Below are positions 1 through 39,650 of a DNA stretch of 39,650 nucleotides, in pieces. A program made the translations under genes and the position numbers. Numbering within the stretch: position 1 is the first letter of the stretch; each line of letters begins with the position of its first letter. Source of the stretch: an uncultured Candidatus Saccharibacteria bacterium (GTDB lineage: Bacteria; Patescibacteriota; Minisyncoccia; Minisyncoccales; Staskawiczbacteraceae); assembly GCA_964592355.1 (NCBI GenBank), contig CAZQBZ010000002.1, positions 1 to 39,650 of the forward strand. Reading direction: 5' to 3'. The notes beneath the pieces are model-generated. The model made no database searches and was not told the DNA's origin. It saw only the letters and a list, made by a program, of their open reading frames with translations.

Positions 1-60
1 CAAAAAATGTTCGAACTTCGTTCAAAAAACACCGCCTTAAAGCATTTATTATAACGTAAT

Positions 61-87
61 AAAAATAGCCCGCTTGGGCTGTTTTTT
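61..87 (+). terminator. Putative rho-independent terminator of an upstream gene outside the window
   Basis: Short hairpin AGCCC-GCTT-GGGCT (67-80) followed by GTTTTTT (81-87). Confidence 0.4.
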
Positions 88-89
88 AA

Positions 90-118
90 TTGACGATAAA
101 ATCTTAAAAGTTTACAAT
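90..118 (+). promoter_or_regulatory. Sigma70-like promoter candidate
   Basis: TTGACG (90-95), a 17-nt spacer, then TACAAT (113-118), about 24 nt upstream of the ATG at 142. Confidence 0.5.
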
Positions 119-141
119 AAGTCAATTAACATAAACCAAAT

Positions 142-939
142 ATGTCTATATCTGAAAAGGGTCCAAGTTTAAATAGCGAATCCATTGCCGACGAGGCGAG
201 CAAGGCTGTCGAATCGGTCAATGAATTAGCGCAAGAATTAACGCCAGAGGAGCAAATTAAGAGTGTTGACTTAAAAATTGAGGATGGTCGTGGTCAAATG
301 TCAAAATTATTAGAAGGGGAATTGTCTGAAGAGGAAGAAATGTCTCGAGCCCGGCAGGAGCTGGGCTTGCCTCCTATAAAAGAAGATGCGCAGCACAACA
401 AAGAGAAAACAGATGACCTGCTTCAGCAAAAAAGTTTAGAACAGGAAAAGGCAAGGTTGGAAAAGGAGCGGCTTATCGAGGAAGAAAGGCAAAAAATCCT
501 GCAAGAAATAGTTAATGAACTATTTAGTGAGTTTGAGTCGTTTTCAGACGCTGATAAAAGTAGCATTATGGCAAGCGGTTTTACATCCGAGGGCAGCAGA
601 TTTGGAGCAACGTCAAGGGGAGATCTTTCGCCAGAAAATGCTATAGCTTTGGCAAAAGCATTTAATGAGGGAATCAAAATGCTACCGCAAATATTGTCGG
701 CAATCCCCGAAATGGTCAAAGCATTCAATGATGCCCTGACCGACGAGGCAACAAGGAGGGTTGAAGAAAAGATGTTAAAAAATAATGAAGGCAAGGATGA
801 GGAAAGTTTAAAGGAAGACGACAAAGAAGCCAATAATATGTCAAAAGAGGCAGAAACTGTGAAGGAAGAAGGGGTTTCGGCCAGCGCGCCAGAAAGCGGG
901 ATTGAAAACGGACAGGCAGGCGGGATAAAGACAGAATAA
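142..939 (+). CDS. Hypothetical acidic, Glu/Lys-rich protein, probably coiled-coil
   Basis: 265-aa ORF with no TM segment and low-complexity E/K-rich stretches. I recognised no family motif. Confidence 0.6.
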   Translation: MSISEKGPSLNSESIADEASKAVESVNELAQELTPEEQIKSVDLKIEDGRGQMSKLLEGELSEEEEMSRARQELGLPPIKEDAQHNKEKTDDLLQQKSLEQEKARLEKERLIEEERQKILQEIVNELFSEFESFSDADKSSIMASGFTSEGSRFGATSRGDLSPENAIALAKAFNEGIKMLPQILSAIPEMVKAFNDALTDEATRRVEEKMLKNNEGKDEESLKEDDKEANNMSKEAETVKEEGVSASAPESGIENGQAGGIKTE

Positions 940-994
940 TCTCAACGTTACCTTTTAATGGGGTTGTCGTAGTTCTTATATAGAGACTTTTTAT

Positions 995-1540
995 ATGATT
1001 GAAAACGAACTCTTGATAATTGCCGATGTAAATGCGGGTCATACTGAAAAGTTTGGCCTTCTTTATGATGGATATTTTCCGAAAATTTACAATTATTTTT
1101 TTTATCGCCTTAAAAACAAACAGGCCTCGGAAGACCTGACAAGCATTACATTTATAAAAGCGATAAAAAATATCAATAAATTTGATGCTCAAAAGGGCGA
1201 TTTTTCGGCCTGGATTTACCGAATTGCAAGAAACAGCCTTTATGATTATTACAGGACACGAAAAAACACGGATCAACTGATTGAAACAAAAATAAAGATT
1301 GAACCGGAAGACTTACACAAGGAGGTTCTTGATAAGGAGATGGCAGAACATGTTCAGAGGTTTTTAAATAGTTTGACGGAAACCCAAAGGGATATGGTGA
1401 TTATGAGGATTTGGGATGATTTGAGTTATCAGGAAATATCGCAGATTATTGGAAAAAGCCAATCAGGGTCGAAGATGGCTTTTCATAGAGCCATTGAAAA
1501 ACTAAAGTCTATAGCAGCTCCGTTTTATGCTGCAAAATGA
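995..1540 (+). CDS. ECF-type RNA polymerase sigma factor (sigma-70 family, group 4)
   Basis: 181 aa. Region-2-like FSAWIYRIARNSLYDYYR. Region-4 HTH LTETQRDMVIMRIWDDLSYQEISQIIGKSQSGSKMAFHRAIEKLK. Confidence 0.85.
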   Translation: MIENELLIIADVNAGHTEKFGLLYDGYFPKIYNYFFYRLKNKQASEDLTSITFIKAIKNINKFDAQKGDFSAWIYRIARNSLYDYYRTRKNTDQLIETKIKIEPEDLHKEVLDKEMAEHVQRFLNSLTETQRDMVIMRIWDDLSYQEISQIIGKSQSGSKMAFHRAIEKLKSIAAPFYAAK

Positions 1541-2936
1541 TATGGAACAAAAAGACATCAAGAAAATTTTATCAGACCTGTATGCAATTGATCCAAACCT
1601 TGAATCCAAGGAGGCCGACTTGGTTTTGGCTGTAAAAATAATGCAGGGCAGAAAAAATAACGAATATGATAAAGAATTTTCCGCCGAGCTTAGAGAAAGA
1701 TTGCTTTCAGAAATCGGTTATAAAAACAAAAGCCGTAACAGGTATTTTGTGCCGGTTTTAGCGACATCGAGCCTGGTTTTGCTGTGTTTTGTCGGAGTAT
1801 TTGCATTTAATTATTTTAATTCTCCGCAACGTCCCAAAATTGCGATGGAAAAAGTTCAGGATAATGCTTTCGGAGATTTTTTCTCCGAGAATGAGCTTAA
1901 TGACACAAGATTGCAAACCGCCATGGAGCAGGATAATTTTGTCCAGCCAAGTGTTGCGACTGGCGGAGGCGAACACGCCGCCGAAGCCTTGAGCCAGCCG
2001 ATTCTTCCAGGAGCAAGCGCATCAGAATATTCGGCAAAAGCCGCGGTGTCGGCAGGCCCTGTTTATAAATATACCTATATCGGGGATAATTTTATACAAA
2101 GCGAACCAAAAATGGATGTGTTAAAGAAGATTCCTCAGCCTCTTTCATCTGATTTTAATTTAAAAAATTTAATTGATGGGGCCGATTTGAGCACATTTTC
2201 TGGCGGTAATATAGCCACGGTCACGTTTCAGCAAGATGAGCCGTTTGGGTACACAATCAATGTTGATTTTAAAAACGGGGCGGTTTCTTTGAACGAAAAT
2301 TATGAACAATGGCAGTCAGCAGAAATTAATGAAGAACCTTCTGTAGTTATTGATAAAAATCAAGCGATAGACATAGCCAACGAATTTTTAAAAACCCATA
2401 AGATATCGGTCGCTAATTATGGAAGCGCAAAAGTTTTGGAAAATAGCTATTCAGATACGGCGCAGGTTGTTTATCCGATGATTATCGACGGAAAAAATGT
2501 TTATGGCATAGACGGGACCGATATTGGCATCTTTGTCGGCGTAAATATGCGTTATAAAAAAGTTTCAAGCGTTTATGGATTAAATTCAGAAAAATATCAG
2601 GCATCTTCGTATCCTGTAATTCAAGACACAAACGAAATTTTATCAATAGCTGAGAACACGCGCTTTTCGGGATATATGGAATATGCAGACGGCAGGCCGA
2701 GTGATGCAGACATGGAAAAGCAAAAAAATAATAGTGGTATAATAGAGATAGATTTGACAACCCCCCAGCTGGCCTATGTCCAGATTTCAAAAATTGACAA
2801 TGGCGCATATGGCGAATTCTTGGTTCCGGCATATTTTTTCCCGATAGAAAATCCTGTTGATTCAAAAAACAAAATAGTTGTTCCGCTGGTTCAATCGCCA
2901 GTTGTGCCTTCTTACGATAAAGATATTATAAAATAA
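1527..2936 (+). CDS. Putative anti-sigma factor: single-pass membrane protein with a large extracytoplasmic domain
   Basis: Overlaps the sigma gene by 14 nt; an alternative ATG lies at 1542. One TM (YFVPVLATSSLVLLCFVGVFAF) after a cytoplasmic N-terminus of about 70 aa. Contains a PepSY-like stretch (VVIDKNQAIDIANEFLKTHKI). The function is inferred from position only. Confidence 0.45.
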   Translation: MLQNDMEQKDIKKILSDLYAIDPNLESKEADLVLAVKIMQGRKNNEYDKEFSAELRERLLSEIGYKNKSRNRYFVPVLATSSLVLLCFVGVFAFNYFNSPQRPKIAMEKVQDNAFGDFFSENELNDTRLQTAMEQDNFVQPSVATGGGEHAAEALSQPILPGASASEYSAKAAVSAGPVYKYTYIGDNFIQSEPKMDVLKKIPQPLSSDFNLKNLIDGADLSTFSGGNIATVTFQQDEPFGYTINVDFKNGAVSLNENYEQWQSAEINEEPSVVIDKNQAIDIANEFLKTHKISVANYGSAKVLENSYSDTAQVVYPMIIDGKNVYGIDGTDIGIFVGVNMRYKKVSSVYGLNSEKYQASSYPVIQDTNEILSIAENTRFSGYMEYADGRPSDADMEKQKNNSGIIEIDLTTPQLAYVQISKIDNGAYGEFLVPAYFFPIENPVDSKNKIVVPLVQSPVVPSYDKDIIK

Positions 2937-2991
2937 TATAAATATAATTTATTTTGGATTTGGAAGAAAACGCCAAATCCAAACAAAAAAA

Positions 2992-3825
2992 GTGGAAGAA
3001 AAAACAGCAAAATTTTTAAGTAAAACATTTGTGCTTGCGTCTATTTTGGTCGCAGGAACATTGGTCTTCTTTGCCGGTCAGATGATTTTGGAAAACAAAT
3101 CAATCAACCAGCAAAATAATTACCAGATTTCGGTCTCAGGCGAAGGCAAAGTTTATGCAAAACCTGATGTTGCCATAGTCAGTCTTGGGGTAACAACCCA
3201 GTCGGAAACAGTTGCCGATGTCACAAAAACAGGAACGGAAAAAATGAACGCCGTTATTGAGGCCGTAAAGGGCTTGGGCGTCGACGAAAAGGATATTCAG
3301 ACAACAAATTATAATCTGTCGCCGGTATACAGCAGTCCGGATAAAATATTGATTAGTCCGGTAAGTTTGGAAAGCAGTTATAGGTCTTCAACAATAATCA
3401 CCGGCTCTTCGATAGCGGATTCGTCCCAGGAAATTATTGGATATAAACTTATCCAAAATGTCCAGGTTAAAATAAGAGATTTTACAAAAATAGGAGACAT
3501 ATTATCAAAGGCAACCGATTCAGGGTCAAATCAGATTGGAGACTTGCAGTTTACAATTGATAATCCGGAACAATTTAAAGAGCAAGCAAGGGCTCAGGCA
3601 ATCGCCCAAGCAAAAACAAAAGCCGAAAGCTTGGCCCGCGAGTCGGGAATAAAGCTTGGCAAGCTGATAAATGTTTATGAGAGCAATTATTACTCTCCAT
3701 CAGTGTATAGCTCTGCAAAAGGCTTGGGGGTGGATTCAGCGGCTTACGGAGGAGCAACCCCGACAATTCAGCCCGGAGAACAAGAGGTGTATATTTCAAT
3801 AAGCTTGGTGTATCAGGTTAGGTAA
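2992..3825 (+). CDS. SIMPL/DUF541-family secreted or anchored protein
   Basis: GTG start and an N-terminal TM. The core GEGKVYAKPDVAIVSLGVTTQSETVADVTKTGTEKMNAVIEAVKGLGVDEKDIQTTNYNLSPVY is typical of SIMPL proteins. The C-terminus IQPGEQEVYISISLVYQV also fits. Confidence 0.75.
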   Translation: MEEKTAKFLSKTFVLASILVAGTLVFFAGQMILENKSINQQNNYQISVSGEGKVYAKPDVAIVSLGVTTQSETVADVTKTGTEKMNAVIEAVKGLGVDEKDIQTTNYNLSPVYSSPDKILISPVSLESSYRSSTIITGSSIADSSQEIIGYKLIQNVQVKIRDFTKIGDILSKATDSGSNQIGDLQFTIDNPEQFKEQARAQAIAQAKTKAESLARESGIKLGKLINVYESNYYSPSVYSSAKGLGVDSAAYGGATPTIQPGEQEVYISISLVYQVR

Positions 3826-3848
3826 TATAAAACAGGTAAAACTCAGTT

Positions 3849-3874
3849 AAAAGCGCGCCTTCGGGCGCGCTTTT
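3849..3874 (+). terminator. Rho-independent terminator
   Basis: AAAAGCGCGCC-TTCG-GGCGCGCTTTT, a perfect GC stem with a tetraloop and a T-run. Confidence 0.8.
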
Positions 3875-3886
3875 AATGTCTTGCTA

Positions 3887-3938
3887 TTGACAATAATGTT
3901 AGAAAGACATAACATCAAAATAGTTAGATATTTCTAAC
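3887..3938 (+). promoter_or_regulatory. Promoter candidate with operator-like GTTAGA repeats
   Basis: TTGACA (3887-3892), 17 nt, TAACAT (3910-3915). GTTAGAAA (3898-3905) is inverted against TTTCTAAC (3931-3938). A 16-bp near-palindrome GTTAGATATTTCTAAC lies at 3923-3938. Confidence 0.45.
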
Positions 3939-3960
3939 AATATTATTAACAAAAATAAAA

Positions 3961-4437
3961 ATGGAGTTAACACTAAAACAATATAATACAATAAGGCTTA
4001 TAATAGTATTCATTTTAGCGATGTTTATTGGTAATATGATAGTTTTGAAAAACTATTTTTTACCGTTAATATTGATTGCGGTGGCGTCTATCTTGCTATT
4101 TAGCTTAAGAAAAAAAGTAAAAGGCGTTCTGGCGGATGAAAGGGATTATGAACTTGGAGGAAAATCTGCGCTTTTGGCGATGCAAATATATTCATGGACA
4201 GCAGTAGTTGCCATGTTTGTTTTCCTTGCCTTTTCAGATATAAACCCTGTTTATAGCGCAATTGCCCAGACTTTATCTTTTTCGGTTTGTTATTTTATGC
4301 TTTTATATAGCGTAATATTCAGTTATTATAATAAAAAAAATTTAAAAGATAGGAGGTTTGTTTTAACAGCTTTTATTCTTGCTTTTTTCTTGGCAATATA
4401 CTTGATTGCAGGAATTTATGTCTTTATCTTAAAATAA
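3961..4437 (+). CDS. Polytopic membrane protein, DUF2178-like partner of the downstream XRE regulator
   Basis: 158 aa with four hydrophobic helices. It sits immediately upstream of a 63-aa HTH gene, a pairing I recall for DUF2178 proteins. Confidence 0.5.
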   Translation: MELTLKQYNTIRLIIVFILAMFIGNMIVLKNYFLPLILIAVASILLFSLRKKVKGVLADERDYELGGKSALLAMQIYSWTAVVAMFVFLAFSDINPVYSAIAQTLSFSVCYFMLLYSVIFSYYNKKNLKDRRFVLTAFILAFFLAIYLIAGIYVFILK

Positions 4438-4446
4438 ATATCGTTC

Positions 4447-4638
4447 ATGAAAAATAACATAAAAGAGCTTAGGCAAAAGTTAAACATAACTCAAGAAGAA
4501 CTTGCCGAAAAAGCTGGAGTTAGAAGGGAAACAATAGTTTTTTTGGAGCAGGGAAAATACAATCCCTCTTTGAATTTGGCGCATCGGGTGGCCAAAATTT
4601 TGAAAACATCGATTGATAAATTATTCATTTTTGATTAG
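4447..4638 (+). CDS. XRE-family (Cro/CI-type) helix-turn-helix transcriptional regulator
   Basis: 63 aa. [41 protein letters not shown] is a classic HTH_3 pattern. Confidence 0.85.
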
Positions 4639-4667
4639 AATCAAATAATATTATTTAATTCTAATCT

Positions 4668-5075
4668 ATGTTTAAAAAAGTTTTGTTGCCGATTGCTGTC
4701 ATTGGCGTGATAAATTTTTTGGCATCAATGTTAATAAGCCAAATTTTTAACATATTATCCCAGCAGGTGGCCATGGAATATCAAAATCCAAATTTATTCA
4801 GAGCCAATTCTGACCCGTTGATGCTTTTGTTCTTTGCTCATCCGTTTTTGCTTGCCCTTGTTTTATTTTGGATTTGGAAGAAAGTCAAAAATATTTTTGG
4901 AAACAATGGGTTAAAATTTGGTTTTGCATATTGGATTATAGCCGTAATCCCCGGAATGTTTGCCACTTACGCTTCAATGCCATACTCATTTTTAATGGTT
5001 TTAAGCTGGACAATCTCGGGATTGGTTCAAGCAATTATTGCGGGATTAATATTAAGTAAATTTGATAAAAATTAA
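4668..5075 (+). CDS. Hypothetical membrane protein
   Basis: 135 aa with about four hydrophobic helices and no recognised motif. Confidence 0.55.
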   Translation: MFKKVLLPIAVIGVINFLASMLISQIFNILSQQVAMEYQNPNLFRANSDPLMLLFFAHPFLLALVLFWIWKKVKNIFGNNGLKFGFAYWIIAVIPGMFATYASMPYSFLMVLSWTISGLVQAIIAGLILSKFDKN

Positions 5076-5081
5076 AAAACT

Positions 5082-5468
5082 ATGAGTTCAGATAAAAAAT
5101 TTGCCTGTGCTATAAATTGCATGGATGGCAGAGTGCAGGACGCTGTTAAAAACTATATTAAAGAAAATTATCAGGTTGATTGGGTTGATCAAGTTACGGA
5201 ACCGGGACCAATTAAAATATTAGCAGAAGGCGTGAATACTGTGATTATTGAAAACATTAAAAAAAGAGTTGATGTTTCAGTTAATCACCACGGGTCAAAA
5301 GTTGTTGCCATTATCGGACACCATGACTGCGCAGGGAATCCAGTTGGCAAGGAAGATCAGATTAAGCAATTGAACGAATCAAAAAAAGTTGTTGAGGGGT
5401 TTGGTTTTAACGCAGAAATTATTCTTCTATATGTTGAGGGAGACTGGAAGACCGTAGAAAAAATTTAG
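5082..5468 (+). CDS. Small soluble protein with beta-carbonic-anhydrase-like metal-ligand motifs
   Basis: 128 aa. CMDGR (compare CxDxR) and HHDCAG (compare HxxC) are spaced about 70 aa apart. The protein is much shorter than canonical beta-CAs. Confidence 0.35.
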   Translation: MSSDKKFACAINCMDGRVQDAVKNYIKENYQVDWVDQVTEPGPIKILAEGVNTVIIENIKKRVDVSVNHHGSKVVAIIGHHDCAGNPVGKEDQIKQLNESKKVVEGFGFNAEIILLYVEGDWKTVEKI

Positions 5469-6139
5469 TCTTCGCGAGCAATCGTAATACCCGACACAAA
5501 CTTTATTCCGCTTTCTTTAAGGACTTTTGCGCATTCTTGCATTGTGGACCCAGTTGTATAGACATCATCGACTAAAAATATTTTTTTGCCCCGAAGTTTC
5601 TCGGGGTTTTTTGTTAAAAAGGCGTCCAATAGATTTTTTTCTCTTTCCGCTTTGCTTAATCCAATCTGGGATTTTGTGTCTTTTGTTTTTATTAAGACAT
5701 CAGCCAAAACAGGGACTTTCAAAATAGGACTTAGTTCTTTTGCCAGTTCTTCTGACTGGTTGTATCCGCGTTCGGCCAGCTTTTTGGGATACAAGGGGAT
5801 TGGAATCAAAACAGAATTTTCCCAAATTTCGTTTGTGTTTTTTCCTGTTTTTATAAAGTGCTCAATTAAAATATCAGCCATAACGGGAGCCAAAGATTTC
5901 AAATAAGGCGGATATTTAAAGTTATGGATAAGTTTTTGGCAAAGCTTGTTTTCTTTATAGGAAAGGGCAAAATACAGCCCATCAAGGGATTTATTTTTCT
6001 CGGAAAAATCAACCTCCAAAATATCCAAGAGGTGTCTGCAATCTTGGCACAAAAACACCCCTTCTTTGTTGCATCCGAGGCAGAATTTGGGGAAAAGGAG
6101 ATCCTTTAAAAATGCCTTAGTTTTAAAAAAGTTATCCAC
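5465..6139 (-). CDS. comF: ComF-family protein (phosphoribosyltransferase-domain competence protein)
   Basis: N-terminal CxxC...CxxC (FCLGCNKEGVFLCQDC), RGYNQSEELAK, and the PRTase motif KIFLVDDVYTTGST. Confidence 0.85.
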   Translation of the reverse strand: MDNFFKTKAFLKDLLFPKFCLGCNKEGVFLCQDCRHLLDILEVDFSEKNKSLDGLYFALSYKENKLCQKLIHNFKYPPYLKSLAPVMADILIEHFIKTGKNTNEIWENSVLIPIPLYPKKLAERGYNQSEELAKELSPILKVPVLADVLIKTKDTKSQIGLSKAEREKNLLDAFLTKNPEKLRGKKIFLVDDVYTTGSTMQECAKVLKESGIKFVSGITIARED

Positions 6140-6189
6140 AGCGATATTGTTTTTGTTTATTGCATATTTATTGTATAATAGAAAAATAA

Positions 6190-7323
6190 ATGGACCAAAA
6201 TATTTTAGGAAAATTTAATTTAGGGAAATCGATTAGCAAGCTGAACTTTTTTAATAATCCGGCCAAGATGTTTTTTCCCCAAAAAATGCTCGGCGTCGAT
6301 ATCGGGTCTGCTTCAATAAAGGTGGTTGAGGTTTCGCGTTGGGGCCAGGGAAAAACCTTGGAAAATTATGGAGAAATAAGATCAGCTTCTCTTTATAAAG
6401 AACCATTCAGGTCCGTGGAAAGGGGCAGTTATTTGCTTTCTAATTATTTTGTTTCAAGAGCAGTTAGAGCTGTTTTAGACGAAGCAAAAATAAAAACAAC
6501 GGCAACTGTTTTTTCTATTCCTGATTTTTCCACATTTTGTGTTTCTTTTGAGTTGCCCCCGATGGGACAAAAAGAAATTTCAGAAGCCATTTATTATAAC
6601 GCTCCTCAGTATATTCCCCTTCCTATTACAGAAACCACATTGGACTGGAAGCTTATAGGGGGAACTCCAGGAGATAAAAAATCGCCACTAAAAATTTTAC
6701 TCGTTGCTATTCCAAATGAAACCGTTCAAGATTATCAGACAATTGCCCAAATGGCAGGACTCGAGCTTTATGCTGTGGAGGCTGAGGTTTTCGGCTTATC
6801 GAGGGTTTTGGCGACAGATAATAAAAAATGCGTTTGCCTTATAGATATTGGCGTGCAAAGCACCACCTTAAACATCGTGGACAAGGGAAATTTAAGAAAA
6901 AGTTATAGTTTTAATTTCGCTGGCTCGCAGCTTACTTTTGCGGTTGCCGGGGCCTTGGGGATGGGAAATGTTGAAGCAGAGGCCGTTAAAAATCAGCAAG
7001 GCCTTTTGCATTCCTCGGAAAACGTGGCAAAAACCCTTTATTTGCTTATAGATCCATTGCTTTTGGAGGTTAAAAAGTTCCTTTCCGATTTTTATCTTGA
7101 ATCAGAAAAAGACGTTGATGAAATTTTACTCACTGGCGGGACTTCAAATTTGCCGGGATTAAAAGCATATTTTGAAGAAGTTTTAAGAAAAAAGGTAGTG
7201 GTGCCAAATTGTTTTTCAGATTTGCTTTATCCCCCGATATTAAGCGATGGCTTGCTTGAAATGTCACCAAGATTTTCGGTTGCAGTGGGAGCGGCTTTAG
7301 GGGGCCTGGAGACGCAGCAGTAG
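6190..7323 (+). CDS. pilM: Type IV pilus assembly protein PilM (actin-like ATPase fold)
   Basis: GVDIGSASIKVVEV phosphate-1-like motif, CLIDIGVQSTTLNIV, and ILLTGGTSNLPGLKAYFEE. It is first in a pilM-N-O gene order. Confidence 0.85.
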   Translation: MDQNILGKFNLGKSISKLNFFNNPAKMFFPQKMLGVDIGSASIKVVEVSRWGQGKTLENYGEIRSASLYKEPFRSVERGSYLLSNYFVSRAVRAVLDEAKIKTTATVFSIPDFSTFCVSFELPPMGQKEISEAIYYNAPQYIPLPITETTLDWKLIGGTPGDKKSPLKILLVAIPNETVQDYQTIAQMAGLELYAVEAEVFGLSRVLATDNKKCVCLIDIGVQSTTLNIVDKGNLRKSYSFNFAGSQLTFAVAGALGMGNVEAEAVKNQQGLLHSSENVAKTLYLLIDPLLLEVKKFLSDFYLESEKDVDEILLTGGTSNLPGLKAYFEEVLRKKVVVPNCFSDLLYPPILSDGLLEMSPRFSVAVGAALGGLETQQ

Positions 7324-7363
7324 TAAAGCAGAAAGCGTGATATAATATAGAAACAGCAAATAA

Positions 7364-8485
7364 ATGGATTTTAGAACCATTTTCCAACTAAGAAATAAAA
7401 AAGTCTGGTGGATAGATGTGATTTTTTATTTTGTCATAGCGTTGCTCACAGCAACTATTATTTGCTATCTTGTCTTTTTGGTTAAAAATATTTTTCAAAG
7501 AAGAGACATAGCCGAGGCTGAATATAAATTAACAACAGTCGGAACCGCCGACCAACTAACTCAAGAGCAAAAAGTAATTTTATACAAAGCCAAAATAAAG
7601 GACTTCGGCAATCTTATTCAAAACCACGAGTTTGCCTCAAATATTTTCTATTTGATGCAAGACAACACTCAGCCGAAAGTATGGTTTTCTCAATTTAATT
7701 TAGACGCAAAGGCAAAACAAGTCCAAGTTAGCGGAATTGCGGAAGACATGGATATGGTGGCAAGGCAAACCTCAACCTTTGAAAAAAATGAATATATTCA
7801 AAAATTTGAAAACCTAAATTCAACATTATCAGAAGACGGAAGGATTGCGTTTAATTTCAGCCTTTCGATGAATCCTAGGATATTCAGTTATGCGGTTAAC
7901 AGGGCAAATCAGGCAGTCCAAGAAGAAAAAGAAAATGTAGTTGTGGTTTCCGGCTCTATTTCTCAGGTTGAAAATCAGCCAGAAGAAGGGTCGTCAGAAA
8001 ATTCTGAGGGATCGACGACCCCTGTAGAGGGAGGAGAGGTTTTGCCCAAGAGCAGCGATAAAATGATTTTTTCTTTTTCCACACCAGTCGGTTCAGAAGA
8101 AATAATCGGACAAATAGACCATACCGGACATACGATTCTGTTAAACTTTACCTCAGGAACAGATATAACCAATTTGACTCCGCTGATAATTATTTCAGAT
8201 AAGGCCAGAGTATATCCAGAAACCGGAGTTCCGCAAAATTTTACCAATCCTATTGACTATCAAGTAACCGCCGAAGACGGAACGACACAAAATTATGTTG
8301 TCAGCGCTCAAATAGTAAAATCGGCACAAGAAATAGCCGAAGAGCAGAAAAAAGAAAAAAATATGGGATTGGTGATATTCCTTTTGATTGTGGCATCTGT
8401 GGTGCTGGTTGCCGTATCCGGCCTGATGGCATTCATATATATAAGAAGAAGACAGAATAAAAAACAAAGAAGCGTCAAAAAATAA
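7364..8485 (+). CDS. PilN-like protein fused to a C-terminal beta-sandwich domain and a second TM anchor
   Basis: N-terminal TM, then a coiled region, then a PilN-like core (VWFSQFNLDAKAKQVQVSGIAEDMDMVARQTSTFEKNEYIQKFENL). An acidic linker leads to an Ig-like module (...NFTNPIDYQVTAEDGTTQNYVVSA). A C-terminal TM is followed by the basic tail RRRQNKKQRSVKK. Confidence 0.55.
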   Translation: MDFRTIFQLRNKKVWWIDVIFYFVIALLTATIICYLVFLVKNIFQRRDIAEAEYKLTTVGTADQLTQEQKVILYKAKIKDFGNLIQNHEFASNIFYLMQDNTQPKVWFSQFNLDAKAKQVQVSGIAEDMDMVARQTSTFEKNEYIQKFENLNSTLSEDGRIAFNFSLSMNPRIFSYAVNRANQAVQEEKENVVVVSGSISQVENQPEEGSSENSEGSTTPVEGGEVLPKSSDKMIFSFSTPVGSEEIIGQIDHTGHTILLNFTSGTDITNLTPLIIISDKARVYPETGVPQNFTNPIDYQVTAEDGTTQNYVVSAQIVKSAQEIAEEQKKEKNMGLVIFLLIVASVVLVAVSGLMAFIYIRRRQNKKQRSVKK

Positions 8486-8487
8486 TT

Positions 8488-9039
8488 ATGCGAATTGATA
8501 AACCAATTACAATAGCCCTGATCCTCTTTGCGATAGTGTTTTTGATATTCTTTTTGGTATACCCAGAGTATGAAACATTTAAAGCCCTTCAACAGGACCT
8601 TGGAATAAAAAGAGCTGAGTACAACGCGGAGTTTGCTTATTACAGCGAGATTACGAGAAACATAGTTGAATTAACCGCCAAGTCAGATAACATAGCCAAA
8701 GTTGACTCTGCTCTGCCGTCAGATCCGGAATTGGGCAGTTTGGTCTATTATATGCAAGACCAGGCATCAAAAAGCGGCCTTGTTTTAAGGAGTCTGTTTT
8801 TGTCAAAAGTTTCGGGTTCGGCGGCCAAAAACACGGTAAAGGATCTTACATTTTCGCTTAATTTGACGGGAAACTATGCTTCCCTCAATCAGTTTATTTC
8901 TTATTTAGAGAATTCTGCAAGGATATTTGAGATTGAAAACATTAACTTCGGATCAGGGGACACTTCAAGGGACACGTCTCAATTCGCCCAGGATAGTATA
9001 TTCAATTTTACAATACAGATTAAAACCTACACTTATTAA
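8488..9039 (+). CDS. pilO: Type IV pilus assembly protein PilO
   Basis: N-terminal TM, a coiled coil, and the PilO-like core FSLNLTGNYASLNQFISYLENSARIFEIENINF. Confidence 0.75.
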   Translation: MRIDKPITIALILFAIVFLIFFLVYPEYETFKALQQDLGIKRAEYNAEFAYYSEITRNIVELTAKSDNIAKVDSALPSDPELGSLVYYMQDQASKSGLVLRSLFLSKVSGSAAKNTVKDLTFSLNLTGNYASLNQFISYLENSARIFEIENINFGSGDTSRDTSQFAQDSIFNFTIQIKTYTY

Positions 9040-9066
9040 AATATATCACTTGGTTAAATTAAACTT

Positions 9067-9588
9067 ATGGCAGTAGTATTCATATCCCCAAAACAAAGAC
9101 AGAGGATGTTTATCACGGGCATAGCCTCCATATTTGGTTTGATTGTTGTGATTATCGCTGCCATAGTGTTTTTTTCTCAACCGGGAGCAGTCGCTCCAGA
9201 ATTAGTTTTTAATAAACCAAAAGTCACAATAGATTTTTCTGTTCTGGACTCCGAACAATTTGGCAGGCTTAATAAATTTGAAAAAATGGAAAACAGATAC
9301 AGCTATGAGGCCACAAAAGGAGAAAATAACGAAAAATCAACGGGATTTATCACCGGTTCATCCATTACCGATGCCAAAAAGAAATTGGAAGACATGGGAT
9401 ACAGAGTTGATAAAATAGAAGAGGTGGACGTTGGCAGAGAAAATCCTTTTGAGCCTTATTATGGGCAAAGTTTAGAGGAAATTATCCAAATTCAAGGAGA
9501 GGAAGGGTCTCCACTGCAGGGATTGGATCAACAGCAGTACGAAGAATATATGCAATATCTTAACGCAATCGAGGGCAGGGAATCTTAA
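9067..9588 (+). CDS. Membrane-anchored hypothetical protein, possibly PilP-like
   Basis: N-terminal TM. Sits between pilO and pilB. The ENPFEPYY motif is reminiscent of the xxPF motif in PilP proteins. Evidence is weak. Confidence 0.3.
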   Translation: MAVVFISPKQRQRMFITGIASIFGLIVVIIAAIVFFSQPGAVAPELVFNKPKVTIDFSVLDSEQFGRLNKFEKMENRYSYEATKGENNEKSTGFITGSSITDAKKKLEDMGYRVDKIEEVDVGRENPFEPYYGQSLEEIIQIQGEEGSPLQGLDQQQYEEYMQYLNAIEGRES

Positions 9589-9608
9589 TAAAATATACCA
9601 AATTTATA

Positions 9609-11345
9609 ATGAAATTATTACAAGAGTTATTTGCAAGCGGACTGATTTCTGAATCCAAAATGGATGAGCTTCAAAAAGAAGTCGAAAAAACTGGCAAACG
9701 CGAGGATGATATTATTTTAGAAAATAAAATTCTTTCAGAGAACGATTTGTTTGACCTAAAAAGCAGGACATTAAGAGTTCCTCTGCAAAAAATCAAGGCC
9801 GAAGAAGTGCCGGTTGATGTTTTGGAAATAGTCCCAGACGAAGCTGCGAACAATTATAAAATGGTGGCTTTTGCCAAAAAGGACAATGTGGTTCAAATAG
9901 GAATGGTTTATCCTGAAAATTTAGCCGCCCAGAATGCTTTGAGGTTTTTGGCCAGCCAACAAAGGTTTTCATATCATGTTTTCCTTATAACTCCGACCAA
10001 TTTTTCGGAGATGCAAAAGCAAAGGAAAAATTTGGCAGCAGAAACCAAAAGAACTTTAGAAGAGCTGGCGCAAGAAAGAAAGAAAAGGCAAGGAGTTAAT
10101 TTAATAGGTCAAGAGATTCCCGATGAGGAGCAGTCAACAATATCAGAGGACGCCCCTGTTATTAAAATGGTGTTCGTGATATTGAGGCATGCCTTAGAAG
10201 CCAAGGCTTCCGATATACACATTGAGCCGAGGAGAGATAAGCTGGATGTAAGATTCAGACTTAACGGAGTTTTAAAATCGAGCCTTACATTGCCGTTAAA
10301 AGTGCACTTGTCTGTTGTTGCCAGAATTAAAATTATGTCCGGGTTGAAAATTGACGAAAGCAGGGTTCCTCAAGATGGAAGGTTTTCAACCAAAATAGAC
10401 GGGGCGAATATAGACTTTAGGGTTGCGACGTTTCCAACGCTTTTTGGAGAAAAGGTGGAGCTTAGAATTTTGGACCCATCTACGGGCTCGAGGACATTTG
10501 ATGACTTGGGGTTATCGGGAAGGAATTTGGAAGTTATAAAAGAAGCGATTAAAAAACCCTATGGACTTATATTGTTTACCGGTCCAACCGGCTCAGGAAA
10601 AACAACGACCCAATACGCCATATTGAGAATTTTGAATGACGAAAAAGTAAATATAGTCACTATAGAAGACCCTATTGAATATTCTATTGACGGAATAAAC
10701 CAGTCTCAAATAAAACCGGATATCGGGTATACTTTTGCCTCGGGGCTTCGCCAAATTCTTAGGCAAGACCCAAATATTATAATGGTCGGAGAAATTAGAG
10801 ATGAAGAAACGGCCGATCTTGTCATGAACGCCGCTTTAACGGGGCATATTGTGCTTTCAACGTTGCACACAAACTCATCTATTGGTGTGGTCGCCAGGCT
10901 TATAGATATGAAAGTGAGGCCATTTTTGATACCATCAACATTAAGGATAGTTATTGCTCAGAGGTTAGTGAGAACACTTTGTCCCAATTGCAAGATAAAA
11001 ATTAAACCGGAAGAAAAAATAGCAAAATTTATTACAGATAAGGTGGGGAACATGCCGCCCTCGGAGCGGGAAAAAATAAAAATTCCTGACCCATTTAATA
11101 TTTATGCTGCTAAGGGGTGCGAAGAATGCTCCTTTACGGGATATTCGGATAGAACCGCATTGTTTGAAGTTTTATCTATAAACGATGAAATTTCCGAGCT
11201 TATTCTAAAAGATCCTTCTGAACTTGCTATATTTAAAGCAGCTCAAAAACAGGGAATGATAACAATGGAGCAGGACGGTATTTTGAAAGTTTTGAAAGGA
11301 GAAACCTCGATAGACGAAGTGGTCAGGGTGACAACAGAGAGATAG
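9609..11345 (+). CDS. pilB: Type IV pilus assembly (extension) ATPase PilB, GspE family
   Basis: N-terminal T2SSE_N-like domain. Walker A GPTGSGKTTT, Asp box IVTIEDPIEY, Walker B IIMVGEIRD, His box VLSTLHTN. Tetracysteine CPNC...CEEC. Confidence 0.95.
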   Translation: MKLLQELFASGLISESKMDELQKEVEKTGKREDDIILENKILSENDLFDLKSRTLRVPLQKIKAEEVPVDVLEIVPDEAANNYKMVAFAKKDNVVQIGMVYPENLAAQNALRFLASQQRFSYHVFLITPTNFSEMQKQRKNLAAETKRTLEELAQERKKRQGVNLIGQEIPDEEQSTISEDAPVIKMVFVILRHALEAKASDIHIEPRRDKLDVRFRLNGVLKSSLTLPLKVHLSVVARIKIMSGLKIDESRVPQDGRFSTKIDGANIDFRVATFPTLFGEKVELRILDPSTGSRTFDDLGLSGRNLEVIKEAIKKPYGLILFTGPTGSGKTTTQYAILRILNDEKVNIVTIEDPIEYSIDGINQSQIKPDIGYTFASGLRQILRQDPNIIMVGEIRDEETADLVMNAALTGHIVLSTLHTNSSIGVVARLIDMKVRPFLIPSTLRIVIAQRLVRTLCPNCKIKIKPEEKIAKFITDKVGNMPPSEREKIKIPDPFNIYAAKGCEECSFTGYSDRTALFEVLSINDEISELILKDPSELAIFKAAQKQGMITMEQDGILKVLKGETSIDEVVRVTTER

Positions 11346-11403
11346 TTAAACCGAGGGATTATGTCGGCGCGAATAAATTTATGTTTTTTATTTAAAAATA
11401 ATT

Positions 11404-12468
11404 ATGGATTATTTAGAGTATTTTAAAAAACTTTTGGATATAGTTGTAAAGCAAGAGGCCTCTGACCTTGATATTTCAGTTGGACATGTTCCAAATATCA
11501 GAATTACCGGACAATTGGTTCCCCTTGGGCAGGAGGGCATAATATTGCCCAAAGACGCAGAAGGATTGGCAGCTGCCGTAATGTCGGAAAGCCAGTACAA
11601 GCGCTTTATGGAAGATAAAGAAATTGACTTTTCTTATCAGCATGAAGAAAAGGGGAGATTTCGCGCAAACGTTTTTTTTCAGCGTGGGAACATAAGCTTG
11701 GCGTTGCGTTTTATTCCGGCCAAGATTCGCACAATAGAAGAATTAAATTTGCCCCCAATTCTGCATAATTTTGCAAGCAGGACGCAGGGATTGGTGCTTG
11801 TTACAGGAGCCACAAGCCAAGGAAAATCCACGACATTGGCGGCAATGGTAAACGAAATAAACATGACCAGGGCCGTGCATATAATCTCCATTGAAGACCC
11901 GATAGAATATACATATCCCATCAGCCGCGCGATTGTAGACCAAAGGGAAGTTGGAATAGATACCTTTAATTTTAACAATGCTTTAAGGTCCAGCCTCCGC
12001 CAAAATCCCGATGTGATTATGGTTGGAGAGATGAGAGATTTGGAAACAATAGGCACCACAATAACCGCGGCCGAAACGGGACACTTGGTTTTTGCGACAC
12101 TGCATACCAATTCGGCGGCGCAAACAATACACAGAATAGTAGATGTTTTTCCGGCAGAGCAACAAGAACAGATAAGGTTTCAACTATCCAGTTCTCTTTT
12201 AGGAATAGTTTCCCAAAGGCTTGTTCCGAGAATCCAGGGCGGATTTATTCCTGCCTGCGAAATCATGGTATGCAATAATGCAGTGGGAACATTAATTAGA
12301 GAAAATAAAGTGCATGAAATACCGGCTGTCATAGAGACTTCATCAAAAGAAGGCATGGTGTCTTTTTCCAGGGCATTGGTGGATCTTGCCAGAAAAAAAG
12401 AAATATCAATGAAGTCGGCAATGGATTATTCGCTTAATCCTTCCGAAGTTAAAAATTTATTAAAGTAA
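11404..12468 (+). CDS. pilT: Type IV pilus retraction ATPase PilT
   Basis: 354 aa. Walker A GATSQGKSTT, IISIEDPIEY, VIMVGEMRD, VFATLHTNSAAQTIHRIVDVF. A GTLIRE variant of the PilT AIRNLIRE signature. Confidence 0.9.
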   Translation: MDYLEYFKKLLDIVVKQEASDLDISVGHVPNIRITGQLVPLGQEGIILPKDAEGLAAAVMSESQYKRFMEDKEIDFSYQHEEKGRFRANVFFQRGNISLALRFIPAKIRTIEELNLPPILHNFASRTQGLVLVTGATSQGKSTTLAAMVNEINMTRAVHIISIEDPIEYTYPISRAIVDQREVGIDTFNFNNALRSSLRQNPDVIMVGEMRDLETIGTTITAAETGHLVFATLHTNSAAQTIHRIVDVFPAEQQEQIRFQLSSSLLGIVSQRLVPRIQGGFIPACEIMVCNNAVGTLIRENKVHEIPAVIETSSKEGMVSFSRALVDLARKKEISMKSAMDYSLNPSEVKNLLK

Positions 12469-12474
12469 TGAATG

Positions 12475-12546
12475 CGTCATTGCGAGGCCACAGGCCGAAG
12501 CAATCTAAGCTCGATGTTGAGATTGCTTCGCTGATGCTCGCAATGA
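12475..12546. repeat. Nested GC-rich palindromic element in the pilT-pilC spacer
   Basis: Outer arms GTCATTGCGAG (12475-12485) and CTCGCAATGAC (12536-12546). Inner arms CGAAGCAATCT (12495-12505) and AGATTGCTTCG (12519-12529). Confidence 0.7.
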
Positions 12547-12555
12547 CAGAATAAT

Positions 12556-13764
12556 TTGAAGTATATCTATCAAGCCAGAACCAAGGAGGGAAAGATTGAG
12601 ACAGGAACTGTTGAAGCTTCAACCAGAGAGACAGCTGCTCTTTTGTTGCAAAAATACGGCATATTCCCGACATCACTCAAAGAGGAGCAGCCATTGCTTT
12701 CCAAACTGAAAGACATTCCTATTTTTGAAAGAGTTTCTAAAAAAGACCTTGCTATTTTTTCAAGGCAACTCGCAGTTTTGCTTCAATCAAGGGTTCCGGT
12801 AACGCAAAGCTTGAAAAGCCTTGCCGTGCAAACAAAAAAGAAAAGCTTTAAGGAAAAAATAGTCAAAATATCTCAACTCGTGGAGGAGGGAAATTCATTG
12901 TCTGATGCTTTTGGAAATTATCCCGAAGTTTTTAATGTATTTTATGTGAGCCTTGTCAAAACAGGAGAAGCGTCGGGAAAAATATCAGACTCTTTATATT
13001 ATTTGTCTGAACACTTGGAGAGAGAGGCTGATATATCCGCCCAAATAAGGGGAGCCATGATCTACCCGATATTCGTTATTTTGGTTTTGTTTGTGGTGGT
13101 GCTGATAATAATGTTTTTCGTGATGCCAAGGGTTACAGACCTGCTCAGGGAAACAACAACCAATCCTCCGCTTATGACAAAGCTGGCAATAGGATTTTAT
13201 GACTTTTTGTTCCACTATGGATGGATAATTGTGGTGGCGTTTGCGTCTCTTGTGGTATTCATAATATATTATTTTACAACCCCGAAGGGTAAAGAAAATT
13301 ATGACAGGTTGATTTTGAAAATCCCATTTTTGGACAGTTTTATGAAAAAGATATTCCTTATCAGGTTCGCCGAAAACATTTCAACGCTTATAGGCGCGGG
13401 GTTATCGATTAACAACGCTTTAAAAATTACAAAAGACACGGTTTCAAATTATATTTATAAACAAATAATCGGCGAAACGGAGCAAAGGGTTTCTGAGGGA
13501 GAAAAAATATCTTCTGTTTTGGTGAAATATCCAGATTATGCTCCGCCCTTTGTGGTGCAAATGATACAAGTTGGAGAAGATACTGGAAGACTGGATAAAA
13601 ACCTTATGGAAATCGTGAATTTTTACAACAAAGAGGTAAAAAGAACCGTGGAGGTTTTTACTGCGATGCTGGAGCCCATATTGATAATCTTTTTGGGAGT
13701 TATAGTGGCATTGCTTGCTGTAACGGTTTTGGAGCCATTGTATGGGTCGTTAAGCACGCTTTAA
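12556..13764 (+). CDS. pilC: Type IV pilus platform protein PilC (GspF family)
   Basis: TTG start. N-terminus YIYQARTKEGKIETGTVEA. Two GspF repeats (SRQLAVLLQSRVP...SLSDAF and AENISTLIGAGLSI...GEKISSVL). Three TM helices. Confidence 0.92.
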   Translation: MKYIYQARTKEGKIETGTVEASTRETAALLLQKYGIFPTSLKEEQPLLSKLKDIPIFERVSKKDLAIFSRQLAVLLQSRVPVTQSLKSLAVQTKKKSFKEKIVKISQLVEEGNSLSDAFGNYPEVFNVFYVSLVKTGEASGKISDSLYYLSEHLEREADISAQIRGAMIYPIFVILVLFVVVLIIMFFVMPRVTDLLRETTTNPPLMTKLAIGFYDFLFHYGWIIVVAFASLVVFIIYYFTTPKGKENYDRLILKIPFLDSFMKKIFLIRFAENISTLIGAGLSINNALKITKDTVSNYIYKQIIGETEQRVSEGEKISSVLVKYPDYAPPFVVQMIQVGEDTGRLDKNLMEIVNFYNKEVKRTVEVFTAMLEPILIIFLGVIVALLAVTVLEPLYGSLSTL

Positions 13765-13858
13765 TCAATAGTATAAACTTCCTTTTTACAAATTCTCGCC
13801 CACAAAACTTCAATTTTCGCTACGAATTTTATTAAGCAACAAGTCTAATATAAAACAT

Positions 13859-14290
13859 ATGAAAAAAGAAAAAGGTTTTACGCTTGTCGAGCTTGTGATA
13901 ACCATTGCCATTATTGGGATTTTATCAACGATTGTCATGTTCAGCGTAGTGCAATATGTGAATAAGAGTAAGGATGCTAATATAGTGGGAAACTTGGCCA
14001 TTTTGGTTTCGTCCGGAGAAGTGTATTATAACAGCAATCAGGATTATGACGGATTTTGCGCTTCCAGCGTTGTCACAAACTCGTTTGCAGAAATGCCAAA
14101 AGTGGGAAGCTCTACTTATGGCTGTATCGAGGGGTATGACAATGATTCTTGGGTTGCCTACGCCCAAATGTTTTCCAATAATGATTATGCTTATTGCGTT
14201 GACAGCAGGGGCGTTAAGAGGAGGATTGATTGGACAAGCGTGGGTTCTATAAATCAAAACTCTTCGGAGTGCCCGGCCGCCGCCAGTTAA
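13859..14290 (+). CDS. Type IV pilin (prepilin with class III signal peptide)
   Basis: MKKEKG|FTLVELVITIAIIGILSTIV, giving a G-1/F+1/E+5 cleavage-methylation motif. Four Cys in the C-terminal half. Three N-X-S/T sequons. Confidence 0.9.
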   Translation: MKKEKGFTLVELVITIAIIGILSTIVMFSVVQYVNKSKDANIVGNLAILVSSGEVYYNSNQDYDGFCASSVVTNSFAEMPKVGSSTYGCIEGYDNDSWVAYAQMFSNNDYAYCVDSRGVKRRIDWTSVGSINQNSSECPAAAS

Positions 14291-14366
14291 GCTTGTATAA
14301 AAAAATGTCTTTGTGATATAATAAAAAATAATAAGTTATCTTATATTAGGTCGACCAAATTACGGA

Positions 14367-14396
14367 TTGACAACAGAATAATTTATAAAATATAAT
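14367..14396 (+). promoter_or_regulatory. Consensus sigma70-like promoter for the second pilin gene
   Basis: TTGACA (14367-14372), 18 nt, TATAAT (14391-14396). A second TATAAT lies at 14401-14406 within a tandem ATATAATAAA repeat. Confidence 0.55.
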
Positions 14397-14419
14397 AAAA
14401 TATAATAAAATAAAAAAAC

Positions 14420-14842
14420 ATGAAAACACAAAAAGGTTTTACAATTATTGAGTTGATTGTGGTTATCGCCATTATCGCGGTTTTGGCCACAATCGTTATG
14501 ATTAACGTCACCCAATATATCGCCAAAGGAAAAGACGCTTCCATAAAAGGAAACATGTCCTCTATCACCACATCCGCCGCGGCTTATTATGATTCACAAA
14601 GCCCAAACACCTATACAAATTTGCAGAATAACCCGGTTGTCATAGCAGCCAACACTCAGATAAATAAAGCTTCCGGAGAATTGAATTATCTTGCAGCCAA
14701 TGATTCAAGCTGGTGCGCTTGCGCCAATTTGGTAGCAAATAGCGCCAATTATTACTGTGTTGACTCAACTGGATTGAAAGAAGAGGCAGCAGGAGATTGC
14801 GCCACAACTACACTTTGCGACACTACTCAAGCTTGTCACTAA
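14420..14842 (+). CDS. Type IV pilin, candidate major pilin
   Basis: MKTQKG|FTIIELIVVIAIIAVLATIV. Six Cys and three N-X-S/T sequons. It has its own consensus promoter and a strong terminator. Confidence 0.9.
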   Translation: MKTQKGFTIIELIVVIAIIAVLATIVMINVTQYIAKGKDASIKGNMSSITTSAAAYYDSQSPNTYTNLQNNPVVIAANTQINKASGELNYLAANDSSWCACANLVANSANYYCVDSTGLKEEAAGDCATTTLCDTTQACH

Positions 14843-14856
14843 ACAGAGATTTTAAA

Positions 14857-14887
14857 ACACCTGTCGCATTGCGACGGGTGTTTTTTT
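14857..14887 (+). terminator. Rho-independent terminator after pilin 2
   Basis: ACACCTGTCGC-ATT-GCGACGGGTG followed by TTTTTTT (14881-14887). Confidence 0.8.
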
Positions 14888-14917
14888 ATGGCATCATAAT
14901 TATATATAGAAATAAAA

Positions 14918-14966
14918 TCCGTAGGCGTCGGCCGTAAAATCCGCGGAAGTCGCGACTCCCGCGGGC
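14918..14966. repeat. GC-rich palindromic element just upstream of the oligosaccharyltransferase gene
   Basis: CCGCGGAAGTCGCGACTCCCGCGG (14941-14964) is a near-perfect palindrome. It is related to the element at 20137-20167. Confidence 0.65.
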
Positions 14967-14974
14967 TAAAAAAA

Positions 14975-17410
14975 ATGAAGACCATAGATAAAATTCGTGG
15001 AGCATCAATTATTGTGGGATTTTTAAAAAGAAATATAGTATTTATCTTTTTAGTTGCCATTTTTATTTTTGCATTAGCCATAAGAATATTGCCATCTTGG
15101 AGCATTGTTTTTTCCGATCCCGTGAAATATTCTTACGACGACGGAATTTATCATATGAGGCTTGTGGAAAATATGCTTTTGGGGGGCCATAGCAGAATTT
15201 ATTTTGACCCGTTTACCAACTTTCCCCATGGTTCATATATGCACTTTACACCTCTTTTTGATTGGATTTTTGCTGCGGTTGTTTGGATTATTTCATTGGG
15301 AAAACCAACTTTGGATTCCATAAATAAAATAGCCCCTTTTGTGCCGGCTGTTATGGGTGCCGTCATAATTTTGCCGGTTTATTTTCTGCACAAAGAGATT
15401 TTTAAAAATAAATTGTCGGCTATTTTAGCGTCATTTTTTGTCGTGATTTCGCCGGTTTTTTTGTTCAGATCTGTTTTGGGGTATGCTGACCACCACGTTT
15501 TGGAAGTGTTGCTTTCTACCCTTTCAATATTGTTTTTAGTTTTGGCCTTACAACACGGCAGGGCCAAGCAAGACAAAAAATTCTGGATATTGGCAGTTTT
15601 ATGCGGATTTTCTTTAGGGCTTTATTTTTTGGCATGGACGGGAGCCACGATGTTTTTATTTTTATTTTTTTGTTTTCTGGTTTTTTATTATTTATCGCAA
15701 TATTTTTTTGGACACAGGGAAAACTGGATTTTGTGGCTTGGTTTAACGATATTTTTTGTTTCTTTCTTAATGATTTTGCCGTTTTTCGGCCATCCGGATT
15801 TATTTAATACATATATGTACAATATAGTGCATGTATTGGCGTTTTCTTTGGGCGTGGGCGCATTTTTTATGCTTTTGCTTATTGATAGGCTATTTTTAGA
15901 AAAGGGAATCAATCCCAAACTGATGCCCTTGTTTTTTGCGGCGGCCATAATATTGCTTTTAGTTTCAATTAAAATATTTTTTCCGTTTTTGTTCGGTTAT
16001 TTAATTTCCGGCGTCAAGGAAGTAAATACGGGAATGGTGGAATATGCTATGGCCAGGGAGCTTGTCAGCGAAATGCAGCCGTCTTCGTTTGGGGGATTGG
16101 CGCAGGGATTTCAAATGGTGTTTATAGGTTCCTTGATGGCGATAATCTTTGCGGTTTATGAGTTTGTAAAGACAAAAAAGCCGGAATTTCTATTTTTGTC
16201 CATATGGGCGATATTCATACTGCTGATGACGGGAATGATTCCGCTTTTCGGCCAGACCAGGTTTGCTTATTATCTTGCCCCTATCTTTTCAATATTGCTT
16301 GCCTATCTGTTGTCAGAGATGATTGCATTCGGATGGGAGTCTCTCCAAAAAGCCAAAGAATTGTCGAACGACAGTCCATATAAAAAGTATGTCAATTACG
16401 GGGGCTTGTCTATAATTTTTATCGCTTTTTTTGTCTTGCTTTATCCTTTTCCATTTAATTTGGATTCGTCGTTTCCAAAAAGCCTTCCATACATTTTGCA
16501 ACCTGTCGTATATAATTCTAAGCTTATGCCGGCAAGCAAAGACAGGTATGAATTAACAACTTGGTTAAAAAACAATACGCCAGACCCGGGGGTTGACTAC
16601 TATGGGTTTTATCAAGAGCCAGGCATTAACAAAGAAACCGGCGAGGTCAATGATTATGAATATCCTGATTCTTCTTACGGCGTTCTGGCCGTGTGGGATT
16701 TGGGGCATATGATTACTTATTATGGTCACAGAATGGCAATTGCAAATCCTTTTCAGGATGGCATCGGACGAAAAAAATCTGACGGCTCAATAATTCCAGG
16801 ATGGACAACTTTCTTTTTGGAAAAGAATGAAAAAACGGCTACGCAGTATTTAGACGACTTAAAAGCAAGATATGTGATTGCCGATTCGGCTTCGGCCAAT
16901 ACAGATGGAATCTATCAGCACATGATAAAGTGGCAACAGGATAATCTTGATGGTTTTTTGGCCCAAGACGGAAAAAGCATAGATATGGACAGATATTATG
17001 GCTCAATGATTGCAAAACTATCCCTGTTTGACGGAAAAAAAACAAATATTGACGGGTTGGATATCCCGGCGCTAAGCCATTTTAGGCTGGTTTATGAATC
17101 TGTCACAACAGATTTTTCATTAAAAATAGACGATAATCAGGATATTAAAAAATATAAGATATTTGAATATGTTAAAGGGGCCGTTATCAGCGGATCGGTT
17201 ATTCCCGGAAGCGAGGTTGAAATTTCCATTAATATAAAAACAAACCAGGGCAGGGATTTTACATATAAGAACAGCGCAATTTTTCAGAAAGAAGGATTTG
17301 AATTTACGGTTCCCTACGCCGGAACATATACAATTAAAACGGGCCGCCAAACAAAAGAGGTAGAGGTTTTGGAGGCCGACATATTAAACGGAGAAACAAT
17401 TAAGCTATGA
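14975..17410 (+). CDS. STT3/AglB/PglB-family oligosaccharyltransferase (GT-C fold)
   Basis: 811 aa with many N-terminal TM helices and a soluble C-terminal domain. Motifs: YSYDDGIYHMR (first-loop acidic motif), GYADHHVLEV (second acidic motif), AVWDLGHMITYYG (WWDYG-type motif), then ANPFQDG. The stop overlaps the next start (ATGA). Confidence 0.8.
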   Translation: MKTIDKIRGASIIVGFLKRNIVFIFLVAIFIFALAIRILPSWSIVFSDPVKYSYDDGIYHMRLVENMLLGGHSRIYFDPFTNFPHGSYMHFTPLFDWIFAAVVWIISLGKPTLDSINKIAPFVPAVMGAVIILPVYFLHKEIFKNKLSAILASFFVVISPVFLFRSVLGYADHHVLEVLLSTLSILFLVLALQHGRAKQDKKFWILAVLCGFSLGLYFLAWTGATMFLFLFFCFLVFYYLSQYFFGHRENWILWLGLTIFFVSFLMILPFFGHPDLFNTYMYNIVHVLAFSLGVGAFFMLLLIDRLFLEKGINPKLMPLFFAAAIILLLVSIKIFFPFLFGYLISGVKEVNTGMVEYAMARELVSEMQPSSFGGLAQGFQMVFIGSLMAIIFAVYEFVKTKKPEFLFLSIWAIFILLMTGMIPLFGQTRFAYYLAPIFSILLAYLLSEMIAFGWESLQKAKELSNDSPYKKYVNYGGLSIIFIAFFVLLYPFPFNLDSSFPKSLPYILQPVVYNSKLMPASKDRYELTTWLKNNTPDPGVDYYGFYQEPGINKETGEVNDYEYPDSSYGVLAVWDLGHMITYYGHRMAIANPFQDGIGRKKSDGSIIPGWTTFFLEKNEKTATQYLDDLKARYVIADSASANTDGIYQHMIKWQQDNLDGFLAQDGKSIDMDRYYGSMIAKLSLFDGKKTNIDGLDIPALSHFRLVYESVTTDFSLKIDDNQDIKKYKIFEYVKGAVISGSVIPGSEVEISINIKTNQGRDFTYKNSAIFQKEGFEFTVPYAGTYTIKTGRQTKEVEVLEADILNGETIKL

Positions 17411-18099
17411 AGCTGTCAATAATAATTCCCGCATATAACGAGGAAAAAACAATAGAAGAAATCATTAAAAGGGTTTCCCGGGTTTTATTGCCTGTCTCCA
17501 AAGAGATAATAGCGGTTGACGATAAGTCAACAGATAAGACTTTGGAAATTTTGGAAGGATTGCGGGATAAATACAGCCTCGTTATTGTCAGGCATTCCGA
17601 AAATTCGGGAAAAGGGTCGGCAATACGATCAGGCCTTAAAAAGGCATCGGGGGATTTTGTTATAATACAGGATGCCGACCTGGAATATAACCCGGAGGAT
17701 TACGAAAAATTATTGAAGCCATTTTTGGAAAATAATGCCCAGGTTGTTTACGGGTCTCGCATCATGGGTGGCAAAAAACGCGGCAAGCTTGCGTTTTATC
17801 TTGGAGGAAGGGGTGTAACCTTAATGACAAATATAATTTGCGGAATAAATATCACTGATGAGCCGACTTGTTATAAGGTTTTTAAAAAGGATTTGTTGGA
17901 TTCGCTTGATTTGCAGTCCAAGGGTTTTGAATTCTGTCCCGAGGTGACGGCTAAAATCGCCAAACGCAAGATTAAAATTTTTGAAGTGCCGATTTCATAC
18001 AATCCCAGGGGAAAGTCAGAGGGCAAAAAGATAAAATGGAGGGATGGATTTGTGGCGATATGGACTTTGTTAAAATGCAGGTTTTGGTATAATAAATAA
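17407..18099 (+). CDS. GT2-family polyprenyl-phosphate glycosyltransferase (DPM1/GtrB-like)
   Basis: LSIIIPAYNEE, AVDDKSTDKT, VIIQDADLEYNPEDY. Soluble, 230 aa. Confidence 0.85.
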   Translation: MKLSIIIPAYNEEKTIEEIIKRVSRVLLPVSKEIIAVDDKSTDKTLEILEGLRDKYSLVIVRHSENSGKGSAIRSGLKKASGDFVIIQDADLEYNPEDYEKLLKPFLENNAQVVYGSRIMGGKKRGKLAFYLGGRGVTLMTNIICGINITDEPTCYKVFKKDLLDSLDLQSKGFEFCPEVTAKIAKRKIKIFEVPISYNPRGKSEGKKIKWRDGFVAIWTLLKCRFWYNK

Positions 18100-18897
18100 A
18101 TGGATTTGATTTTGTTTTCGGGGTATTTTTTTGTTTTTATTCTGGGCTTGTGCATAGGCAGTTTTTTAAACTGCGTTATATACAGGATGGAGCAGGACAA
18201 AAAAATAACAGGACGAAGTTTTTGCCCCCATTGCAAGAAAACTTTAAGATGGATAGACTTGATTCCTGTTTTAAGTTTTATTTTTTTGGGCGGAAAATGC
18301 AGGCATTGCAAGAATAAAATCTCATGGCAATATCCTGCGGTTGAGCTGGCAACGGGACTGTTATTCCTGTTGATTTTTAATTATGTTATTGCGGGTTTGA
18401 CCCGCAATCCAGGCGACTGGACTCCAGCTTTCGCGGGAATGGCATTTTATTTTTACATTGTAGCTTCGCTCGTCGTCATTTTCGTTTACGACCTGAAACA
18501 TTATTTGATTCCTGATAAAATTTTAATTCCCGCCACGATAATTGCCATAGCTTATATAATTTTAACGTCTCAAAATTTCTTAAACTATCTTTTTGCATCC
18601 GTTGCGGCTTCCGGATTTTTTTTGGCAATATATTTGTTTTCGGGTGGCAGAGCAATAGGCTTTGGCGATGTAAAACTGGCGGTTTTAATGGGTTTTTTGC
18701 TGGGATTTCCCGATATTCTGGTGGCCCTATTCTTTGCTTTTGTAATTGGTGCTATAATAGGAGTAATATCCATACTTTTAAATAAGAAAAATTTAAAAAG
18801 TGAAATTCCGTTTGGTCCGTTTCTGATTTTTGGCACCTTCCTTGCGCTTTTTTTCGGCCAGCAAATAATCGTCTGGTATTTCAATATTTTTGCATAA
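18100..18897 (+). CDS. pilD: Prepilin peptidase / N-methyltransferase PilD (A24 family)
   Basis: GSFLNCVIYR; CPHC...CRHC zinc motif; catalytic Asp motifs VYDLKHYLIPD and GFGDVKLAVLMG. The start abuts the GT2 stop. Confidence 0.92.
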   Translation: MDLILFSGYFFVFILGLCIGSFLNCVIYRMEQDKKITGRSFCPHCKKTLRWIDLIPVLSFIFLGGKCRHCKNKISWQYPAVELATGLLFLLIFNYVIAGLTRNPGDWTPAFAGMAFYFYIVASLVVIFVYDLKHYLIPDKILIPATIIAIAYIILTSQNFLNYLFASVAASGFFLAIYLFSGGRAIGFGDVKLAVLMGFLLGFPDILVALFFAFVIGAIIGVISILLNKKNLKSEIPFGPFLIFGTFLALFFGQQIIVWYFNIFA

Positions 18898-19544
18898 TGT
18901 CATTGAATAAAAACAAAAAATTTAGCAAGGGCTCAACCTTAATAGAGGTTATTGTTTCTATTTCCATTATTGCAATATTTTCTGTAATTATTGTCACGGA
19001 TTTTCCAAAAATAAAAAGGCAATTTGCGATTTCCAGGGCTTCTTACGCGGTGTCGCAATCAGTGAGAAAGGCCGAGGACCTTGGTTTCTCCGGGGCGCAA
19101 GTTACAGATAGCGATGGCGACATAGTGGAGACAAATGGATACGGATTTTATATCAATACTGCCGAAAATGAAGAGGAGCATATAATTTATGCCGACACTG
19201 ATGGCGGAGAAGATCAGAGATTCAGCGGAGGAAGCAGCTGCTCTAATACTCAAATTCCATCCGGAGAAGATTGCATTGTCGAGCTGACTAATATTGCGGA
19301 GTCAGAACAAGAAGTTTTTATAAAAGGGGTTTATAGCCTTACCGCCTGCGGAAATAGCGACATCACCCTTTGTCCAAGAACAGAATGGGTAAGTATAAAT
19401 TTTATGCCCCCGAATCCCACGGTAAAGATCACCAATGACCTGGGAGAAACCGAAACTAAAATAGGCATTGTTTTGGGGGTCAAAAATGACGAGGCGGAAA
19501 GGGTTATTTTTGTAAATTCAACAGGTTTGATTTATGTCAAATAA
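18897..19544 (+). CDS. Minor pilin / pseudopilin-like protein
   Basis: FSKG|STLIEVIVSISIIAIFSVIIV prepilin-type N-terminus with E+5. The ATG overlaps the pilD stop (TAATG). Confidence 0.75.
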   Translation: MSLNKNKKFSKGSTLIEVIVSISIIAIFSVIIVTDFPKIKRQFAISRASYAVSQSVRKAEDLGFSGAQVTDSDGDIVETNGYGFYINTAENEEEHIIYADTDGGEDQRFSGGSSCSNTQIPSGEDCIVELTNIAESEQEVFIKGVYSLTACGNSDITLCPRTEWVSINFMPPNPTVKITNDLGETETKIGIVLGVKNDEAERVIFVNSTGLIYVK

Positions 19545-20109
19545 TTCAAATAAAAACAACTCCAGAGGTTTTACTTTAATAGAACTTATTATATCTATTG
19601 TTGTTTTGTCTGTTGCTGTGATAGGGGCGTACAATGCTTTCACCACAATGGATATTTTAACCGCCAGTTCCACTGACAGGTTTGTGGCGGCATATTTGGC
19701 TCAGGAGGGAATAGAAATAGTAAGAAATATACGAGACACCAATTGGATACGCAATGATGATTGGAGAGAGGGCCTTTATGAAGAAGGGGTTGTAGACTGC
19801 ACCACAAATGGATGCCAGGCCGATTATAAAACCTTTGGCGAGTCTTCAACTCCGCTCGTGGCATACGCCGGTCAAAATTTATATATTGACGAGAATGGGT
19901 TTTATAACTACGCCTCGGGGACGCAGACAAAGTTCAGGAGAAAGATAGTTATAATTCCCATGCAGACGCTGGAAGAAAAAGACGACATACTTAGGGTTAT
20001 AGTGACAGTTTATTGGGATGAAAAGGCCAACATTTTCAGTTCTAGTCCATGCGCCAACGAGGCTGATTGCAGCATAGAGGCCGAAGAATATTTATATAAT
20101 TGGTATTAA
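19534..20109 (+). CDS. Minor pilin, PilV-like
   Basis: NSRG|FTLIELIISIVVLSVAVIGAYNAF prepilin N-terminus. Overlaps the previous gene by 11 nt. Confidence 0.75.
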   Translation: MSNNSNKNNSRGFTLIELIISIVVLSVAVIGAYNAFTTMDILTASSTDRFVAAYLAQEGIEIVRNIRDTNWIRNDDWREGLYEEGVVDCTTNGCQADYKTFGESSTPLVAYAGQNLYIDENGFYNYASGTQTKFRRKIVIIPMQTLEEKDDILRVIVTVYWDEKANIFSSSPCANEADCSIEAEEYLYNWY

Positions 20110-20117
20110 AAAAGTTA

Positions 20118-20167
20118 TAGACGCACGACGTCTGTCAAAAATCCGCCCGAGTTGCGACTTGGCGGGA
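20118..20167. repeat. GC-rich palindromic elements upstream of the third minor pilin gene
   Basis: TAGACGCACGACGTCT (20118-20133) is the reverse complement of the 29000-29015 hairpin. AAAATCCGCCCGAGTTGCGACTTGGCGGGA resembles 14937-14966. Confidence 0.65.
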
Positions 20168-20173
20168 AATGTG

Positions 20174-20824
20174 ATGAATAACAAAGGTTTCACACTTATA
20201 GAATTGATCGTTGTAATGTCTGTTTTTATGCTTATAGTTGCTGTTGCGATCGCGATTTTTCTTTCAATAATATCAAGCCAAAGAAGAATTTTAGCCCAAG
20301 AACAAATGCTCAGCCAGGTCAGTTATGCCATGGAGTATATGTCAAAAGGCCTTAGAATGGCGCAAAAAGATGAGGACGGAGTTTGCCTTGTGCACACTGA
20401 CAGCAATGGCGAGGTTACGCAAAGTTTTCCAGGATATATGTATTTATATACAAGACCAGATTCTCAGACTTCTGTGTATAAAGGAATTAAATTCATAAAC
20501 GCGTCTAATGATGCCGCCTGCCAAGAGTTTTTTTTAGCCGACGGCGATGGAAGCAATAATACCATAAAAGAGCTTAAAGATTCCACAAGCGACAATGACG
20601 CCTCCCTTCTGACAGCAGATAAATATAACATCAATTATTTCAGATATAGCATTAATGGAGGAAGCGGATTGAGCTCAGAGGGAATATATGGAGCCTCAGA
20701 AGACAACACATTGCAACCAAGGGTTACCATAATTATGGGTTTTGAATTGCCTGGAGACGAGACCCAGCCTGAAATTAAAATCCAGACAACAGTTTCGCAA
20801 AGAAATTTAAATGTTTCCCAATAA
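20174..20824 (+). CDS. Minor pilin, PilW-like
   Basis: MNNKG|FTLIELIVVMSVFMLIVAVAIAIF. The ORF track starts at 20159 on a non-ATG codon; I prefer the ATG at 20174. Confidence 0.7.
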   Translation: MNNKGFTLIELIVVMSVFMLIVAVAIAIFLSIISSQRRILAQEQMLSQVSYAMEYMSKGLRMAQKDEDGVCLVHTDSNGEVTQSFPGYMYLYTRPDSQTSVYKGIKFINASNDAACQEFFLADGDGSNNTIKELKDSTSDNDASLLTADKYNINYFRYSINGGSGLSSEGIYGASEDNTLQPRVTIIMGFELPGDETQPEIKIQTTVSQRNLNVSQ

Positions 20825-21749
20825 AACTTCAAAAATAAATAAGGATCAAAAGGGAGTTTCGCTTATTATTTCTTTTTTCATAATGGTGATTATTGTTGCC
20901 ATTGTTTTAGCAATTACAACTTTGCTTTATAATGAAATAAAGATGATAAGAAATATTGGAAATTCGGTTGTGGCTTTTTATGCGGCCGACAGCGGGATTG
21001 AAAAGGTGCTTTATTATGACAGAAAGGTGATCCCTGTCGGGAGCAGAGGGCTATGCTCTATGGTTGAATATAATGCAACGACAAATGACACAGCTTGCCC
21101 GACCAAGGCTCAGATTTCAAGCATCAATTCGGCTCTTAATTGTAACCAGGTTCCGGGAGTTGATTTTAAAGTTATTAACGATGCGACAAAAACAGAAGGA
21201 TGCGATCCGGAAGTATGCAATAACTGCACGATCACATTCGCCACCGATTTCCCCTCAGAAACCGCAAATAATGGAAAAAAATATACCGTATCCGCAAGGG
21301 TGGCGCCGAATTCCGAAGGTGAGATAGAACTTACAATAGATTCTTTGGGCGAATACAAAAGGTTGACCAGAAAAGTTGAGTTGTTTAATGCCGGAACGAC
21401 AGCTCAAGACCTTTTGGCCATAACAGGAGCTTATGCGGAGCCGTTGTCATATCCTGTCGCAAGCTGTACAGCCGGCCAAGGCGTAAACATTGTGGTCAGG
21501 GCTAAATCGGTGAATGTCATCAGCAATGCTTCAGCTTATATTAAAACCTCATGGGATCAAGACTATAGCACAATACCATCGGATAGGATTGTCAGTTTGA
21601 TGCTTTCAGAAGGAACCATCAATGATGGAGAATTTTCGGCAATATGGTGCGGGCCGGAGGGAAGCTATTATGTGGACGTAGTTGTTACCGACGAAGCCGG
21701 ATATTCTGTGAGCGTGGAAAACATTCAACCATTTTATTTTGAGTGGTAA
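20811..21749 (+). CDS. PilX-like minor pilin / pilus-associated protein
   Basis: DQKG|VSLIISFFIMVIIVAIVLAI is a pilin-like hydrophobic N-terminus without E+5, as in PilX-type proteins. Overlaps the previous gene by 14 nt. Confidence 0.6.
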   Translation: MFPNKTSKINKDQKGVSLIISFFIMVIIVAIVLAITTLLYNEIKMIRNIGNSVVAFYAADSGIEKVLYYDRKVIPVGSRGLCSMVEYNATTNDTACPTKAQISSINSALNCNQVPGVDFKVINDATKTEGCDPEVCNNCTITFATDFPSETANNGKKYTVSARVAPNSEGEIELTIDSLGEYKRLTRKVELFNAGTTAQDLLAITGAYAEPLSYPVASCTAGQGVNIVVRAKSVNVISNASAYIKTSWDQDYSTIPSDRIVSLMLSEGTINDGEFSAIWCGPEGSYYVDVVVTDEAGYSVSVENIQPFYFEW

Positions 21750-21758
21750 TATTAATAA

Positions 21759-24700
21759 ATGCGGAAACATTTTTTAAAAATATTTTTTGGACTTTTCGCG
21801 GCATTCATCGGATGGTTTTTGATGCCCCAGATTGTCGGCGCCCAATTTCCCAGTTTTGAATATTATTCTGAACACGCGTATCCGGACGCTGCAAATTTTT
21901 CAGCTGTAGATACTTATACATCCGTAGTTTTTACAGCCACGGTAACGGATATTTCCGGCGTCAATTCAGTTAACGCCATTATAGAAGACGCTAATGGAAA
22001 CCAAATTGGAGACTGGGAAAGAATGTATGACGACGGATACCACGAGGATATGATTGCCGGAGACAACATTTATGGAGCTTTCTTCAGCCTGGACGGATTA
22101 AATGTAAACGGAACTTATTATCTTACTCTTCGCACAACAGACAATCTTTACAATAGCAGTTACGTAAAAAATCCCGATGGCAGTTATACCGAAGTTTATA
22201 AAAGGGCCGCCCTGGTCACAATGAGGCCGGTTTATTGCAACCCAGAATCGGAATCCGCATCACCCAGGCTTTGTATTAAGATAGACATAACAAACCCAAA
22301 AACAATATCAACCTTCACCGTAACTCCTAATTCAATTGAAGATCCTCAAGCTGTAACCCTTACCGCCACTTTGTCTGTTGCTTTGGCGGGACAGCTGATA
22401 ACTTTTAAGGATTTAAGCACGGGCCAAATTATAGGATATGGCTTCACTGACTCCTCGGGAAGCGTTTCGGTGGGTTATGTGCCCGCTCAAACGGCCACGC
22501 TTCAAGCAGTGTATATGGGCGACGCTTTGCGCAAAATTCCTCCATCATACAAAGAAGCCAGTGTAACAGTTGCGAATGCTGGCTCTTGTCAGACTTCTGG
22601 TTTAGTTATATTGTGTCTTGCCCCGATAGGCCCTTCCAACCCAGACACACTGGAATCTTTAACAACAAATGTATCTGGCAATATTGTTGCAGGCCAGGAG
22701 GTCACATTTACTGCGACTATGTCCAGAAGCGTTGCAAGGGCTGGGCAAACAATTTACTTTAGGGATAATGACACAAATGTGCTTTTGGGTTCGGCGGTTA
22801 CTGACTCGGTCGGGCATGCATTTTTCACATACAGGCCGGCTTTTGCGGCCACTCAGGGCCACAGAATAGACGCAATTTATTCTGGGAATCCATTGCTGGG
22901 GCTTGCCCCTTCTTACAAGAGCGTTATGCTTTTTGTCACAGGTTCTTGCGCTGATTCAAACAGTGCCAGCCTTTGCATTGAGCCGACTGTTTCGAATCCA
23001 AACACCATTTCATCATTTACTCTTTCTGCAACAAACAATGAGATGATGCTTTCTGAATATGTAACTATGACAGCCACCTTGTCTACGCCAATAGCGGGCC
23101 AGACAATTTACTTTGTGGATAGATATACTAATGTCACCATAGGCACAGCCACCACAAATTCATCGGGCGTTGCCACAATCACATATCAGCCGGTCTTTAC
23201 TGGCCCCCACGTTTTGGAAGCCCTATACTTTGGCAACTATCTTTTGGATATGGATCCAAGCTTTAAACAACAAACTCTTACGATAACTAATGAGGGTTAT
23301 TGCTATATCTCGGGACTGGTATTGCTCTGCGAAGAAGGTTTACCGATGTGGACGCAAGCAACAATGACGTTTGAGTTAAGTGATTACGATGTTACCGCCG
23401 AGGACACAATTACTTTAACTGCTACAATGTCGGCTCCGTTGGCGGGAATAAACATAACATTCTCAGACAGCACGGCGGGCATAACAATCGGAACCAGACA
23501 GACCAACAGTCAGGGGGTTGCGTCAATCACCTATCAAATTCCAACGACAACCGTCACTTCAACCCATGTGATGAGAGCCGTAAACGGCAGCAATGCCCAG
23601 ACATTAAACCAAAACTTAAATATCACAGCCTTGCCATTAATAGGGTCTCTTGTTCTGGCTCCAACTTCAGTCACTGCCGGAGAATCTGTTTTGATGACGG
23701 CCACAATGGCTCCGGCAATGCAGAATGTATCAGTCACTTTTTATGATGTCACTGCCGGAACGACAATTGGCACCTCGACAACCAATTCATCTGGAGTAGC
23801 TACGCTTACATACAATACCCCATTGAGCCTTACCAATGGCAACCATACAATCAGGGCCCAGAGAAACGACAGCCTCAGGGAAGGAACGGCTACCCTTGTG
23901 GTATCAGCAGTGTGCCAGGTGTCTGGTTCCGCAACACTTTGTTTGCAGGGACCGCCTGCGATAGGAAATCAAAACACGATTTCGTCACTTAATTTATCAA
24001 GCAGTACTATTAATATATCAGAATGGGTAACGATGACGGCCACTCTTTCTACTCCAATTCCGGGACAAACAATCTATTTTATTGACAGAAATGCCAGCCA
24101 GATAGGCACGGCTGTTACTAATTCAGACGGAATAGCTACATATTCATTTCAGCCTGCATTTACCGGACCCCACACAATAGAAGCCCTTTATAACGGCAGT
24201 TACTTGTATGGCCTTGCTCCGTCGTATAAACAGCAAACACTTACCGTAAACGCCAATGCGAATTGCCAGATTTCCGGCTCAACTTTGTTGTGCATAACTG
24301 CCACTCCCGCAATCAATAATTCCACAATGGCCACCAGCTTAAGCGTGCCGTCTGTGCAAGCCGAGGGCACCGTAACAGTGATAGCCCAAATGTCTGCCGC
24401 ATTGCCAGGCATAATGATTACATTTAGAGATGTTACAAGCAGTACGGCCTTAGGCACAGTGCCAACTGATGCAACAGGCAGAGCATCAGTTAATTACAGA
24501 ATTCCAACGGGTACGGCCTCGGGCACTCATACAATTACCGCCGTTAACGCAAGCAATGGTGAAACTGACACGGTTTATCTGGAAATTTCCGACCTTCCGC
24601 TTATAGGTTCCATAACATTAAATCCGACGACAATATCAGCCGGAGAATCCACGACAGTCACAGCCGTTACCGCGCCAGTTCTTGCCGATGTGTCAATTAC

Positions 24701-27548
24701 CTTTTTTGACGATACGGCTGCCACAACAATTGGCTCTGCCACCACAAATTCATCGGGCGTTGCCACAATCACATACAACACCCCAACAAGCCTCACCAAT
24801 GGCAACCATACAATCAGGGCCCAGAGAAACGACAGCCTCAGGGAGGCAACCGCCACTCTTGTGGTGTCAGCATTGTGCCAAAATTCAAACTCGGCAACGC
24901 TTTGTTTGCAAACCCCGCCAGCAATAGGAAACCAAAATACCTTGTCGTTTCAGCTTAGCCAGTCCACGATTACTATTGCAGAATGGGTGACAATGACAGC
25001 TGCTTTATCAAGTCCAATTTCAGGCCAAACAATCTATTTTATGGACAGATACAATAATACTCAGATAGGCACTGCTATAACCGATTCTGATGGAGCTGTT
25101 TCATATTCATTCCAGCCAAACTTTACAGGAACGCATGTGATAGAGGCCACATTTAACGGAAACTATATGTATGACCTTGCACCATCATATAAGCAACAAA
25201 ACCTTACCGTAAATGCCAATGCGAATTGCCAGATTTCCGGCTCTACAATGTTATGCCAATCGGCTGCTCCTACAATCAATAACTCCACAATGAGTTTTAC
25301 ATTAAGCGTGCCGTCTGTGCAAGCCGAGGGCACAGTAACTCTTATTGCTCAGATGTCAAGCTCAATAGCGGGGTCGGTTATCACATTTTCTGACACAACA
25401 TCGGGCGTAACCATAGGCACCAGGCAAACCGATTCAACAGGCAGGGCAACAATTGACTATACAATTCCATCCGGAACATCAACAGGAACCCATGTGATGA
25501 GGGCGGTCAATGCCAATAACGGTGAGACCAAAACAGCTAATTTGGAAATTTCCGACCTTCCGCTTATAGGATCTTTGGTGCTTAATCCCACATCAATTAC
25601 TGCCGGAGAATCTGTTACCGTCACTGCCACAATGGCTCCGGTGCTGGCAGATGTGTCAGTTACTTTCTATGACGACACGGCTGCCACAACAATTGGCACT
25701 GCAACCACCAATTCATCCGGTGTTGCCACAGTTACATATAACACCCCCACAAGCCTTGCTGATGGCAACCACACAATCAGGGCCCAGAGAAACGACAGCC
25801 TCAGGGAGGCAACCGCCACTTTGGCAGTTTCAGGACTGTGTTTGACTTCAAACTCCGCAAGACTGTGTTTGTCCAGTCCGGTGACAGCGTCAAATCCGGA
25901 AACCATATCTTCATTTACACTTAGCTCTTCAACAATAACCCTTTCCGATTGGGTGACTTTAACAGCTCAATTGTCCAGCGCGGTCGCGAATGAAACAATA
26001 ACATTTATTGACAGGACAACCGGAACCACTTGGGGCACCGCTAATACCGACTCAAGCGGAGAAGCCGTTTTCTTGTTCCAACCAAACTATACAGGCACTC
26101 GCACTATTGAGGCCGTATATACAGGAAAATATTTGTTAAATTTGTCGCCCTCATACAAACAGCAAAGCCTTACAATAAACGCGCAAGACGGATGTCAGAT
26201 AAACGGTTCAACAATGCTTTGCATAGACCCGCCGGAAGTGGGATATCCTTCGGTAAGTGAATTTTCAGCCAGCCCATTTTTCGTGGAGGCGGGCTCACAG
26301 ACAACACTTACTGCCACATTATCCATACCTATCCCATATCTTACGATCACATTTACCGACACCACGCTATCAACAACAATAGGCACGGCTATCACTAATA
26401 AATCCGGAACCGCCACCATAAATTACGTGATTCCTTATGACGCCCCCACAGGCACCCGCAATCTTACAGCTTCATTCCTGACGGCTTCAAAAACGGCTAC
26501 AATGCAAGTTTTGGGTCCGACAATAGAAGGCTGGCCATACAGAAAATCCATTACGATAAGCACAGCAAATGCAGACGAAACATTTAATGATTTTCCGCTG
26601 TTGGTGAAGATAACGAATGACGCGGATATAGGCACCTATTCAATGGCATCTGGTGACGATATCAGGTTTGCCGATGCTTCGGGCAATGCTTTGCCTTATG
26701 AAAGAGAATCTTGGTCTGGTGGCGGTGGTAATCCGGCTTCTGGAATATTCTGGGTAAGGGTGCCAAGCATAAGCGCAGACAACGACACCACAATTTATGT
26801 TTATTATGGCAATGCAAATGCCCAGAATGTAAACTCGGCCAAATTTGTATGGGAGTCAAATTATAAAGCGGTTTTCCATTTTGGTTCTGGATCAACATTT
26901 TCAACCCTGGATTCTACCGCAAATAACAATCACGCCACAAACATTTCAGATGTGACCGCCTATTCTTCAGGAAAAGTGGGGGCTGCAGGATATTTTTCCG
27001 GTTCAAACTATTTGACGGTTCCAAATATCTCTTCGCTTGTTAGCGCCCAGAAGTTTACGGTTTCGGCATTTGTGTATCCGCAGACACTTGTTTCAACGGC
27101 CTGGTTCTCAAAGGGAACCGCCGGAAGCTATACAGACAATATTTTATTCTGTCTGGACGGAGAGCCAAGATATGGAGTTAAAAACGGGCTTGATAACATG
27201 GCAGTCGCCCCTGCGCTTACAACAAACAGCTGGTATGGATTGTCTGTAGTGTTTGATGGCTCACAGACAGGCAATGATAACAGGCTTAAAATATATCAAA
27301 ACGCAGTGCAACAATTAGCCGACTTTATCATAGACAACTACACGGTGCCGGCTACAACATCTGCCAATACCGGCCTTGAATACATCGGCACGCATGGGGT
27401 AACCGCCAGCTCGTGGAGATGGCTGGGATATATTGACGAATTCCGCATTTCCAGCGTTGCAAGGTCAGCGGCTTACAATAAATTTATGTACAACAACATA
27501 AACAGCGCCACAAACGAGCTTACTTTTGGACTGCATTCAACCCCGTAG
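21759..27548 (+). CDS. Giant secreted repeat protein: N-terminal domain, about 13 Ig-like modules, C-terminal DUF2341 and LamG (concanavalin A-like lectin) domains. Candidate pilus-associated adhesin.
   Basis: Signal peptide MRKHFLKIFFGLFAAFIGWFLMPQIVGA. Repeated V.LTATLS..(A/P)GQTIYF.D....IGTA.T...G.A modules. DUF2341-like WPYRKSITIS...DIRFADASGNALPYERESW...IYVYYGN. LamG-like KAVFHF...GYIDEFRISSVARS. Confidence 0.8.
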   Translation: MRKHFLKIFFGLFAAFIGWFLMPQIVGAQFPSFEYYSEHAYPDAANFSAVDTYTSVVFTATVTDISGVNSVNAIIEDANGNQIGDWERMYDDGYHEDMIAGDNIYGAFFSLDGLNVNGTYYLTLRTTDNLYNSSYVKNPDGSYTEVYKRAALVTMRPVYCNPESESASPRLCIKIDITNPKTISTFTVTPNSIEDPQAVTLTATLSVALAGQLITFKDLSTGQIIGYGFTDSSGSVSVGYVPAQTATLQAVYMGDALRKIPPSYKEASVTVANAGSCQTSGLVILCLAPIGPSNPDTLESLTTNVSGNIVAGQEVTFTATMSRSVARAGQTIYFRDNDTNVLLGSAVTDSVGHAFFTYRPAFAATQGHRIDAIYSGNPLLGLAPSYKSVMLFVTGSCADSNSASLCIEPTVSNPNTISSFTLSATNNEMMLSEYVTMTATLSTPIAGQTIYFVDRYTNVTIGTATTNSSGVATITYQPVFTGPHVLEALYFGNYLLDMDPSFKQQTLTITNEGYCYISGLVLLCEEGLPMWTQATMTFELSDYDVTAEDTITLTATMSAPLAGINITFSDSTAGITIGTRQTNSQGVASITYQIPTTTVTSTHVMRAVNGSNAQTLNQNLNITALPLIGSLVLAPTSVTAGESVLMTATMAPAMQNVSVTFYDVTAGTTIGTSTTNSSGVATLTYNTPLSLTNGNHTIRAQRNDSLREGTATLVVSAVCQVSGSATLCLQGPPAIGNQNTISSLNLSSSTINISEWVTMTATLSTPIPGQTIYFIDRNASQIGTAVTNSDGIATYSFQPAFTGPHTIEALYNGSYLYGLAPSYKQQTLTVNANANCQISGSTLLCITATPAINNSTMATSLSVPSVQAEGTVTVIAQMSAALPGIMITFRDVTSSTALGTVPTDATGRASVNYRIPTGTASGTHTITAVNASNGETDTVYLEISDLPLIGSITLNPTTISAGESTTVTAVTAPVLADVSITFFDDTAATTIGSATTNSSGVATITYNTPTSLTNGNHTIRAQRNDSLREATATLVVSALCQNSNSATLCLQTPPAIGNQNTLSFQLSQSTITIAEWVTMTAALSSPISGQTIYFMDRYNNTQIGTAITDSDGAVSYSFQPNFTGTHVIEATFNGNYMYDLAPSYKQQNLTVNANANCQISGSTMLCQSAAPTINNSTMSFTLSVPSVQAEGTVTLIAQMSSSIAGSVITFSDTTSGVTIGTRQTDSTGRATIDYTIPSGTSTGTHVMRAVNANNGETKTANLEISDLPLIGSLVLNPTSITAGESVTVTATMAPVLADVSVTFYDDTAATTIGTATTNSSGVATVTYNTPTSLADGNHTIRAQRNDSLREATATLAVSGLCLTSNSARLCLSSPVTASNPETISSFTLSSSTITLSDWVTLTAQLSSAVANETITFIDRTTGTTWGTANTDSSGEAVFLFQPNYTGTRTIEAVYTGKYLLNLSPSYKQQSLTINAQDGCQINGSTMLCIDPPEVGYPSVSEFSASPFFVEAGSQTTLTATLSIPIPYLTITFTDTTLSTTIGTAITNKSGTATINYVIPYDAPTGTRNLTASFLTASKTATMQVLGPTIEGWPYRKSITISTANADETFNDFPLLVKITNDADIGTYSMASGDDIRFADASGNALPYERESWSGGGGNPASGIFWVRVPSISADNDTTIYVYYGNANAQNVNSAKFVWESNYKAVFHFGSGSTFSTLDSTANNNHATNISDVTAYSSGKVGAAGYFSGSNYLTVPNISSLVSAQKFTVSAFVYPQTLVSTAWFSKGTAGSYTDNILFCLDGEPRYGVKNGLDNMAVAPALTTNSWYGLSVVFDGSQTGNDNRLKIYQNAVQQLADFIIDNYTVPATTSANTGLEYIGTHGVTASSWRWLGYIDEFRISSVARSAAYNKFMYNNINSATNELTFGLHSTP
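22947..25838 (+). repeat. Three in-frame tandem super-repeats (966, 963 and 963 bp) inside the giant gene
   Basis: Unit boundaries at the Cys codons 22947, 23913, 24876 and 25839. GGCAACCA(T/C)ACAATCAGGGCCCAGAGAAACGACAGCCTCAGGGA recurs at 23838, 24801 and 25764, exactly 963 bp apart, with one C/T difference in the third copy. Confidence 0.9.
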
Positions 27549-27581
27549 TTGTAAAGCCCAGTGGCCTGACAATTTATCCAC

Positions 27582-27611
27582 TTGCCATCTTTAACAACAA
27601 CAATGTATAAT
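27582..27611 (+). promoter_or_regulatory. Sigma70-like promoter candidate
   Basis: TTGCCA (27582-27587), 18 nt, TATAAT (27606-27611). Confidence 0.45.
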
Positions 27612-27661
27612 AATATAATTAAGCGTTGTTCCCTGCCAATGGGAGCAGAATAAATAAAAAT

Positions 27662-28063
27662 ATGGATAAAAAAACAATTATTTTAATAGTAGTAGTTTTA
27701 ATTTTAATTTTAGCGGCAGTGGGCGGTTTGGTTTTTGTATTAATGAATAAAAATTCGGACGGTTCGTTGCCAGGGCCAAAGGTTTCTGAAAACGGAGAGA
27801 TTATATACGAGCAGGTTCCCCTTGAAGAGGCCGAGGCCCAGGTAAACAAAGATTTTCCTGATACATTAACTGGCACGCTTGAATTTGGCGCAAACGACAA
27901 GGCAACCCTAAAAACATCAACCAAAACATATACATTCACCCCGGACCAGCCCAAAGGGATTTATGAGTCTTTTGGTGTTGAAGAAGGCGACCGTGTAACC
28001 GTAAAATGCAAAATTTTGGATAACAATACAATTCAACTATTTTCAATGGACGTCGCAAAATAA
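27662..28063 (+). CDS. Small membrane-anchored hypothetical protein
   Basis: MDKKTIILIVVVLILILAAVGGLVFVL signal anchor. The ORF track starts at TTG 27626; I prefer the ATG at 27662. Confidence 0.6.
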   Translation: MDKKTIILIVVVLILILAAVGGLVFVLMNKNSDGSLPGPKVSENGEIIYEQVPLEEAEAQVNKDFPDTLTGTLEFGANDKATLKTSTKTYTFTPDQPKGIYESFGVEEGDRVTVKCKILDNNTIQLFSMDVAK

Positions 28064-28087
28064 ACCTAAAGCGTCATTAAAAACATT

Positions 28088-28858
28088 ATGAAAAACTATT
28101 TTTTATTCATTTTCGCGGCCTTGGTTCTCTTTGTGGCTCCGCAATTTGCATCAGCCGCCAACTACTTTGTGGGTGTCACAATAGCCTCGGGACAGGCTCC
28201 CGGATACCCAAGCGGAACAACAAACACTAATTGGTGTTTGCCGGCGATAAGCCCACAAACCACTGGCTACGGTACTCGATTCTACATTAGAAGTGGAACA
28301 TCCAATCTTACACCCGTAAGTCCGACGACCAATCCGATTGATTTGGCAGGTCCTGCCTGCGCAGGCGACACTGTGTGGAGCGGTTTGTTTAACCTTACCA
28401 GCGGAACAACCTACAATGCCTATTTTAATGCTCAATCTTATGCTTATTGTCCTGGAGTAATGGATTATGACGAGTGTCAAATTTGGTGCGACTACTCTTG
28501 TTGGGTTTCTTGGGACACTCCAGGGCAGAATAAAAGCTGTGCCGAAGTGTGCGCTCATTATGGAACTACGCCAAGAATTTATACAAGCAATTATCCCGTT
28601 CTTTTCCGTCCGGCAGCCCATAACTGCAGAACTGTTGCAAAACTCTTGGGTGGCACTTGCTCAAGCTGTACAACCAATGGCACCTATGATTATTACAACC
28701 CCACCACCTTTGCCTGTACTACAACAACAAGCACCCATAATACGGCTGACGCAAACGGCAACGCAACATTGGGATCGGACTTAGTTAGAGTTTGCGCCTG
28801 TAATGTTTTAAACAGTACAGCAGCATCTTTCTCTTTTAATTTTACCCCTACATTTTAA
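28088..28858 (+). CDS. Secreted Cys-rich, Thr/Asn-rich protein, paralog A
   Basis: Signal peptide MKNYFLFIFAALVLFVAPQFASA|AN. 14 Cys and 7 N-X-S/T sequons. No recognised family. Confidence 0.75.
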   Translation: MKNYFLFIFAALVLFVAPQFASAANYFVGVTIASGQAPGYPSGTTNTNWCLPAISPQTTGYGTRFYIRSGTSNLTPVSPTTNPIDLAGPACAGDTVWSGLFNLTSGTTYNAYFNAQSYAYCPGVMDYDECQIWCDYSCWVSWDTPGQNKSCAEVCAHYGTTPRIYTSNYPVLFRPAAHNCRTVAKLLGGTCSSCTTNGTYDYYNPTTFACTTTTSTHNTADANGNATLGSDLVRVCACNVLNSTAASFSFNFTPTF

Positions 28859-28903
28859 AATTTTAAATTCGCCCGTGCCGCGGCTCGGGCGGGTTATGTA
28901 TAA

Positions 28904-28942
28904 AAAAGCCCCTTTCAAGATTTTATCCTTAAAGGGGCTTTT
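28904..28942. terminator. Bidirectional rho-independent terminator between the convergent paralogs
   Basis: AAAAGCCCCTTT (28904-28915) pairs with AAAGGGGCTTTT (28931-28942). Flanking A and T runs provide a U-tract on both strands. Confidence 0.75.
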
Positions 28943-28967
28943 TAGAAAGTATTTTCCGCGAGAACTT

Positions 28968-29016
28968 CCGCCGACGTCGTGCGTCGGCGGACTTTCGATA
29001 GACGTCGTGCGTCTAT
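28968..29016. repeat. Two copies of the GACGTCGTGCGTC hairpin repeat
   Basis: CCGCCGACG-TCGTG-CGTCGGCGG (28968-28990) and ATAGACG-TCGTG-CGTCTAT (28998-29016). Confidence 0.7.
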
Positions 29017-29019
29017 TTT

Positions 29020-29796
29020 TTAGAAGGTTGGAGTGAAGTTAAAGGAAAAAGACGCCGCCGTGCTATTTAACAAATTGCAGGCACAGACTCTAACAACATC
29101 AGATCCTAAAGTAGCGTTGCCGTTTGCGTCAGCCGTATTATGGGTGCTTGTTGTTGTAGTACAGGCAAAGGTGGTGGGGTTGTAATAATCATAGGTGCCA
29201 TTGGTTGTACAGCTTGAGCAAGTGCCACCCAAAAGACGTGACACTATTGAACAATTTTTAGATGTGGACATGCCGAGTATCGGATAGTTACTGGTGTACA
29301 TCTGGGGGGTTGTCCCATAACGAGCGCACACTTCAGCACAGCTTTTGTTCTGTCCTGGAGTATCCCAAGCCGCCCAACAAATAGGACCATTATACTCATA
29401 GCTACCATTATAATAATACGCTTGTGTTCCCGGGCAATAAGCATAAGATTGAGCGTTAAAATAGGCATTGTAGGTTGTTCCGCTGGTAAGGTTGAATAGG
29501 CCAGACCAGACTGTATCTCCTGAACAAGCAGGACCTGCCAAGTCAACAGGATTGGTTGTCGGGCTCACTGGAGTAAGGTTTGTTGTTCCGCTTCTGATGT
29601 AGAATCGGGTCCCCCAACTAGTGGTCTCTGGGCTTATCGCCGGCAAACACCAATTAGTGTTTGTTGTTCCGCTTGGGTATCCGGGAGCCTGTCCCGAGGC
29701 TATTGTGACACCCACAAAGTAGTTGGCGGCTGATGCAAATTGCGGAGCCACAAAGAGAACCAAGGCCGCGAAAATGAATAAAAAATAGTTTTTCAT
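29020..29796 (-). CDS. Secreted Cys-rich, Thr/Asn-rich protein, paralog B
   Basis: 258 aa. The signal peptide and first 56 aa are identical to paralog A. 12 Cys. The central blocks are replaced. Confidence 0.75.
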   Translation of the reverse strand: MKNYFLFIFAALVLFVAPQFASAANYFVGVTIASGQAPGYPSGTTNTNWCLPAISPETTSWGTRFYIRSGTTNLTPVSPTTNPVDLAGPACSGDTVWSGLFNLTSGTTYNAYFNAQSYAYCPGTQAYYYNGSYEYNGPICWAAWDTPGQNKSCAEVCARYGTTPQMYTSNYPILGMSTSKNCSIVSRLLGGTCSSCTTNGTYDYYNPTTFACTTTTSTHNTADANGNATLGSDVVRVCACNLLNSTAASFSFNFTPTF

Positions 29797-29845
29797 AATG
29801 TTTTTAATGATGCTTTAGGTTTATTTTGCGACGTCAATAAAAAAT

Positions 29846-29887
29846 CTCGGGAGCCGCGGCTTTTCCGCCGACGTCGGGCGTCGGCGG
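29846..29887. repeat. GC-rich palindromic repeats flanking the right arm
   Basis: CTCGGGAGCCGCGGC shares GAGCCGCGGC with the reverse complement of 28877-28886. CCGCCGACGTCGGGCGTCGGCGG (29865-29887) differs from 28968-28990 by one loop base. Confidence 0.65.
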
Positions 29888-29953
29888 GTTTGTCTTGGCA
29901 AGCCAAATAGGTTGTGTTAAACTAAGTCTAACCAGGCTAAATTAAAATATAAT

Positions 29954-30430
29954 ATGGATAAACAAACAATAAATAAATTTTGGCTGCCCGCGCTGATTTT
30001 TGCGGTTGTGGCAGTATTGCTCTATGCCTTCTTTTTTATTGATTTTTGGGGATCAGGCAAGGAAGCAGACTTAAACACCTTGACCGACCAGCAAATAATC
30101 GAAATTCTTAAAACAAATGCGGATGTTGCAGATTACATTTCAAGAAATCCAGATTTTGGCATTCAGAGCAAAGAAATTTTAACAAAGGATTCTATATTAA
30201 AGGGTCAAAATCAAAACACATTTCAGCCTGTGTATATAGGCTTGGAGCTTGAAGATACCAGGTATTTGAAAGTTCAGCTGATGAACGCTTCCGGCAGAGA
30301 GGGATATATCACCGTTATCGACGGCAACGACAGCAGTGTGCAAAAAGCTTTTGGCATGCTTTTGTTGCAAATGTCTCAACAGGAAATTGAGCAACAACTC
30401 CAGCAAAGCAGTCAAAGTCCCGCCCAATAG
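29954..30430 (+). CDS. Membrane-anchored hypothetical protein
   Basis: N-terminal TM (FWLPALIFAVVAVLLYAFFFI) and a Gln-rich C-terminus. Confidence 0.6.
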   Translation: MDKQTINKFWLPALIFAVVAVLLYAFFFIDFWGSGKEADLNTLTDQQIIEILKTNADVADYISRNPDFGIQSKEILTKDSILKGQNQNTFQPVYIGLELEDTRYLKVQLMNASGREGYITVIDGNDSSVQKAFGMLLLQMSQQEIEQQLQQSSQSPAQ

Positions 30431-30439
30431 CCTAATTTT

Positions 30440-32431
30440 ATGGACAAGCAGGAAGCAAAAACCAGAATAGAAAAGTTGATAGCGGTGATTAACCATCACC
30501 GCTATCTTTATCATGTTTTGGACAGGCAGGAAATTTCCGATGCGGCTTTAGACTCTTTAAAAAAAGAGCTTTTTGATTTGGAACAACAATTCCCGGATTT
30601 GGCCTCAAAAGATTCTCCAACGCAGCGCGTCGGCGGCAAAGCGCTTAAAGAATTTAAAAAAGTCAGGCATTCTACGCGGATGACTTCTTTTAACGACGCG
30701 TTTTCATCAGAGGATATGCAAGACTGGCTTGAAAGAATTTCAAAACTGCTTACAGAAAAAGAGAAGCAAGAATTAAACTTCTATTGCGAGCTTAAAATTG
30801 ACGGCTTGGCCATTGAGCTGGTATATGAAAATGGATTTTTAAAAACTGGATCAACGCGCGGCGATGGAAATATTGGCGAAGATATTACAGAAAATTTAAA
30901 AACCGTTGAGGCAATCCCATTAAAAATTGAAGAATCTAAAAATATAATTGTTCGCGGGGAAGTGTTTATCACTAAAAAAGAATTTGAACGCATAAACAAA
31001 GAGCAAGAGAAAAAGGGTTTGCCGGTTTATGCAAACCCCCGCAACATTGCGGCAGGCTCCTTACGTCAGCTTGACCCAAAAGTTACGGCAAGCAGAAAGC
31101 TGGATTCTTTTGCTTATGAAATTGCAGAAGGGGCAGAAACGGAAACGCACGAGCAAAAACACGAAATTTTGCATGGCTTGGGGTTTAAAACCAACAAACA
31201 CAACAAATTTTGCAAAGACTTGGATGAGGTGATACATTTTCACGAGCACTGGATAAAAGCCCGACAGAAGTTGGATTATGAAATAGATGGCATTGTGGTG
31301 CTGGTAAATAATAATGAAATTTTTGACAAGCTTGGCATTGTGGGCAAATCTCCAAGAGGCGGAATTGCTTTTAAGTTTCCGCAACAGCAGGCAACCGCAA
31401 AAGTGTTGGATGTTAAATTGCAGGTGGGCAGGACAGGCGCAATCACGCCCGTGGCTGTTTTGGAGCCGGTGCAAGTATCGGGGATTACAATCAGCCGCGC
31501 CACTTTGCACAATGATGACGAAATAAAAAGACTGGGCCTTAAAATCGGCGACACGGTTGTTGTTGGCAGGGCGGGAGACGTGATACCGGAAATCAGCCAG
31601 GTGTTGCCCGATTTAAGAACAGGTAAAGAAAATCCTTTTAAAATGCCAACCCATTGCCCCAGTTGCAACACCAAGCTGGTAAAAGATGAAGGCGGCGCAC
31701 TATTAAGGTGTCCAAACAAAAACTGTTTTGCGCAAAAACGCAGAGGGTTTTATCATTTTGTTTCGAGAGCGGCATTTAATATAGACAAGCTCGGCCCAAA
31801 AATCATAGACAAGCTTTTGGACGAGGGCCTTGTGCAAACACCAGCCGATCTGTTTGATTTAAAAGAGGGAGATGTTGCCGTGTTGGAAAGATTTGCCCAA
31901 AAGTCGGCAAGCAATCTGATAAATTCAATACAATCTCATCGTAAAATTTCTTTGCCCAAATTTATTTTTGCTCTTGGGATTCGCAATGTGGGCGAGCAGA
32001 CAGCCATTGATTTGGCGGAGCATTTTGGCAGTGTGGAGAAGATAAGGTCTGCAAAGCTTGAAGATTTTGACGCAATTTCTGACATCGGGCCTGTTGTGTC
32101 AAAGTCTATTTTTGAGTGGTTTGGCGACAAAGACAATTTAAAATATTTGGAGAAGTTGGAGAATGCGGTGGAAATTAAAAACGAGCGCAAATCGGCCAGC
32201 CAAGGAAGGCTGTCGGGCAAAACATTTGTTCTGACGGGGACGCTCGAAAGCCTGGCGCGAGACGACGCCAAAGCTAAAATCCGCCAGCTGGGCGGCGATG
32301 TTTCTGAAAGCGTATCAAAGAAAACAGACTTTGTTATCGCGGGCCAGGAGGCAGGCTCAAAACTGCAAAAAGCCGAAAGCCTAGGCGTAAAAATTCTATC
32401 CGAAAAAGAATTTTTAAACTTAATAAAATAA
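30440..32431 (+). CDS. ligA: NAD-dependent DNA ligase LigA
   Basis: Adenylation motif CELKIDGLAIEL. OB fold. Zinc finger CPSC...CPNKNC. HhH region. C-terminal BRCT (GKTFVLTGTL...DFVIAGQEAGSKLQKA). Confidence 0.97.
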   Translation: MDKQEAKTRIEKLIAVINHHRYLYHVLDRQEISDAALDSLKKELFDLEQQFPDLASKDSPTQRVGGKALKEFKKVRHSTRMTSFNDAFSSEDMQDWLERISKLLTEKEKQELNFYCELKIDGLAIELVYENGFLKTGSTRGDGNIGEDITENLKTVEAIPLKIEESKNIIVRGEVFITKKEFERINKEQEKKGLPVYANPRNIAAGSLRQLDPKVTASRKLDSFAYEIAEGAETETHEQKHEILHGLGFKTNKHNKFCKDLDEVIHFHEHWIKARQKLDYEIDGIVVLVNNNEIFDKLGIVGKSPRGGIAFKFPQQQATAKVLDVKLQVGRTGAITPVAVLEPVQVSGITISRATLHNDDEIKRLGLKIGDTVVVGRAGDVIPEISQVLPDLRTGKENPFKMPTHCPSCNTKLVKDEGGALLRCPNKNCFAQKRRGFYHFVSRAAFNIDKLGPKIIDKLLDEGLVQTPADLFDLKEGDVAVLERFAQKSASNLINSIQSHRKISLPKFIFALGIRNVGEQTAIDLAEHFGSVEKIRSAKLEDFDAISDIGPVVSKSIFEWFGDKDNLKYLEKLENAVEIKNERKSASQGRLSGKTFVLTGTLESLARDDAKAKIRQLGGDVSESVSKKTDFVIAGQEAGSKLQKAESLGVKILSEKEFLNLIK

Positions 32432-32433
32432 CT

Positions 32434-33012
32434 ATGTCAGAAACTAACAAACACGAAAACCAAGAGTTTACTTTGGAAGCATCAGATTCTGTCGGAGCAG
32501 ACGGCACGGCGTCAGAGCAAGGCAATGAATTAATTTCACTTTATGACAGTGTTATTGGAACAGAAGATCCGAAAGAGAAAGCAAAGATTTATACAGAATG
32601 GGCAAAGACCAAACTGGAAAGGGATTTTGACATAAGCGATTTATCAAACATAGAACTCGTGCATTTGCGAAACACGGTTGAGCAACTTTTACCAAAAGTT
32701 GATCGGGAACGAAAAATGGTTTACGAGGGCAAAATGTCGGCCATGAATTTCGCCGAGATGGAAGAAGAGGCTTCCGCTCTTTGGCTGTATAATTTATATG
32801 GCATTCATCCCAAAGATATTCCGCATATTTTTTCAGTTAATGACGACACCACCGGCGAAGCGCAAACATTTGAAGAAACAATGGAGGATAAGGCCAAGGC
32901 GCTGGCGGAGGATTTGCAATCTCTGGGACACAAGGTGTATGTGAGCCAAAAAATTCCTCAAGATTTTAAAGACCACTTAAAACATATCAGGCATCAAGCC
33001 CATAAGCCATAA
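32434..33012 (+). CDS. Hypothetical acidic protein
   Basis: 192 aa. Starts 3 nt after ligA, and its stop overlaps the next start. No recognised motif. Confidence 0.55.
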   Translation: MSETNKHENQEFTLEASDSVGADGTASEQGNELISLYDSVIGTEDPKEKAKIYTEWAKTKLERDFDISDLSNIELVHLRNTVEQLLPKVDRERKMVYEGKMSAMNFAEMEEEASALWLYNLYGIHPKDIPHIFSVNDDTTGEAQTFEETMEDKAKALAEDLQSLGHKVYVSQKIPQDFKDHLKHIRHQAHKP

Positions 33013-34106
33013 TGGATTTTTTAAAAAACATATTGCAAAATCTAAACTGGAAAATTGTGTTATTGTCCACTATTTTGGTTTGTTTTGGCCTGTTGGGAAT
33101 TTTTAGTTCTGGATATGCCAAGGGCGACTTGGGCAATTTTTATAAGCAAATAGTATTTTTTTCGGTTGGTATTTTGCTTATGGTATTTTTCAGCCTTTTC
33201 GATTACAGGCTGGTAAAAAATAATTCTTATCTTATTTTAATTTTATACGGAGCGTGCGTGCTTTCCCTTTTGGGGTTGCACTTCTTTGCTCCGATTATAA
33301 AAGGGACGCGTGGATGGTATAGGATTGGCGGATTCAATTTTGACCCGATAGAGCCCACCAAAATCGTGCTTTTGTTTCTGCTTGCAAAATATTTTTCCGG
33401 CAGGCATGTGGAAATGTATAAATTCAGGCACATTATTTTGTCGGGATTTTATGTCTTTATGGCCGCCATTTTGATATTTATAAAACCGGACATGGGGGGA
33501 ACGATGGTGATAGTTTTGATGTGGTTGGGCGTTTTGCTGGTATCGGGAATTAAAACAAAACATTTGATAGTGATAATTTTATGTTTTTTGATTGTGGCAA
33601 CCCTGGGGTGGAATTTTGTGATGAAGCCATACCAAAAAGACAGGATTTTGTCATTTATGTTTCCGGAATTAGACCCATTGGGCAGTTCTTGGAGTCAAGA
33701 TCAGGCTAAAATTGCAATAGGCTCGGGCCAGATTTGGGGGCAGGGCCTGGCGCAGGGATCGCAAGTGCAATATGGGTTTTTGCCAGAATCTCATACAGAC
33801 TTTATTTTTTCGGTAATTGCCCAGGAATGGGGGATAGTCGGGGTGATGGCCTTGTTTCTTGTGTATGGGCTATTGGTGTGGGAAATCTTGAGTGTGGCCA
33901 CAAGGACAAGAGACAACTTTTCAAAACTTTTTGCGGCGGGGTTTGCGGTAATCTTAATCTCACAGTTTTTTATAAATATAGGAATGAACTTGTCTATGTT
34001 GCCGGTGGTGGGCATATATTTGCCGTTTATAAGCTATGGAGGCTCGGGTTTGATGTTTAATTTTATGGCCCTTGGAATTTTGCAAAGCATAGCCCATAAA
34101 AAATAA
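33012..34106 (+). CDS. SEDS-family peptidoglycan glycosyltransferase (FtsW/RodA/SpoVE)
   Basis: About 10 TM helices. Motifs GGFNFDPIEPTKI, QAKIAIGSGQIWGQGL, LPESHTDFIFSVIAQEWG, LPFISYGGS. Confidence 0.9.
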   Translation: MDFLKNILQNLNWKIVLLSTILVCFGLLGIFSSGYAKGDLGNFYKQIVFFSVGILLMVFFSLFDYRLVKNNSYLILILYGACVLSLLGLHFFAPIIKGTRGWYRIGGFNFDPIEPTKIVLLFLLAKYFSGRHVEMYKFRHIILSGFYVFMAAILIFIKPDMGGTMVIVLMWLGVLLVSGIKTKHLIVIILCFLIVATLGWNFVMKPYQKDRILSFMFPELDPLGSSWSQDQAKIAIGSGQIWGQGLAQGSQVQYGFLPESHTDFIFSVIAQEWGIVGVMALFLVYGLLVWEILSVATRTRDNFSKLFAAGFAVILISQFFINIGMNLSMLPVVGIYLPFISYGGSGLMFNFMALGILQSIAHKK

Positions 34107-34161
34107 TATAGAATTAGAATAGTTTTTTCGGGAATAAAATGTTAATATGAAAAAATAGGAT

Positions 34162-37100
34162 ATGTTTTTCATATTTAATAAAAAATCCAATAAATTAGAT
34201 ATAAAAAATCGAGATGGAGGAGTGATTTTTTATGCAAAAAAGATAGAAAGAAACAAAAAGGAAAAGTGGAGAAGAAGGCTTTTAGTTGAATTGGAAGCAG
34301 AAGAATATGCAAAAATAGATTTTAAATACTTTAAAAAAAATCAGCGAATTTTTTATAAAGCAAAACATTTTTTTCTGTGGGCGACAAGACTTTTGACGCC
34401 GGATTTTTTGATAGGGCACCCGAATCTTTTTGATAATCTAAAAATACTTTTTAGAGATTCTGAATTTAGGCCACTTAGAATGGCCATGGCAGGCTGGCTG
34501 ATTTTTTCGTTATTAGCCGGGTCTGCCGGATTTTATGCCTTTTTCAGCGCTCCAAAAGTTATGGCTTCTGAAAATTGGTATAATACATCTTGGCAATATA
34601 GAAGAGCTCTGACGATAGATCATACAAAGGTTGGGAATGGCACAGAAAACCAAATAAATTTCCCCGTGCTAGTGTCTTTATCTGGACTATCTAATATAAA
34701 CGTAAACGGAACGGATGTCAGATTTACCTCTTCGGATGGAACCACTGAATTACCTAGAGAGATTGAGAGATATTCTTCAGGAGAACTCGTTGCTTGGGTA
34801 AAAGTGCCAAATGTTTCTTATACAGAAGATACAGTTATTTATATATACTATGGAAACTCCTTGGCAACAGAGCCATCTGCAAGCTCCACGTATGGTAGTC
34901 AGAATGTTTGGGACTCTAATTTTAAGGCAGTTTACCATTTTAAAGAAACTGGGACCAACCCAACAGTTTATGACTCAACATCAAATGGAATAAATAGTTC
35001 GTCTCAAACCTGGACCCCCGGTTCAGGAAAAATTGACGGAGGGGCTAGTCTAAACGGTTCATCTCAATACATAACCTTACCAACCGCGACAGCCCTTAAT
35101 ATAACGGGAAATTTAACAATAGAGGCATATGTGAAGACATCAAGTTATACAGGAAATGCTCATATTGTTGGAGGGTATAATCCAAGTTCACCCAATAATG
35201 GCTATGCTATTTCTGTGACAGATACTAGTGGGTATCAAGGCAAGCTGGCATATTGGAATGGGTCTGCTTGGAGGTATGGCAGTACGGTTGTTTCTGATGG
35301 TAATTGGCATGATGTTGCTGTTACTCTTAATGGCACAACTTTGCAATTTTATTTAGATGGTTCACCTGATGGGGCTTCTCAGGCGGGGGCTGCACCTAAT
35401 TCTTATCTGGGCAGTAGGTATTTGGGAAATATAAGCAATAGGGGATATGTTAACGGAATTATAGATGAAATCAGGATATCTAATATGGCTCGTTCGGCTG
35501 GCTGGAGAAAGACTAGTTATAACAATCAAAACTCCCCGACAACTTTTCTTGCAGTTGGAAATGAAGAAAATTGTTTTCCATTAACTCCGATAAACTCTTC
35601 TCCTGTTAATTCTGCCGTGAATCAATTTACAGAAGTAACCCTTTCTGCTTCCGATTTCTCTTCGCCCGTTGGGTTAACACACTTTGCGTCTCAGTGGCAG
35701 ATAACCACAACCTCTGGAAATTATGGCACAGCTGTTTTTGATGCGGTTACAACCTCTCCGGACTTAACATCAAAATCAGTGTCTTTGACGCCAGGCACAA
35801 TATATTATTGGCACGTAAGATACCAAGATAGCAATGGTTATTGGTCTAATTATTCTTCGGAAACCTCGTTTAAGACCTCATATCTTCCAACAGTTCCAAT
35901 AAACAGTTCTCCTACCAACGGAGCGCTTAAACAAAATTTAACGCCAATTTTGTCGGCTTCAGATTTTTCTGATGCGGATTCTGGATCTTCACAATCCGCA
36001 TCGCAATGGCAAGTGAGGCTTGTTACAGACCCAACTTATTCTTTGCCAATTTATGACTCGGGAACAGACACTGTAAATTTAAATTCAATATCAATTCCAG
36101 AAGGAATATTGTCTGATAATACAACCTATATGTGGCGGGTTCGCTACAGGGATGACGTGTCTATGTGGAGCGAATATTCCACAGAAACAGTTTTTTCAAC
36201 AGGTGTCGTTCCCAGCGTAATCCTATCTGTCGGAGCCACAGAATATGCTTCTGGGGATATGGCCAAATTAACTGTTCAAGTTCAAAACGCTGATACAAGT
36301 CCGATAAATAATGCTACTTGCAAAATAAATATTTATGGCCCGTCAAATAATAAATTGGTTAGCGAAGGGGAAATGACATATTTGGCCGACTCAAACGGAC
36401 TTTATTATTATAATTATCAAACGCCATCTACCGACGGAGTTTATATTTATGACGTTACAGCAGTTTATGCGGGGCATACGGTTTATACCTCTCATACTTT
36501 TCATGTTTCTGGGGCTTTAAATACAATCGCTACCATAAATACAAATTTAAATACGGCAAGCACAAATATAAATAGTATTGGCGCTAAGGTTGACACAATA
36601 GACGGAAGCGTTGCTAATATAAATACAAACTTGAACACCGCAAATAACAAGCTTGATTCAATAAGCTCGACATTGACGGCCGCCAATTATCAGACAAAAG
36701 CGGGGATATTAAATAATCAAAGCGTTCTTCAAGTTGGCAAGACAATAAAAATAGAATATTCGGCCCATAGTGGTTTATCCGGCGACGGAATACCTCATAT
36801 TTATGTTTATGATCCAGATAATAATGCCTGTATGAATGGTGCGAATATGACAGAAATGGACAGTTCTGGAATTTATCACTACAACTTAACTATAAATGAA
36901 TCTGGGCCTTATGGTTGTTATGGCACCGGATATTTCACGATTGTAGTTTCTGAAAGCACATATAATACTCATGGCAATATGACTTTATATGTAGCTGAAA
37001 ACGACATTGAATCGATCGGTTCAAATGTTTCTAGTATTAAAACCACAGTTGAGAGTTCAAAAAATAATATAGATGCATTAATAGGCGCTTTTGTTGTAAC

Positions 37101-39159
37101 CCAGTCCTCTGTCAGCGATACAACCCCAACATCAACATCTTTTTCAACCTCGCTTACAAATTCAATCAATGATTTTTATAAAAATTCTGTTTTAACTTTT
37201 ACGTCAGGAAATTTGAATGGTCAAGTGAGGAGAATTTCTGGATATAACGCAACCACAAAAGAAATCACGTTGGATCCGTCATTGTCTATTCCTCCTTCTG
37301 ATGGGGATGTCTTTACCATCGTAAAGCAAAATGTTTATGTTGAAGAGCAGGCTTCAGATATTCAAAGCGATATAGATTTAGTTAAGAGCGATGTTTCTTA
37401 TATAAAAGACAAAGTTGATGTTATTAACTCAACATTGCAAACAGTTGATTCTAATTTAAGTTCGTTACAGGCGGTTGTAAACACAATAAGAACATCACAA
37501 CAGTCTCCTTATGGCGCAAAATTATCTGATATTCATCAGGTTGAATCTGGGGGAGAATATAGAGCAAAATTATCCTTGGTTAACTACGAAAGCAACCCAG
37601 TTGATGCAGCTTCTAATCCGATAATCACAATATATGACTCATCAAGGTCTATTATTGTTAATGGTGCGAATATGACGAAGATTTCTACTGGAATTTATGA
37701 ATATGTTTACGGATTATCAGATTCTGCTTCATCTGGAATATGGGAAGCGGTCGTGACAACTGCAGTAGGGCTATCTCAAAACCAACAGCTTAATGATTAT
37801 TTCAACGTCTCAGGATCTCCCGCTCAGGTTTTGATAAATTCTGTCTCCGGTTCTATCCCCGATATATCAGCTGATGTAAAAATAACAAATGAGGGTGCCG
37901 GAGATTATGAATATCATTATGAATGGTGCGTTGTTAGCAATCAATCTGAGAAGTGCGGTCTTGCAAGCAATGTTTATTATGCAACAGCCTCAAAGCTTAT
38001 ACAGATGGGTCAAGATTTTATTACAGATCTATCGGCGACGGTTTCAAGTCCGGGAACCTATTGGTTTAAATTAGTCGTTTATTATGGAACCCAATCATCG
38101 GGAGCTTCAAGGCAATTTAATTTATCGGGTGGCGGGTCTTCTTCTTCGGGCGTATCAGCTGGTGGAATGCCCTTGGTCGTCAACCAGGAAAATCTTGATA
38201 TAAACGGATTAGAAACACAGGTTGGGGACTTGCAAAAAACAATTAAAGATCAAACAAATCTAATTTCCAGAGTTCTAGAGGTCTTGGGTATTTTAAAACC
38301 AGGCATTCAGGAGTTGCTTTCGGTTGGCGGGACACAGACAGATAATGTTAAAGACCTACAAAACAAATTAGCTGACTTACAGGCAATCTCATCTTCTGTC
38401 AAAAAAATAGTTGAAAATAACAATGCTTCTCCCGTGGTTCAGACTTATATGAAATTTAATTCAGTTGTCATAAGTTTTTTAATCGTCAATCCTGCGCAAA
38501 TAGAACAAACGGTCAACTTTAAATCACTTCTTCCAACGGAGGTAAAGTTCTCTGATATATTAAAGCATGATGGCCTTAATATTGATTATGATACAAATAG
38601 TAATGCTTATTTTGTATACGGAAGTGTTGTTTTGGGACCAAAAGAAAGCATAACAAAATCCGTTGAAATAAATGATATATGGGTTTTTAGTCAAGAAGAT
38701 TTAGATTCAGTAAAGAACCAGGCTAATACCTTTTTAGTGGCGCTTAAAGATACACAATATTATTCTCAAGGAATTTTATTGCAAGCCGACATAGAAAAAA
38801 CAATTTCTAAAATAGAAGAATCTCAAAAACAGAGTTATATCTCTCCCCAGGATCATATTTTAGCCTATAGAAGCAATAAGTCATTAATTGAAGAAGTTGA
38901 TAAGGATTTAGATCAATTAAAGAGCTTGGTTGTTCAATCTGGGGCGTCTCAGGGACTTTTGGGGAAAATTGGCGGGATACAAACATTTGCGACCTGGGGA
39001 ATTATATTGGCAGTAGTTTTCAGTTTTGCTTTGATGTGTGCCATAGTTTTTTCTATGTGGAGATATCAAGTCGTGCTTGCTTCTCAAGTTATAAATAGCA
39101 ATAAGCGAGTTTTATCAGGCATGAAACCCAAGGCGAGAAGAAAAATATATGCCAAATAG
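34162..39159 (+). CDS. Giant membrane-anchored surface protein: Lys-rich cytoplasmic N-terminus, TM, DUF2341, LamG, two FN3-like repeats, alternating beta-sandwich and coiled-coil modules, C-terminal TM
   Basis: TM MAMAGWLIFSLLAGSAGFYAFF. DUF2341-like WQYRRALTIDH...DVRFTSSDGTTELPREIE...IYIYYGN. LamG-like KAVYHF...GIIDEIRISNMARS. Repeats ...SQWQ(I/V)...Y(Y/M)W(H/R)VRY(Q/R)D...WS(N/E)YS(S/T)ET.F(K/S)T. C-terminal TM WGIILAVVFSFALMCAIVFSMW. An internal ATG at 34480 is a possible alternative start. Confidence 0.8.
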   Translation: MFFIFNKKSNKLDIKNRDGGVIFYAKKIERNKKEKWRRRLLVELEAEEYAKIDFKYFKKNQRIFYKAKHFFLWATRLLTPDFLIGHPNLFDNLKILFRDSEFRPLRMAMAGWLIFSLLAGSAGFYAFFSAPKVMASENWYNTSWQYRRALTIDHTKVGNGTENQINFPVLVSLSGLSNINVNGTDVRFTSSDGTTELPREIERYSSGELVAWVKVPNVSYTEDTVIYIYYGNSLATEPSASSTYGSQNVWDSNFKAVYHFKETGTNPTVYDSTSNGINSSSQTWTPGSGKIDGGASLNGSSQYITLPTATALNITGNLTIEAYVKTSSYTGNAHIVGGYNPSSPNNGYAISVTDTSGYQGKLAYWNGSAWRYGSTVVSDGNWHDVAVTLNGTTLQFYLDGSPDGASQAGAAPNSYLGSRYLGNISNRGYVNGIIDEIRISNMARSAGWRKTSYNNQNSPTTFLAVGNEENCFPLTPINSSPVNSAVNQFTEVTLSASDFSSPVGLTHFASQWQITTTSGNYGTAVFDAVTTSPDLTSKSVSLTPGTIYYWHVRYQDSNGYWSNYSSETSFKTSYLPTVPINSSPTNGALKQNLTPILSASDFSDADSGSSQSASQWQVRLVTDPTYSLPIYDSGTDTVNLNSISIPEGILSDNTTYMWRVRYRDDVSMWSEYSTETVFSTGVVPSVILSVGATEYASGDMAKLTVQVQNADTSPINNATCKINIYGPSNNKLVSEGEMTYLADSNGLYYYNYQTPSTDGVYIYDVTAVYAGHTVYTSHTFHVSGALNTIATINTNLNTASTNINSIGAKVDTIDGSVANINTNLNTANNKLDSISSTLTAANYQTKAGILNNQSVLQVGKTIKIEYSAHSGLSGDGIPHIYVYDPDNNACMNGANMTEMDSSGIYHYNLTINESGPYGCYGTGYFTIVVSESTYNTHGNMTLYVAENDIESIGSNVSSIKTTVESSKNNIDALIGAFVVTQSSVSDTTPTSTSFSTSLTNSINDFYKNSVLTFTSGNLNGQVRRISGYNATTKEITLDPSLSIPPSDGDVFTIVKQNVYVEEQASDIQSDIDLVKSDVSYIKDKVDVINSTLQTVDSNLSSLQAVVNTIRTSQQSPYGAKLSDIHQVESGGEYRAKLSLVNYESNPVDAASNPIITIYDSSRSIIVNGANMTKISTGIYEYVYGLSDSASSGIWEAVVTTAVGLSQNQQLNDYFNVSGSPAQVLINSVSGSIPDISADVKITNEGAGDYEYHYEWCVVSNQSEKCGLASNVYYATASKLIQMGQDFITDLSATVSSPGTYWFKLVVYYGTQSSGASRQFNLSGGGSSSSGVSAGGMPLVVNQENLDINGLETQVGDLQKTIKDQTNLISRVLEVLGILKPGIQELLSVGGTQTDNVKDLQNKLADLQAISSSVKKIVENNNASPVVQTYMKFNSVVISFLIVNPAQIEQTVNFKSLLPTEVKFSDILKHDGLNIDYDTNSNAYFVYGSVVLGPKESITKSVEINDIWVFSQEDLDSVKNQANTFLVALKDTQYYSQGILLQADIEKTISKIEESQKQSYISPQDHILAYRSNKSLIEEVDKDLDQLKSLVVQSGASQGLLGKIGGIQTFATWGIILAVVFSFALMCAIVFSMWRYQVVLASQVINSNKRVLSGMKPKARRKIYAK

Positions 39160-39592
39160 TTCCATATTAAAAAAGCTTAACTGGGCTGGGTATTTTGTTT
39201 TATTGATTCCCATGGGTCTTATTTTGCCTATGATTCTTATCCCGATGGTCCAGTTATTTTCTATACAATCAGAAATTATAGAAGAGGTTGCAAAGGCGCT
39301 AATTATTTTATTTTTAGTAACAAGAATTAAGGGTAAAATAGAATATTTAGGGGCATTAATTTTTGGATTAACGTTTGGTGTCTCGGAAAATTTCCTTTAT
39401 CTGAGTAATTTTATACAAAATGGGGGGGTAAATCTTTTTTGGGAAAGATTTTTATTCACTGTTCCAATGCATGTAATAACCTCAATTTTAATATTATTTT
39501 TTATTAGAATTAACAGGAATGCCATTATTTTGGGTATACTTTTATCAATAGTATTACATTTATTATTTAATACGTATGTTAAGCCTATTTAA
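39149..39592 (+). CDS. PrsW-like intramembrane protease (polytopic membrane protein)
   Basis: Motifs EEVAK, GLTFGVSENFLYL and PMHVITS fit the PrsW pattern EExxK / FGxxENxxY / H. Overlaps the giant gene by 11 nt. Confidence 0.5.
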   Translation: MPNSSILKKLNWAGYFVLLIPMGLILPMILIPMVQLFSIQSEIIEEVAKALIILFLVTRIKGKIEYLGALIFGLTFGVSENFLYLSNFIQNGGVNLFWERFLFTVPMHVITSILILFFIRINRNAIILGILLSIVLHLLFNTYVKPI

Positions 39593-39595
39593 TCT

Positions 39596-39650
39596 ATTGA
39601 CATTTTGACTGATAATAAAATGTCAACGACTAAAGCCATTGACATTTTGA
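39596..39650. promoter_or_regulatory. Repeated ATTGACATTTTGA motif: two direct copies and one inverted copy
   Basis: ATTGACATTTTGA at 39596-39608 and 39638-39650. AAAATGTCAA (39617-39626) is the inverse of TTGACATTTT. Truncated by the window end. Confidence 0.35.

Follow-up and report, generated by a model that had tools for sequence, protein, structure and literature searches.

The pilus operon and its two putative glycosylation genes

The window analysed here (39,650 nt in all) carries a type IV pilus operon in which genes for an oligosaccharyltransferase (OST) and a glycosyltransferase (GT2) lie between the pilin genes and pilD. All features described are on the plus strand. The host is an ultra-small, Paceibacteria-type bacterium of the Patescibacteria (CPR). 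Its bacterial nature, and that of the operon, had been assumed in the initial annotation and is evident from window ORFs encoding sigma-70, LigA, FtsW and PilMNOBTC. The machinery genes (pilM, pilN with a DUF5018 domain, pilO, orf173, pilB, pilT and pilC) occupy 6190–13764, and their order recurs in ∼80 Paceibacteria loci. The first, second and third of the Pil proteins matched Pfam PilM_2, PilN and PilO, respectively. PilB, PilT and PilC are named through their orthologues at another locus, L163 (Pfam T2SSE, T2SSE and T2SSF; 69–78% identity by tblastn); the scans did not include these three ORFs of the window.

Two major pilin genes follow, pilin 1 at 13859–14290 (class III signal MKKEKG↓FTLVEL; Pfam N_methyl, 1.9e-09) and pilin 2 at 14420–14842 (MKTQKG↓FTIIEL; N_methyl, 1.3e-08). 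Their products are the candidate acceptors. Ahead of pilin 2 lies a 12/12 match to the consensus sigma-70-type promoter (TTGACA-18-TATAAT; 14367–14396), identified by pattern only. Directly 3′ of pilin 2, sequence inspection and folding revealed an intrinsic-terminator-like hairpin (14855–14887) with a 10–13 bp stem, an AUU loop and then U7. Folding also indicated a GC-rich hairpin (14940–14965), which ends 10 nt 5′ of the OST start codon and to which no role is assigned. For nucleotides 14843–14975, the minimum free energy was −43.1 kcal/mol (z −3.7 versus shuffled sequences).

The OST gene (14975–17410) encodes 811 residues, comprising a multi-helix membrane domain and external globular domains, as judged from profiles, alignment and AF2/Foldseek analysis. 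It is followed by the GT2 gene (17407–18099; 230 aa; Pfam Glycos_transf_2, PF00535, 6.9e-37) and by pilD (18100–18897), which encodes an A24 prepilin peptidase with a bacterial N-terminal Cys-rich domain (A24_N_bact, 2e-33; Peptidase_A24, 5.2e-16) and a GFGD motif. Four minor-pilin-like genes (18897–19544, 19534–20109, 20159–20824 and 20811–21749; span 18897–21749) complete the series, the first three with N_methyl matches, in an order that is kept in relatives. With PilM/N/O, PilB, PilT, PilC, G↓F-T-x-x-E pilins and a PilD bearing the bacterial N-terminal domain, the operon qualifies as a bacterial type IV pilus operon. Giant Ig-repeat proteins and Cys-rich secreted paralogs are also encoded near the cassette. 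No flippase or further glycan-building enzymes are encoded in the window.

The ORFs and their close junctions proved to be as initially annotated. The ATGA at 17407–17410 combines the OST stop (TGA) with the GT2 ATG, the GT2 TAA (18097–18099) is immediately followed by the pilD ATG at 18100, and the last A of the pilD TAA (18895–18897) is shared with the minor-pilin ATG at 18897. It had also been proposed that pilin processing and glycosylation are co-expressed as one unit. The OST-GT2-pilD block adjoins the pilin genes, but a strong hairpin and U7 terminator separates pilin 2 from the OST gene, and hence pilins and block are probably not one simple transcript.

An OST of archaeal type

The 14975–17410 ORF is a full-length, archaeal-type OST of the AglB/STT3 family, its activity being inferred. 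Its score against NCBIfam TIGR04154 (537 bits) exceeds the curated cut-off (450), and matches to Pfam STT3 (GT-C, PF02516; 9.7e-28), AglB_core-like (8e-21) and AglB_L1 (2.7e-16) all surpass their cut-offs. TIGR04154 is the archaeosortase A system-associated OST subfamily; no archaeosortase was matched in our Pfam and NCBIfam scans, which covered only the window ORFs that were scanned and not the whole genome. AglB-L of Archaeoglobus fulgidus (AfAglB-L) aligned over the full length (E 9e-72, 26% identity). The AF2 model of the OST (pLDDT 88.5) gave PDB 7E9S as its best Foldseek match (TM 0.80, E 1.7e-40), and the top 20 matches are all OST catalytic subunits. By sequence and fold, AfAglB-L ranks first, then eukaryotic STT3, then PglB, and the nearest non-bacterial relatives of the OST are methanogen AglBs. 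These data show that the enzyme has archaeal affinity. The possibility that it belongs to another GT-C family of the ArnT/PMT type was ruled out, with far weaker matches (PMT and Emb only at E values of at least 5e-5). The original STT3/AglB assignment is therefore upheld, and the better ArnT/PMT-type match that would have overturned it did not materialize.

The three motifs on which that assignment rested (YSYDDGIYHMR, GYADHHVLEV and AVWDLGHMITYYG) are all present in the translation and align with the first DXD, D-H-H and WWDYG motifs of AfAglB-L. Conserved residues are D55-D56, D172-H173-H174-E177, E366, R429 and V573-W574-D575-L576-G577-H578; across 28 family members D55-D56, D172-H173-H174 and E366 are invariant, and R429 is nearly so. 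In the first acidic (DXD-type) motif, in external loop 1, D56 pairs with D47 of AfAglB, while D172-H173-H174, the second DXD/DxH motif, pairs with its N-D-H-H segment and is common to archaeal relatives. The EL5 catalytic Glu, E366, occupies the position that the Glu of T-I-x-E holds in 60+ sequences from archaea and Chloroflexota. Its flanks differ from TIxE, being L-V-S-E-M in the window OST and x-[GSA]-E-M across the clade.

The catalytic residues and the WWDYG pocket had both been put forward for confirmation. Alignment shows the former to be conserved, but the pocket is degenerate. The equivalent loop reads V-W-D-L-G-H, retaining the W-D-x-G core and not the canonical pentapeptide. Among the 64 clade members in which this motif could be located, W is always missing from position 1 and fills position 2 in 61; the acidic residue is D in 59 and E in five; V/L/F/I/M take position 4 in 59, and Y does not occur there. 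The DK-motif Lys (in archaea, D-x-x-M-A-x-G-K-F-x-A-M) is absent as well, with I/V/G/S/Y/A at this position in the 11 bacterial-clade sequences aligned. All archaeal and Chloroflexota relatives retain WWDYGH, TIxE and DK. DK and MI motifs mark subtypes rather than membership in the STT3/AglB/PglB family, so loss of the Lys bears more on what can be said of acceptor specificity than on homology. Given the degenerate loop (x-W-D-Φ-G-H) and missing Lys throughout the bacterial clade, canonical recognition of N-X-S/T is not to be taken for granted.

The GT2 enzyme

GT2 had been described as DPM1-like, and its best PDB match is indeed 5MLZ, the Dol-P-Man synthase of Pyrococcus furiosus (E 1.1e-30, residues 1–215 of 230), with GtrB and ArnC next; each of these is a polyprenyl-phosphate glycosyltransferase. 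The translation contains QDADLE, in which QDAD represents the acidic DxD-type motif of a GT-A catalytic domain. Judged by homology, GT2 is a polyprenyl-phosphate glycosyltransferase of the DPMS/AglJ/GtrB/ArnC class, DPM1/DPMS-like, with sugar and lipid carrier both inferred. The AglJ equivalog TIGR04182 was its best NCBIfam match, yet the score (112 bits) fell short of the cut-off (325); by this measure the protein is AglJ-like and no AglJ orthologue. The family to which GT2 belongs is very widespread, with close homologs common among bacteria and DPANN archaea, and GT2 was not imported together with the OST. The lipid donors of euryarchaeal AglBs are of the monophosphate type (PMC8342417).

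Conservation and origin of the insertion

In most related Paceibacteria pilus operons the pilin genes lead directly to pilD, and the OST-GT2 pair is missing from 77 of 80 pilC-anchored operons, indicating that the pair is an insertion. Pilus operons contain it at 7 of 12 genome loci and at ∼20 additional metagenome loci. The order pilins-OST-GT2-(optional gene)-pilD-minor pilins is seen in L001, L003, L005, L006, L007, L008 and L163, along with ∼20 metagenome loci. In L167 and L189 the pair is inverted and still adjoins pilD, lying between pilin and pilD in L189. Thus, the survey of related genomes suggested at the outset found the OST-GT2-pilD linkage kept over many independent assemblies.

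The window OST and its bacterial relatives belong to a bacterial clade that is monophyletic in 100 of 100 bootstraps, within which the pilus-embedded enzymes make up one monophyletic subclade. The OST gene is rare in Patescibacteria, and GC content is uniform over the block. The best explanation is that a Patescibacteria lineage gained an archaeal-type AglB OST horizontally. An archaeal-type N-glycosylation enzyme and a lipid-sugar synthase are found between the pilin genes and the prepilin peptidase of a CPR bacterium, an arrangement of OST and GT2 in a bacterial pilus operon for which we found no published description.

Asparagine enrichment in the major pilins

Pilin 1 contains sequons at N35, N95 and N134, and pilin 2 at N29, N45 and N94 (precursor numbering); N95-D-S in pilin 1 comes shortly before the conserved W-x-x-(C/A) strand. 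The initial annotation correctly counted three per pilin, but this is no more than composition predicts (1.9 and 2.4 expected; P = 0.29 and 0.45) and is uninformative alone. Comparison across genomes says more. Asn accounts for 10.9% of residues in major pilins with an OST in the operon, versus 5.4% in those without (23 versus 59 loci, P = 7e-11), and of all 20 amino acids it shows the strongest enrichment, also inside the closest clade. No Asn shift was detected in PilM/B/T/C/D or the minor pilins, that in LigA is small (4.6 versus 3.8%, P = 0.02), and OST-containing and OST-less loci do not differ in GC.

Sequons in major pilins of OST operons number 124, compared to 103 by shuffling (z 2.4). 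The stretch shortly before the conserved aromatic-x-x-Cys strand holds a sequon in 22 of 42 pilins from OST operons versus 8 of 70 others (Fisher, 5e-6). Reverse and spaced control motifs are raised too, suggesting that the sequon excess is mostly an effect of Asn composition. One caveat here is that these comparisons were not corrected for shared ancestry. The case for pilins as acceptors is inferred from cross-genome correlation only, with no glycan observed.

Proposed function of the cassette

We propose, with some confidence and well short of certainty, that AglB OST and polyprenyl-phosphate GT2 constitute a two-gene protein N-glycosylation cassette that modifies the major pilins. What the genes encode, the conservation of the catalytic residues, the place in the operon and its retention, the OST's archaeal affinity and the Asn/sequon enrichment peculiar to pilins are established; activity, sugar, lipid carrier, flipping, acceptors and acceptor motif are all inferred. 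GT2 would move a sugar from a nucleotide sugar to a polyprenyl monophosphate carrier at the cytoplasmic face. The lipid-linked sugar would then be flipped over the membrane, either unaltered or once other enzymes, encoded elsewhere, have extended it. At the outer face, the AglB-type enzyme would pass it to Asn side chains of major pilins, which at this stage may still be membrane-anchored via the N-terminal helix, their leader peptide being cut off by PilD. Glycosylated subunits would afterwards be built into the pilus.

An unlikely though by no means negligible alternative is a general N-glycosylation system for many secreted or membrane proteins at the surface, such as the nearby giant Ig-repeat proteins and Cys-rich secreted paralogs, in which the pilus operon is merely the landing place of a mobile pair or reflects a shared expression programme, and pilins are at most incidental substrates. 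OSTs of the sister subclade occur in non-pilus settings (in sugar-biosynthesis clusters, beside signal peptidase I or beside a giant 2312-aa surface protein), implying that the family is not intrinsically pilin-specific, and archaeal AglBs act as generalists. Other extracytoplasmic products of the window are also rich in sequons, namely a 1929-aa protein with 42 (z 2.2) and two Cys-rich paralogs. The latter contain 7 and 9, rather than 7 each as first reported, and are 85% identical to each other, so their shared sequons carry little weight. A general system does not readily account for retention of the pilus-embedded position in ∼27 loci, inverted arrangements included, while the OSTs diverged to ∼41% identity, nor for an Asn enrichment confined to major pilins or a recurrent sequon hot-spot within them.

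Less probable still, in our estimation, is a neofunctionalised GT-C enzyme that has given up sequon-dependent Asn glycosylation. It might use the GT2-made polyprenyl-phosphate sugar to modify another residue, to act at a relaxed motif or to glycosylate something other than protein, for instance a lipid or a cell-wall polymer. The pocket changes described above, found in 64 of 64 locatable clade members and in none of the canonical archaeal and Chloroflexota relatives, fit this idea, as the Ser/Thr site is built from WWDYG, TIxE and DK together (PMC8342417). Around pilin Asn, Ser/Thr is also only weakly preferred at +2 (∼24% versus 20% background). Against this, conservation extends to the residues for catalysis and metal binding, to W574-D575 and to the entire AglB architecture, Asn alone among residues tracks OST presence in pilins, and sequons modestly but significantly exceed shuffle expectation.

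Finally, although methanogen AglBs as nearest non-bacterial relatives and rarity in Patescibacteria might hint at a mis-assembled archaeal fragment or a decaying pseudogene, such an artefact is scarcely credible and is effectively refuted by conserved synteny across many independent assemblies and samples, uniform GC, start/stop codons overlapping those of bacterial genes, and an intact ORF whose catalytic residues are invariant over 28 homologs. Collectively, the data suggest pilin N-glycosylation as the best-supported reading, one inferred and not demonstrated.

Comparison with known systems

Pilin N-glycosylation by the cassette would most resemble AglB-dependent modification of pilins and archaellins in archaea (Methanococcus, Haloferax, Sulfolobus; AfAglB-L, PDB 3WAJ/5GMY/7E9S). 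The OSTs share a subfamily and the long form with AglB_core and AglB_L1 external domains. As proposed for the window, archaeal acceptors are membrane-anchored subunits with class III signals and A24 processing, and a DPMS/AglJ-like GT2 supplies a polyprenyl monophosphate donor. Unlike the archaeal system, the window OST belongs to a bacterial host with PilT, PilMNO, G↓FTxxE pilins and an A24_N_bact-type PilD, its gene is physically within the pilus operon, WWDYG and DK are degenerate in its entire clade, an archaeosortase context is not evident, and its lipid carrier would presumably be a polyprenol of bacterial type rather than dolichol.

GT2 aligns with P. furiosus DPMS (5MLZ), Synechocystis GtrB (5EKP), ArnC and Haloferax volcanii AglJ over the catalytic domain, and further to 215 of 230 residues, but lacks the C-terminal transmembrane domain of the P. 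furiosus enzyme.

Campylobacter PglB is likewise a bacterial STT3-family OST that acts at the outer face of the cytoplasmic membrane on a lipid-linked donor. It represents a separate lineage, a distant match to the window OST (Foldseek E ∼1e-10 to 1e-11, 14% identity) with canonical WWDYG and an MI motif, and it uses an extended D/E-X-N-X-S/T sequon. Its pgl locus is a large multi-GT cluster, unlinked to pili, that builds an Und-PP-heptasaccharide. PglB is itself thought to be of archaeal descent (PMC4973528).

In genetic layout, the closest parallels to the cassette include pilin O-glycosylation systems, though the likeness is one of arrangement rather than of enzyme family. Pseudomonas aeruginosa TfpO/PilO and TfpW and Neisseria PglL are membrane glycosyltransferases with lipid-linked donors, encoded beside the pilin they modify; TfpW, a GT-C arabinosyltransferase, uses a polyprenyl-phosphate monosaccharide. 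These enzymes attach sugars through O-links to Ser/Thr and, being Wzy_C-type or of a different GT-C family, have no relationship to STT3/AglB, whereas the window enzyme is a homolog of Asn-directed OSTs.

Gene order and transcription signals

The window host is bacterial, encoding a sigma-70 factor, an NAD-dependent LigA and FtsW/RodA. Its pilus gene set is complete (pilM, pilN, pilO, an unnamed ORF, pilB, pilT and pilC), and the PilN homolog (7364-8485) has an additional DUF5018 (Ig-like) domain at residues 228-317. Two major pilins (pilin 1, 13859-14290; pilin 2, 14420-14842), both with a G|FT(L/I)(V/I)EL signal, are encoded after this set and upstream of the 811-aa OST (14975-17410), the 230-aa GT2 (17407-18099), pilD (18100-18897) and four minor-pilin-like genes. 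The tight junctions described in the initial annotation are all present: OST and GT2 overlap at an ATGA (17407-17410), GT2 abuts pilD at TAA|ATG (18097-18102), and pilD overlaps the first minor pilin gene at TAATG (18895-18899). Scans of the window for tRNAs and Rfam families returned no matches.

That annotation did not mention the 132-nt spacer between pilin 2 and OST. Directly after pilin 2 lies a strong hairpin with a U7 tract, resembling an intrinsic terminator (14855-14887). A second, GC-rich hairpin (14940-14965), whose role is unexplained, stops 10 nt short of the OST start codon. Before pilin 2 we find a promoter that matches the consensus at 12/12 positions (TTGACA-18-TATAAT, 14367-14396). 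Given a promoter before pilin 2 and a terminator after it, the pilins are probably expressed separately, and at a high level, as far as such predicted signals allow. The OST-GT2-pilD-minor pilin block would need read-through or its own promoter, and none was identified.

Identity and active site of the OST

On both sequence and predicted fold, the 811-aa ORF is an OST of the AglB/STT3 family. It matches the Pfam families STT3 (9.7e-28), AglB_core-like (8.3e-21) and AglB_L1 (2.7e-16), and scores 537 bits against NCBIfam TIGR04154, an archaeal AglB subfamily model with a cut-off of 450. The closest solved relative is A. fulgidus AglB-L (E 9e-72), the match spanning its membrane part as well as the two external domains. 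An AF2 model built from 28 homologs (pLDDT 88.5) has as its top Foldseek matches 7E9S, 3WAK, 3WAJ and 5GMY (TM 0.74-0.80, E 1e-37 to 1e-40), followed by eukaryotic STT3 (~1e-17 to 1e-14) and PglB (1e-10 to 1e-11). The C-mannosyltransferase DPY19 ranks lower (1e-8 to 1e-9), and PMT/Emb proteins appear only at 5e-5 or above. Had the protein matched another GT-C family best, the STT3-family assignment proposed earlier would have been refuted; the best HMM and fold matches are instead to AglB, and ArnT, PMT or other GT-C identities are ruled out. Public annotation pipelines already label the protein an oligosaccharyl transferase.

In the 28-member alignment, D55, D56, D172, H173, H174, E177 and E366 are invariant and R429 nearly so. 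D56 aligns with D47 of AfAglB and D172-H173-H174 with its N-D-H-H segment, while E366 lines up with the TIxE glutamate of archaeal and Chloroflexota relatives (more than 60 sequences). The enzyme looks catalytically competent, an inference from these conserved residues alone.

The Ser/Thr acceptor pocket is altered throughout the bacterial clade, as judged on 64 members. The first position of the WWDYG motif is never Trp (V, R, S, T, N and others occur), whereas the second is Trp in 61/64 members. The Asp is retained in 59/64, with Glu in the other five, and the Tyr position holds V, L, F, I or M in 59/64 and never Tyr. The Lys of the DK motif is also absent from the clade. Every archaeal and Chloroflexota relative examined, in contrast, has canonical or near-canonical pocket motifs. 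The WWDYG-type loop initially reported for the OST survives as a W-D-x-G core but not as the canonical pentapeptide, the first Trp and the Tyr having been replaced. With the pocket in the form x-W-D-Φ-G and no DK Lys, the canonical N-X-S/T acceptor rule cannot be assumed for this enzyme. In the OST of L003, a Staskawiczbacteria MAG locus, Cys replaces the otherwise conserved Trp of the loop (A-R-C-D-V-G-H), a change that could reflect either additional relaxation or a sequencing variant.

The partner glycosyltransferase

The GT2 had been described as DPM1-like, and its closest solved relative is indeed the P. furiosus dolichyl-phosphate mannose synthase 5MLZ (E 1.1e-30, residues 1-215). GtrB and ArnC come next, and all three are polyprenyl-phosphate glycosyltransferases. 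The membrane domain at the C-terminus of the Pyrococcus enzyme has no counterpart in GT2, whose top NCBIfam match, AglJ, falls far below the cut-off of that model. Euryarchaeal AglBs use monophosphate-linked donors (PMC8342417), which is consistent with a DPMS-type partner.

One possibility is that OST and GT2 were transferred together from an archaeon. Methanocellales loci do carry a GT2 downstream of AglB, but that protein is only ~30% identical to the window GT2, compared to 55-60% for thousands of homologs in bacteria and DPANN archaea. Co-transfer was rejected on these grounds, and the abundance of the closer homologs marks GT2 as a common enzyme that was recruited to the OST rather than imported alongside it.

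Distribution and origin of the cassette

OST homologs are rare, with only 86 at E ≤ 1e-10 in a collection of 5.8 billion proteins. About 74 of these form the bacterial clade (37-85% identity; one is labelled Candidatus Paceibacterota), which is monophyletic in a neighbor-joining tree (100/100 bootstraps). Of 185,579 species, about a dozen have a representative that carries a member of the clade; these are Staskawiczbacteria, Nealsonbacteria, Paceibacterota and generically labelled Patescibacteria MAGs. The next relatives outside the clade are AglBs of Methanocellales and Methanosarcinales (~32% identity), and a Chloroflexota/Dehalococcoidia clade is 28-30% identical to the window protein. A chimeric assembly or a pseudogene as the source of the OST was rejected.

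We also noted that these homologs from Chloroflexota/Dehalococcoidia MAGs (L054, L060-L081), together with one from a Nitrospirota MAG (L072), are of archaeal AglB type and make up a second bacterial clade, in which the WWDYGH, TIxE and DK motifs are all fully canonical. Neighbor joining recovers this clade as monophyletic and, with an Archaeoglobaceae sequence as the root, places it as sister to the Patescibacteria clade.

Within the Patescibacteria, the OST tree splits into a pilus-embedded subclade (the window, L001, L003 and L005-L008) and a non-pilus one (L004 and L009-L011). The OST-GT2-pilD linkage is conserved in relatives: the order pilC-pilins-OST-GT2-(optional gene)-pilD-minor pilins-ligA was found by tblastn synteny in 7/12 genome loci, and it recurs in L163 and ~20 further metagenome loci. 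In two others (L167 and L189), OST-GT2 is inverted yet still adjoins pilD, and in L189 the pair sits between a pilin gene and pilD. Pilins lead to pilD without the cassette in 77/80 pilC-anchored Paceibacteria pilus operons, indicating that the pair is an insertion into a conserved operon.

Optional inserts are of two kinds. In the GT2-pilD gap the insert encodes a secreted or membrane-anchored calcineurin-like metallophosphoesterase (L003, 9260-10132; L007, 9115-10008), and in the OST-GT2 gap a class I SAM methyltransferase (L005, 2463-2957; L006, 8459-9088; L167, 9478-10038), whose methylation target could be the sugar or the pilin.

Asparagine and sequons in the pilins

Three sequons per pilin had been cited as support for N-glycosylation. 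The count is correct, but as evidence it does not stand alone, three being the number expected from composition; neither window pilin shows sequon enrichment over 2000 shuffles each. A clearer signal emerges when operons are compared. Asn makes up 10.9% of major pilins in 23 non-redundant OST-containing operons versus 5.4% in 59 OST-free ones (p 7e-11). No other of the 20 residues is enriched as strongly, and the difference persists within the closest clade (10.3 versus 7.6%, p 0.002). In the genome-based set, only 1/59 OST-free loci reaches the Asn range of the six OST-containing loci. No such shift is seen in PilM/B/T/C/D or the minor pilins, and that in LigA is small (4.6 versus 3.8%, p 0.02). 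These controls, together with a regression on GC, led us to reject GC content or genome-wide composition as the cause.

Pilin sequon density is 2.4 per 100 aa in OST operons versus 1.0 in OST-free operons. However, reverse (S/T-X-N) and spaced (N-X-X-S/T) control motifs are raised as well, so this difference largely reflects Asn composition. Relative to within-protein shuffles, sequons are in modest excess in OST-operon pilins (124 versus 103, z 2.4) and not in OST-free ones (115 versus 117). Their placement differs too: 22/42 pilins with OST, versus 8/70 without, have a sequon that precedes the conserved aromatic-x-x-Cys strand by no more than 7 residues (Fisher 5e-6). N94-D-S of pilin 2 is counted among the 22; N95-D-S of pilin 1 occupies the identical aligned position and was missed by the anchor of the count. 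Only about a quarter of pilin Asn residues fall within sequons, and from -4 to +4 around Asn we detected a weak Ser excess at +2 only; the D/E that PglB substrates have at -2 was not seen. One caveat here is that these comparisons are correlational and uncorrected for shared ancestry.

Other putative surface proteins

Two convergent, 85% identical Cys-rich paralogs (28088-28858, plus strand; 29020-29796, minus strand) have hydrophobic, signal-peptide-like N-termini and no Pfam match, and could be additional glycosylation substrates. Seven sequons had been attributed to each; one has seven and the other nine. Two giant proteins of 1929 and 1665 aa (21759-27548 and 34162-39159) give Pfam matches to Big_3_5, bMG3/MG2, DUF2341 and Laminin_G_3. 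The larger has 42 sequons, slightly more than shuffles predict (z 2.2), and its gene region has a higher GC content (0.45-0.47) than the rest of the window and a GC skew negative relative to it.

Non-pilus OST relatives are encoded in sugar-biosynthesis clusters, beside signal peptidase I or beside a giant surface protein. In L162 (P0043, a 276-kb Paceibacterota contig) and L168 (P0058), the OST clusters with an epimerase, an HldE-like kinase/nucleotidyltransferase, SIS and phosphatase domains, two radical SAM/SPASM proteins, a split transketolase and a GT2; in L162, signal peptidase I (S26) directly follows the OST.

Discussion

We favor, with moderate confidence, the view that an AglB-type OST was acquired horizontally and, with a polyprenyl-phosphate glycosyltransferase, resides in the pilus operon to glycosylate the major pilins on Asn. 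Two alternatives remain open. Acceptor specificity may have been re-tooled, or the pair may serve a general surface glycosylation system: the sequons of the Cys-rich and giant proteins and the setting of the non-pilus relatives favor the latter, and the conserved position next to pilin genes and the Asn shift seen in major pilins speak against it. A more specific form of re-tooling strikes us as possible though rather unlikely, namely a minimal N-glycosylation system of one DPMS-like GT2 and one OST. A sugar carried on polyprenyl monophosphate, single or at most a very short chain, would be moved directly to pilin Asn, and the rebuilt pocket would relax or change the N-X-S/T rule. Such a change would account for doubled pilin Asn without a strong Ser/Thr signature at +2. 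If this were true, the pilus would be the first bacterial one of type IV to carry N-glycans, and the OST would define a new specificity class. The organisms concerned rely on pili for host attachment; in Saccharibacteria, pili drive attachment to host cells (PMC12206443).

What we observe is an archaeal-type AglB fixed within a bacterial pilus operon of the CPR/Patescibacteria. If the OST is active, N-linked pilin glycosylation reaches the Bacteria, and the cassette is a natural case of cross-domain transfer wired into a resident machine. It would also offer glyco-engineering a compact two-gene OST/lipid-sugar synthase pair, whose acceptor rules may be altered, and provide a specific hypothesis on how the surfaces of uncultivated episymbionts vary. 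Among the testable target sites that genomic comparison supplies are, in precursor numbering, N94 in pilin 2 and N95 in pilin 1. The system is undescribed in the literature we searched on OSTs or N-glycosylation in CPR/Patescibacteria or type IV pili, although subscription journals were outside the scope and a prior description is not excluded.

Bacterial type IV pilins are known as O-glycosylated, and AglB-dependent N-glycosylation of pilin-like subunits is regarded as an archaeal trait. The proposed system resembles archaeal pilin and archaellin N-glycosylation in its mode of working, and its OST is homologous to the AglB family, from which it departs in the Ser/Thr pocket, host and operon context. 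Campylobacter PglB belongs to a distinct lineage. Enzymes for pilin O-glycosylation whose genes adjoin pilA are analogous to the cassette and unrelated to it.

Follow-up and report, generated by a model that had tools for sequence, protein, structure and literature searches.

Type IV pili are the best-supported attachment organ of CPR bacteria, all cultivated representatives of which, to our knowledge, attach to host cells; the only CPR adhesins we know to have been identified are those of Saccharibacteria, where lectin-like modules are fused to PilX pilins. In Nanosynbacter, PilX1 and PilX2 are lectin-like and attach to the walls of host cells (PMC11623550; bioRxiv 10.64898/2026.10.06.756255), and the jelly-roll or ConA-like modules of these two pilins and of Streptococcus sanguinis PilC engage cell-wall glycans (PMC11623550; 10.64898/2026.10.06.756255; PMC9934059). 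PilC/PilY1 proteins use beta-strand augmentation to dock on PilX (PMC13711793), and for archaea the DUF2341 giants encoded at Methanococcus pilus loci have been proposed to be PilY-like (PMC4858521), with the gene for one Methanococcus DUF2341 giant being among the hits of a pilus-dependent transformation screen (PMC10133366).

Here we analyze a 39,650-nt stretch of DNA (the window) from an uncultured, ultra-small, Staskawiczbacteria-like CPR bacterium, in which the gene for a 1929-aa secreted protein (21759..27548; this and the other features written with two dots are on the + strand) follows a set of four minor pilin genes. Three of these carry an N_methyl match: minor pilin 1 (215 aa, 18897..19544, E 2.3e-5), which is conserved and stands first after PilD in relatives, and minor pilins 2 (191 aa, 19534..20109, E 3.6e-9) and 3 (221 aa as called, 20159..20824, E 4.6e-7), whose gene order is likewise kept; minor pilin 3 probably starts at an ATG a few codons further in, just before NKGFTLIE. 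The fourth is a long-form, PilX-type pilin lacking Glu5 (312 aa, 20811..21749), which in relatives closes the minor pilin set ahead of ligA, with the N-terminal motif QKG/VSLII, a weak Pfam PilX_N match (E 0.039), and homologues that NCBI names "PilX N-terminal domain-containing protein". An earlier note on this DNA had spoken of four overlapping prepilin-type genes, a description that stands for the three with N_methyl but not for the PilX_N-like, Glu5-less fourth, nor for the overlap throughout, as 49 nt separate the genes for minor pilins 2 and 3 as called. It had correctly placed the start of the 1929-aa open reading frame 9 nt past the stop of the PilX-like gene. PilT is also encoded within the window.

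The 1929-aa protein begins with a Sec-type signal peptide (aa 1-28, 21759..21842; MRKHFLKIFFGLFAAFIGWFLMPQIVGA, with QFPSF as the mature start), for which sequence inspection predicts cleavage after VGA (VGA/Q) and which is the sole strongly hydrophobic segment of the chain, no segment elsewhere scoring above 1.63. Pfam returns neither an N_methyl nor a PilX_N match, leaving the protein without a class III (prepilin) signal and pilin helix, and no anchor was found in the form of an SLH domain (Pfam), a C-terminal LPXTG, or a transmembrane segment past the leader. Behind the leader lies an N-domain (aa 29-176, 21843..22286), composed of a tail, QFPSFEYYSEHAYP, and an Ig-like core, followed by a stalk of Ig-like (Big_3_5) modules with Cx8C loops (22287..26498), nine such loops being present in the protein. 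Big_3_5 (PF16640) matches 11 stretches above its gathering score (E 1.5e-70, 234 bits), and self-comparison with the modules excised gives 13; an A-B-C super-repeat of 321 aa (963 nt) occupies residues 409-728, 729-1049, 1050-1370 and, as a last partial copy, 1371-1600, the copies sharing 45-74% protein identity with that at 729-1049. Tandem Repeats Finder reports no repeats in the gene, and BLAST of the protein against itself yields the identity match only.

The C-terminal part comprises a DUF2341 region (26499..26963; PF10102 at aa 1632-1697, E 1.4e-14, 54.7 bits against a cut-off of 23.4) and a Laminin_G_3/concanavalin A-like domain, the presumed binding head (26964..27545; PF13385, E 1.4e-13), with which the protein ends (...NELTFGLHSTP). 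The latter domain, at about aa 1747-1905, scores 51.7 bits against a cut-off of 27.6 when the C terminus (aa 1582-1929) is scanned alone, and is not listed in the Pfam scan of the whole protein. A single-sequence AF2 model of the DUF2341-LamG region has a pLDDT of 35 and its closest PDB sequence match is a weak one to an arabinanase (5hon, E 0.0024). The head may bind a glycan or another ligand, with putative lectin activity. The leader, the roughly 13 modules, and the terminal domain pair are thus as the earlier note had described them. The window further contains a second DUF2341-LamG protein (34162-39159), which is membrane-anchored and unrelated to pili.

The N-domain belongs to a family that we define here and that has no Pfam model. 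Its approximately 148 residues open at the mature N terminus with the tail PSFE[IV]Y-x5-YP, in which F5, E6, Y8, and P14 are invariant across the family and which forms the most conserved part of the domain (2.9 vs. 2.2 bits per column), and continue into the Ig core. Among the best 150 matches, some 35 are N-terminal single-copy members with the PSFE[IV]Y tail at the signal-peptidase site, a pattern into which the 1929-aa protein fits with one N-terminal copy directly after its signal peptide and the F, E, Y, and P residues kept; a homologue search with the L012 N-domain returned the query only. Behind this constant module the payload changes: Big_3_5 is found in 17 members, DUF2341 in 6, and LamG and Peptidase_C1 in 4 each, alongside PKD, cadherin-like, and CBM9 domains, with papain-like proteases and a heparinase II/III-like lyase as enzyme payloads and total lengths from 219 to 1946 aa. 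In a mixed MAFFT alignment the N-domain rows were placed onto the C-terminal extension of the PilX-like pilin, incidentally displaying the likeness of the two.

That extension, at about aa 200-312 of the pilin (21408..21746), is Ig-like and constitutes the proposed docking partner of the N-domain. Alignments of the extension (A4) and of the N-domain (A2) match each other in hhalign with a probability of 97.6% and an E-value of 3.8e-12, which makes the core of the N-domain and the extension homologous Ig modules. Their distribution is equally linked: an N-domain gene follows a PilX-like pilin with the Ig extension at 22 of 24 loci (16 lineages, namely the window and 15 more) and a PilX-like pilin without it at 0 of 28, with a Fisher p of 1.2e-4 for the PilD-seeded subset, although the loci are not independent, since the two features may have become associated just once, in the ancestry of one clade. 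A metagenome scan seeded on the N-domain only, using a 7-sequence alignment, places a PilX-like gene directly upstream in 10/10 N-terminal-type matches, and of the six long-form PilX homologues examined, five are followed by an N-domain gene; every N-domain-sharing protein with readable upstream DNA directly follows a PilX-type minor pilin gene. In most Parcubacteria ligA comes directly after the PilX-like gene with no N-domain-type gene between, and the 1929-aa gene therefore lies in a variable island, which is of higher GC and also holds other secreted proteins. A conserved gene of about 670 aa found after PilX in relatives was considered as the protein in the PilY1 position and rejected, being LigA.

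A further tie to the pilus comes from chains in which comparable domains are joined to pilins. At the pilin position, relatives encode PilX_N with Laminin_G_3 (L069) or a PilX-like segment with Fib_succ_major (L015) on one chain; two others (L001, L002) carry prepilin, DUF2341, and LamG together, between PilC and a pilin; prepilin is joined to DUF2341-LamG in P0041/P0044. Such fusion in cis of LamG or DUF2341-LamG to pilins provides a Rosetta-stone argument for the pilus link and, together with the minor-pilin synteny, supports the earlier note's suggestion of a PilY1 analog; the note had named non-conserved synteny in relatives as refuting, and within the relevant clade the synteny is kept.

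Structure prediction was attempted as a read-through AF2 co-fold of the PilX-like protein and aa 1-176 on one chain. The Ig extension of the pilin is modeled with a pLDDT of 83-93, the PSFE[IV]Y tail appears as coil with block-mean pLDDT of 35-64, and the overall pTM is 0.35, so that no confident interface is predicted; as a test, this co-fold is weak, being a one-chain model with a hydrophobic linker that had 5-6 paired rows and included a single minor pilin out of four. Its Foldseek matches are generic tandem Ig domains.

As for expression, four metatranscriptomic runs yield contigs at least 99% identical to the window that map to the PilX-like gene, across the junction (21747-21897), and to some 15 places within the 1929-aa gene; none of these contigs lies on 14914-21040. 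Coverage of the large gene and not of minor pilins 1-3 hints at expression partly independent of the latter. A consensus scan gives no strong promoter match between the PilX-like and 1929-aa genes; by the same scan, the region's best sigma-70-like matches are two sites at 27582..27619 (11/12 positions), past the stop of the 1929-aa gene, where the next transcription unit likely starts.

Taken together, these data tip the balance, if only slightly, toward a view of the 1929-aa protein as a pilus-tip payload provided in trans, PilY1/PilC-like in function and outside that family. Sec would export the protein, and removal of the leader would bare the PSFE[IV]Y-x5-YP tail and the Ig-like N-domain, which could then dock on the C-terminal extension of the PilX-type pilin encoded immediately upstream. 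That pilin and the three other minor pilins would prime and cap the type IV pilus and in this way carry the 1929-aa protein at the tip, where the 13-module stalk may keep the DUF2341 and LamG head off the fiber for binding to a partner-cell glycan or other ligand; PilT-driven retraction would subsequently draw the cells together.

The same domains can be accommodated by a stand-alone secreted or surface adhesin, or an S-layer-associated fiber, that is co-regulated with the pilus and not carried on it, the N-domain then being a cell-envelope attachment or oligomerization module. Many DUF2341-LamG-Big_3_5 giants do sit away from pilus genes, some with SLH anchors, and the large DUF2341-LamG relatives P0002, P0005, and P0006 have no pilus context at their loci; the co-fold without an interface, the RNA contigs on the 1929-aa gene and none on minor pilins 1-3, and the location in a higher-GC island beside other secreted proteins are all in line with such a role. 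Co-regulation, however, leaves unexplained the strict adjacency to PilX-like genes across 16 lineages with differing payloads, as well as why the gene tracks a homologous Ig extension of the pilin in an all-or-none manner, while the protein shows no recognizable anchor of the SLH, LPXTG, or transmembrane kind and LamG is found fused in cis to pilins. We thus hold this explanation to be rather unlikely, though still to be taken seriously.

The constant N-terminal module with its changing payload would also suit a protein that the pilus machinery handles as cargo, in the manner of a type II secretion-like piston. The N-domain and tail would then be the signal recognized by the minor-pilin tip, which would drive adhesins and enzymes exported by Sec across the wall and set them free. 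In favor of this, the partner is a GspK/PilX-type pilin, and the payloads of the family extend to papain-like proteases and a heparinase II/III-like lyase. CPR cells, on the other hand, are generally taken to be without an outer membrane (a single membrane has been inferred for a related genus; PMC11809585), which leaves a T2SS-like step without an evident function. With its long Ig stalk and lectin-like head, the protein moreover resembles a displayed adhesin more than a released enzyme. Given also that we know of no T2SS substrate signal of the N-domain and tail kind, secretion of this sort appears improbable. Least credible of all is an assembly artifact of a repetitive region, with the true gene shorter or broken. 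The 963-nt super-repeat favors mis-assembly and a single RNA contig of low depth runs from 24737 back to 23148, but the repeats share no more than 45-74% identity as protein, Tandem Repeats Finder reports none, and intact orthologues that keep the arrangement of 13 modules come from independent contigs of other samples: that of L092, with 1928 aa, is 86-95% identical per domain, and that of L094, with 1942 aa counted from its ATG (1946 aa in the first call), is 76-78% identical per domain.

For the Parcubacteria, a very large and uncultured group, the locus suggests a further adhesin design beside the saccharibacterial one, in which a separate secreted payload would be recognized by a small conserved adaptor matched to a pilin extension. 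More tentatively, we propose as a possibility somewhat short of even that Parcubacteria possess an undescribed plug-in pilus-tip system, consisting of an Ig socket on a PilX-type pilin, an N-terminal adaptor (the PSFE[IV]Y tail and the homologous Ig domain) by which Sec-exported proteins dock into it, and interchangeable payloads in trans, which may include lectin heads on stalks of varied length, papain-like proteases, and polysaccharide lyases. If the design with a separate payload is right, the adaptor would serve as a sequence tag for host-interaction proteins in metagenomes, enzymes included, and adaptor and socket would form an interacting pair small enough to be tested with ease. The extreme spread in lengths would bear on the reach that the head needs from the pilus tip. 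In the plug-in system, mounting in trans would represent both an evolutionary alternative to payload-pilin fusion and a route to the host cell for wall-degrading enzymes as well as adhesins.

How this arrangement relates to described systems differs with the feature compared. Generic DUF2341-LamG giants of CPR, DPANN, and other bacteria (SLH-, T9SS-, or RHS-linked) share the DUF2341 and Laminin_G_3 cassette, often with Big_3_5, but those examined are encoded away from pilus genes, have other anchors or toxin modules, and do not carry the N-terminal adaptor. The archaeal giants of the Epd pilus locus (arCOG03508) are also large non-pilin DUF2341 proteins and predicted tip adhesins; they belong to another domain of life and, going by their descriptions, are set apart by the PSFE[IV]Y adaptor and the link to a PilX extension, neither of which has been described for them.

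The PilY1/PilC proteins of Pseudomonas, Neisseria, Kingella, and Myxococcus are likewise large, Sec-exported, non-pilin proteins encoded with the core minor pilins beside a PilX-type one, and both they and the present family combine a constant adaptor part with a variable adhesive part. The resemblance is positional and functional only: there is no sequence similarity, as the earlier note had judged, and no Pfam similarity, the Neisseria_PilC/PilY1 domain giving no match at E <= 0.01 on the whole 1929-aa protein, which moreover has no beta-propeller. The conserved tail is C-terminal and augments the PilX beta-sheet in PilY1/PilC, whereas it is N-terminal here and its proposed dock is the Ig-like extension of the pilin, such that the polarity would be reversed, with the adaptor N-terminal and the payload C-terminal. 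Nanosynbacter lyticus PilX1/PilX2 and S. sanguinis PilC (PMC9934059), finally, belong to monoderm or CPR type IV pili in which a tip minor pilin presents a lectin-like module, a cis design that recurs among relatives of the window in the PilX_N-LamG chain of L069 and the prepilin-DUF2341-LamG chains of P0041/P0044; compared with these modular pilins, the lectin-like module of the 1929-aa protein is instead borne on a separate chain with its own Sec leader, where it lies beyond a stalk of about 1400 aa.

Comparative evidence supports the proposal of the earlier note that the 1929-aa protein encoded by 21759-27548 (+) would be a pilus-associated adhesin. The note's description of the locus is itself confirmed except in small details: the gene does begin 9 nt past the stop of the preceding minor pilin gene (20811-21749 (+); spacer TAA TAT TAA TAA ATG), and while three of the four upstream prepilin-type genes carry N_methyl, the fourth is a PilX_N-like pilin devoid of Glu5. 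Comparison of excised modules with the whole protein resolves a signal peptide (aa 1-28), an N-domain unique within the protein (aa 29-176), and a stalk of 13 Ig-like modules, the number estimated previously, followed by the C-terminal DUF2341 and LamG domains already recognized there. Pfam assigns the Ig-like modules to Big_3_5 (E 1.5e-70, 11 stretches), DUF2341 to aa 1632-1697 (54.7 bits), and Laminin_G_3 to approximately aa 1747-1905 (51.7 bits, with the last 348 aa scanned alone). A 321-aa A-B-C super-repeat comprises ten of these modules and one partial module; its units (409-728, 729-1049, 1050-1370, and the partial 1371-1600) share 45-74% identity with the 729-1049 unit, and nine Cx8C loops lie between the Ig-like modules. 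No hydrophobic segment was found in the protein outside the leader, nor any SLH, LPXTG, or TM anchor. Because it contains 42 N-x-S/T sequons versus the ~32 expected from composition, the protein may itself be a glycosylation substrate.

Farther upstream, the window encodes PilD, an AglB-type oligosaccharyltransferase, a GT2 glycosyltransferase, two pilins, PilC, PilT, PilB, and PilM-O. The archaeal-type AglB/STT3 enzyme (811 aa) and GT2 are located between the pilin genes and pilD (14975-18099), an arrangement also seen in the related genomic loci L087, L088, L090, and L092. A PilD-seeded scan of species-representative genomes yielded 80 loci, the nearest from Candidatus Staskawiczbacteria (65% PilD identity), which marks the source of the window as a Staskawiczbacteria-like Parcubacterium. 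In most of the loci PilD is followed by three minor pilins, a PilX-like gene, and directly thereafter a ~670-aa gene for NAD-dependent DNA ligase (ligA), found in the window at 30440-32431. Since most relatives thus have ligA directly after the PilX-like gene, 21759-30430 can be delimited as a variable island, with a G+C content of 0.44-0.47 versus 0.38-0.41 in the flanks, which holds the large gene, a 145-aa ORF, two Cys-rich paralogues, and a 158-aa ORF. The secreted Cys-rich paralogues (28088-28858 (+) and 29020-29796 (-)) face each other; the corresponding island of L090/L097 and of L092 also holds a homologue, and in L098 one follows the N-domain gene, so that the Cys-rich protein and the N-domain gene tend to occur together.

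The N-domain gene is tied to a particular form of its neighbor. In a metagenome scan seeded solely on the N-domain pattern (20 loci), a PilX-like gene lies directly upstream in all 10 loci with an N-terminal-type copy and in none of the 10 with internal-repeat copies. In the reverse test with six long-form PilX homologues (34-82% identity), the N-domain gene comes next in five (L087, L088, L090, L113, and L114) and ligA in the sixth, L112. In the closest homologue, L087, the contig end truncates the downstream gene, and the same species provides it complete (1942 aa counted from the ATG) in L094 from the N-domain-seeded scan; the product has 499 aa in L090 (N-domain, two Ig modules, DUF2341), 486 aa in L113 (N-domain, DUF2341, LamG), and 592 aa in L114 (N-domain, Big_3_5). 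Among loci whose PilX-like protein fits a profile of the C-terminal extension seen in the window, an N-domain gene follows in 22 of 24 (the 22 representing 16 distinct lineages), the two exceptions being weak matches to that profile, versus 0 of 28 loci without such a match, so that within the clade concerned the synteny with minor pilins proposed as a check is kept in relatives. The PilD-seeded subset, unbiased for both extension and N-domain gene, gives [[4,1],[0,28]] (Fisher p = 1.2e-4, a value that overstates independence because the loci are related by descent). In L090 (10908-15284; L097, 9920-14296), the protein after the PilX-like one ends right behind DUF2341 and is followed by an apolipoprotein N-acyltransferase (Lnt) gene; next comes a second protein, of 431 aa, that bears Laminin_G_3 and has a hydrophobic N-terminus of its own, an arrangement suggestive of a split DUF2341-LamG cassette.

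The pairing of extension and N-domain persists while the payload changes completely. In the PilD-seeded loci L012, L019, L031, and L033, the gene after the PilX-like one shares the N-domain and differs in the remainder, with four Big_3_5 stretches in L012 and DUF2341-LamG directly behind the N-domain in L033. Searched against 1.84 billion representative proteins, the N-domain profile returned 540 matches of two kinds: internal multi-copy Ig-like repeats that have a generic MYDDGxHxD...IY motif in common, and, for ~35 of the best 150, single copies directly behind a signal peptide. All single-copy proteins, ~170 to 1700 aa long among the matches, have PSFE[IV]Y-x5-YP at most a few residues away from where signal peptidase is predicted to cut (typical form, ...A|Q-x-P-S-F-E-I-Y); across 25 sequences the F, E, Y, and P residues of this tail never vary, and it is conserved at 2.9 bits per column versus 2.2 for the Ig core. 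Behind the N-domain, 38 members carry Big_3_5 (17), DUF2341 (6), Laminin_G_3 (4), Peptidase_C1 (4), PKD (4), and, in a few, cadherin-like, CBM9, or heparinase II/III-like domains by Pfam. The papain-family cysteine protease domains in four of these 38 (from database proteins P0219-P0368), together with the heparinase II/III-like and CBM9 domains of others, suggest that enzymes, beyond adhesins, may use the adaptor. The part of the protein that differs most from its counterpart in the near-identical strain L092 is the N-domain (21843-22286), at 85.8% identity versus ~95% for stalk, DUF2341, and LamG; relative to the more distant L094, every part of the protein is 76-78% identical.

The Ig-like domain that makes up the PilX-like extension (~aa 200-312 of the window's pilin) and the Ig core of the N-domain are homologous (hhalign probability 97.6%, E 3.8e-12, 11-sequence versus 25-sequence alignment), and MAFFT spontaneously placed N-domains onto the extension. 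As the two genes share a reading frame, a table-6 read-through (PilX-like protein, QYQQ, and aa 1-176 of the large protein) was modeled with AF2, with paired rows from five loci permitting the same read-through. Both Ig modules fold well (pLDDT 83-93 and 84-91), and no interface is predicted (pTM 0.35). As a test of docking this is weak, since the model is a single chain linked by the hydrophobic signal peptide, its paired alignment is shallow, and it includes just one of the four minor pilins. In the same model the PSFE[IV]Y tail is coil (block-mean pLDDT 35-64); a highly conserved tail lying outside its own domain would be consistent with folding onto a partner protein. Foldseek matches of the model are generic tandem Ig domains.

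In loci of related Parcubacteria that lack the pairing, payloads occur in cis on pilins at this position: a 355-aa protein combining PilX_N with Laminin_G_3 in L069 (Moranbacteria; 12573-13640), a PilX-like protein with a Fib_succ_major domain in L015 (12841-14319), and a minor pilin with a BNR/Sortilin-type propeller in L024 (4037-5527). Three proteins of ~1100 aa each, P0039 (a Staskawiczbacteria protein by NCBI annotation), P0041, and P0044, have a clear prepilin leader (KG|ITLIE, KG|VTLIE, and KG|ISLIE) followed by DUF2341 and LamG, and both loci read, those of P0041 and P0044, place the gene between PilC and another pilin. By a Rosetta-stone argument, such cis fusions favor a physical connection of the pilus with the LamG payload.

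A surface adhesin co-regulated with the pilus and independent of it would be a less likely yet plausible alternative, to which similar giants elsewhere without any pilus link lend weight, as does the window's second giant (34162-39159; 1665 aa): there DUF2341 and Laminin_G_3 directly follow an N-terminal TM segment and a second TM segment closes the protein, and this genome therefore also uses the cassette on a membrane-anchored protein outside a pilus context. Enzyme payloads in the N-domain family speak for a T2SS-like cargo, which we consider improbable, and an assembly artefact is very hard to reconcile with intact orthologues in other samples. The pilus-associated adhesin remains our preferred reading.

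In four metatranscriptomic runs, all from one study, contigs matched at ≥99% identity cover the second pilin gene (14420-14842, at highest depth), the PilX-like gene, the junction at 21747-21897, and ~15 places along the large gene, with none on 14914-21040. Since even DNA carry-over would not yield this pattern, the large gene is probably expressed in situ, possibly from a start within the PilX-like gene or shortly upstream of it; the region's best promoter-like matches are located just past the stop of the large gene. The second pilin is probably the major pilin in situ, because the deepest contigs (word depth 5-8) fall there and none on the first (13859-14290). Within the Ig super-repeat, a single low-depth contig (run X20) connects 24737 to the earlier position 23148 and could represent a strain with another module arrangement or a chimera.

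Consistent with the lack of PilY1 similarity noted previously, the protein has neither propeller nor C-terminal tail and is excluded from the PilY1/PilC family; without a prepilin leader, it is not a modular pilin either. Its overall plan resembles that of PilY1/PilC: it is exported by Sec, is not a pilin, is encoded next to PilX, and pairs a constant adaptor with a variable adhesive part. PilC/PilY1 uses a terminal tail to dock on PilX, by beta-strand augmentation (PMC13711793). Lectin-like CPR pilus tips have been shown experimentally in Nanosynbacter, where PilX1, with a jelly-roll, and PilX2, with a propeller, bind to the cell walls of the host (PMC11623550; bioRxiv 10.64898/2026.10.06.756255), monoderm S. 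sanguinis carries a lectin module on PilC (PMC9934059), and a 2016 proposal views the DUF2341 giants of Methanococcus pilus loci as PilY-like tip proteins (PMC4858521), one such gene being a hit in a pilus-dependent transformation screen (PMC10133366). Given these precedents the general idea is already known; what appears to be new is the trans design, in which an N-terminal adaptor family matched to a PilX-type Ig extension carries interchangeable payloads.

Follow-up and report, generated by a model that had tools for sequence, protein, structure and literature searches.

In Campylobacter fetus, the genes of the S-layer protein (sap) comprise about eight homologues, with the promoter on an invertible segment between divergent genes, and Dworkin, Tu and Blaser are said to have found that nested inversion among the sapA homologues is RecA-dependent. 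There is a single promoter, transcription is confined to the homologue that lies downstream of it, and homologues are frequently exchanged (PMC3887049). Gene-altering programmed inversions were catalogued by Milman, Yelin and Kishony in 2023; their survey includes the phage Mu G and P1 C segments, the R64 shufflons and the hsdS invertons, and gives as predictors a tail-to-tail arrangement with inverted repeats near the 5' end, long inverted repeats, and an asymmetry on the promoter side (PMC9881135). The pilin genes tfpQ/tfpI of Moraxella bovis and M. lacunata are likewise subject to inversion (Marrs et al. 1988, as cited in PMC11868660).

The locus that we analyzed closes a type IV pilus cluster, at its distal end, in a CPR bacterium resembling Staskawiczbacteria; it lies in a 39.6-kb window (the whole stretch of DNA that was analyzed), and the pilus cluster includes a gene for an AglB-type oligosaccharyltransferase (14975-17410). 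The locus is, we consider it somewhat probable, a two-slot invertible cassette, i.e., a gene-altering inversion that switches by homologous recombination; this is the reading that fits best because a conserved promoter precedes slot A alone and the repeat marks the exact start of arm B. The features of the locus are as follows (positions in the window, strand, feature):

27582-27619, plus strand: sigma-70-like promoter upstream of p133, from a consensus scan
27662-28063, plus strand: p133, open reading frame whose last 15 nt are within IR1; small protein, membrane-anchored at the N-terminus
28049-28255, plus strand: left copy of IR1, 207 bp, matching 29629-29835 except at 28073
28088-28858, plus strand: gene A in slot A with the alpha body, open reading frame of 256 aa with 14 Cys and 7 N-X-S/T sequons
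28256-28646, plus strand: variable body of A, consisting of a junction patch (codons 57-63), var1 and var2
28451-28507, plus strand: var1, dN 0.88, dS saturated
28562-28645, plus strand: var2, dN 0.39, dS saturated
28647-28764, plus strand: left copy of IR2, 118 bp, exact inverted match to 29114-29231, crossover tract of contig L021
28765-28858, plus strand: C-terminal 31 codons of A, peptide conserved, synonymous sites saturated relative to B
28859-29019, no strand assigned: spacer with four hairpins, from folding of both strands (z-scores −6.6 and −6.8)
29020-29796, minus strand: gene B in slot B with the beta body, open reading frame of 258 aa with 12 Cys and 9 sequons
29114-29231, minus strand: right copy of IR2, partner of 28647-28764
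29629-29835, minus strand: right copy of IR1, outer start of arm B, carrying a 3'-terminal relic of p133
29864-29888, plus strand: REP-like GC-rich hairpin with the motif GACGTCGGGCGTC, between slot B and p158
29954-30430, plus strand: p158, membrane-anchored, divergent from slot B and followed by ligA

A preliminary description of this DNA had reported two converging arms, a spacer and two pairs of identical tracts, and all of them (the arms, the spacer, IR1 and IR2) were found where it had placed them. Its two finer observations, a single-base difference within IR1 (28073, G versus A) and 15 nt of the gene 27662-28063 inside the repeat, were seen as well. The coding sequences of A and B, whose products are identical to the proteins P0001 and P0024, respectively, converge with 161 bp between them. 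IR1 reaches 39 bp upstream of the start codon and is made up of the last 15 nt of p133 (GACGTCGCAAAATAA), a 24-nt intergenic stretch and codons 1-56. IR2 is long in the window strain only, and an IR2 flip alters 2 residues, for which reasons IR2 looks like a tract of recent conversion of which recombination takes advantage and not like a designed site.

The system of C. fetus resembles the locus in several respects: full-length homologous genes of secreted surface proteins, a long conserved 5' region that runs upstream of the start codon (here 207 bp, with 39 bp upstream), one promoter for whichever copy adjoins it (the silence of slot B being predicted here), and more than one nested inversion with no dedicated invertase. 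The locus differs from it in that the promoter-like site (27582-27619) is not on the invertible segment, the genes converge, and the bodies and the spacer flip; moreover, RecA dependence is reported there and predicted here, and the protein families are unrelated. With the class of Milman, Yelin and Kishony, the locus shares inverted repeats within two oppositely oriented, close coding sequences, a tail-to-tail arrangement, repeats that are long and near the 5' end, and one copy (arm B) that lacks what lies between the transcription start and the first repeat. Unlike that class, in which a nearby recombinase gene is usual though not obligatory, the locus has none, and the repeat spans the start codon, so that the normally partial copy is a complete gene. 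Neither the A/B family nor CPR was among the enriched gene families in the accessible part of the survey, and the terms “Patescibacteria” and “Candidate Phyla” were absent from its main text.

The other known systems are less similar. Shufflons and the Gin, Hin and Cin inversions depend on a shared short core and a dedicated serine or tyrosine invertase; no such core was evident in the arm alignment, inspected by eye, and no such gene in the window. In Moraxella, an inversion of coding sequence in a type IV pilus-related locus places alternative variable 3' parts after a promoter and a 5' part that stay the same, as would happen at the present locus, but its target is the major type IV pilin and the invertase Piv is encoded next to it; A and B have a Sec-type signal (judged by eye) and no prepilin motif, and there is no invertase in the window. 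In Neisseria pilE/pilS and Borrelia vlsE, homologous exchange takes place between an expressed gene and silent cassettes (a role that slot B may play here), conserved tracts flank variable ones, and the target is surface- or pilus-associated, as A and B may be. The exchange there is unidirectional and non-reciprocal and draws on many partial cassettes, in contrast to two complete cassettes and a reciprocal inversion without loss of information.

The consensus scan revealed overlapping TTGCCA-18-TATAAT and TTAACA-17-TATAAT elements (11/12 each) at 27582-27619; across six lineages the -10 element TATAAT was invariant and the -35 element was kept (TTGCCA, TTTACA or TTGCGT). The site presumably drives the p133/slot-A operon. 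No family was found for p133 in Pfam, NCBIfam, PHROGs or PADLOC, and the gene was syntenic upstream of the Cys-rich gene wherever a contig covered the upstream flank, including relatives at 38-48% identity. Arm B begins exactly at IR1, without p133 and without its conserved promoter, and the relic upstream of slot B (GTCGCAAAATAA) marks the same boundary in L005, L006, L010 and L029. Upstream of slot B no promoter-like site was found by the scan for the sigma-70 consensus, from which CPR promoters may differ, and the hairpin that folds just upstream of slot B, considered as a candidate terminator insulating it, has no adjacent U-run. The arrangement suggests that slot B is silent. On the far side of slot B, p158 was considered as a paralogue of p133 because of similar first codons, which was ruled out by BLASTP (E = 0.19).

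The spacer proved to be rich in hairpins, as had been described at first, with four of them folding on both strands. In the central one (28903-28943), an A-run precedes the stem and a U-run follows it, and it looks like a bidirectional terminator able to act in either orientation. The order of the spacer hairpins is reversed in L005 and in L021. No Rfam match at gathering score was obtained for structured RNA in the spacer and the upstream regions. Both genes are intact open reading frames with start codons and the putative terminator serves both strands, which fits expression of both genes equally well.

The divergence between arm A and arm B was computed segment by segment by the Nei-Gojobori method, the kind of comparison that the preliminary description had proposed, and its mosaic of identical and synonymously saturated tracts was upheld. 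Synonymous divergence was zero in codons 1-56 (dS 0), high in codons 57-99 (dS 2.0, dN 0.10), intermediate in codons 100-121 (dS 0.49, dN 0) and 141-158 (dS 0.52), and very low in codons 187-226 (dS 0.036), whereas it was saturated in codons 122-140 (dN 0.88) and 159-186 (dN 0.39). The last 31 codons or so, described earlier as encoding nearly the same peptide with saturated synonymous sites, fit that description (codons 227-256: pS 0.98, dN 0.045, i.e., 2 amino-acid changes). The mosaic pattern exceeds chance: identical-codon runs of 56 and 39 were reached in none of 100,000 shuffles (214 synonymous-capable codons).

Among the four two-copy genomes compared (window, L005, L006 and L010), the distance of the 5' tract was 0-7% between the copies within a genome versus 8-27% between genomes, and long identical 5' tracts were also present in L005, L006 and L010. 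The 5' tract thus evolves in concert within genomes, whereas the variable regions cluster by allele class across genomes and not by genome, and the gene conversion that had been suspected between the two paralogues held. The bodies fall into old classes, alpha to delta, which occupy either slot: the beta body occupies slot A in L005 and L012, and the delta body occupies slot A in L023 and slot B in L024, L025 and L026. Within each allele class the dN/dS of the variable regions was 0.05-0.23, which marks the classes as old, conserved and non-hypermutating and led us to reject diversifying selection in these regions. The convergent two-slot layout persists even where identity to A has fallen to about 63%, and the outer boundary of the duplication is common to all two-copy lineages, which points to one old duplication behind all of them. 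The sequence L5_A is itself a mosaic, and part of the slot swaps of allele class could derive from gene conversion or horizontal exchange instead of inversion.

Contigs from other samples were used to examine inversion and copy number. L002 has the arrangement of the window at 100% identity and L001 has it with 2 mismatches in 3,184 nt, both from other samples, and the same two-copy layout occurs in at least five diverged lineages; the arrangement is therefore no assembly artefact. The inversion proposed in the preliminary description was borne out by three independent contigs (L021, L009 and L005), the first of which is the kind of chimeric variant that it had suggested looking for. The sequence of L021 is exactly what results in silico when 28765-29113 is flipped between the IR2 copies (2 mismatches in 983 nt), and a mis-join is unlikely here because the 118-bp repeat is shorter than a typical read of 150 nt or a k-mer of 127-141 nt (values that we assumed). 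In L009, the B-side flank of the window (855 of 857 nt identical) leads through IR1 into the A body, which agrees with A at about 120 positions where A and B can be told apart, and the single-nucleotide difference at 28073 travels with the body and not with the flank; the join crosses a perfect run of 182 bp, which short reads cannot span, so that it depends on the read pairing of the assembler. In L005, a diverged relative, the bodies and the spacer run the other way round with respect to the flanks (alignment score 79 versus 13), and the assembly is unambiguous because the perfect runs of IR1 are only 45-62 nt there. The exact sequence of the reciprocal chimera (B body with the C-terminus of A) was absent from the protein collection. 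Alternative orientations in near-identical backgrounds (L009, L021) and between lineages (L005) are a further likeness to the programmed inversions of PMC9881135.

The two rearrangements in L009 and L021 occurred in backgrounds whose sequences are at most about 0.2% apart, which implies that inversion is fast relative to point mutation. Switching may well be frequent within a population, with both orientations coexisting. The preliminary description had held that relatives with one copy only would speak against its reading; such relatives exist (the close L003/L004 and L020, and the distant L007, L013 and L027), whereas at least five lineages keep the pair. In view of the close single-copy relatives, the pair is dispensable.

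The evolution and operation of the locus can be pictured as follows. An old inverted duplication would have produced a second copy of the gene of a secreted protein rich in Cys and N-glycosylation sequons, and the copy includes the last 15 nt of p133 because it starts 39 bp upstream of the start codon. Gene conversion between the arms would keep the 5' 207 bp (IR1) identical, and in this strain also the 118 bp of IR2, and a crossover inside either repeat would flip the intervening DNA. A flip at IR1 would exchange the alpha and beta bodies between slot A, with p133 and its promoter, and the promoter-less slot B, and the displayed isoform would switch; a flip at IR2 would swap no more than the last 31 codons and the spacer. 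Some inversions would have no phenotype, since the IR2 flip alters 2 residues only. We infer that the recombination is of the RecA type, i.e., homologous and not site-specific. The cell can probably change the version of the surface protein that it makes, because the DNA between the repeats can flip and flipped forms were found in contigs of other samples.

Alternatively, A and B might be ordinary paralogues that are both always expressed, perhaps as partners, with conversion and inversion as neutral by-products of long inverted repeats and switching under no selection. We regard this as rather unlikely. In its favor are two open reading frames that are intact in every lineage, a putative terminator that works on both strands and purifying selection on the variable regions within classes (dN/dS 0.05-0.23); against it, arm B begins right at IR1 and has neither p133 with its conserved promoter nor a detectable promoter of its own. 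Single-copy relatives and the mere 2 residues altered by the IR2 flip also agree with this alternative; on the other side, the convergent layout and the 5' tract homogenized within genomes (window, L005, L006, L010) persist at about 63% identity, and two independent rearrangements were found in near-identical backgrounds. The missing recombinase gene nearby also speaks for such paralogues, whereas the architecture has the attributes that predict programmed inversions (PMC9881135).

It is quite improbable that a site-specific invertase encoded elsewhere acts on a short core site in the repeats, in the manner of shufflons or of Gin and Hin, with the long identity being secondary. No serine or tyrosine recombinase domain was present in those open reading frames of the window that have 120 aa or more, and no recombinase was called in the two-copy loci L005, L006 and L024; the window is only 39.6 kb of the genome, and most characterized gene-altering inversions use a recombinase, some of them at loci without a nearby one (PMC9881135). 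The movement of the difference at 28073 with the body in L009 is what would result if the crossover took place close to the outer end of IR1, but IR1 and IR2 have no evident similarity (arm alignment inspected by eye), and repeats of 118-207 bp with perfect identity are typical substrates of homologous recombination. The motif GACGTC, present both at the outer edge of IR1 and in REP-like hairpins, was considered as a recombination site and rejected, since it is not conserved in relatives (in L006, L010 and L029 the edge is GAGGTC, AGGTC or CTGTC).

That the identical tracts and the recombinants are artefacts of metagenome assembly, with repeats collapsed or mis-joined, is very improbable: IR1 exceeds the span of short reads and contigs do stop at the repeats (L001, L006, L024, L025 and L026 end inside IR1, L009 ends inside IR2, and L021 starts exactly at IR1), but the layout of the window recurs in two samples (L002 and L001) and in at least five diverged lineages, L005 is inverted in spite of imperfect repeats (perfect runs of at most 62 nt) that assemble unambiguously, and the junction of L021 crosses 118 bp only.

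The proteins had been described as matching no recognized family, and this was confirmed by the absence of any significant sequence or fold match. The best Pfam E-value of A and B was 0.042 (“ET module”), which did not pass the cutoff; they had no match in NCBIfam, PHROGs or PADLOC, a best E-value of 0.1 against PDB sequences, and nothing below E = 0.1 in Foldseek searches of PDB and BFVD. The AF2 structure model of A had a pLDDT of 84 and a pTM of 0.79; judged by this model, the fold is confidently predicted. The fold is unmatched, and the secreted family is new. Both N-termini read MKNYFLFIFAALVLFVAPQFASA followed by ANY, in which we recognized by eye a putative Sec-type signal peptide. A type IV pilin identity was dropped, as the Pfam domain N_methyl occurs in five neighboring genes and is absent from A and B, and a phage origin was discarded (no relatives in IMG/VR). 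The Pam pilins of CPR bacteria form donor-strand-exchange pili and have two domains, a beta-sandwich and an open barrel (bioRxiv 10.64898/2026.03.03.709456). The likeness that they show to A and B is a general one (Sec signal, Ig-like strands and paired cysteines). The secreted protein family comprises 72 clusters at 50% identity and is tied to a giant adhesin-like protein through conserved synteny. A and B may be pilus- or surface-associated recognition factors.

The two-slot invertible cassette can be given a more specific interpretation, which we put forward tentatively, as a real possibility: a recombinase-free switch of phase or antigenic variation in a CPR episymbiont, acting on pilus-associated, disulfide-rich and N-glycosylated isoforms that would serve in host recognition or phage resistance and belong to at least four ancient classes. 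The isoform produced would change reversibly as two complete, convergent cassettes recombine homologously, and the isoforms would be drawn from a population pool of at least four ancient allele classes.

For assemblers and annotators, contig breaks at this locus reflect real structure. The locus is also a natural example of crossover and gene conversion maintaining perfect repeats beside synonymously saturated sequence, and a testable candidate for such variation: it has two cassettes and two pairs of repeats, and its four predictable junctions can be counted in reads that already exist. Most CPR bacteria (Patescibacteria) have not been cultured; they are ultra-small, many are thought to be attached to host cells, and a central part in this attachment is ascribed to type IV pili. 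We know of little on variation of their surface beyond diversity-generating retroelements, and in our literature search no inversion-based variation system was reported for them. If real, the recombinase-free switch would be the first system of programmed variation to be described from CPR bacteria and would indicate a concrete determinant of host specificity.

Genes A and B, which encode secreted Cys-rich proteins, are convergent with a 161-bp spacer between them, and a base-by-base alignment confirmed the two facing arms of the preliminary description, with two inverted repeat pairs (IR1 and IR2) common to both.

Features of the A/B pair
28088-28858, + strand: gene A, 256 aa
29020-29796, - strand: gene B, 258 aa
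28049-28255 paired with 29629-29835: IR1, a single mismatch, at 28073
28647-28764 paired with 29114-29231: IR2, exact

IR1 comprises the final 15 nt of p133 (27662-28063, + strand; a small membrane-anchored protein), a 24-nt intergenic stretch and codons 1-56. A Nei-Gojobori comparison of A and B, made segment by segment, gave a mosaic.

Divergence between A and B by segment
codons 1-56: dS 0, dN 0
codons 57-99: dS 2.0, dN 0.10
codons 100-121: dS 0.49, dN 0
codons 122-140: dS saturated, dN 0.88
codons 141-158: dS 0.52, dN 0.05
codons 159-186: dS saturated, dN 0.39
codons 187-226: dS 0.036, dN 0
codons 227-256: dS saturated (pS 0.98), dN 0.045

When codon identity was permuted among the 214 codons with the same residue and synonymous freedom, none of 100,000 shuffles reached the observed stretches (56 and 39 identical codons).

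The window arrangement was recovered from other samples (contig L002 at 100% identity; L001 with 2 mismatches in 3,184 nt), and the convergent pair between p133 and p158-LigA (p158, 29954-30430, + strand, being also a membrane-anchored protein) is kept in the diverged loci L005, L006, L010, L023 and L029 (L006 is the same contig as L011, and L010 the same as L026; L024 and L025 come from the L010 strain too). Judged from these contigs, the arrangement is real and no assembly artefact. In L005, L006, L010 and L029, which are all the diverged pair loci whose upstream region of slot B (the position beside p158) was available, arm B opens with a relic of the p133 3' end (GTCGCAAAATAA), and this common relic argues for descent of the pair from one old duplication. 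Some close relatives (L003/L004, L020) and the more distant L007, L013-L017 and L027/L028 have a syntenic locus with one copy. In single-copy relatives p158 begins 6 nt after the Cys-rich gene (L003 6771-6778, L020 4771-4778), so that about 1.1 kb is missing, namely the second cassette with the spacer and the divergent intergenic region. A Y1 (IS200/RAYT-like) transposase gene lies downstream of ftsW in the single-copy L003, and a GIY-YIG endonuclease gene between p158 and ligA in two more distant relatives (L027 3278-3538, L028 1802-2053).

Eleven gene copies from seven loci were compared segment by segment. Codons 1-56 differ between the copies of the four two-copy genomes by 0%, 7%, 2% and 7%, versus 8-27% between genomes, which shows that within a genome the two 5' tracts evolve in concert; in all four, the 5' ends share long runs of identity. 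The variable regions, unlike the 5' tract, group by allele class across genomes.

Allele classes of the variable bodies
alpha: window A, L003, L009, L006-A, L010-A, P0022, P0023
beta: window B, L005-A, L012-A
gamma: L005-B, L006-B, L023 partner
delta: L010-B, P0025-27

The protein relative P0008 appears to be a further class. Within classes the variable regions are under purifying selection (dN/dS 0.05-0.23), and the classes are old, discrete isoforms. Repeated gene conversion between old paralogs, as had been proposed, is what the data bear out: the 5' tract evolves in concert, and the variable bodies fall into cross-genome classes. Hypermutating loops were also considered and are contradicted by the purifying selection within classes. 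Alpha is distinguished by an additional cysteine pair (C130, C134) and beta by two additional sequons (N130, N181), differences that could be relevant at the protein surface.

The proposal that crossovers would invert the interval was likewise upheld, by three contigs and by the occurrence of classes in either slot. L021, a 983-nt contig from another sample, runs through the A body to IR2, then the C-terminal 31 codons of B with every B synonymous variant, the spacer in reverse complement and the end of A reversed, and departs at 2 of its 983 positions from the sequence obtained by flipping window 28765-29113 in silico. A mis-join is unlikely, because the 118-bp repeat falls below the length of a typical read and of the largest assembly k-mer (values assumed). 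In L009 (1,502 nt) the LigA-p158 flank is identical to the B side of the window at 855 of 857 nt; it is followed by IR1 and the A body, and the contig ends inside IR2. Its body is that of A at about 120 A/B-discriminating sites, save one 33-nt variant patch. L009 is, on this comparison, the IR1-flipped configuration of essentially the same strain, its join resting on read pairing since the 182-bp perfect run is too long for short reads. The assembly of L005 is unambiguous because its repeats have perfect runs of just 45-62 nt, and here the spacer-hairpin order and the beta body are reversed with respect to the flanks (alignment score 79 reverse, 13 forward). Beta occupies slot B in the window and slot A (behind p133) in L005 and L012; delta occupies slot A in L023 and slot B in L024-26. 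Several contigs end inside repeats or at a repeat edge, as expected from such a structure.

Three smaller observations concern the exchanges. The IR1 mismatch is G at 28073 in arm A and A at its partner 29811 in arm B, and this base is uncoupled from the flank in recombinants (the B-side flank with G in L009, the alpha body with A in L021), which hints at conversion or multiple exchanges inside IR1. A third hypervariable patch, 28243-28275 (codons 53-63 of A; AISPQTTGYGT), lies directly inside IR1; in L009 it takes a unique form (ALSPYTTGYGT), while the rest of the alpha body is the same. In L022 (876-1013), an L006-type relative, the slot-A-side spacer end is the reverse complement of the slot-B-side end in L006 and L023, possibly a further inverted state in another lineage.

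Upstream of p133, which is 24 nt from the slot-A gene, lies a sigma-70-like promoter with two overlapping matches (TTGCCA-18-TATAAT and TTAACA-17-TATAAT, each 11/12); its -10 element does not vary, and six lineages retain a -35 element. Arm B starts exactly at the IR1 edge and thus lacks p133 and its promoter, and no promoter-like site was found between slot B and the divergent p158. The spacer forms four hairpins on either strand (folding; z-scores -6.6 and -6.8), and the central one, preceded by an A-run and followed by a U-run, is a predicted terminator that can act in both directions. Another hairpin (27628-27646; GTTCCC, 7-nt loop, GGGAGC), between the p133 promoter and start codon, has stems kept in five lineages and a variable loop, and could be a 5' UTR regulatory element. 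The GC-rich, REP-like hairpin motif GACGTCGNGCGTC has 4 intergenic copies (20120-20132, 28973-28985, 29001-29013 and 29870-29882) versus 0.01 expected by chance, three of them within or adjoining the invertible locus.

Published work (PMC9881135) gives four attributes predictive of gene-altering programmed inversions: repeats of great length, coding sequences that lie close together, a tail-to-tail arrangement for repeats situated near the 5' end, and one copy without the stretch from transcription start to first repeat. The A/B locus has all four. From these and the promoter at A only, we infer that slot A would be the expression slot and slot B a silent storage slot, which would resemble a complete gene merely because the repeat spans the start codon. 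A crossover in IR1 would exchange the alpha and beta bodies between the slots, and the bidirectional terminator would serve either orientation. Flips could be driven by a site-specific enzyme; homologous recombination is favoured, since no recombinase domain was found in any window ORF of at least 120 aa, IR1 and IR2 have no evident mutual similarity, and perfect identity extends over 118-207 bp. Heteroduplex repair during such exchanges would keep the repeats identical. Only in the window strain is IR2 long, and flipping it alters two residues; recombination probably uses it opportunistically, as a conversion tract of recent origin. The mosaic, the concerted 5' tract and the inverted or recombinant contigs are observed; the pathway, the switching frequency and the role of the proteins are what we infer.

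Both proteins carry a Sec-type signal peptide, as read by eye, with 14 cysteines and 7 N-X-S/T sequons in A and 12 and 9 in B. They have no match in Pfam, NCBIfam, PHROGs, PADLOC or PDB sequences, and no relatives in IMG/VR. A confident AlphaFold model (21 homologues; pLDDT 84, pTM 0.79) predicts a beta-sandwich at the N terminus and a mixed domain at the C terminus, for which Foldseek against PDB and BFVD gave no match at E < 0.1 (best partial matches, Ig/Fn3 domains). The family is new and small, a search of 1.84 billion representatives giving 72 clusters (50% identity), almost all members being stand-alone proteins of 210-290 aa. In one distant member (P0091, 336 aa) a Fib_succ_major domain is joined to the part matching the first ~120 profile positions (signal peptide plus N-terminal domain), which suggests that the beta-sandwich is a separable module.

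A Candidatus Staskawiczbacteria MAG is the sole match in the GTDB representative genomes. A type IV pilus cluster, almost wholly on the + strand, makes up the window, in the order PilM, PilN-like protein, PilO, PilB, PilT, PilC; two pilins, an archaeal-type AglB/STT3 oligosaccharyltransferase (14975-17410), a GT2 glycosyltransferase (17407-18099) and prepilin peptidase; four minor pilins and a 1929-aa Big_3_5/DUF2341 protein; p133, genes A and B, and p158; LigA, FtsW and another giant protein, which has DUF2341 and LamG domains. The giant secreted proteins (21759-27548, 1929 aa, eleven Big_3_5 repeats and one DUF2341; 34162-39159, 1665 aa) flank the region. Conserved synteny ties the first of them to the Cys-rich gene as far out as relatives at 38-48% identity, suggesting that they form a functional unit. 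Sequon density per 100 aa is 2.7-3.5 in A/B, 2.1 in the pilins and 2.2 in the giant protein, and 0-0.6 in cytoplasmic PilB, PilT and LigA; together with AglB/STT3 and GT2 in the pilus cluster, the sequon-rich secreted proteins suggest that pilus and surface proteins of this CPR bacterium are N-glycosylated.

Closest in behaviour is the sap locus of C. fetus, with full-length homologues, a long conserved 5' region, one promoter and nested RecA-dependent inversions without an invertase, although its geometry differs, since there the invertible segment lies between divergent genes and carries the promoter. The locus is also near the gene-altering inversions of the Mu G segment, shufflons, hsdS invertons and Moraxella pilin, in which a dedicated recombinase and truncation of the second copy are the norm. 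No report of an inversion-based variation system in CPR bacteria was found in the literature searched; the kind of system is known, and the clade and protein family would be a first description for it. The finding is real and the interpretation in the preliminary description is supported. The locus is an unusually clean case of a familiar mechanism class, is directly testable with existing read data and bears on the surface and host-interaction biology of CPR bacteria.
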